Virus record (IMG/VR): IMGVR_UViG_3300025801_000024 | Span: 1 to 34,529 of that record | DNA length: 34,529 nt | Reading direction: 5' to 3' (one strand) | Source: a virus | Lineage: Duplodnaviria > Caudoviricetes | The notes under the pieces: generated by a model | The model's database searches: none | Told to the model about the DNA's origin: nothing | The model's input: only the letters and a program-made list of their open reading frames with translations | Position numbers and translations under genes: made by a program | Part shown: piece by piece, positions 1-34,529 of the stretch | Layout of the letters: each line of letters begins with the position of its first letter | Numbering within the stretch: the stretch's first letter is position 1

Positions 1-57
1 GGGCGACGGTGGGGACCCCCCTACCGCCGTAGAAGCATAAGCCCCCCACCCGCACCC

Positions 58-220
58 AAAATCTAGGAATCAGAAAAATCTTAAGAAAATCTAGGAATCA
101 GAAAAATCTTAAGAAAATCTAGGAATCAGAAAAATCTTAAGAAAATCTAGGAATCCGAAAAACCATACGAAACTTCATATCAAAAATCATAAATCTGGAA
201 TTCCATATCAAAAATCATAA
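58..220. repeat. AT-rich 28-bp tandem repeat (AAAATCTAGGAATCAGAAAAATCTTAAG x3 plus a partial 4th), then CATATCAAAAATCATAA x2, also 28 bp apart
   Basis: ATCTAGGAATC starts at 61, 89, 117 and 145; CATATCAAAAATCATAA starts at 176 and 204. Non-coding and far more AT-rich than the GC-rich genome. Confidence 0.95.
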
Positions 221-242
221 GAAGGGGGCGGCGACAAACTGG

Positions 243-271
243 TTGACGGCACCGAAGCAATCGGTTAGCTT
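243..271 (+). promoter_or_regulatory. putative sigma70-type promoter
   Basis: TTGACG (243-248), 17-nt spacer, TAGCTT (266-271), upstream of the first gene of the + strand arm. Confidence 0.55.
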
Positions 272-300
272 TGGTGCTACACACTGAAGAGGAAACAGAG

Positions 301-675
301 ATGGGTATTCCAGATTATGAAGAAGCGAAAAGGGCCGCTGAAAGGTTTGCAACGGGTATTGACCCGTACGACGCACCCCACAATGGTCAGAACGCCAACC
401 GAGCGCAACTCCCGCTGGTTCGCCTGCACGAGAGGCTGCTCCTGGCGATCAACCGGAACCGGGAGGTGGTCTATGCCCTCGACGACTTGCTGGGTAAGGT
501 GCACGACCCGGGATGGGCCCCGCCACCGCGGGCGACGGAGGCGATAGACCTCTCCTTGGTTGAAGTGTTGAACAAAGGTCCCGGTCTTATAAACGAAAAC
601 ACGGAGGCCGCTTTGTTTACGATCAACGCCATCGAGAAGGCGCTGTTCGAGCCGAGAGAGCCGAGCGAAAGCTAG
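301..675 (+). CDS. hypothetical protein
   Basis: ORF; ATG at 301 preceded by the RBS GAGGAAACAGAG. Confidence 0.7.
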   Translation: MGIPDYEEAKRAAERFATGIDPYDAPHNGQNANRAQLPLVRLHERLLLAINRNREVVYALDDLLGKVHDPGWAPPPRATEAIDLSLVEVLNKGPGLINENTEAALFTINAIEKALFEPREPSES

Positions 676-683
676 CTTCTTGC

Positions 684-953
684 TTGGGAATCCGGGATAC
701 TGACGTCGTGTTTTACGTGAGCCTGACGGAGCCGCACCAGGTCAAGACGAGGAAGCTTCACTGGTGCGCTTGGTGCAACGAGCTGATACCCGTTGGCACC
801 GCGGGGATCTGGGCCAGGTCTTATATCTTCGAGGATGGGCCACAGAGCGATTGGATGCACCCGGAATGCTACGAGGCGATGGTGGGGTTGGACCCGGGGG
901 AGCTTAGTGAGGGGTGGATGGCCGGGGATTTTCAAAGAGGTCGGACGGAGTAA
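684..953 (+). CDS. hypothetical Cys/His (Zn-binding-like) phage protein
   Basis: HWCAWC...WMHPEC motif pair; exact start uncertain. Confidence 0.65.
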   Translation: MGIRDTDVVFYVSLTEPHQVKTRKLHWCAWCNELIPVGTAGIWARSYIFEDGPQSDWMHPECYEAMVGLDPGELSEGWMAGDFQRGRTE

Positions 954-960
954 CTTGTAG

Positions 961-1173
961 ATGAGTCAGAACCCTCTGGTGTCGCTGTCCACGGCTGGTT
1001 TTGACGGGCTACAGGTAACCCTTGTTGAGCCGGGGGATGAGAACGCCCCAGAGCCAGGGCATGTGAGCGTAAAAAGGGGCCGGGCTTACGTGCTGAGCCA
1101 AGACTGGGATGCGATGAAGAAGTACTTCCGGAGGCAGGTCTGGGACCAGACATCTTGGGACAATTCAAAATGA
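961..1173 (+). CDS. hypothetical protein
   Basis: ORF with upstream GGAG; ATGA overlap with the next gene. Confidence 0.6.
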   Translation: MSQNPLVSLSTAGFDGLQVTLVEPGDENAPEPGHVSVKRGRAYVLSQDWDAMKKYFRRQVWDQTSWDNSK

Positions 1174-1649
1174 GTCAGAACGCCCTGAAGCGTAACGAGG
1201 TCGCGGGAAGGGAGATCATGCGCAACGTCGGCGATCTCCTGGAGCATCTGCGGATCAACGCATGCCCGGAGTACGCGCTTCCGATTGACGGAACCGAGGC
1301 GAGAATCCTTCCGGGAGACCGCAAGAAGATCACCCCTACGGTCTGGCGCCCGTTCGAGAAAGAGGACATCTCGCGATACGGGCTCCTGATCAACACCTAC
1401 ATGGGCCTGCTCAAGAAGGTGCTGCCCGATCTCAAGGCCGTGGACCACGCCATGGTCGAGGACGTGCGGGACCGGCTCTCGGACCAGGAGCTGGCGCAAA
1501 GGTTGACCTCCCTCGGGGCGAACGTGATCAAGCTCCCGGGGCTCACTGACCAAGGTCAGAGGAAGTTGGCATCGGTCACTCGGTTGCCGCAACGCGGGCA
1601 GCCCACCACTACCACGCTGATGGAATGGGAGAAAGAGAATGGCCAATAA
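1170..1649 (+). CDS. putative terminase small subunit
   Basis: GLLKKVLPDLKAVDH motif followed by a 'LSDQEL' tail, as in TerS-like proteins; upstream of terL; ATG overlaps the previous stop. Confidence 0.55.
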   Translation: MSQNALKRNEVAGREIMRNVGDLLEHLRINACPEYALPIDGTEARILPGDRKKITPTVWRPFEKEDISRYGLLINTYMGLLKKVLPDLKAVDHAMVEDVRDRLSDQELAQRLTSLGANVIKLPGLTDQGQRKLASVTRLPQRGQPTTTTLMEWEKENGQ

Positions 1650-1953
1650 CAGAATGTATCTGGTATACCGCCCGACTGGGGACGCTGTATTCCTCGGAAA
1701 GCGCATGGGTTGGGGGTGGTACGGAACGCCGGAGAATCTGGTGGAGCATATCGCGGCCCTGTTCGATAAAGCGGAAGAGGCTTGTATCCGAGGGAGGTCT
1801 CAGGATGACTTCGCGATCGCGATGGAGTCTGGAGAGGGTCAGCCCTACGTAATTGACGATTGGAAGAGCACCAAGCCGTCGGGCGATACTTGGCCATCTC
1901 TTGTTCTCGATATCGGGGAAGATGTTCCGCGAGGAACTATGCAGAGCATTTAG
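1639..1953 (+). CDS. hypothetical protein
   Basis: 104-aa ORF overlapping the previous gene, with a GGGAG RBS. Confidence 0.7.
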   Translation: MANNRMYLVYRPTGDAVFLGKRMGWGWYGTPENLVEHIAALFDKAEEACIRGRSQDDFAIAMESGEGQPYVIDDWKSTKPSGDTWPSLVLDIGEDVPRGTMQSI

Positions 1954-1982
1954 CTAGCACCGCTGACGGAAGCAACGATTCT

Positions 1983-2300
1983 GAGTGAGTAACCAGACAC
2001 CGCCGACAGAACCAACTCCTCGGAATGAGCCATCCAAAGAGACAGAACCACGAACTTGGAGAGAGCGCAATTCGACCGTCTGAAACAAGGTAATGAAGCG
2101 AGTTATCGGTTAAGACAGAATCACATGAGATGATCGAGGCATTATCCAGAAGAGAGTCGCACAAGGGGATCGAGACACTGAATCCGGACAGAATCAATTA
2201 ACACGAGCGAATTACCGACTCGGATAGAACCAAGAATAGTAAATGAGTCAGACGGACCGAAAGACCAGTAAGACTCGAACGAACCCACGATGTGAGAAAA
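1983..2300 (+). ncRNA. TIGR-like dual-repeat guide RNA array 1 (about 8-9 units of 36-37 nt)
   Basis: GACAGAACC-type repeats at 2005, 2041, 2078, 2114, 2150, 2187, 2223, 2259 alternate with GAATGAGCC/GAACGAACC-type repeats at 1983, 2023, 2059, 2096, 2132, 2168, 2205, 2241, 2277; spacers mostly 9-10 nt. Confidence 0.85.
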
Positions 2301-2301
2301 C

Positions 2302-2502
2302 ATGATTCTAAAGATTGCGAACAAACGTGAGTTGGACGCTTGGATTAACGAGCGAATCCAACTCGGGCATGACATGGTGTCGGTGAGGGGATGCCCTCCG
2401 GACGGTGCGGAGTATGAGGATGGGGGAATAATCACGAAACCGGTTAATGTTACGTGGAAGGATTGCGAAACCGGGGAAACGTTCGGGATAGTGTTCGAAT
2501 GA
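2302..2502 (+). CDS. small hypothetical protein between two TIGR-like arrays
   Basis: 66-aa ORF with GAGAAAAC before the ATG; its stop codon lies inside the first repeat (GAATGAGTA) of array 2. Confidence 0.65.
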   Translation: MILKIANKRELDAWINERIQLGHDMVSVRGCPPDGAEYEDGGIITKPVNVTWKDCETGETFGIVFE

Positions 2503-2686
2503 GTAAGAGTCATTGACAGACTCCCGTAGCGCGAACGAGACAACCGAGATTGTCAGAAACAAGCACGAGGATCGAGACAACCGGCATGAAAGAATAATTC
2601 AAGCGCGAGCGAGTGAAACTGTGCGAGAGAACCGAGAAAGCTAAACGAGTCATCTAAATCGAACACCCAGAGGCCGTGAACGAATT
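2497..2686 (+). ncRNA. TIGR-like dual-repeat guide RNA array 2 (about 5 units)
   Basis: RARYGAG-type repeats at 2497, 2533, 2570, 2607, 2643, 2678 alternate with GAnAGAAnn-type repeats at 2515, 2552, 2588, 2625, 2661; spacers 8-10 nt. Confidence 0.8.
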
Positions 2687-2941
2687 ATGAGTGTGGATAA
2701 AGAGATGCCGAGATACCAGTGCCATAAGCAAGTATGGGCGCTGAAGATACAGAGTATCGAGAGCAGGGGGAACGGCGCGACGATCACGCCGGAGGATCCT
2801 GGTTATGGTCCGTTCGAGGTTTCCGAGGAGTACGTGACCAAGCATGATCCGAAAGCAGGCGGCTACTTCGTTGTCTACGCCGATGGATACCAGTCGTTTT
2901 CGCCGGCTGAGGCGTTAGAGGGCGGCTACACCCGAGTATGA
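2687..2941 (+). CDS. conserved small phage protein with GYxVxYxDGYxSxSP motif (possible anti-defence/sponge-associated domain)
   Basis: GGYFVVYADGYQSFSPAEALEGGY motif, common in phage proteins. Confidence 0.75.
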   Translation: MSVDKEMPRYQCHKQVWALKIQSIESRGNGATITPEDPGYGPFEVSEEYVTKHDPKAGGYFVVYADGYQSFSPAEALEGGYTRV

Positions 2942-4662
2942 CTCAGCTCGCGGTACAGGAAATCAAGAATCTCTCGGACGAGGAGAGGGGCCAGCTTGAG
3001 GACCTGATCGCAAGCTCAGGGTACGCGCTATGGGCGCCGAACCCCGGGCCCCAGTCTCTGGCGTATTACTCGGAGGCTGACGAGCTGTTTTACGGTGGCG
3101 CGGCCGGGGGCGGGAAGTCCGGGCTTATCATTGGTTTGGCGCTCACGAGGCATCAGCGCACCCTGGTCATCCGTAAGGAGTCCACGCAGCTGCGTGGGTT
3201 CATCGACGACGTTGCGCGGGTCATCGGCTCCCGGGATGGGCTCAACAGACAAGACGGCCAGTGGCGGATACCTCCGAAGCTCACTGGAGTCGAGGACCAT
3301 CTGCTTGAATTCGGCGGGGTACCCAACCCTGGGGACGAGGAACGTCACCAGGGAATCCCGCACGATCTCCTGGCGTTCGACGAAGTCACCCAGATCGCCG
3401 AATACATACTCGACTATCTATCCACATGGAATCGTTCCATCAACCCCAAGCAGCGGTGTCGGATCATCCTTGCGGCTAACCCCCCAACACCCTCTACCAT
3501 GCGCGGTGGGGCGTCCAACGGGATTTGGATCATCCGCCGATACGCCCCTTGGCTGGACCCACTCTACCGGGATCCTCTTGGCAAAGGTCGGGCCGAGCCG
3601 GGGGAGCTTCGTTGGTTCGTGACCATCGACGGGAACGAGGAGGAATGGCCGAACGGAATCCCATTCGCTCATTACCCGAGAGGGCATCCGGACCCGGAGT
3701 ACTTCGAGATCATCAAGCCGCGCTCCAGGACCTTCGTGCCGGCTATGGTGACGGACAACCCGTACCTCGCTGGCACCGACTACGTGGCCACGCTACAGAA
3801 GCTTCCAGAGCCTCTCAGGTCGGCCCTGCTCTACGGCGATTTCTCCGTTTCCCTCTCCGATAAGCCGACGCAGCTCTTCCCGACCGAGTGGGTCCGGGAA
3901 GCGATGATCTACTGGGAGAGCTTGAACAAAACGTTTCCTCATCCGACTGCAGCCCCGAACGAGATGACGGCGATTGGGGTGGACGTGTCGCGAGGCGGTG
4001 GGGACGCCACGATCATGGCCCCCAGGCATCACTTCTTCTACGACACCTTGAAGGAGATACCGAGCGTACAGACGCTTAACGGGGCCTCTGTGGCGGCGCG
4101 GGTGATCGAGGCGCACCGGGGTCAGGCGGTCGCCGTTATCGACGCCAACGGCGTGGGGGCTTCCGCCTACGATCACCTCCGCAACACGACGGCCCTGCAT
4201 AGCCAGGGTCTCCTCAAGGGATATGTCGGCTCGGAGAAAGCCTGGCTTCGGGACAGGTCCGGCCGGTACGAGTTTCTCAACCTGCGTTCACAGAGCTATT
4301 GGAAGCTCCGTGAGCAGCTCGACCCGACATCTCCTGAACGGATAGCCCTTCCCCCGGATGACAAGCTCCTTGAGGAGCTGACGGTTCACACATGGGTTGA
4401 GCAGGGGGGTAAGATCCACGTCCTTCGGAAAGAAGACGTGACGAAGCTTCTGGGGCGAAGCCCCGACCGAGCGGACTCCGTGGTCATGGCCTCGACGGTG
4501 CGTGATGACAGAGCGCCAACGGTCAGAGACAACATCGCGGCGCGGGCGGCACGGGTGGCCGATGCCGATATCAACCAACAGGGAAGGCGGCGGGGGCCGT
4601 CTCGGGAGGCCATAGAGGCTTCCTGGTCTGACAATGTGTTACCTTACCCGAGACGACGGTAG
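2938..4662 (+). CDS. terL: terminase large subunit
   Basis: Walker A YGGAAGGGKS, Walker B LLAFDE, coupling motif AANP, nuclease motifs IGVDVSRGGGD and GRSPDRADS. Confidence 0.95.
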   Translation: MTQLAVQEIKNLSDEERGQLEDLIASSGYALWAPNPGPQSLAYYSEADELFYGGAAGGGKSGLIIGLALTRHQRTLVIRKESTQLRGFIDDVARVIGSRDGLNRQDGQWRIPPKLTGVEDHLLEFGGVPNPGDEERHQGIPHDLLAFDEVTQIAEYILDYLSTWNRSINPKQRCRIILAANPPTPSTMRGGASNGIWIIRRYAPWLDPLYRDPLGKGRAEPGELRWFVTIDGNEEEWPNGIPFAHYPRGHPDPEYFEIIKPRSRTFVPAMVTDNPYLAGTDYVATLQKLPEPLRSALLYGDFSVSLSDKPTQLFPTEWVREAMIYWESLNKTFPHPTAAPNEMTAIGVDVSRGGGDATIMAPRHHFFYDTLKEIPSVQTLNGASVAARVIEAHRGQAVAVIDANGVGASAYDHLRNTTALHSQGLLKGYVGSEKAWLRDRSGRYEFLNLRSQSYWKLREQLDPTSPERIALPPDDKLLEELTVHTWVEQGGKIHVLRKEDVTKLLGRSPDRADSVVMASTVRDDRAPTVRDNIAARAARVADADINQQGRRRGPSREAIEASWSDNVLPYPRRR

Positions 4663-4673
4663 CTGGAAATAAG

Positions 4674-6995
4674 ATGAGCAAAATCGAGTTTGCGGATAAG
4701 AAGCCTTTGACTCGGGATGAGGTCCACCAGGCGGCGGTGGCCGAGCTGCGTACCAACCTCTTCATGCAGGAGGATGATCTGCAGGAGAATTGGGAAGGCG
4801 CTTACGCCTATTACAAGGTGGAAGCCCCCGGGCCGGATGGGGTGAATACCTCGGACGCAAAGTCTTCTGACGTATCCGATACCATCGAATGGATTCTTCC
4901 TGCCGTTCTCAAGCCGCTGGTCGAGTCTCCCGATGTCGTGCGATTCGATCCGGTGCATCCGGAAGACGAGGACCAGGCCGCACTCGAATCGGATTACGTG
5001 CATCATACGTTCATGAAGAAGTGCAAGGGTTTCTTGAAGCTCTACGTCCACATCAAGGACGCGCTGCTTCTGAAGAACTCGATTTTTTGCACCTACTGGG
5101 ACGAAGGGATAACGAATCAGCTTGAGGAATATGAGAACGTCACGGAGGTCGGACTCGCGAACCTGATGGTCCCGGATGACGGGTCTGAAGTCCGGCTTAT
5201 CTCATCCGAGGAACGCACTGAGCCGGTATCCGATCCGATCACCGGGTCCATTCTGATGCAACCGGACCCCGTAAATCCCGAGACCCTTGTCCCGGTTACC
5301 CAGACGCTTTACGACGTGAAGATACGCCGGTTCACCCCCAACGGGGCGCCGGTTGTCGAGAACTGCGTTCCGGAGATGTTCAAGGTTCGGTTCAACCACG
5401 ACAGCCTGGACCTCGACGACTGCCGCTGGTGCTGTTACACCATGAACAAGACCAGGTCTGAGCTGTACGCCTACGGTTACGACGAGGACTTGATTGACGA
5501 GATTCCAGTTTCCGAGTCGAGTTATTCACAGATCAATAATTCAGTCCGATACGCCAGGGAGGACATAGAACGTACAGCGAACTCCCTCGGGGGAGAGCGT
5601 AACGAGACGGGGGACCCGTCGCAGGACATGCTGGAGGTCAGCCGGGTTTACATGACCTTGGACACGGACGGCGACGGCTACGAGGAGAAGCTTCTGGTTA
5701 TCCTCGGGGGCGAGGAAGGCGACGTTCTTCTCGACTATTACGAGGTCCCAGAGAACCCGTTCAGCGCAAGCTCCCCATTCATAGCCGGTCACAAGTTCTA
5801 CGGCTACTCCTTGTACGACAAGCTCAAGGAGTTGACCGATCAGAAGACTGATGTCCTCCGCAAGCTTACGGACAACCTCGACCTCCAGAACAACCCCCGC
5901 AAGAAGGTCTTGATTGGGCAAGCCAATCTGACCGATCTACTGACGATACAGCCGGGGGGACTTTACCGGATGGAGCAGATCGGCGCGGTGGAGGAGATGC
6001 CGTCCCCCGACATCTCCAGGACTTCCGACATGCTTCTTCGGTACTACGATAAGGTCCGAGCGGAAAGGACTGGGGCCGATCCGAACGCCCAAAGTATTGT
6101 GGACCTGATGCCAGAGGAGTCAATGAACTCCGCGGTGGAGCGGGTGATCTCGATGAAGGAGGAGCTGGTTGGGCTCATCATCAGGGTCTTCGCCGAGACT
6201 GGTGTCCGGAGCATGTTCCTGAAGCTTCGGAACCTGATGCTCAGGCACATGCCGCGAACGGAGCTGGTTCAGCTTAGGAACAAGTGGGCCCAGGTAAATC
6301 CGGGGAACTGGATTGAGCGCACCAACACGACGATCGTAGTCGGGCTTGGCACCGGGGACCGGATCAAGAAAACCCAAGGTCTGGGGATGATTCTCGGGAT
6401 CCAGAAGGAGCTTGCGCAAGGTGGGTTCCTGGGGCCGCTGGTGAGCGCCGAGAGGATCAACCACACGCTCTCTGAGCTGATCCGGGTGCAGGGGCTCGGG
6501 GATCCGGACGACTTTATTCTGAGCCCGGCGCTCTTGGATCCGGAGAATGTCGCCAAGAACCCGAAGCGGGCGGAAGAAGCCATGCGGGCGCATCAGATGC
6601 GCCAGCATCAAGAGCAACAGCAGGCCCAGCAGGCCCAGGCGCAACAGCAGGCCCAGCAGGCCCAGCAGCAAGCCTTACTCCAGGCCCAACAGCAGATCGA
6701 ACAGACACGAGCTGAGACGAAGCGTTACGAGACCGACAGCAAAGCCAAATCCCAGGTTCAGCAGGCGATACTCAAGCAGCAGGAGGCTTCGCAGAAGGCT
6801 CGGCAGGAAATGCAGAAGCTTCATCAGGATATGGCCAAGTTCATGGAGGAGATGCGGTTGAAGTGGGCCGAGCTGGCGTCGAAGGAGGGGATCGAGGACG
6901 CCAAGATGGCAGCCGGGATAAGCGGGACTCTGATCTCTGAAGGAATCAAGGCGAAAGCGGCCCAGCAGAAACAAGAAACTGGAGACGATGACTGA
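4674..6995 (+). CDS. portal protein (podovirus type) with Gln-rich C-terminal coiled coil
   Basis: 773 aa directly after terL; SSDVSDTIEWILP...DEDQAALESDYV portal-like motifs; long Q/A helical tail. Confidence 0.9.
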   Translation: MSKIEFADKKPLTRDEVHQAAVAELRTNLFMQEDDLQENWEGAYAYYKVEAPGPDGVNTSDAKSSDVSDTIEWILPAVLKPLVESPDVVRFDPVHPEDEDQAALESDYVHHTFMKKCKGFLKLYVHIKDALLLKNSIFCTYWDEGITNQLEEYENVTEVGLANLMVPDDGSEVRLISSEERTEPVSDPITGSILMQPDPVNPETLVPVTQTLYDVKIRRFTPNGAPVVENCVPEMFKVRFNHDSLDLDDCRWCCYTMNKTRSELYAYGYDEDLIDEIPVSESSYSQINNSVRYAREDIERTANSLGGERNETGDPSQDMLEVSRVYMTLDTDGDGYEEKLLVILGGEEGDVLLDYYEVPENPFSASSPFIAGHKFYGYSLYDKLKELTDQKTDVLRKLTDNLDLQNNPRKKVLIGQANLTDLLTIQPGGLYRMEQIGAVEEMPSPDISRTSDMLLRYYDKVRAERTGADPNAQSIVDLMPEESMNSAVERVISMKEELVGLIIRVFAETGVRSMFLKLRNLMLRHMPRTELVQLRNKWAQVNPGNWIERTNTTIVVGLGTGDRIKKTQGLGMILGIQKELAQGGFLGPLVSAERINHTLSELIRVQGLGDPDDFILSPALLDPENVAKNPKRAEEAMRAHQMRQHQEQQQAQQAQAQQQAQQAQQQALLQAQQQIEQTRAETKRYETDSKAKSQVQQAILKQQEASQKARQEMQKLHQDMAKFMEEMRLKWAELASKEGIEDAKMAAGISGTLISEGIKAKAAQQKQETGDDD

Positions 6996-7339
6996 TGGAC
7001 ATCAAAGACCCCTTGCGCCGGGCGCCGGCTTCGTTCTCCGAGTGGCTCGATACCTTCACGGTAGAGGACGAGGACGAACGGCTTCGGCTCGCGGTGGCGG
7101 CGGATGCACTCCGATCGAACCCCGTGTTCGTGCGGGTGGTGAATCATCTTGAGGCAATTTCGCTCAAGGCTATTCACGATTGCCCAGTAGGAAACCGGGA
7201 TCTTTTGTTCGACGCGAAGGTTTTGCTTGACGCAGTACGGAACATCCGGGGCCGGATAGATGCGCTCGCCGAGGAAAAGAAGCTTGCGGAATTGCGAAGC
7301 AAGAAGGCGGATGGATTCGCAAGAATTCCAGACAAATAG
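6995..7339 (+). CDS. hypothetical head-module protein
   Basis: translationally coupled to portal (TGATG); lies between portal and scaffold. Confidence 0.75.
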   Translation: MDIKDPLRRAPASFSEWLDTFTVEDEDERLRLAVAADALRSNPVFVRVVNHLEAISLKAIHDCPVGNRDLLFDAKVLLDAVRNIRGRIDALAEEKKLAELRSKKADGFARIPDK

Positions 7340-7367
7340 TTGACGTTTTCATAACTTTATGTAAGGT
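7340..7367 (+). promoter_or_regulatory. possible promoter for the scaffold-capsid genes
   Basis: TTGACG (7340-7345), 16 nt, TAAGGT (7362-7367) in an AT-rich gap; AAGGTG could instead be just the RBS. Confidence 0.35.
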
Positions 7368-7373
7368 GATGGT

Positions 7374-8540
7374 ATGGCCGGGGAATCAGCACAAAAGACA
7401 GATAACGTGACCACAATGGAGGGCTTCATTGAGAAGCATGGAGTCGATGGCGCGTTAAACGACCTGAACTCTTCGGGTGTTCGCCAGGAGGATTCTTCTG
7501 GGCGGGCTCCGGATACTCGCCCCCGGGAAACTTCGGGGTCTCCTGGCAAGCTTTCCTCAGACGACCCCGGGGACGAGTATCCAGAGCTTGACGTGGCCAC
7601 GCTCAGAGAGCTTGGTCTCGCGAGCGAAGAGGAGGGGGAGCCTGCCGATGCCCCTTCTTCAGACGACGTAGACGACACCGCGCAAGACGACCTGGACTTA
7701 GGCGCCTTTGCCAAGCATCTTGGTGTGGATCCCAAGGACCTTGTAAACGATCAAGGGACCTTGAAGGTTCGAACCAAGGTGGACGGGGAGGAGGGTCTGA
7801 CACCCTTGGTAGACTTGCGGACGGGTTACCAACTGCGGCAGCACTTTACTCGGCAAAACGAAGCGTTTCTCCAACAGCGTCAAGCCTGGGAAGAGGCCCA
7901 GAAGCAACAGATCCAGGAACACCAGCAACACGTTGCCGTTGCAAACCAGATTCTGCTCTCCGATGAGCAGGCCATTGTCCAGAAGTATCAGGCGATGGAC
8001 TGGAACGGGCTACGTGAAACGGACCCAGCGGAATTCGCTGCGAGACAACAGGACTTCCAGCGGGAGGTCCAGCAGGTCCGCGGTCGCCGGGCGCAGATCC
8101 TTCAAGGATTCTCGAATCGGGTGAATGAGTTCACCCGTGCCCAGGGGGAGCAACTTCGCCAACTGAGCGAGGTTGGTGCGAAAGAGCTGGCCCAGTTAGA
8201 AGGATGGAAGGACGAGGAATCCTTTTCGAAGGGGTCCGCGGAACTCCGTGATTACCTGGTGAACAAGGTCCGGATGCCTCCGCAAGTGGTGGGCAATCTG
8301 GTAGACCCGTATCTGTTGCATACGCTGAACAAGGCGGCGAAGTTCGACAAGCTGATGGCTCGTGTTTCGCAAGCGAAACGAGTGCAGCCTGTCGGGAAGA
8401 TGCCCGCCGGAGGAACGCCGAAAACAAGCGGTGGTGGCCGGAAGCAGAAGATCCAGAAAAGCCTTGACCAAGTACGGGCAGACGGATCGGTGGAATCTGC
8501 GGCTATCGCCTTTCAGCAGTTGGGCGTTCTACGAGAGTAA
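7374..8540 (+). CDS. capsid scaffolding protein
   Basis: acidic disordered N-terminus, KVDGEEGLTPLVDLRTGYQLRQHFTRQ motif, coiled coil, DWNGLRETDPAEF; directly before the capsid gene. Confidence 0.85.
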   Translation: MAGESAQKTDNVTTMEGFIEKHGVDGALNDLNSSGVRQEDSSGRAPDTRPRETSGSPGKLSSDDPGDEYPELDVATLRELGLASEEEGEPADAPSSDDVDDTAQDDLDLGAFAKHLGVDPKDLVNDQGTLKVRTKVDGEEGLTPLVDLRTGYQLRQHFTRQNEAFLQQRQAWEEAQKQQIQEHQQHVAVANQILLSDEQAIVQKYQAMDWNGLRETDPAEFAARQQDFQREVQQVRGRRAQILQGFSNRVNEFTRAQGEQLRQLSEVGAKELAQLEGWKDEESFSKGSAELRDYLVNKVRMPPQVVGNLVDPYLLHTLNKAAKFDKLMARVSQAKRVQPVGKMPAGGTPKTSGGGRKQKIQKSLDQVRADGSVESAAIAFQQLGVLRE

Positions 8541-8546
8541 AAGACA

Positions 8547-9677
8547 ATGGCAGCTCCACAAGACTATTTCCAGAGAATCGATCTGGCCGGTGCCGGTGAC
8601 ACGATGCTTGATCGATCCGGTGACAATGTCCGTGAAGACTTCATGGATGTTATCTATAACATCGCCCCGACCCAGACGCCGTTTATGTCCGGTATCGGTA
8701 AGGGCAAAAGCAAGGACGTGTACACTTCCTGGCAACAGGATGCCCTGGCCGCGCCGAATCCCAGTAACGCGGCAAAGGACGGGGCCGACATCGGTGCCGA
8801 CGAATCCGCGGCCGCCCGCCGGGTTGGAAACATCAACCAGATCTCCCGCAAGCAGATCATCAGCACCGGGCGCAACGAGGCCGTAACCAAGGCCGGGCGC
8901 TCTTCCGAGTTGGCCTACCAGCTCGCAAAAGTCTCCAAGGCGCTGAAGCGCGACATGGAGGCCATTCTCACCGGTAACCAGGGGGCCTTGGCCGACTCAG
9001 ATGGCGATACCGCCTCGTTGCTCGGTGGCCTGCGTGCCTGTTTCCGTGGGGACAACACCCAGCTCGCGGCAGCGGATAACCTGCTCGGGGCCGAGGTCCA
9101 GACGGCCCTGGTGGCGGCTGACGGGACCAATGGTGGCGTTTTGCACGAGCCCTCGGGCTCCGAGACCTACATCCCGACTGTGGCTACTGACGGCACCGTG
9201 CGGGCGCTCACGGAGACGCTTCTGCGTTCCTGCATCGAGAACTGCTACACCAACGGCGGCGAGCCGAGCATGATCATGGTCTCGCCGGCTATGAAGACCG
9301 TGATCTCGACCTACCTCTACACGTCGAGTGCGCGGGTTGCCGCTCTGTTCGCCGATGTCGGCCAGAAGAAGGGCGACGGCGGTGCCGTGGCCCAGGGCTC
9401 CATCGATGTCTACATCAGTGACTTCGGCGCCCTGAAGATCGTCCCCAACCGGTTCCAGGGGCACACGGGATCGGCTCCGCGTCATCGCGACGTGTTTGTG
9501 CTCGACATGAGCCTGTGGTCTGTCCTCTACCTGCGGTCTTTCCGTACGATCGACGTAGCGAAGACTGGCGATGCCAGCAAGAAGCTGCTTCTGGTTGACT
9601 ACAGCCTGTGCTTCAAGGAGGAGATGGGGTCGGGCGGTATCTTCGATATCGATCACACGGCCGCGATGACGGCGTAA
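8547..9677 (+). CDS. major capsid protein (DUF5309/SU10-like)
   Basis: REDFMDVIYNIAPTQTPFMS, WQQDAL, NINQISRK, ELAYQLAKVSKALKRDME, SDFGALKIVPNRF and AKTGDA motifs. Confidence 0.93.
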   Translation: MAAPQDYFQRIDLAGAGDTMLDRSGDNVREDFMDVIYNIAPTQTPFMSGIGKGKSKDVYTSWQQDALAAPNPSNAAKDGADIGADESAAARRVGNINQISRKQIISTGRNEAVTKAGRSSELAYQLAKVSKALKRDMEAILTGNQGALADSDGDTASLLGGLRACFRGDNTQLAAADNLLGAEVQTALVAADGTNGGVLHEPSGSETYIPTVATDGTVRALTETLLRSCIENCYTNGGEPSMIMVSPAMKTVISTYLYTSSARVAALFADVGQKKGDGGAVAQGSIDVYISDFGALKIVPNRFQGHTGSAPRHRDVFVLDMSLWSVLYLRSFRTIDVAKTGDASKKLLLVDYSLCFKEEMGSGGIFDIDHTAAMTA

Positions 9678-9681
9678 GGCC

Positions 9682-9993
9682 GTGTCTGAGCGCCTCTTTG
9701 ATGAGGACGACGTGATGACCCAGTGGATCCGCCCGGATCCACAGGGCTTCACGTTGCGTACCCGGTACAAGGGTACGCAGGAGATCCTGGCTCGCAACCA
9801 TCTCGCCCGATCAGAAGCCCCAAGACGGTTTTCCCAAGATGGCGTAGAGTTCCACCATGTCTGCTCGGTTCCGATCGAGGTGTACGACATGCTGCATCGG
9901 AAGCTCGGACGGCCGCCGGAAGCGAGCGAGCTTGTCAAGCTTTCCCAGGATCGTGATTTTTGCAAGCTTAAGACCCGCGAGGTGAAGCTGTGA
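9682..9993 (+). CDS. hypothetical protein following the capsid gene
   Basis: HHVCSVPIEVY...DRDFCKLKT motif resembles post-capsid genes of related podoviruses. Confidence 0.75.
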   Translation: MSERLFDEDDVMTQWIRPDPQGFTLRTRYKGTQEILARNHLARSEAPRRFSQDGVEFHHVCSVPIEVYDMLHRKLGRPPEASELVKLSQDRDFCKLKTREVKL

Positions 9994-11189
9994 GTGGAAA
10001 AATCTGCAACGGGGCTCCGACGACTTCTCAGTCCTTGGTCAATGAGACCAGAGCTTACTGCGAGGGTCGGAAGTGGGCGGCGGACGGCGGGTTGAGTACC
10101 GGCAATCCACACGAGTCTGGAAATGAGGATGCCCTGGCTTGGGCGCGAGGGTATGCTTCGTGGAAGGCCAGCCCGGTAGGGGCGGGGCAGGACTGTTGCG
10201 CGGACGCCTATGGTGGGGCAGGGATGCAACTCCAAATCGAGACCACCGGGGAAGACGAGGATTTCACTATTCTCGCCGCCGATGTGGGGACCTATAACGC
10301 GACGATAGACTGGGGGGACGGAAGTGCTCTTTCGGTGATATCCGCGTACAACGACGCGGATCTCGCACACACCTACGCCGCGGCCGGTGTCTATGAAATA
10401 GTTATCAACGGATCGTTCCCCAGAATCAATTTCAATAACGGGGGAGACGTAGCCAAGATACAAGGGATTGTGCTGAGAGATATAGGGACTCTCAGTTTCC
10501 AGAATTCGTTTTATGGGGCGGCCAACAATGTATCGGTATCCGGCGGACCGATAACCTCTGGTGTAGAGAATTTCACCAGTGCGTGGCGGGATAATGGTCT
10601 AACCTCTTTCCCCGGTACCATAGATATCAGCTCAGGAACAAATTTCACCCAAACGTGGCGGGGGAATGGTCTAACCTCTTTCCCCAGCACTTTGGATTTC
10701 AGTTCCGCTGTTATCGTGTACGCCGCGTGGTACGACAACGCTTTGACCAGTTTCCCGGCCATAGATTTCCCGTTAGCTACGGATTTCGGTTTCGCGTGGC
10801 GGGCAAACGCTTTGACCAGTTTCCCGGACATAGATCTTAGCTCAGGGGAGAGTTTCACCTATGCGTGGTATGGGAATCAGTTAACCGCTTTCCCGGCGAT
10901 AGATCTAAGCTCAGGTACTGACTTTTCCTACGCATGGTATGGGAACCCCTTGACGACGTTTCCCGCCGGGATGTTCGACTCCTGTGTTGCTACCGATTAC
11001 ACGAATGCGTTTTTCGGGTGTGCATTGGACGAAACTGGGGTTGACAACATCCTGGTGTCGGTTGACACGTCGGGGGCGGAGAACGGCACCCTGGACTTGG
11101 ACGGGGGGACGAACGCGGCGCCGGGAGTCGCGGGAGCCGCGGCTAAACTCAGCTTGGAAGGCAAGGGCTGGACGGTCACAACGAACTAA
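9990..11189 (+). CDS. modular protein: Rmf/CrpP-like N-terminus, PKD-like domain, LRR/BspA-like repeats (possible virion decoration or adhesin)
   Basis: TIDWGDG...HTYAAAGVYEI PKD motif; about 6 repeats of 22-23 aa (NxLTSFPxIDxSSGTxFxxAW). Confidence 0.75.
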   Translation: MSGKICNGAPTTSQSLVNETRAYCEGRKWAADGGLSTGNPHESGNEDALAWARGYASWKASPVGAGQDCCADAYGGAGMQLQIETTGEDEDFTILAADVGTYNATIDWGDGSALSVISAYNDADLAHTYAAAGVYEIVINGSFPRINFNNGGDVAKIQGIVLRDIGTLSFQNSFYGAANNVSVSGGPITSGVENFTSAWRDNGLTSFPGTIDISSGTNFTQTWRGNGLTSFPSTLDFSSAVIVYAAWYDNALTSFPAIDFPLATDFGFAWRANALTSFPDIDLSSGESFTYAWYGNQLTAFPAIDLSSGTDFSYAWYGNPLTTFPAGMFDSCVATDYTNAFFGCALDETGVDNILVSVDTSGAENGTLDLDGGTNAAPGVAGAAAKLSLEGKGWTVTTN

Positions 11190-11195
11190 GGTCGC

Positions 11196-11666
11196 TTGAT
11201 CATGAAGCGTTGTAAGCGGTTCTTCTCCCCGCTGGTTCACTTACGGACAAGGGCCTTTTCAGGCCCTTTTTTCCAGCGTTCAGGATCCTTTTGCGTCAAG
11301 GGTCCGGGCAATGCCTATGCCTTTGGCGGGCAGTTGGCCCCGGCTATGGCAGCGTTCGGTCAGGCTACCGCCGTAGACGCAGTTCAGATCACGTTCACCA
11401 AGTGCGTTGATATCCCTGGCCCGGGTCTGACCGGGATCGAGATCCAAGTGAACGGAGGGGCCTGGACTGAGGTAACCGCGGCTGCTGAGGACGATCCCCC
11501 AGGCGACGGCACCGTGTGGACAGTAACTCCTGACCAGACGCTTCAAGCAGGAGACGAGGTTCGTTGGCGCTACGACAGCGATGGCGGCGCCAATGGGTCG
11601 ATTCTCGATTGCTCGGAGTCTGCAGACATCGGGGACCAGGACATCCCGGTAACAAATGCTCTGTAG
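11196..11666 (+). CDS. hypothetical beta-rich (Ig-like) virion protein
   Basis: ORF in the structural block, rich in Gly/Asp/Thr; ATG at 11202 is the likely start. Confidence 0.65.
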   Translation: MIMKRCKRFFSPLVHLRTRAFSGPFFQRSGSFCVKGPGNAYAFGGQLAPAMAAFGQATAVDAVQITFTKCVDIPGPGLTGIEIQVNGGAWTEVTAAAEDDPPGDGTVWTVTPDQTLQAGDEVRWRYDSDGGANGSILDCSESADIGDQDIPVTNAL

Positions 11667-11723
11667 ATTACAACTAATGGAATCCACCAGTCGAATAACT
11701 AAAACGAGAATTCAAACAATGGC

Positions 11724-12044
11724 ATGCCTGAGAAATCAAATCACGGTTGGATACTGAATGCGCTGGTTATCCTTTTTACCGCTGCGGGTGTTGTCATTGC
11801 AGTTATCAACGCTGTTTCTGCTAGTGAGCGCAGGATTGAGCGGGTATACGCTATGGCAGAGGACAACATGGATCGATTGGCCAGACTCAGGGACCTCGTT
11901 GACAGTCTCTCAGCGAAAGTTGACGAAGGATGCCGGAACCTGTCCGCGCTTTCAGTGGAATTGCACGAAAAGAGCCGGCGATGCGATATCCTTGAGCGAA
12001 AGGTGGAGCGGATCGAAGACCGAATTTTCGGAGAACAGAAATGA
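11724..12044 (+). CDS. membrane-anchored coiled-coil protein (possibly lysis-associated)
   Basis: N-terminal TM helix WILNALVILFTAAGVVIAVI followed by a coiled coil; coupled to the next gene. Confidence 0.65.
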   Translation: MPEKSNHGWILNALVILFTAAGVVIAVINAVSASERRIERVYAMAEDNMDRLARLRDLVDSLSAKVDEGCRNLSALSVELHEKSRRCDILERKVERIEDRIFGEQK

Positions 12045-12241
12045 GCTACCTGGTATCTCAGCCTACGCAGGCTCCTTCCCGAAAGATGGCTGGAGCGGGC
12101 CTCGGTGGCGTGTTGACTACGTTGATTATCGCGGTTCTCTCCCAGATTGGGGTAGACATTAGCCCGGACGTGGCGGCGGCGATCGCCACTCTGCTCTCGT
12201 TCCTGGTCGGGTACTTCGTCAAGGAGAAGGCGATTTCTTGA
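12041..12241 (+). CDS. putative holin (2 TM helices)
   Basis: 66 aa; PSRKMAGAGLGGVLTTLIIAVL and VAAAIATLLSFLVGYFVKEK; charged C-terminus. Confidence 0.6.
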   Translation: MSYLVSQPTQAPSRKMAGAGLGGVLTTLIIAVLSQIGVDISPDVAAAIATLLSFLVGYFVKEKAIS

Positions 12242-12261
12242 AACAACATGAGGCAAATACG

Positions 12262-12471
12262 ATGAAAGACCGTATCGAGTGGGACTTTGGGTATCATGCC
12301 CCGACAGCTCCTGGTAGGAAAGAAGAGCACGAACAGATGAGAGCCGCTTGCAAGGCTCTGGCTCTTTACATCGCCGAGGCCCTTCCGCCAGGAAGAGAAC
12401 AGAGCACCGCGATAACGAAGGTAGAGGAAGCGATGTTCTGGGCAAACGCCGGGTTGGCCAGGAAGAAGTGA
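12262..12471 (+). CDS. Acb2/Tad1-like helical hairpin protein (candidate anti-defence nucleotide sponge)
   Basis: FGYHAP...REQSTAITKVEEAMFWANAGLAR resembles the Tad1 C-terminal helix motif RE...A.T..EEA..W.N; GAGG RBS before ATG 12262. Confidence 0.7.
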   Translation: MKDRIEWDFGYHAPTAPGRKEEHEQMRAACKALALYIAEALPPGREQSTAITKVEEAMFWANAGLARKK

Positions 12472-12478
12472 TCACGCA

Positions 12479-12538
12479 GAGGCAGCTCGACTCTACGCCC
12501 CGCCTAGAGTTGCCTCATCTCGAACCGCCCGAAAGGGC
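12479..12538 (+). other. two intergenic stem-loops
   Basis: GAGGCAGCTC (12479-12488) pairs with GAGTTGCCTC (12507-12516); GCCC-GAAA-GGGC (12527-12538) has a GNRA tetraloop; no U-tract. Confidence 0.5.
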
Positions 12539-12573
12539 TGGTGGGGCTCCAACGCAATGAGGCTGTGAAGCTG

Positions 12574-12981
12574 ATGAAGAAACTGATGTTGTCGCTAGTT
12601 CTGGTGCTGTGTGCGCCGGTTGTGCTCGCCCAGGTCATCGGTCTGGATGGTGACGTGGACTCGAACTTTCCTGGTAGGATCCGCGTTCCGTACGCCGTGG
12701 GCCAGGACTTCGGCACCTACGATGCCGCGGTGAACCTTTCCGTGACGCCAACCGGGGTCACCGCTCGCGCCAAGAAGCGTTTCTGGGGGACCGAGGAGCT
12801 GGACTTCTCGATGACTCCTGGTCAGGTGACCACGATCACCGACGCCGATCTCGCCGTGGACTGCACGGTCCTTGATGGCGGGGTTGTCTATACCGGGCAA
12901 ACCTGGTCCGTAGAGTACAAGGGCCTGAGTGACGGCGGGATCGCCGTCAAGTTCCTGTGCGAGGACGCCGTAGCGCCGTAA
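12574..12981 (+). CDS. secreted hypothetical protein
   Basis: signal peptide [19 protein letters not shown]. Confidence 0.7.
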
Positions 12982-13031
12982 GGCAACAGGCCGGTGCCCT
13001 GGAACCCTGGGGCGCCGGCACGGAGAAGCTG

Positions 13032-13169
13032 ATGCCGCTCAAGAAAGGGTCTAGCAAGAAGGTGATCTCGGAGAACATCCGCCAGGAGATGCACGCCGGG
13101 AAACCGCAGAAGCAGGCAATCGCGATCGCTATGCGGAAGGCCGGGAAGGCTCGGAAGAGGAAGAAATGA
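13032..13169 (+). CDS. small basic phage protein
   Basis: [38 protein letters not shown], a common phage motif; GGAG RBS. Confidence 0.75.
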
Positions 13170-13792
13170 TCACCGACTACGCCTCCCTGAAACAGGCGAT
13201 TCTGGACTGGCCGGATCTCTCGACGGAGACCAATCTCGTCGGGGTTATTGACACGATAGTCGGGCTCGCCGAAGCCAGGATCAACGGGGAGGTCCGGCTG
13301 CGGGAAGGGATAACCACCCGAGTGGAACCGGACACGGGAACGCCGTTCTCCGACTACACGCTCCCGGATGACTATCTGGAGATGGATCGGCTGATGGGGC
13401 CAAGCGGGGAAACCCTCTTCATGCGGCCTGCGGAAGAGCTGCTGATGTGGGGAAGCGAGCCGGACGACCCGGTCTTTTACGCGATAGACGGGCGGCAGCT
13501 CCTCTTCGCCCCCTCGGTGACGAACTTCTCGTATCGGTACTATCAGCGCATCCCGTCCTTGTCCGATACGTCAAGCAACTGGCTTTTGACCAGGGCGCCG
13601 GACCTCTACCTTTATGCCTCGCTGATTCACGTATCGATCTTCTCGAAGGAAGATGACCGTGAACAACAGCGGTACGAGAAAATGTATGGTTTGACGTTCT
13701 CCCGCCTGGTCCGGGAGGACGCGATGTCGATTCAACCGCGGTCACAGTCGCTCTATGCCTCTGTGCCACAGGGCAAGAAGCGGAGAACATAA
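13166..13792 (+). CDS. head-tail adaptor protein
   Basis: [12 protein letters not shown]...LAEARIN...LPDDYLEM...[29 protein letters not shown] adaptor motifs. Confidence 0.85.
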
Positions 13793-13794
13793 CG

Positions 13795-14424
13795 ATGGCC
13801 GTTGACAGCGCAACCTATATCGCCGATCTGAACGTATCCCTGCCGGTGGAGTCGGACCCGGTTGCCGAGGGGAACGAAAATTTTCAAAATCTAAAGGCGA
13901 TGCTCAAGAACCAGTTCTCGGGGCTGGAGACTGGGGTTCCTGTGACTGCCACGGCGGCGCAGATCAATAGCTGGGAGGCGAGGATAGCCGCCTTAGAAGA
14001 AAAGGATGCGATCGACCAGCTCCCGGTTGCCGCGTACGACTTCAACAACGCCTGGTGGACTCAGAATGGCTCGGCCCTCCTGGGGCGCTACTGGGGGGTT
14101 CAGATCCCGGCTTCCTCGTTGTCGAACTGCCCGTTCCCGTGGGGGGCTTCCGGTGGCGGGGCGACCTACAACCTAACGGTTATCAGGTTGATCAACGATG
14201 GGGTTGGGGTGGCGCTGAACATCGTGTTTCGGCACAACACGGCGGATAGTTCCTCGGCCATGTATTACCGGCAAGCCCAGTCCGCGGCGGGTCTTACCTC
14301 TTCGCAGTGGCAGCGGGCGACGTGGGCAGAGATCGATACCGCACCGGCGGCGAATGCAGGAGACATTCTCTACACGACGGTTTGCAACGAGTACAACAAC
14401 AACCTCAACAACCCTGGATGCTGA
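13795..14424 (+). CDS. tail-associated/fibre protein
   Basis: N-terminus SATYIADLNVSLPVESDPVAEGNENFQNLKAMLKNQF resembles podovirus tail fibre anchors. Confidence 0.7.
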   Translation: MAVDSATYIADLNVSLPVESDPVAEGNENFQNLKAMLKNQFSGLETGVPVTATAAQINSWEARIAALEEKDAIDQLPVAAYDFNNAWWTQNGSALLGRYWGVQIPASSLSNCPFPWGASGGGATYNLTVIRLINDGVGVALNIVFRHNTADSSSAMYYRQAQSAAGLTSSQWQRATWAEIDTAPAANAGDILYTTVCNEYNNNLNNPGC

Positions 14425-14430
14425 TAATCG

Positions 14431-16080
14431 ATGGATCCGATCCGGATTCGTGACTTCGGGAAGCTCGCTCTAAATACGGATATTGAGGACACCCTGCTTC
14501 AGCCGGGGGAGTGGTCTGTTCTTGACAATATCGACATCGAGAGCGGGGATATCCGTTCTGCGTGGGGAGATACCCAGGTAACCGATGTCCCCCCGGTAAC
14601 CCCGACGTACATGTACGTTTTCGAGGGAGTCACGGACACGTGGTTAGTGATCTCCGACGGGGAAAGCGTCTACGCTTACAACGGGGTCTCCTGGCGGGAC
14701 ATAACGCCTAGCTCGACTGCGGTGACGGACACCCTTTGGTCTACAGCTACCGCGGACATCGGAAACTGGGAGGACGCGACGATCTCCTGGGGCGAGGCAC
14801 AAACAGGTGGAACGGACGTAACCGTAGATGGGGATGTCTTTTTCACGAACTTTCAGGGGATCTTGATCGTAAGCAGTACCCTCGGAGAGCCGACCTATTG
14901 GCCCTCTGAGGGAAGCAGCCGGCTAGAGCCTCTTCCCGGCTGGGGGACCGGTTGGGTCGGTGCTCCTGTCGTTGCCTACGGCAGCCACTTGTTTTGTATC
15001 GGGCTAAACGACGGCTCGACCGCGGGGAGCAAGTACCGGGTGGTCTGGTCCGACGCCGCGGTAGAGGGGGAGGTTCCCCAGGAGTGGGAGACGGCGGCGG
15101 ACAACCTGGCTGGATCGGTGCAGTTGCGGGACACGGACGGATACCTGGTCAACGCCAAGATCCTCAGGAACGACCTCTTGATCTTCAAGAACGACTCAAT
15201 CTACCGGTGCATCGCCACCGCGGCGACGGTTGGCGGGGTCCCTCTTGTGTTCCAGTTCGAACGGGTGATCTCCGACCATGGGTGTGATTCCCCGTGGGGC
15301 ATGGATACCATAGGCAACGGGTGCTACTTCGTCGATCGCGGGGACCTGAGAATCTTCGACGGACAGGTGACCCAGTCCCTCACGGTCCTTCGTGTCAAGG
15401 AGAACCTTGCTCTTACCGTCAGTAACGAGTACCGGGACCGGACTTACGTGGTCGCCTTCCCAGAGCGTGAGCAGCTCTGGATCGGGATCGTGAAGGCCGG
15501 GGAGACCCAGATCAGCTCGGTCCTGCTCTACGACCTGGTCCACAACGGTTGGACCACGAAGCGGTATAGCGCTTTGGCGATGACCCGGGGGCCATTCTCA
15601 GCGACCTCTGAGACTCCTTCTGGGGGAGACACGTGGGCCACCGTGACGGGCACGTGGGCGACGATCGAGGAGGTCTGGGGGGAGGGGGCTATCGAGCCCT
15701 CCGAGGATACGATTGTCTTCGGAAACGCTACCCTGATTTGCAGGGCGGACAAGACGAACACGGACCATCTAGGGCAGCCGAAGCCGTGTGTCGCCGAGCG
15801 CACCGGGTTCTTGATCGCGGGTCTCAACCAGCGTGTCACCATGAAAGCGGTCTATCCCGAGATGGAGGGCGGGCCGGTTCAGGTCCAGATTGGCTACCAG
15901 TGGGTCCCGGGGGGCGCGGTGGCGTATGCACCAGCTAAGACCTTTACCCCGGGGGTTGACCGCAAGCTTGTTTGTCGCGTCACCGGGATACCCTGCGCAA
16001 TCAGGATTACGTCCCAGCAGTCCAAGGGCTGGAGACTTGGGGGGATGTCCTTCGAGGCGGTCTTGGCCGGGAGACGGTAA
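14431..16080 (+). CDS. tail nozzle/stabilisation protein
   Basis: 549 aa, beta-propeller-like; RVVWSDAA...WETAADNLAG, LLIFKNDSIY and YFVDRGDLRIFDG motifs. Confidence 0.8.
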   Translation: MDPIRIRDFGKLALNTDIEDTLLQPGEWSVLDNIDIESGDIRSAWGDTQVTDVPPVTPTYMYVFEGVTDTWLVISDGESVYAYNGVSWRDITPSSTAVTDTLWSTATADIGNWEDATISWGEAQTGGTDVTVDGDVFFTNFQGILIVSSTLGEPTYWPSEGSSRLEPLPGWGTGWVGAPVVAYGSHLFCIGLNDGSTAGSKYRVVWSDAAVEGEVPQEWETAADNLAGSVQLRDTDGYLVNAKILRNDLLIFKNDSIYRCIATAATVGGVPLVFQFERVISDHGCDSPWGMDTIGNGCYFVDRGDLRIFDGQVTQSLTVLRVKENLALTVSNEYRDRTYVVAFPEREQLWIGIVKAGETQISSVLLYDLVHNGWTTKRYSALAMTRGPFSATSETPSGGDTWATVTGTWATIEEVWGEGAIEPSEDTIVFGNATLICRADKTNTDHLGQPKPCVAERTGFLIAGLNQRVTMKAVYPEMEGGPVQVQIGYQWVPGGAVAYAPAKTFTPGVDRKLVCRVTGIPCAIRITSQQSKGWRLGGMSFEAVLAGRR

Positions 16081-16083
16081 CCG

Positions 16084-17151
16084 ATGACCGATCGCTACCA
16101 CTCGGCGATCACGGAGTATAAGGTCCGCGATTTGCCGGCGCTCGGTTCGAGCAGCTCGGACGACGCCAGGCGCCAGGTAGTTGACGAGTTTCGCCGGATC
16201 CAGGATTGGGGAGCCTTGGTGAACTCTCTCCTCAATCAGCTCGGGGACGCAGTAGACCTGCTTGACAGCGAACTCGATCCGCACGCCTTCTGGGGGGCGA
16301 AGCACTCGGATGTGGATTCCGGAACCACGCCCGAGTATCCGAATGTCGTTGAATACAGCGGGTCCCAGTTTGTTCTAAACCCCCGCATGCGATGGCGTGG
16401 GGACTCCTGGGATGGAACCACGCATTACCCCATGGACGTTGTGCGGGTGGGGGACGTTGCCTATGTCGCGGTAGCCGAGACAACCGACGCTCCAGGGGCC
16501 TCTTCCGATTGGGAGACTCTCGCGGACACAACGGATCCCGCAACTCCGGCTCATAATGACTTGTCTGGGCGTACCGCTACCGGGTGCCACCCTGGCACCG
16601 CGATTAGCTACGATTACACCGGCACCCCGACTTACGTCTACGCCACGGTGCAGGCGGCCCTGGCGTATCTTCTCCCGCGGCATACGATCGAGGCCTTTGG
16701 GGGGATCCAGTACATAGGGGCGGCTCTGTCTAAGTCTTTACCTGCTTCGACGGTAACGTACCTCCCCCCGGGTGCTGGGAATTTCAGTGTAACGCCCGGC
16801 GGGTTTAACGTAACCGTAAGCAGTTCTGGGAACCTCAAGCCGACAGTGGCCGGGCACATCACCGTTGTAGAACTTTACGTTTGTATCACGGCATACGTTA
16901 GTTCAACGACGCATGCAGGGGACATCCTGCGCCTTGGTTTCGTGAATAGCACCTCCTTGACTACGTTTGTGGGGGCGATAACGAACTGGGTATTCCCCGC
17001 ATCTGGCCAGGACAATACGGTTACCTTGCAGTTACACACGTACGTCCCGATGGTGTCCGGGGCGGTGTGGTATCCTGCTATTAACAACATAACCATTTAC
17101 GGTCGGTCTATTGAGATAACGGCGTACCATTTTTGGATAAAAGGCTTTTGA
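16084..17151 (+). CDS. tail fibre-like protein with CBM5/12-like segment
   Basis: WRGDSWDGTTHYPMDVVRVGDVAYVAV...PGASSDWE motif; AHNDLSGR. Confidence 0.7.
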   Translation: MTDRYHSAITEYKVRDLPALGSSSSDDARRQVVDEFRRIQDWGALVNSLLNQLGDAVDLLDSELDPHAFWGAKHSDVDSGTTPEYPNVVEYSGSQFVLNPRMRWRGDSWDGTTHYPMDVVRVGDVAYVAVAETTDAPGASSDWETLADTTDPATPAHNDLSGRTATGCHPGTAISYDYTGTPTYVYATVQAALAYLLPRHTIEAFGGIQYIGAALSKSLPASTVTYLPPGAGNFSVTPGGFNVTVSSSGNLKPTVAGHITVVELYVCITAYVSSTTHAGDILRLGFVNSTSLTTFVGAITNWVFPASGQDNTVTLQLHTYVPMVSGAVWYPAINNITIYGRSIEITAYHFWIKGF

Positions 17152-17161
17152 GGAAAAAGAG

Positions 17162-17467
17162 ATGAATCAAGGTCAGAATATGTTTGGCGGTTTCAACCCA
17201 TTCCAGAATCAGGCGATGGGCGCTCGCCCGATGGGCCAAATGGGGATGCCCCAGCAGATGCCGCAGGGGATGCCTCAGCAGATGCCGCAGGGGATGCCTC
17301 AGCAGATGCCGCAGGGGATGCCTCAGCAGATGCCGCAGGGGATGCCGCAGGGGATGCCGCAGGGGCAGCCTAAGGTGCCTGGAGGTCAACCGAATCCGAT
17401 GGCTATGGCCCAGCTTCAAGCGCTTCTTTATTCGAATATGAGACCCGGTTACGGCGCGACCCGTTAA
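17162..17467 (+). CDS. low-complexity M/P/Q/G-rich protein
   Basis: GAGG RBS; (MPQQ/MPQG)x10. Confidence 0.7.
   Translation: MNQGQNMFGGFNPFQNQAMGARPMGQMGMPQQMPQGMPQQMPQGMPQQMPQGMPQQMPQGMPQGMPQGQPKVPGGQPNPMAMAQLQALLYSNMRPGYGATR
17246..17365 (+). repeat. 12/24-bp coding tandem repeat (MPQ[QG] x10)
   Basis: ATGCCGCAGGGG / ATGCCTCAGCAG units. Confidence 0.95.
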
Positions 17468-17479
17468 GAGGAAAGCACG

Positions 17480-18271
17480 ATGGTTCCCCTGAAGAAGAAA
17501 CGTGAGACCCGGTGTGAACGATACGAAGCCGGAGAGGGGAATCTCTGCGGCTGGATTCAGTTCGTAGCGCCCCTGATTGGCGCGGCCGCGAGCTACCTGT
17601 TGAACGACAGTGAGGATAACTCCCAGGCCACGACAACCCAGACTTCCAACAGCCAGGGGAGCAGCACCCCCACCTGGTCTAGCGAGCAGAAACCTTACCT
17701 GTGGTCTGGCCAGACGTGGAACCCGGATCAGTACCTCCCCCAGTACACCGCGGACGCGCTCAACTGGGGCCAAGCGCTGGCCGCCGGGGTGAACCCGGTC
17801 AGTGGCCAGACCCAGTTTCTTCAGGGCCAGGACCTGGTGAACAACATCCTTGGTCAGGGGAACAACGGGGTCCTCGGAAACCTGTTCCGAACCAATGTGG
17901 GGTTCTCGCCATCCTTGTTGACCAACAACCCGTTTTATTCTGGGCAGAACGTGGTGGACCCGCAGAACCTATGGCGCGGGGAAGGAATCACCAGCGCGGA
18001 GCCGGGGGCTTCTACGACCCGGGAGCAGGCTCCGTCTGGTCAGGACAGCCAGGGGGCGGACGCTGATCTCGCGGCCTATCTGGACTGGGCCAACAAACTT
18101 CAGGGGTCCTACAACCAGGTGCAAAGCATCCCCGCGGTCGCCAATGGCACCTTCGGGACGGTCCCGGGGTGGGGGAACGGGGCGCCTCCGGATACGTCCT
18201 TGGCGGCGTACCTCAACCAGAGCCCTGGTCTCGGTATCCTAGCCGACTTAGCCGCACAGCACGGAGCCTGA
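17480..18271 (+). CDS. putative internal virion/ejection protein
   Basis: GWIQFVAPLIGAAASYLL amphipathic segment, then a T/S-rich stretch and PTWSSEQKPYL; Q/N/G-rich. Confidence 0.7.
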   Translation: MVPLKKKRETRCERYEAGEGNLCGWIQFVAPLIGAAASYLLNDSEDNSQATTTQTSNSQGSSTPTWSSEQKPYLWSGQTWNPDQYLPQYTADALNWGQALAAGVNPVSGQTQFLQGQDLVNNILGQGNNGVLGNLFRTNVGFSPSLLTNNPFYSGQNVVDPQNLWRGEGITSAEPGASTTREQAPSGQDSQGADADLAAYLDWANKLQGSYNQVQSIPAVANGTFGTVPGWGNGAPPDTSLAAYLNQSPGLGILADLAAQHGA

Positions 18272-18272
18272 T

Positions 18273-19529
18273 ATGGCTGATTATTACGATCCTTACGCCA
18301 TCGCCAGCTCGGCGAGCAGTTTGCTGAATAGGCCTTACGAGTCGAGCAGCATTTTCGCGCCAGCCGGGATCAACGACACCACGAAGCAGGGGTGGCAAAC
18401 CGCGCTCGAAGGTTTGTCGGCCCAGTACGACCCGTCGCTCGCCTATGCCCAAAACATGGGCGGGACAGCCAATAACCTCAACAATCAGTACAACTGGCTC
18501 ATGTCCGGGCAGGGGTACTGGAATGCTCCGATGCAGGGGGCCTATGACACCGCGGTAGGTGCGCCGAACCAACCCGGGTTCAACCAAGCGTACGGTCTGG
18601 GGGGTTTGAACTACTCCCAGTTCGGCAGTGGGTGGAATCCGCAACTCGCGAACCAGATCAACCAGGTCGGCGCGTCATTTGACCCCTACAACAACCCAGC
18701 GCTCTTGGACTCAGTCCAGAGCGGGGTTGACATGCTCCAGCGGCAGTTCAACCAGGAGACCATGCCGAATATTAACGCTCAGCTCGGCTCCGCGGGGCCT
18801 GGAGCCTACGGCGGGACCAGGGCGGGGGTAGCTGAAGGGATCGCGGCCCAGGGCCTCACAGACGCCCAGGGCCAGCTTATCAACGACATGCTGTCCCAAG
18901 GGTATGCTCAAGGTTTGGCCAACTACGTGGGAGACCGCGGGAACACGTTGAGCACGGCCCTGGGTGCCGGGCAGATCGGAGGAGAGCTTGGTCTCGGCAC
19001 AGCCCAGCTCTACGGGGACCTGGCGAATCAGCAGGGAAACCTCGGGCTAGGGTCCGCCCAGATTCAAGGCGAGCTTGGAGCCAACCAGCTTAATGCCCAG
19101 AACAATCTTTACGGTATGGGGCTTCAGTACCTCCCGGGGTTGCAGACGCAAGCGTACAACGCAAACCTGACCCCCGGGCAGTCGCTCACCGGCCTCGGTC
19201 AGGAGATGGCCGGATACGGTTTCGCGCAACAGCAGGCGGACCAGAACCAGCTCGACTACTACAACCAGCAGAATGCCGAGATGGTCAACTGGCCGTGGCA
19301 ACAGCTCATGAACTACAACAGCGTCATGAACCCATACTTGGCGCCGGGGAACGTGACGAGCAACTCCGGAACTCAGAGCGCCCAGGCCCCGGGGATGTCG
19401 AACACGCAGGCGGCGATTGGCGGGGCCGCCCTCGGGTATGGTCTCTACGATCAGTTCGGGAATCAGGGAAACAATTACAACGCCTACAACCCAACGGAGG
19501 GGTATTCCTATAACGGGTGGTACTACTAA
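18273..19529 (+). CDS. putative ejection/DNA-transfer protein
   Basis: Q/N/G/A-rich with no Cys; GAYGGTRAGVAEGIA and PWQQLMNY motifs typical of podovirus ejection proteins. Confidence 0.8.
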   Translation: MADYYDPYAIASSASSLLNRPYESSSIFAPAGINDTTKQGWQTALEGLSAQYDPSLAYAQNMGGTANNLNNQYNWLMSGQGYWNAPMQGAYDTAVGAPNQPGFNQAYGLGGLNYSQFGSGWNPQLANQINQVGASFDPYNNPALLDSVQSGVDMLQRQFNQETMPNINAQLGSAGPGAYGGTRAGVAEGIAAQGLTDAQGQLINDMLSQGYAQGLANYVGDRGNTLSTALGAGQIGGELGLGTAQLYGDLANQQGNLGLGSAQIQGELGANQLNAQNNLYGMGLQYLPGLQTQAYNANLTPGQSLTGLGQEMAGYGFAQQQADQNQLDYYNQQNAEMVNWPWQQLMNYNSVMNPYLAPGNVTSNSGTQSAQAPGMSNTQAAIGGAALGYGLYDQFGNQGNNYNAYNPTEGYSYNGWYY

Positions 19530-20971
19530 TGGCCGGAAGAGAAGACGCTTGGCAGCTCTTCTACGAGCTTGAAAAGAAGTACGGTCTTCCGCTCGGGACC
19601 CTAGATGCCCTGTGGGCGCAGGAATCTGGGCGCGGGAAGAATCTTCTGAACGAGAGCAGCCAAGCTGCCGGGCACTTCCAGATCATCCCGAGCAACTACG
19701 AGGCGGCGGGGATCAACCCGAACGACTTGGCGCAGAGTGCCGAGTGGACGGCGATGAACGCCCGGAAGGCGATCGACTCGTTTCCGAACCTCAATCCGGT
19801 CGAAGCGATCGCGAAGTACCACTACGCCGGCCCTGACGTGAAGCAGTGGGGGCCGAAGACCGAAAAATATGCCAAGGACATCGGGTCCCGGCTGGCCGGG
19901 GCGCGGGCGTCCTTATCTCTGCAACAGCCCCCTGCAGCCACGGCCGCCCCCGTGCGGCAGCCTATGGCCCCGGAGCTGGCCAACCTGATGCAGGCGTCCC
20001 TGGCGCCGGTGGACATGACCCTGGACCCATCCCAGAGGTCTGTCTCGCAGTCTATGTCCTCGAACCCCTGGCTGCAGATGGGGCTCGGGGTCCTGTCGCA
20101 AGGGGGAACCGGGAAGCCGGCGCTCTCGAATATTGCCGCGGGGGCCCAGCAGGGGATCCTGGCCGCAGACAAGTCGCAGTCCGATTGGGAGGCCAAGCAG
20201 CGTCAGGCGATGCACGATCAGCTTTGGCAGCGTCAGATCAACAACTCGATCCTCAACACTCTCGGCGCACAGCAACCGAATCCGTATGAGCTGATGACGG
20301 CTCAGAACACTCAGAACGCGAACCAGATAAACGCCTATCGGGCAAAGACCGAGAGGATGAAGCTGGATCAACCGGGGGCCGGGGGAAGAGGCGGTGCCAG
20401 TTCCGCTACGTCTGACCCCAGCTCCGTGTTGGCAGGAATCGACGAAACGATTCGACTCGTGAAAGACAATCCGGAAGCGGTTGGGTTTACCGCCCCGGTT
20501 ATCAGAACCGTAGGCGCCTTCGGCAATTCTGTGCTGGACGCTTTCGGCATCCCGACCGACGACCCGACTCGGAAAGCCTGGAACGAAAAGACGGCGTATG
20601 GGACCCAGGCCAAGGTTGATTTCCGGCTCCAGGTTTCTGTCATGGAGACGGCGAACTGGATCGTGAACCAGAAGGGAAGCGCCCAGGGGGCGAGAATCAC
20701 AGACAACGATGTGAAGAACGCCCGAAGAATCCTGGAAGGTGGGAGCTGGATAAACAACAGCACGGCGGCGATCGAGGCGCTCAACGGTTTACGCGATGTC
20801 GTAGCTCGGGTTACCGGGTCTTCGGGGACGCCCAGCCAGTCGGCTCCCGGAGCCTCTCAAAGCTACCAGGCCCCCAGTTACTCTGGTACCCCGGGGGTAG
20901 GGTTCATGTCTGGGGGGATGCCTCAGCCCGGGACTAATGGGGTCGTTTCTTTCTCTGATCTCCCGGATTAA
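19529..20971 (+). CDS. ejection protein with N-terminal lytic transglycosylase (SLT) domain
   Basis: EKKYGLPLGTLDALWAQES (catalytic Glu), AAGHFQIIP, AIAKYHYAGP, KTEKYAKDI; ATG overlaps the previous stop (TAATG). Confidence 0.85.
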   Translation: MAGREDAWQLFYELEKKYGLPLGTLDALWAQESGRGKNLLNESSQAAGHFQIIPSNYEAAGINPNDLAQSAEWTAMNARKAIDSFPNLNPVEAIAKYHYAGPDVKQWGPKTEKYAKDIGSRLAGARASLSLQQPPAATAAPVRQPMAPELANLMQASLAPVDMTLDPSQRSVSQSMSSNPWLQMGLGVLSQGGTGKPALSNIAAGAQQGILAADKSQSDWEAKQRQAMHDQLWQRQINNSILNTLGAQQPNPYELMTAQNTQNANQINAYRAKTERMKLDQPGAGGRGGASSATSDPSSVLAGIDETIRLVKDNPEAVGFTAPVIRTVGAFGNSVLDAFGIPTDDPTRKAWNEKTAYGTQAKVDFRLQVSVMETANWIVNQKGSAQGARITDNDVKNARRILEGGSWINNSTAAIEALNGLRDVVARVTGSSGTPSQSAPGASQSYQAPSYSGTPGVGFMSGGMPQPGTNGVVSFSDLPD

Positions 20972-20976
20972 GCGCC

Positions 20977-23529
20977 ATGCAAGTTCAGATGCCAGACGGA
21001 ACCATCCTTTCGGGTGTCCCTGAAGGAACCACAAAGTCGGAGCTTCTTCGGAGATATGAGTTATACCGGAAACAGAACCCGATCGAATCAGTTCCGGTAG
21101 ACGAAAACCTAACGGAGCGGGACCGTTGGCGGCAACAGATAGGCCAGCAGTTCGGGCTGGATCCGTCTCAAGTTGACCTGTCTCAGGGGTTGCCCTTTTT
21201 GCAACGCACCGAGTTAGGGCTTCTCGCCGATCCGAATGCGGGGGAAGTACCGAACCTCCTCGGTGAAATGTACCCAGGTCAGAAGATCGCCAACCTTGGA
21301 GGGGGCCAGTATGCGATAGGCCAAGGCCAAGGTCAGAGCCCGTTGCTGCTTAACCCCCCAGGTTTTGATCGGGGCGATGTGGGGCAGTTCCTCGGCGAGG
21401 TCGGTCCGGCGACCGTAGGAGCCTTGGTCGGAGCCCCGCTTGCCGCGGCCACGACGCCTTTCACCGGCCCCGGTGGGCCCATCGTCGGGGCTACGGTTGG
21501 GGCGACTGTCGGGGAGGGGGCGCGGGAAGGACTTCAGAAGCTGCTCGGGACCTCCCGGGAAACGCCGGCACAGTACTTGCAACGCGCACTCATTTCCGGG
21601 GGAATCGAGGCGGCTACCGGTGGTCTCGGTCTTGGCGTGGCCAAGGGGCTCAAGGCTCTATTTCGCCGGGGGGCCAAGGCTGGGACGGACAAATTCGGTT
21701 CGGTGATGGCCACCAAGGACGCCAACGAGCTTCAGGAGATCATGAAGTGGCTCAAGGAGAACGAGGGTATCGCTCTCCCGGACCTGATGAACTACCAGAA
21801 GACCGATAACAAGATCGTCGATAAGTTCACCAGGCAGGTGATGCAGTTCGACGACGAAGCCCAGCAACGCGCTTTTCAGCAGCTTGAGCAGCTTCGCTCG
21901 GTCATGAAGGGCACGATCCCAGAGACCGGACCTTCTTCGGCCGATGAAATCCTCCGGAACAAGCTCTCAGCTCTGTATTCTCAGAAGAAACCTGCGAAAG
22001 CGAGTCCTACGGTTACCGGGGCCAAATTTCAAGAGTCCGTTGATCAAGGGTTGGCGGAAGCGAAAGGACTGATGCAGGATTCCTACAACAGGGATCTGTA
22101 CCCGCTCCTCGACAAGTATCAGCCGAAGTACGACATAGGCCCGGCGCAGAAAATCGCCGTCCCAAGAGAGGTTGCGGGGGAAGGGGCGGAAGGAGCGATA
22201 AACGTCGCTGCAAATGAACAAGGTCTGGCTCCGATCTATCAGAAGATTCAAGCACTAGACCCGCTCCAAGGGCAACCGGTGGAAGTCGTCCGGGAACTTC
22301 GTAGCCAGGTAGGCCAGTTGCGGGATCTCCCCTTGGCGAAGAAGCTGGAGAGTGGGGTAGACCCGGCGAAAGCTTCGGAGTTGTACGACACCCTTAGCAG
22401 GATTCTGGAGAACCCGCAGGGGGTAACCCCGGATCAGGCCGCGGAGATCGTCTCGGCGGCTCGTAAGAGCAACCGGTTAGCTAAGAGCTATTACGACAAC
22501 TACGACAAGACCGACATCTTGCGGGTGATCAACTCGACGCAGGGGGGCACGCCTACCCAGCTCGGGAACTATTTCACGGAGCACCCGGCGGCTATCGAGA
22601 AATCTCTTCGGGACATCGTGGAAAAGGTCCCATCCAAGAACAAAACGGAGACCGTGGGGGTCCTTCGAAAGAATCTCGACGCCTCGATAATGGCCTCGGA
22701 TGACCCGTACAAGGTCCTCAATACCTGGGAAGAGAAGGCCCCGGATGCGCTCAAGTGGCTCTACCCCACGGACCAAAAGCTCTCGCTGGCCAGGCAAACT
22801 GCAAAAGAATTCCGGGATCTGAACTCTGGGCCAATGCGGGAAGCCTTTGACATGGGGCTCACTCGGGTAGGCTTCGCGGAAGACGTTCTCAAGCAAGCTT
22901 CCGCGGCAGAGCCTTCACGAGGAGGAGGGAGGACTGCGGCGTTCGGGAAGCGATCTGGGGAGCCGTTGCGAAACCTGCGAGCTGAAGACCGCGTAGTCCA
23001 GCTCATGAAACAGGTCGGAGGGGTGGAGTCGGATTCGGAAGCCCGGCTTGCCCTTCGGGAAGGGCTGATCTCCGACGTTATCCAGAATAGCATGAAGGAG
23101 CACCCGAAAGGTGGGCTGCTTCCGGAATCCTCAAGAGCGAACCGAGCGATCTCGAAGCTCGAAGAGTCTCCCTACTGGAATACGATTCTGACCCCGAGGG
23201 ACCGTAAGGCTTTGCAAGCGTTCAAGTCCTACGCCCGGAGAGCATGGAATAGTGGAGACGCCGGGACCGGGCTCGCGGTGGCTTCCCAGATCGGTCAGCT
23301 TCGCAAGGGGGATCTCGGGGCTTTGGCGTCAACGGTCCAAGCGAGAACTTTCGCTAGGATGTTGACGAGCACCGATGTCCCGTTCTCTACCTGGTTTAAC
23401 CGGTCCACCCGGAGTGGGAGGGAAACTACGGCTTTCGGGTATGCACGCAAAGCGTTCTTCACGTCCTTGAGACAAGATCTCGGGCGCGTCCTCCCTGAGC
23501 AGGAAGACGAATACAAGGCTACCCGGTAA
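20977..23529 (+). CDS. large internal virion/ejection protein
   Basis: 850 aa; MQVQMPDGTILSGVPEGTTKSEL N-terminal motif; Gly/Ala hydrophobic segment; last gene of the structural arm. Confidence 0.8.
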   Translation: MQVQMPDGTILSGVPEGTTKSELLRRYELYRKQNPIESVPVDENLTERDRWRQQIGQQFGLDPSQVDLSQGLPFLQRTELGLLADPNAGEVPNLLGEMYPGQKIANLGGGQYAIGQGQGQSPLLLNPPGFDRGDVGQFLGEVGPATVGALVGAPLAAATTPFTGPGGPIVGATVGATVGEGAREGLQKLLGTSRETPAQYLQRALISGGIEAATGGLGLGVAKGLKALFRRGAKAGTDKFGSVMATKDANELQEIMKWLKENEGIALPDLMNYQKTDNKIVDKFTRQVMQFDDEAQQRAFQQLEQLRSVMKGTIPETGPSSADEILRNKLSALYSQKKPAKASPTVTGAKFQESVDQGLAEAKGLMQDSYNRDLYPLLDKYQPKYDIGPAQKIAVPREVAGEGAEGAINVAANEQGLAPIYQKIQALDPLQGQPVEVVRELRSQVGQLRDLPLAKKLESGVDPAKASELYDTLSRILENPQGVTPDQAAEIVSAARKSNRLAKSYYDNYDKTDILRVINSTQGGTPTQLGNYFTEHPAAIEKSLRDIVEKVPSKNKTETVGVLRKNLDASIMASDDPYKVLNTWEEKAPDALKWLYPTDQKLSLARQTAKEFRDLNSGPMREAFDMGLTRVGFAEDVLKQASAAEPSRGGGRTAAFGKRSGEPLRNLRAEDRVVQLMKQVGGVESDSEARLALREGLISDVIQNSMKEHPKGGLLPESSRANRAISKLEESPYWNTILTPRDRKALQAFKSYARRAWNSGDAGTGLAVASQIGQLRKGDLGALASTVQARTFARMLTSTDVPFSTWFNRSTRSGRETTAFGYARKAFFTSLRQDLGRVLPEQEDEYKATR

Positions 23530-23659
23530 AGAGTTTCCAGACTCCGAAAGCAGCGACGGCTACGACCAGGTACAGGAGCGCAGTAATCGCCGTTCCGATG
23601 AGCCCGGTAAGCAGGCTGGCAAGGAGAATGAGAGACTCAAAAGGGTTGCGATCGTTCAT
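23519..23659 (-). CDS. 46-aa membrane protein
   Basis: MNDRNPFESLILLASLLTGLIGTAITALLYLVVAVAAFGVWKLFTG; ATG overlaps the helicase stop (TAATG). Confidence 0.55.
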   Translation of the reverse strand: MNDRNPFESLILLASLLTGLIGTAITALLYLVVAVAAFGVWKLFTG

Positions 23660-25104
23660 TACTTCGACTCCCGGTAAGCCTTGATCCGGTCTTTGAGATC
23701 CTGCTGGGTCTTCTGTTTCGGGTGGAGCTTTTCCCATAGCAAGACCTCGTCGATCGTGTTGCGTGCGAGGATGTGGTGAACAACCGAGGCGCCTTTCCGG
23801 CGGTGGCCACCGAACAGCCTGGCGTTCATCTGGTTGTAGAGCTGTAGGTCGTAGGGCAAGGAGAACCACACGACAGCCCGGGCGCTTGACCCCTGCAGGT
23901 TGAGCCCGTGGCCCATGCTCTTCGGATGCCCGCATAGGAGCGGGATCTCATCGGCGTCCCAGCGGCGGATCACGTCGTCAAGAGCCCGCTCCCCGAGCTT
24001 GCTCGACAAGAAGGTCGCGCCGGAGTGCTCTTGTGGCTTCTCAGGGAACGCTGCGGCGATCCGCTGGGCTTCGTGGCGGTAAGTATACCCGCAGAGCACC
24101 GGGCGCCCTCCTGACTCCTCTAGGAGGTCCTGGAGGGCCTCAAGCTTCTCTCGATGGATCTCTTCCCAGGGTCCGCCCGTGGTCAAGTACACGGCGCCCG
24201 AGGCAATCTGGATCAGCTTGTTGAATTTTGCTGCCGCGAAATCGACTTCGAGTGTAGACCCGGAATCCAGCTCGGCGAAGAACAGCTCTTCGACCTGGTC
24301 ATAGATCTTCCTGGCGGATGGTGGCAGGTCAACCCAGATTACGTTGTCCACGACCGGTGGGAGGTCGAGGTAGTCTTTGGCGGACAGGGACAAGGTGATG
24401 TCCGCAATACGGTCCTGGATCTGTTGTCGCCCTGTCCGCGTAGCGATCCAGCTCCGGCCTTGATACCCGCTCGGCGCGAGGAACCGTTCGCGGTACTGGG
24501 TCACGGCGGTGCCCAGGCGCTGGCCACCATCTACCACAAGGTATTGACCGAACAGATCCGCGTAGCCGTTGGTTGCCGGCTCGCCGGTGAGTCCTGCCCG
24601 GCGGCTGAAATACTTGGCAACGGACACCCACGCCTTCGCATTGACGCTACCCCCGGCGACGTTCGGCATGCGGGCATTCTTCAACCTGGTAATCTCGTCG
24701 TAGGCCACCATGGAGAACGGGGGGTAGAGCTTCCGTCGTAGCCAACGGTGGTTGATCTCCGTGACCAGCCACTGGAGATTCTCGGGGTTCACCAGGTAGA
24801 TGTCGGCGCGGCGCCGAAGGGCCGCGACCCTGGAGACTCGATTCCCGTGGATCAGGGAGAACCGGAGGTGCTTGGTGTGCTCCCACTTCTTGGCCTCCTG
24901 TCTCCAGACTGATTGGATGATGCGCTTAGGCGCAATGATCAGTAGCGCGGAGACGGCCCAGGCGGCCCGAAGCCGAAGGAACGCGGTCAACAGCATGATC
25001 GTCTTACCGAGCCCCATGTCAGCCCAGACCATGCAGTTAGGGTGACCTATTATGTGGTCAACCCCCCGGTGCTGATAGGAATAAAAATCAGCCTCCGAGA
25101 GCAT
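23659..25104 (-). CDS. SNF2-family (SF2) DNA helicase
   Basis: ADMGLGKT Walker A, AYDEI Walker B, GLTGEPATNG, HPKSMGHGLNLQ, QMNARL. Confidence 0.92.
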   Translation of the reverse strand: MLSEADFYSYQHRGVDHIIGHPNCMVWADMGLGKTIMLLTAFLRLRAAWAVSALLIIAPKRIIQSVWRQEAKKWEHTKHLRFSLIHGNRVSRVAALRRRADIYLVNPENLQWLVTEINHRWLRRKLYPPFSMVAYDEITRLKNARMPNVAGGSVNAKAWVSVAKYFSRRAGLTGEPATNGYADLFGQYLVVDGGQRLGTAVTQYRERFLAPSGYQGRSWIATRTGRQQIQDRIADITLSLSAKDYLDLPPVVDNVIWVDLPPSARKIYDQVEELFFAELDSGSTLEVDFAAAKFNKLIQIASGAVYLTTGGPWEEIHREKLEALQDLLEESGGRPVLCGYTYRHEAQRIAAAFPEKPQEHSGATFLSSKLGERALDDVIRRWDADEIPLLCGHPKSMGHGLNLQGSSARAVVWFSLPYDLQLYNQMNARLFGGHRRKGASVVHHILARNTIDEVLLWEKLHPKQKTQQDLKDRIKAYRESK

Positions 25105-25107
25105 GGC

Positions 25108-25416
25108 TCAGCCCCGCAGGAACTCCCATTCCTTTCCCCCGAATAACCGTAACATCTCCTCCATAAGAGCCATCTCACTGTGGTGTTTCCCTATGTTAAT
25201 ATTTTCGTCGCTCGGGGCGCATTCGTCGCGTTCAAAGCAAACCCTTTTTCTGGAGAATACTTCAAGAGACGTTTGTACTACGGAGTATCGAAGGTCACTC
25301 TCGCGGGCTATTTTGAAGGTTCTATGCAAAAAAACCTCTTCCCCGAAGGTCTCCTTGAGTTTATCACGAAGGCGCTGGCATTCCTCTTTTAGTCGTTTAG
25401 CTTGTTCTTTAGTCAT
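25108..25416 (-). CDS. hypothetical protein, paralog of 25448-25756
   Basis: 102 aa; GAGGAAACAACG RBS; ends EMLRLFGGKEWEFLRG. Confidence 0.8.
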   Translation of the reverse strand: MTKEQAKRLKEECQRLRDKLKETFGEEVFLHRTFKIARESDLRYSVVQTSLEVFSRKRVCFERDECAPSDENINIGKHHSEMALMEEMLRLFGGKEWEFLRG

Positions 25417-25447
25417 CGTTGTTTCCTCTATGGTTAGAGAGCATGTC

Positions 25448-25756
25448 TCAGGCCCGAAGGAACTCCCACTCCTTACCCCCGAATAACCGTAACATCTCGG
25501 CTATAAGATCCATCTCGTTGCGGTATTCATTTGAACCTACGTCCTCCTCGTACAGGCTATGGTCGTTGTCTTTGTGACGTATGTTTCTCCGTATATCTAG
25601 GTCCAGCTTCGTTCTCAATAAAGAAAACCGAGAATTCCCTACTCTCGGGGCTGGTTTAAGCTCGTGGTAAAACACACTTTCGCCGTATCCATCCATGAGT
25701 TCATCGCGAAGACGTTGGCATTCTTTTTTAAGCCGCTCGGTTTGTTCATCGGTCAT
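25448..25756 (-). CDS. hypothetical protein, paralog of 25108-25416
   Basis: 102 aa; same leader; ends EMLRLFGGKEWEFLRA. Confidence 0.8.
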   Translation of the reverse strand: MTDEQTERLKKECQRLRDELMDGYGESVFYHELKPAPRVGNSRFSLLRTKLDLDIRRNIRHKDNDHSLYEEDVGSNEYRNEMDLIAEMLRLFGGKEWEFLRA

Positions 25757-25767
25757 CGTTGTTTCCT

Positions 25768-26103
25768 CTACGATTGGAGTACCCGGATCGCGTCCTCAAG
25801 GTTGTCTACCCAAGTTGCCTCCACTCCAGCATCATTCAACTTTTTAAGTTCTCGGTACTGCCCAGACGTTGGTCGTTTCCCCGGTTGCTTTATTTCGAGG
25901 AACACGACTCGCCCGTTGCGAATGAACTCCCGGTCAGGCACATCGCGTTTATTTTCGCTCTTGAACTTGTAGACGAGCCACCCGGCATTTCGAGCATAAG
26001 CGCAGATCTTCGCCTCGATGGTCGCCTCCCGGGGCTTCCGCTCCCGTTCTTTCCGGGTAGCGGGGGGCGGAAGCCCCGTGCTGTCCCCCCAGAAATCAGC
26101 CAT
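25768..26103 (-). CDS. VRR-NUC domain nuclease
   Basis: REATIEAKIC...GWLVYKF...VPDREF...FLEIKQPGKRPTSGQ; PD-(D/E)XK motif. Confidence 0.9.
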   Translation of the reverse strand: MADFWGDSTGLPPPATRKERERKPREATIEAKICAYARNAGWLVYKFKSENKRDVPDREFIRNGRVVFLEIKQPGKRPTSGQYRELKKLNDAGVEATWVDNLEDAIRVLQS

Positions 26104-26383
26104 CGAGTTTCACGGTAGGGCTGGGTGCGTCACAGACCGCGTTTCGCAGAGAAGCCATGCGCTTTTCACGTTCGTCATCGACCATCTTCAAGGTGGCGTC
26201 TTCCGACACCCCCATCTCGTCGGCGAGTAGCTCAAGTGCCTTGGTAAAAACTAGGGCGCTATGGCTGACAGCCCCGCCAAGCAGCTTGAGTGTCTGGTCT
26301 CCGGTGCCGAGTTGTAGGGCCAGCACCTGGAGGCTGACCAACTCGGACACCATGGAGCGTAAGAGTTTTTCGTCTCTCTCCAT
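26096..26383 (-). CDS. hypothetical protein
   Basis: ORF packed in the operon; GGAGGG upstream. Confidence 0.65.
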   Translation of the reverse strand: MERDEKLLRSMVSELVSLQVLALQLGTGDQTLKLLGGAVSHSALVFTKALELLADEMGVSEDATLKMVDDEREKRMASLRNAVCDAPSPTVKLDG

Positions 26384-26386
26384 CGC

Positions 26387-26596
26387 TCAGCCCTCCCCGT
26401 CGAGCTGGTCCGCCAAAAAACGTAGGGCTTGTGCCACGTCCGCTTTCAATTGTTCAGAGATGTTTTCTCGCTCGTCGCCCCATAAATTGAGATCGACCGT
26501 AATGACTGGGGCACTCTCTATGCACGTTACGCCTGCCACTTTGTACACGCGGAACTCGTCTCCATCACGAGAATAGATAAAATCGGGGTTGCCCAT
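26387..26596 (-). CDS. hypothetical protein
   Basis: ORF with GAGG RBS. Confidence 0.65.
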   Translation of the reverse strand: MGNPDFIYSRDGDEFRVYKVAGVTCIESAPVITVDLNLWGDERENISEQLKADVAQALRFLADQLDGEG

Positions 26597-26607
26597 TTCA
26601 GACTTCC

Positions 26608-27345
26608 TCAGTAAATGAAGTGGCTCTTGGTTACGTCCTGCAGCTCGGTCTCCATCGCGTACCGGGCACAGGTCCAGAACTTCTCGTCCTCCGTCATCTC
26701 AGTGCCCGCGGCCACGGCTACGGCCCCCGCGGCGAGGACCCCGAGGACCGCCTTCGAGACCGGCTCAGGGTCTACTAGGGCGAACCCCACGAGTCCCCCG
26801 TTCCAGGTGGCCGCGCCATACCCGAGCTGCTTGTACCAGCTCGCGTTGGCCATGCAGTGCTTGAGGGACCCTGACCGAAGGTCTGAGATCCCTATGATCT
26901 TCGCCGCGCCGGCACCGCCGGCCCCGAGGGGGTTGGCTTCAACGAACCCAAGCAGCCCGACACTGACCGCGGTTGTCGCGCTATCCGCCAGTTGCCCGGC
27001 TTCCGGCCCCCAGGAGAACGTCGGGGTCCCGTGATTGTCGAGCATGGTCACCAGGCGCCCGTCCCGTTCCTCGGAGAGCAGCCAACCCTCGTCCCTGACC
27101 TTGCCTCGGTCGGTGAGCACGTAACCAGATAGGCACTTGTTCAGGTTGCACTTGGTGTCGAACAGGCGCAGCTTCCCGCGCCGGCCGGACGCCTCCCAGT
27201 AGTCGCGCACCGGCTTGAAATAGACCGAGGTCGGGTCGCCGTTGTTGTAGCCCTTGGTGTACTGGTGCAGAAAGGACGAGGCCCCGGAGAGTCCGGGGAA
27301 CAGCGCAAAAAGCAGGACTAGATATCTCATTTCATGTTTCCTCAT
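26608..27345 (-). CDS. exported/membrane hypothetical protein
   Basis: signal peptide MRYLVLLFALFPGLSGA; C-terminal hydrophobic segments including a VEANPL motif. Confidence 0.7.
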   Translation of the reverse strand: MRKHEMRYLVLLFALFPGLSGASSFLHQYTKGYNNGDPTSVYFKPVRDYWEASGRRGKLRLFDTKCNLNKCLSGYVLTDRGKVRDEGWLLSEERDGRLVTMLDNHGTPTFSWGPEAGQLADSATTAVSVGLLGFVEANPLGAGGAGAAKIIGISDLRSGSLKHCMANASWYKQLGYGAATWNGGLVGFALVDPEPVSKAVLGVLAAGAVAVAAGTEMTEDEKFWTCARYAMETELQDVTKSHFIY

Positions 27346-27366
27346 GTAGCATCGTGATATCAGAGT

Positions 27367-27400
27367 TGGTATACTAACGCTTAAGGTAGGCTAACATCAA
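27367..27400. promoter_or_regulatory. overlapping divergent promoter candidates
   Basis: + strand extended -10 TG-G-TATACT (27367-27375); - strand TTGATG, 18 nt, TAGTAT (27400-27371); lies between divergent genes. Confidence 0.45.
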
Positions 27401-27419
27401 GACTGTCTGGAGAGAAGAA

Positions 27420-27617
27420 ATGAAAAAGCTGCGTAAATTTTGGCTTGTTTACTGGAGCGAAGGCCCTTCGACGGATGACTGGTTGTTTACGCGAAAAGGC
27501 AACGCGGAGGAGAAAGCCGCTGAAATAGTTTCAGAGCATGGGGGACGCGCGTTTGTGATGGAAACGGTAATCATGTTCACCGCCTCCAAGCCGAAAGTAA
27601 AACGCTACGAACTGTAG
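27420..27617 (+). CDS. hypothetical protein
   Basis: GGAGAG RBS; opposite strand to its neighbours. Confidence 0.7.
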   Translation: MKKLRKFWLVYWSEGPSTDDWLFTRKGNAEEKAAEIVSEHGGRAFVMETVIMFTASKPKVKRYEL

Positions 27618-27627
27618 GGGAGCAACC

Positions 27628-27792
27628 ATGGCAACTGAATACAAGCAACTCTTCCTCCGGGTCTCCCCCAGGGCGAAGGAACTTCTGGACCGATTCGCGA
27701 AGGAAGACAAACGGGCTCTCTCGCGGGAGTTCGAGGTGCTGGTAGAGGAGGAGCTTACCCGGAGGTCCGGGATCAGACCGGAGGGGTCCTAG
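27628..27792 (+). CDS. Arc/CopG-like ribbon-helix-helix DNA-binding protein (54 aa, absent from the ORF track)
   Basis: MATEYKQLFLRVSPRAKELLDRFAKEDKRALSREFEVLVEEELTRRSGIRPEGS; GGGGAG RBS; stop overlaps the polymerase stop (CTAG). Confidence 0.8.
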   Translation: MATEYKQLFLRVSPRAKELLDRFAKEDKRALSREFEVLVEEELTRRSGIRPEGS

Positions 27793-28895
27793 CCCTTCTT
27801 GTACCCCGGGCTGATGTACCCCTCGGCTTCGAGGGGAACGCTGCAGCCCCACGGAGGGGGTTGCGTGAGGCACCAGTTGAGAAGCTCAAGGGCCTGCTCC
27901 GCGTTGGCCTCATCTTCTTCGGCGATAGCCTCGTCGTGGATATGGCCGACGATGGTCCCACCGTGCTCGGTGTAGAGTCGCATCCCATAGGCGAGATCAT
28001 CGCATGCCAGAGCCTGGTCCTCGTTCTCCAGCAACTTCCCACCCCAGGTGTAAAGATGCGCCCAGTTGGTGGTGTCCTGGTACCTGCCCCAATACCGGAT
28101 CTCCCCGTCCTCAACCGACGGGTTGAAGTAGTAGAGTTTCCGGCCACTGTCCAGCCGCAGGGTTACGAACTCCCCCTCTCGCTCCCATTTGCCATGTCGG
28201 CCCCCGGTCAGGATCGCCATCTTGCAGTCGGCTTCCGTACGCTTCCAATACCGCTTCACGCCGGAATAAGTTCTGCGGAAGGCCGATACGGCGGATGAAC
28301 AAGCATCCGCATCGAGATCGATTCCCATGCTATAGGCATAACTTTCGAGGCCGACCTCCCCGAGACCATAACCACACCCAAGAAACGGGGGCTTGCAGTC
28401 GTTCCGCGTCTGCTTATCAACATCGTTGTAGGGGATCCCAAGCCAAGGTCCGGCGAACGCTTTGTAGCAGTCCATCCCTTGACGGAATATCCGTAGCAGG
28501 GCCGGATCCTGCGTGATGTGGGCCAGTCGGCGGGGCTCTATGTTCGACAGATCCGATACCACGAGGAGCTTTCCCGGGGACGCATGCACGGCGCCACGGA
28601 TGGCCCCTCCGAGGGTCTCCAGGGCATGGTCCCCACCATAGAGGAGGTTATACAGGTAGGGGCTCTTGGCGGCCTCAGCGACGACCCAGGGGAGCGTGCC
28701 GGGGGCAGGACGCTTCAGGTTCTGGAGTTGGAACCCGCGACCGGACCAGCGGCCGGTGCGCTGGGCCCCGCGGTACTGCACATTGTCGTAGATCCGCCCG
28801 TCTACCTGGCGCTCGATCAGGGCCGCGTACTTTTTCGTCGCGGCTTGGGAGACGGCCCTCCGGAGCCGGAGGGCGCGGATAAGGTCATCGGTCAC
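27789..28895 (-). CDS. family A DNA polymerase, C-terminal polymerase part
   Basis: RTGRWSG...QLQNL; motif A SDLSNIEPR; motif B RNDCKPPFLGCGYG; motif C HIHDE. Confidence 0.93.
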   Translation of the reverse strand: MTDDLIRALRLRRAVSQAATKKYAALIERQVDGRIYDNVQYRGAQRTGRWSGRGFQLQNLKRPAPGTLPWVVAEAAKSPYLYNLLYGGDHALETLGGAIRGAVHASPGKLLVVSDLSNIEPRRLAHITQDPALLRIFRQGMDCYKAFAGPWLGIPYNDVDKQTRNDCKPPFLGCGYGLGEVGLESYAYSMGIDLDADACSSAVSAFRRTYSGVKRYWKRTEADCKMAILTGGRHGKWEREGEFVTLRLDSGRKLYYFNPSVEDGEIRYWGRYQDTTNWAHLYTWGGKLLENEDQALACDDLAYGMRLYTEHGGTIVGHIHDEAIAEEDEANAEQALELLNWCLTQPPPWGCSVPLEAEGYISPGYKKG

Positions 28896-28898
28896 TTG

Positions 28899-29060
28899 CT
28901 ACCCCAGTACGAGGTTCCCTACCAGGACGTAAACGAGGATCCAGAATCCTACGCTAAGGACGCCGATGAAGCCCCAAACCGCTAGGCGGGCGAGACCTTC
29001 CCGGAGACGGCGCAACCGTGACTCTTTGGAGTAAGATCGAAAGGTGAAATGGTCGTTCAT
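28899..29060 (-). CDS. small membrane protein
   Basis: GAGGAAAGCCTTT before ATG 29060; C-terminal TM helix LAVWGFIGVLSVGFWILVYVLVG. Confidence 0.6.
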   Translation of the reverse strand: MNDHFTFRSYSKESRLRRLREGLARLAVWGFIGVLSVGFWILVYVLVGNLVLG

Positions 29061-29093
29061 AAAGGCTTTCCTCGGTAACGGGACGATGGTTGG

Positions 29094-29462
29094 GAAACGT
29101 TTGATGGTCATGGTTCTATCTCATCTGGCGGCTCGCTTTCCAACTAGGGGTCTGTCTTGTGTTGTGACTCACTCATTTCTAATGGATATATCGGAGTACA
29201 TGGTTCGCTAAGCTGTCGTCGTTCTATCGGCCGTCAATCGCTCGTTTGCGAGTCAGGGTTCTCTCGTATACGGTTGCTCATTCATGAATGATGGAGTATC
29301 CGACAGCTAGGTTCGCTTTACCTCGATAGGTCTTTCAAGTGTCGTGACTCGTTCATTTGCCATGGTTCTGTCAGTCGAGAGGGCTCGTTCATCGGCCATG
29401 GTTCTTTCAAAGCGGGTAACTCGTTCGCCGATATTAGTTCTGTCAATCATCGAGGCTAGACG
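29094..29462 (-). ncRNA. TIGR-like dual-repeat guide RNA array 3 (10 units of about 36 nt) downstream of the tas-like gene
   Basis: + strand GGTTCTRTC-type repeats at 29112, 29148, 29184, 29220, 29257, 29292, 29328, 29364, 29400, 29436 alternate with GRCTCGYTY-type repeats at 29130, 29166, 29202, 29239, 29275, 29310, 29346, 29382, 29418; spacers mostly 9 nt (8-10). Confidence 0.92.
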
Positions 29463-29480
29463 GTCTTGCCAACCGGTGTA

Positions 29481-30623
29481 TTACTCAGGCTTCTGGGGAG
29501 GCGGGATGTAATGCGCGTGGGCCTCACCCGCATGCGCAAAGACATACGGAGCCGGGGGCTCTGATTTCATCTCCTGGCGCCACCAGCATTCCTGAAGGTG
29601 GGAGATGAACATCTTCACCGCGTACCGCTTCGCCCGTGAGTGGATGTGCGCCGGCGGAAGCATGGGAACCCCGAAGGCGCTGACGATATCGCTCAAGACC
29701 ATCGGCTCCCCGAGCTTATACTTAGCCCTAGCGGCAGCCGGGTCAACCTGTCCCGAATACCAAGCGTAGGCGTCGGTATCCTTCCCGATCTTCACGGTCG
29801 CCAGCTTCTCCTTGGCGATCTCCGCATACGCCCCGGAGAAATTCCGATTCCACTCTTCGACCTTACGCTTCGCATACAGGTGGCCGTAGAATCCATTCTC
29901 CTTGTTGGCCACCTTGACGAAGCTTTCCCCGATCTTCCAGAACAGGGTTTTCAACGCCCCATTGAAGGGCTTCTTCGCAAGGGCGGCGATGCAACCGGTG
30001 TCGGTGAAGTCCTTTTCTTCCCCGTCCTTGCCGGTAGAAGCCGATCGGATGAGGTTCGTAGGGTTTACGCCGATCTCTTGCGCGGCAAGCGAGAGGGCCT
30101 CCACGTACCCACGGCTTGGAGTCTTGACCTCAGCCCACAGCTTCTTTGCACCTTCCTTCCCGACCCATCGCTGCTTTGGGTTCAGACCAGCGAAATTTAT
30201 GATATGGCCTGCGGTCGGGGCCTTGCGAATATCGATGTGTGCCAGCAGCCCGGCTGCGAGGATCGGGCCAATCCCCATGGTCTGGTCGAAGAACCATGCC
30301 ATGGGATGAACCATGGTGTATGCCGCGAGGGTCTTCGCTACCTCGCTTTCAAGGGCCTTGGCCTGCTCCAGGATCCACTTGATCGCCTCGTGAGGCTCTG
30401 CGTCGACCCCGGTCTTCTTCTCGTCTCGCTGCAAGGCCGAGACCTGGTTGCTGACGTGGATCCGCTGCTTCTGCATGCTGTAGTACAGATCCACGAGGAA
30501 CCTCGCTTCGTTGTCGGTTACCCCGCCACCCTTCTGCCTGAGACCTTTTAGAAGATCTTTCGACAGTTTCTTGACGGGGATGTCGAGGGCTTCGAAGCCG
30601 TCGAGTTCGGTGTTTTCGTTCAT
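29481..30623 (-). CDS. tasA: Nop-domain/IS110 C-terminal-like RNA-binding protein, TasA-like (no nuclease domain seen)
   Basis: coiled coil LVDLYYSMQKQRIHVSNQ; MGIGPILAAGLLAHIDIRKAPTAGHIINFAGL (Transposase_20/Nop-like); PFNGALKTLFWKIGESFVK; HIHSRAKRYAVKMFISHL; no RuvC DEDD or HNH motif; flanked by 36-nt arrays. Confidence 0.82.
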   Translation of the reverse strand: MNENTELDGFEALDIPVKKLSKDLLKGLRQKGGGVTDNEARFLVDLYYSMQKQRIHVSNQVSALQRDEKKTGVDAEPHEAIKWILEQAKALESEVAKTLAAYTMVHPMAWFFDQTMGIGPILAAGLLAHIDIRKAPTAGHIINFAGLNPKQRWVGKEGAKKLWAEVKTPSRGYVEALSLAAQEIGVNPTNLIRSASTGKDGEEKDFTDTGCIAALAKKPFNGALKTLFWKIGESFVKVANKENGFYGHLYAKRKVEEWNRNFSGAYAEIAKEKLATVKIGKDTDAYAWYSGQVDPAAARAKYKLGEPMVLSDIVSAFGVPMLPPAHIHSRAKRYAVKMFISHLQECWWRQEMKSEPPAPYVFAHAGEAHAHYIPPPQKPE

Positions 30624-30641
30624 CGCTGTTTCCTCAGTTAT

Positions 30642-30751
30642 CGCTCGGTCTATGTTGTTGGCTCTGTCTTCATCTGCTTACTCGGTTCTTCGGAGTAGTT
30701 CGATCGGGGGATGTGAACTCATTCTCTTTAGGTGGCTCTTTCCGGTCTGTT
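30642..30751 (-). ncRNA. TIGR-like array 4 (about 3 units) upstream of the tas-like gene
   Basis: + strand CGCTCGGTC 30642, GGCTCTGTC 30660, TACTCGGTT 30679, AGTTCGATC 30697, AACTCATTC 30716, GGCTCTTTC 30734; 18-19 nt half-period. Confidence 0.72.
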
Positions 30752-30754
30752 GGT

Positions 30755-30943
30755 TTATGGGGCACACGTCTTGATCAATTCTCGCATTTCACGTATGTGT
30801 TTTGTGTCTTTACTCCCTCGTTCTATTGCGCCTTCTAATCCGCCCTCTGTAACCCCCGTGTGACTGTCTGCTATCCGCCAATCTCTCTCCGCGAGTTGCA
30901 GCCATTGCTTCAGCGTCTCTTCAGATACGTGGATGACTTTCAT
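30755..30943 (-). CDS. hypothetical protein
   Basis: GAGAGAAACC before ATG 30943; lower GC. Confidence 0.6.
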   Translation of the reverse strand: MKVIHVSEETLKQWLQLAERDWRIADSHTGVTEGGLEGAIERGSKDTKHIREMRELIKTCAP

Positions 30944-30973
30944 GGTTTCTCTCAACAATTTCTGGTTGGTGGG

Positions 30974-31234
30974 TCATCTATCCCGGTAGTAGGTCACATC
31001 CGATACCCTGTCTGGCTCGGTAAATCGGTACGTGATCTCGTCCGGATATGCCGAGCTCGGAGAGCGGTAAATCTTTTCCACGATCTTTGTTGGCTCCCTA
31101 TGGCCTTGCTCACATTCTTCCGCTGACACTTCGTTCGTGTAGATTGCCATGCATTTCGAGCACTTAAACCCGTCTATTCGTATTGGCATGTCGGTCTCGT
31201 TGTCGTCACACTTTTGAATATCCGTGAAATACAT
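30974..31234 (-). CDS. small Zn-finger-like protein
   Basis: FKCSKC-x11-CEQGH motif; start uncertain. Confidence 0.65.
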   Translation of the reverse strand: MYFTDIQKCDDNETDMPIRIDGFKCSKCMAIYTNEVSAEECEQGHREPTKIVEKIYRSPSSAYPDEITYRFTEPDRVSDVTYYRDR

Positions 31235-31261
31235 AGTAACTTGTTAGCAGGAAACAAGCAA

Positions 31262-32062
31262 CTAGTTTTCAGCAAGAAAGGAGTCGATCGATCCCGCGGT
31301 GAGATCACTGTGTGGATACCCTCGCTCCTGAGCCCAGGCCAGAAGCTGGTCTCGGCTGTTCGGGTTCTCCAGCCCGGTGATCTGTTTCATTTCGTCCAGG
31401 TACTGAGCCCGGTAGTACTTATCCAGCTCGGCGGCCGACCGCACGAACTCCACATCCAGTGGGAGCCCGTTGGCGTTGATGCGTTGGTCCCAGTACCAGA
31501 GGTCAAGCTCCCCCTCGGTCAGGGGGTGTGCTGAAAGCCGGCGGGCGATCTCCCGTTCGGCAACAACATCCTGGCGGTTGTACTCGCGGAATTCTTCCCA
31601 GTCGTCCGGTGCCGTCTCCATGGTCCAGAACCGATCGGGGTTGTCCTTGCTCGGGCGCCGGGGCTTGCAGAACTTTGCGATCAGCCGAGACCCTCGGGCC
31701 AGCTTCTGCTTGTCTTGTGGGAGCCCGATCTGCTTGCCAACGTTAGCCAGGCCCCCGGAGAACCCGCGTGAGTAGGCGTGAACCATGGTGCATCTCCACC
31801 GTTCGACCGGGATATCGATCCCGCAACGGGACAGGCAAGCCCGTTCGAATGGGGCGTTGAAGGCGTGGTATTCGTCGGCCAGTCTTCTCCAAGGGAGACC
31901 GGGGAGACCTACGTACCACCGTACGGGGTCCTCATCTAAGGCCAAGGCCGTCATCAGGATCGCAAACGAGGGGTGAGAGACGTAGCGACGGAGCCCGACC
32001 TCCTTGAGGTCAAGCTCGCATCGCGTCTCAAAGTCCAGGTGGACTCTCACTCTCACTCCCAC
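31262..32062 (-). CDS. family A DNA polymerase, N-terminal 3'-5' exonuclease part (plus start of thumb)
   Basis: ExoI LDFET, ExoII AFNAPFER, ExoIII YNRQDV; DQRINANG; TGLENPNSRDQLLAW; ends at TAG after SFLAEN. Confidence 0.92.
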   Translation of the reverse strand: MGVRVRVHLDFETRCELDLKEVGLRRYVSHPSFAILMTALALDEDPVRWYVGLPGLPWRRLADEYHAFNAPFERACLSRCGIDIPVERWRCTMVHAYSRGFSGGLANVGKQIGLPQDKQKLARGSRLIAKFCKPRRPSKDNPDRFWTMETAPDDWEEFREYNRQDVVAEREIARRLSAHPLTEGELDLWYWDQRINANGLPLDVEFVRSAAELDKYYRAQYLDEMKQITGLENPNSRDQLLAWAQERGYPHSDLTAGSIDSFLAEN

Positions 32063-32814
32063 GGCATCTTACCGGCGGGAGCTGGGTCCGCCGGAGGCCC
32101 GGACACCGTCATTCCCCCCTGGGAAGGAGGAGCCCCAGGAACCCACGGAGCCCAGCTCTTCCCGGAGTCCGCCGGAGGCCCGGCCACCGGCAACGCTCCG
32201 GGGAACGCCGCGCCGGGGTTGGGTGCGTTCTCGATCGGCGCGGGGGCCGGCCCCTCGTCGTCGAACATCGTTTCGAGGGCCAGCTTTCCGCCTCCGATAG
32301 GCTCACGGTTGTTGTCCATGAGCTGGATTCCCTTGAGCCCGCAGAATACGCCGGGGTTGCTGGCGTTGCCGGACCAATAAAGATCGATGTAGGCGGTTAC
32401 CAGGCACCCGCCGAAAAGCTCCGAGGACTGGGTCTCGAAGATCGGGGTCCGGCCGTCACGCTTACACACCCCCGGGGCGTTGTTCGGGTCGGATGCACGG
32501 ATCACGTACTTCCCGGCAAGCTCGGGCCGCGGGGTCTGGCCTTTCGCTGCCCGCTCCTCGTTGAGCTTGCTGCCGTTCTTCAGTGGGCTTTTCAGGTACT
32601 GGAGCATGGCGCCCTTGCCGGCTTCCATGGCGGTCTTCTGGAACGCGGCCTGGATTTCCGCCACGGCGTCCGCATTGGCCACAGGATCCAGGAGCAATTC
32701 CGCGCTGTAGGTGTGGCGGTCTGTCCCAGGAGGCGCATGCTTCTGGAACAAGTGGGGATAGCAGATAATCGCGTTTCGTACTTTGACAGGGTTTCCCATC
32801 TTCACATCTCCCAA
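32053..32814 (-). CDS. ssDNA-binding protein (DUF2815-like)
   Basis: YPHLF...YSAELL...FGGCLV...NPGVFCGLKGIQ...EPIGGG; Pro-rich tail ending MPWE; sits between DUF2800 and the polymerase. Confidence 0.85.
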   Translation of the reverse strand: MGDVKMGNPVKVRNAIICYPHLFQKHAPPGTDRHTYSAELLLDPVANADAVAEIQAAFQKTAMEAGKGAMLQYLKSPLKNGSKLNEERAAKGQTPRPELAGKYVIRASDPNNAPGVCKRDGRTPIFETQSSELFGGCLVTAYIDLYWSGNASNPGVFCGLKGIQLMDNNREPIGGGKLALETMFDDEGPAPAPIENAPNPGAAFPGALPVAGPPADSGKSWAPWVPGAPPSQGGMTVSGPPADPAPAGKMPWE

Positions 32815-34172
32815 GGCATCAGGATGACGCCTTCGTTTGGCGCGAGGGTCGGTCCCTCAGGCTCGGTTTCATCTTCGAACATCTGGGTGACATCCCGGAT
32901 TTCAGGCCGCGGGTCCTCCTCTGGAACAAGCGTCGGTTTCCCTTCCTTCTTCCTGACCATCTCAGCCAAGCGCTTGCTGTACGTCTTGGAGTTGACGATT
33001 TTCGGCAGCTTCTCGGCCTGCGCCGGGCTGATCAAGATATCCGGGTAATACTCGGCCTTTTTTAGCTGCCACTTCTTGAACTCGGTAACAATTTCCTTCT
33101 CGTCGGGGATCCACTCCCGGGAGCCTTTGCCGTGGACCAGCTTCCAGCCAGGGATGCGCTGGCCGCCCTCTCGCAACTTCTGTGCATGCTGGCGCAGATT
33201 CTTGAAGAATCCGACCACGAGGCCCTCTTGGTCGAGTAGCCGGCCGATCTCATCGAGGCTCAGGTCCTCGGGGTTGCGGGTGAGCTTGGTGTTGACCACA
33301 TCGTCGATGAGATCGACGTGCGAGATTTCTCTCACGTCAGGTTTTGCCATAATCACAGGTTGTCCTCCAGAGGTGACCGGGACCGACGTGTTAGAGCCCT
33401 GGAGCCCATCTCCGATCGATCTTAGGTAGGTATCGCAGCGGAAGGTCTCCGCGGCTGCACAGAACTTGCAGTGGCTTCCGGCGTGCCGCGGCGCCCCCGG
33501 CTGGAGTGCGCGCTTGACGCCGTCCTTGATCGCCTGCATCCATTCCTTAGACGCGCGGAAGATGTCGAACTCGACCGTCTTCACCTTGACGGAGTCCGTG
33601 GGCTGCAGGATTGTGAGCTTAAGGTTTCTGACCTGAGCGTACTCCGGAAGGAATAACCCGGTGCTTTCGTCAACCAAGGACCGCATGAACCCGAGAGCGT
33701 ATGCCTTGAGTTGCCATGAATCGGGGTCCACGGGAAAGTAACCGAACTTCCAATCAGCCACCTCGACGACACCCGGGGAAACAAACCCAAGGTCAATTGT
33801 TCCGGTGATGATCCCTGGATCGAGCCCGATACACTTGCCGATCTCCAGCTTTTTTTCAGAGACGGCGAGGAAGCCAGGCTTGCCTGCCCGGTGCCCGACA
33901 TAAGCCGGATGGTCGCGGACGTAGGGCCAGACCTCGTTGAGGGCGAACACGTCCTCTCCAGTGATCTGATGGCCGTCTACCTCGGTCGGGTTCGGCTTGT
34001 CCGGATTGTCAAACCGGTACGCCGCGAGCGTATGGCGCCGGGTGCCTTGGGTAGATTGAGGAGAATCCCCTGGTCTCTCTTCTGGGGGCACGGCGGCTTG
34101 CGCCGCCACGCTCCCGGCGCAGGCCAGGACCCGAGAGAGCCCCGAAGGGCTGATTTCGGTATGATCTGGCAT
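32802..34172 (-). CDS. DUF2800 Cas4-like PD-(D/E)XK exonuclease
   Basis: HTEISPSG...C.GS, GTRRH, GTID, VADWKFG, QLKAYALG, GSHCKFC, PGWKLVHGKGSREW. Confidence 0.88.
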   Translation of the reverse strand: MPDHTEISPSGLSRVLACAGSVAAQAAVPPEERPGDSPQSTQGTRRHTLAAYRFDNPDKPNPTEVDGHQITGEDVFALNEVWPYVRDHPAYVGHRAGKPGFLAVSEKKLEIGKCIGLDPGIITGTIDLGFVSPGVVEVADWKFGYFPVDPDSWQLKAYALGFMRSLVDESTGLFLPEYAQVRNLKLTILQPTDSVKVKTVEFDIFRASKEWMQAIKDGVKRALQPGAPRHAGSHCKFCAAAETFRCDTYLRSIGDGLQGSNTSVPVTSGGQPVIMAKPDVREISHVDLIDDVVNTKLTRNPEDLSLDEIGRLLDQEGLVVGFFKNLRQHAQKLREGGQRIPGWKLVHGKGSREWIPDEKEIVTEFKKWQLKKAEYYPDILISPAQAEKLPKIVNSKTYSKRLAEMVRKKEGKPTLVPEEDPRPEIRDVTQMFEDETEPEGPTLAPNEGVILMPWEM

Positions 34173-34176
34173 CAGG

Positions 34177-34529
34177 TCACCCCAGGTACTGTTGCAGTCT
34201 CGCGTAGAAGGTTGCCTTCTGCTCGGGGCTCATCTCGTGGAAGAACTTCACCCCGGTTGACTGCGTGACTTCCACCATGATCCGCTGTGCCTCGGGCTGC
34301 CCGTACTTCTGGCTCAAGCCGGCGAACGCCTGCTGCACCATCTCATCGGTGACGGTCACAGGAGCGAACTGCGGAGCGGGCTGCGGCTGGGGCTGGGGCT
34401 GGGGCTGCGGCTGCGGCTGCGGCTGCGGCTGCGGCTGCGGCTGCGGCTGCGGCTGCGGCTGCGGCTGCGGCTGCGGCTGCGGCTGCGGCTGCGGCTGCGG
34501 CTGCGGCTGCGGCTGCGGCTGCGGCTGCG
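34177..34529 (-). CDS. partial protein (5' end outside the window) with a long (Gln-Pro)n linker and a small C-terminal helical domain
   Basis: frame open from the window end through CAGCCG repeats into APQFAPVTVTDEMVQQAF...LQQYLG*. Confidence 0.75.
   Translation of the reverse strand, partial: QPQPQPQPQPQPQPQPQPQPQPQPQPQPQPQPQPQPQPQPQPQPQPQPQPAPQFAPVTVTDEMVQQAFAGLSQKYGQPEAQRIMVEVTQSTGVKFFHEMSPEQKATFYARLQQYLG
34379..34529. repeat. hexamer microsatellite (GGCTGC)n, at least 25 units, running off the window
   Basis: directly visible; three GGCTGG variants at the left edge. Confidence 0.97.

Follow-up and report, generated by a model that had tools for sequence, protein, structure and literature searches.

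The SpTIGR-TasH system of Salicola phage CGphi29 (Faure et al. 2025, PMC12045711; NC_020844.1) is built, like the arrays reported here, from alternating 10-nt repeats and 8-nt spacers that recur in units of 36 nt. Its effector, SpTasH, resembles the Tas protein of our phage, P0001, in its Nop fold and its C-terminal Y/H dyad, but SpTasH carries an HNH nuclease whereas P0001 has no nuclease. A solo Nop-domain effector with arrays both up- and downstream of tas, as found here, is described for the dual-repeat TasA systems (FpTIGR type), MbTasA and PlTasA in the available parts of two further sources (10.64898/2026.09.09.750476, 10.64898/2026.08.11.744272); the stem-loop array of PlTasA is divided into three subarrays about 450 nt apart, according to the accessible text of PMC12045711. 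Repression by TasA and processing by the Y/H dyad have been reported for other orthologs, in the portions available of 10.64898/2026.09.09.750476 and PMC13421893, and the repression described in that portion of the former source concerns stem-loop TasA, not the dual-repeat clade of P0001. TIGR arrays typically end in a truncated edge repeat and a rho-independent terminator, as the available text of Faure et al. (PMC12045711) has it, and in the texts at hand the published arrays lie adjacent to, flanking or within tas, with context windows that span 5 kb or as much as 10 kb (PMC12045711; 10.64898/2026.09.09.750476).

The phage DNA analysed here, which we call the window, is a stretch of 34,529 nucleotides with four arrays, two of which, R1 and R2, stand among the packaging genes. 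We read R1 and R2 as two dual-repeat TIGR arrays, 13 units in all, that lie far from the only tas gene of the phage and likely provide extra guide cassettes for its nuclease-free TasA; the probability we attach to this reading is about 0.65. Adjacency to tas is the usual mark of a TIGR array, and it is seen in the other two arrays and not in R1 or R2. The features on which the argument turns are collected in Table 1.

Table 1. Features of the window that bear on the remote and tas-adjacent arrays.
Feature	Position	Strand	Remarks
Double-depth stretch, run X1	126..293		Located between the divergent gene arms; may be a direct terminal repeat
Sigma70-like promoter candidate	243..271	+	TTGACG-17-TAGCTT, 8/12; overlapped by an inverted repeat; predicted
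Likely terminase small subunit	1170..1649	+	Homologs 32-357 nt before terL in 6 relatives; without family hit
104-aa ORF of unknown function	1639..1953	+	Directly before R1; no trace of tas sequence
Remote TIGR array R1	1987..2303	+	8 units (edge, spacer A, loop, spacer B) of 36-37 nt, then a trailing spacer and loop
66-aa ORF	2302..2502	+	Between R1 and R2; no homolog found
Remote TIGR array R2	2497..2705	+	5 units of 35-37 nt, then a trailing spacer and weak loop
Small conserved phage gene	2687..2941	+	phrog_11049 (E 7e-29); begins at 2687 or, more probably, at 2705
Terminase large subunit	2938..4662	+	phrog_979, phrog_2
Tas-adjacent downstream TIGR array	29093..29462	-	10 units; first edge repeat degenerate
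TasA (P0001)	29481..30623	-	380 aa; coiled coil and Nop domain; no HNH/RuvC; ~60-aa insertion; C-terminal Y360/H369
Tas-adjacent upstream array	30623..30760	-	~3 units; most degenerate of the four; phase less sure

The arrays were detected with a two-matrix chain model whose training set consisted of only the 20 repeats of the tas-adjacent array at 29093-29445 on the minus strand. Under this model R1 scores 129.6 (at 1960-2300) and R2 scores 89.5 (at 2480-2690); none of 1000 local dinucleotide shuffles equals either score, the shuffle maxima being 30.5 and 28.1, respectively, and the best chain across 30 genome-wide shuffles scores 21.2. Thus, when a profile from the tas-adjacent array is scanned genome-wide, both remote arrays stand far above shuffled background, as an earlier note on this DNA had expected. 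The upstream tas-adjacent array scores 46.7, again unequalled in 1000 local shuffles. A family model drawn from the arrays of relatives, whose seeds had themselves first been located with a matrix trained on the window, gives 107.3 for R1 and 54.8 for R2, and at most 15.5 in 18 stretches at the corresponding terL position of relatives.

A dual-repeat TIGR array alternates two repeats of 8-12 nt with variable spacers of 8-12 nt, in units of about 36 nt, and the remote arrays have this build. Eight of the 13 remote units are exactly 36 nt long, with a half period of 18 nt, and weak half-units precede R1 back to about 1951. With 10 units downstream of tas and 3 upstream, the genome holds 26 units, and each of the four arrays runs in the coding direction of its neighbouring genes. 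The earlier note had thus placed the alternating repeats of the remote arrays correctly in position, strand and motif, and its estimates of 13-14 remote units and about 26 in total agree with our parse, as does its statement that every array follows the local direction of transcription. Its spacer length of 9-10 nt needs correction: the remote spacers are mostly 8 nt (7-9), because the repeats are 10 nt long and end in a partly conserved A. The remote consensus repeats are GACAGAACCA and GAACGAGTCA. We take the A-rich repeat to be the loop and the other the edge, a probable assignment given the A-rich loop in the available text of PMC12045711, the ends of the SpTIGR array and the phase of the self matches described below. 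Edge and loop repeats of TIGR arrays share box C / box D motifs in which the first base pairs with the eighth. In this phage, repeat positions 0 and 7 could pair in 45 of 56 repeats (G-C, G-T or A-T), and the consensus sequences end in YCA/CCA; the terminal CA is intact in 15/30 remote and 7/20 adjacent repeats. The UG box D of the TasR type is not conserved in the repeats of this phage and is absent from SpTIGR too. No spacer pair is common to remote and adjacent arrays.

Judged by their sequence, R1 and R2 belong to the same repeat family as the experimentally characterised SpTIGR array. The SpTIGR repeats are AAGACAACCA / AAGCGAGYCA, as against GACAGAACCA / GAACGAGTCA in this phage, and the family profile recovers the SpTIGR array unaided (W02, 15364-15753, score 268). 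Within the genome, the model of the adjacent array ranks first of 48 genome models for the remote repeats, by a small margin (15.2 versus 14.6); this rank partly reflects a tolerant model, and by consensus distance alone the adjacent array falls outside the top 8.

The remote repeats are as well preserved as those beside tas. The two sets score alike under the family model (Mann-Whitney p 0.84), and core bases are kept at 92/116 positions in the remote arrays versus 85/108 in the adjacent ones. The decay of the remote repeats is uneven: positions 1, 4 and 5 are kept in 26-29 of 29 repeats, positions 8 and 9 in 19-21 of 29. Box C is looser than in SpTIGR, and the C at position 8 is present in 19/29 remote and 15/27 adjacent repeats versus fractions of 0.79-1.0 in the arrays of seven relatives, from which low-scoring repeats had been filtered. 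The closest relatives have clean CCA repeat ends. Among the remote units, those at 2023 and 2643 retain intact boxes. Since box C is looser than in relatives in all arrays of this phage, the system as a whole may be drifting.

The protein encoded between the two adjacent arrays passes the NCBIfam model TIGR_Tas_endo (NF052498) with 162.8 bits, the cut-off being 100. Its structural model (pLDDT 90.9) finds only TasH and TasR proteins among its best ten Foldseek matches, and its only sequence matches in the PDB are TaTasR and TasH; a single-sequence locus search with P0001 and a tblastn search of cultured phages gave no match. The model is helical, with no strand of three or more residues; the N-terminus is one helix, and the match to the Tas profile begins at residue 40. 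As the model contains no nuclease domain, we assign P0001 to TasA. Y360 and H369 line up by eye with Y289 and H296 of SpTasH, at a spacing two residues wider, and H369 is invariant in 53 sequences while the Y varies among relatives; P0001 thus likely keeps the Y/H processing dyad. The insertion of about 60 residues is common to its closest relatives. Weak matches to Pfam Transposase_20 and NCBIfam IS110 recall the IS110 transposases with their bridge RNA, with which P0001 shares its fold; we reject the identification of P0001 as such a transposase on its score of 25.6 bits against a cut-off of 140, on the lack of a DEDD/RuvC domain, and on the presence of arrays instead of a single bridge RNA.

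The tas locus and three small ORFs separate two parts of a split DNA polymerase A (ORFs 27789-28895 and 31262-32062, minus strand). The complete relative G041, which has no tas, shows the same split, its gap being occupied by different small genes, so the region looks like an insertion hot spot. An intron around tas was considered and rejected, on the absence of an Rfam match and on this same split in a phage without tas. At the far end of the downstream array, a contig of run X2 (depth 4) covering 28951-29134 has about 20 substitutions in a 70-aa ORF and diverges from the window; on inspection by eye, its loose end holds another loop repeat and another spacer, a possible case of guide turnover between strains.

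CheckV rates the source record, a linear virus contig, as 45% complete, so a second tas gene was possible. A pattern scan showed that a contig of 9,301 nt, L213, overlaps both ends of the window by 127 identical bases, which yields a closed map of about 43.6 kb; both overlaps contain repeats, which leaves the number of copies at these ends uncertain. The genes of L213 include one for an ArdC-like protein, one for a primase and several small ones, and it contains no tas-like segment and no array, its best chain (20.1) lying within the null. Neither a second tas nor a tas remnant is found in the window and L213. The earlier note was therefore right that no Tas-like gene lies near R1 and R2, and the closed map of 43.6 kb has a single tas. 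Its distance of 27 kb holds for the linear sequence (26.8 kb); across the junction of the closed map, the other way round, the arrays are 14.9 kb from tas.

The map has two divergent arms, with packaging and structural genes on the plus strand and replication genes on the minus strand. A chimeric contig was considered and rejected, on a depth of 18-21 on both arms in run X1, which may derive from the source sample, and on an X1 contig that spans the point where the arms converge. The window is identical to a second assembly, L001, over 284-14659, and the remote arrays are identical wherever contigs of runs X2-X4 cover them. Several other features of the map deserve mention. Four tandem copies of a 28-nt sequence (58-162) run into the double-depth stretch, likely marking the genome end or an origin region; a 340-nt module is present in two diverged copies, each with a 102-aa ORF (25097-25779); repeats of 69-72 nt (10547-10973) within a 399-aa ORF (9990-11189) are probably protein repeats; and the replication arm opens with an ArdC-like anti-restriction gene (L213:635-1618).

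The arrays fill gaps between a stop codon and the next start codon. We found no terminator-like site after R1 or R2, nor between the arrays and their neighbours, and the arrays run on into the next start codon; in this respect R1 and R2 differ from the typical TIGR array with its truncated edge repeat and terminator. In all four arrays the last loop-like repeat ends on, or at most 1 nt from, the A of the next ATG; for example, the final A of the weak trailing loop of R2 is the A of the ATG at 2705. A family rule to this effect was rejected, since the offsets in relatives spread across the whole 36-nt phase. The 66-aa ORF starts in the last loop repeat of R1 and reaches its TGA stop inside the first edge repeat of R2, and so occupies a spacer-B slot; having no homolog in our search, it is perhaps no gene at all. 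Upstream of the remote arrays, the one promoter-like site is the candidate at 243-271, which falls below the threshold of the promoter scan. The earlier note's terS-like gene beside the arrays is supported by synteny but has no family match. Since its homologs in relatives lie close to terL (Table 1), and since none of 16 corresponding terL loci in relatives contains arrays, the 1.3 kb of arrays and small ORFs are an insertion in this lineage, and the site before terL is likely an incidental insertion site and no conserved timing device.

Arrays remote from tas recur in other phages. From 358 tas-like stretches 80 were kept, and we scanned 39 long records, each with its own profile (32 of them from those 80, five of the 39 being near-duplicates, and G026 being scanned minus its last 314 nt), for dual-repeat arrays. 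In 3/39 records arrays lie more than 5 kb from the only tas. G012 (64% complete) has remote arrays only, 8.5-12.7 kb from tas; G026 (complete, 194 kb, one tas) also has remote arrays only, at 21.7-23.6 kb; and G034 (complete) has adjacent arrays together with a large array of 63 half-units 6.7 kb off, on the opposite strand from tas. None of the ORFs listed beside these remote arrays was recognised as a packaging gene. A second set of records gave 0/9, so that at least 3/48 tas-carrying phage records have remote arrays, and at least 2/15 of those that are at least 90% complete; these counts are lower bounds, because two sets of adjacent arrays, in G002 and W01, escaped the profile. A de novo periodicity scan was noisy and was used for G002, G008 and G012 only, among the matches listed. 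In contigs from GTDB, an array lies 8.5-9.9 kb from tas within the examined flanks at 2/33 loci, one of them borderline.

An array-first scan found 6/38 stretches without tas, five of which abut contig ends. The orphan 7-unit array at G043:70651-70896 (L234) owes its position to a deletion of 1.34 kb relative to G050 (L219), which took most of tas together with the beginning of the array. Remote arrays are thus a recurring minority, and their stranding by deletion is real. We also observed that a gene for a Ro60/TROVE-like RNA-binding protein immediately precedes the remote arrays of G026 (79901-81945, L193), in which the repeats have a terminal G in place of A. Among the matches listed, G002 (L004) has two tas genes about 2 kb apart, each with a flanking array of different repeats, and in G007 (L017) and G008 (L018) the TIGR arrays have a period of 34 nt, the second repeat being the shorter one.

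What the guides are directed against can be approached through their matches. In 5.3 Mb of loci (both strands counted), 607 guides gave 2 exact and 35 one-mismatch matches, versus 0.6 and 27.4 in controls; that is, there is no clear excess over controls in those 5.3 Mb, and there is no match for the guides of this phage. For matches to the phages' own DNA we used 31 genomes with enough 8+8 guides, after five near-duplicates had been dropped; three genomes with other spacing gave none. Sites with at most two mismatches were found for 7/607 loop-centred pairs, compared with 19.1 expected from re-paired spacers (permutation p 0.001), and for 14/588 edge-centred control pairs, compared with 17.9 expected (p 0.23). 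A second set of 161 guides gave 5 versus 8.1 expected, and 5 versus 7.7 in the control, so the phases are not separated in that set; in the pooled data there are 12 self matches versus 27.2 (Poisson p 0.0009) and 19 versus 25.6 in the control (p 0.11). The remote guides alone gave 1 versus 2.6 among 75, too few for power. In the tandem geometry, with spacer A placed ahead of the reverse complement of spacer B, self matches number 11, versus 27-30 in four other geometries, an indirect hint of tandem targeting. The shortage across the family suggests that guides binding the phage's own DNA are selected against, a conclusion that needs a larger test.

In the adjacent array, units 29318 and 29247 (minus strand) are related in that spacer A of one, reverse-complemented, exactly equals spacer B of the other, so their predicted targets overlap. 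We rejected a general idea of overlapping targets: the longer site it implies was not found in GTDB genomes or IMG/VR, and there is no exact case among the 8+8 guides of the family.

Given a single tas, remote repeats as well kept as the adjacent ones and the recurrence of remote arrays in 3/48 records, use of R1 and R2 in trans is the natural and, as far as sequence can indicate, the likely reading. The arrays would be transcribed within the left-arm mRNA, no terminator-like site separating them from their neighbours. By analogy with published orthologs, TasA, supplied from the other arm, would cut this precursor in the edge repeats by means of its Y/H dyad, releasing tigRNAs of about 36 nt; a TasA dimer would then bind 16-bp sites in double-stranded DNA in which the reverse complement of spacer B comes directly after spacer A, and the bound protein would be expected to block transcription without cutting. 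As a side effect, such processing would also sever the packaging transcript. The targets are likely non-self, whether competing phages or elements, or the host.

Other accounts of R1 and R2 must be weighed against this one. The arrays might be a relic, stranded by the deletion or relocation of tas and now unused or decaying. The loose box C of this phage and the precedent of G043, which retains its 7-unit array after losing most of tas, speak for a relic, but no tas remnant is found near R1, the remote repeats are no less intact than those beside tas, with a decay that is uneven across positions, and an intact cognate TasA is present in the same genome, so that even stranded units could still be used; we consider a relic unlikely. 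The earlier note had proposed instead that one effector is loaded with different guide sets at different stages of infection, the packaging-arm arrays being made late and giving TasA a purposeful second set. Such an arrangement would suit the position of the arrays in the arm opposite to tas, co-oriented with the terL, portal and capsid genes, the lack of shared spacer pairs between remote and adjacent arrays, and the remote array of 63 half-units in G034, which lies on the strand opposite to tas and hence in another transcription unit. The proposal does not hold up well, since the location is not conserved (0/16) and the sole promoter candidate is sigma70-like and sits at the start of the arm. 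Nor is any sigma factor or RNA polymerase family found among the ORFs scanned; and in SU10, whose portal and capsid families match those of this phage, the left-end CDS 1-10 are predicted to be expressed early, from sigma70 promoters, as well as late (PMC4281155, in the part of the text available). Purposeful loading by stage is therefore quite improbable.

The arrays could also matter as RNA rather than as guides, if TasA cut them within the terS-terL transcript and so altered the stability or translation of the packaging genes, the guides being secondary. RNase III sites in T7 offer an analogy, and the apparent Y/H dyad of TasA, the placement of each array in a stop-to-start gap without a terminator-like site, and the coincidence of the last loop-like repeat with the next ATG in 4/4 arrays would all fit. 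That coincidence was noticed after the fact, however, and is not general in relatives, and the spacers are all different, as guides would be, so we hold this switch to be highly unlikely. Repression of the phage's own genes by its guides is a reading with scarcely any probability. TasA represses transcription and a control of the viral life cycle has been suggested (10.64898/2026.09.09.750476, in the portion available), and one spacer A, though not its partner spacer, agrees by eye with the promoter candidate at 243 over 8 nt. Against this, none of the 26 units has a site with at most two mismatches (gaps 0-2) in the window or L213, and the guides of the family match their own genomes less than chance, which argues against self-regulation. 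A broader conjecture would have one TasA run a distributed guide network, in which cassettes in separate transcription units give differing guide sets over the infection, processing by TasA trims the terS-terL mRNA and ties an early-arm protein to the expression of packaging genes, and dispersal also explains tas genes reported as arrayless; we regard it as doubtful.

The reading of R1 and R2 as extra guide cassettes used in trans bears on how TIGR systems are surveyed. We found no paper on remote or orphan TIGR arrays in the literature searched, within the parts of the sources available; figures S4/S5 and table S1 of Faure et al. may show dispersed loci. In the available text of that paper (PMC12045711) the term 'orphan' occurs 0 times and 'in trans' only within a reference title. 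In the published TIGR texts examined, to the extent of the parts available, SpTIGR-type arrays are not described in the position they hold here. Surveys confined to the surroundings of tas would miss such arrays. Since half of the guides of this phage lie beyond the published windows and G026 has remote arrays only, guide repertoires are undercounted, and some tas genes called arrayless may have distant arrays. As to how TIGR arrays arise, the dispersed cassettes show that an array can be seeded, or moved, at a distance from tas. Should larger sets uphold the shortage of self matches, it would indicate that the guides work in nature and are directed at non-self DNA, and the R1/R2 locus offers a simple system in which in-trans loading can be tested.

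Set beside SpTIGR, which has one adjacent array with a terminator and no remote array genome-wide, this phage has four arrays, two of them remote, with no terminator found. Isolated CRISPR arrays are served in trans by a distant cas locus, a guide store that is kept apart from its effector and recognised by its repeat; the repeats, the protein and the targeting geometry of R1 and R2 are unrelated to theirs. Compared with the published TasA systems, half of the guides of this phage lie 15-27 kb from tas, in the other gene arm.
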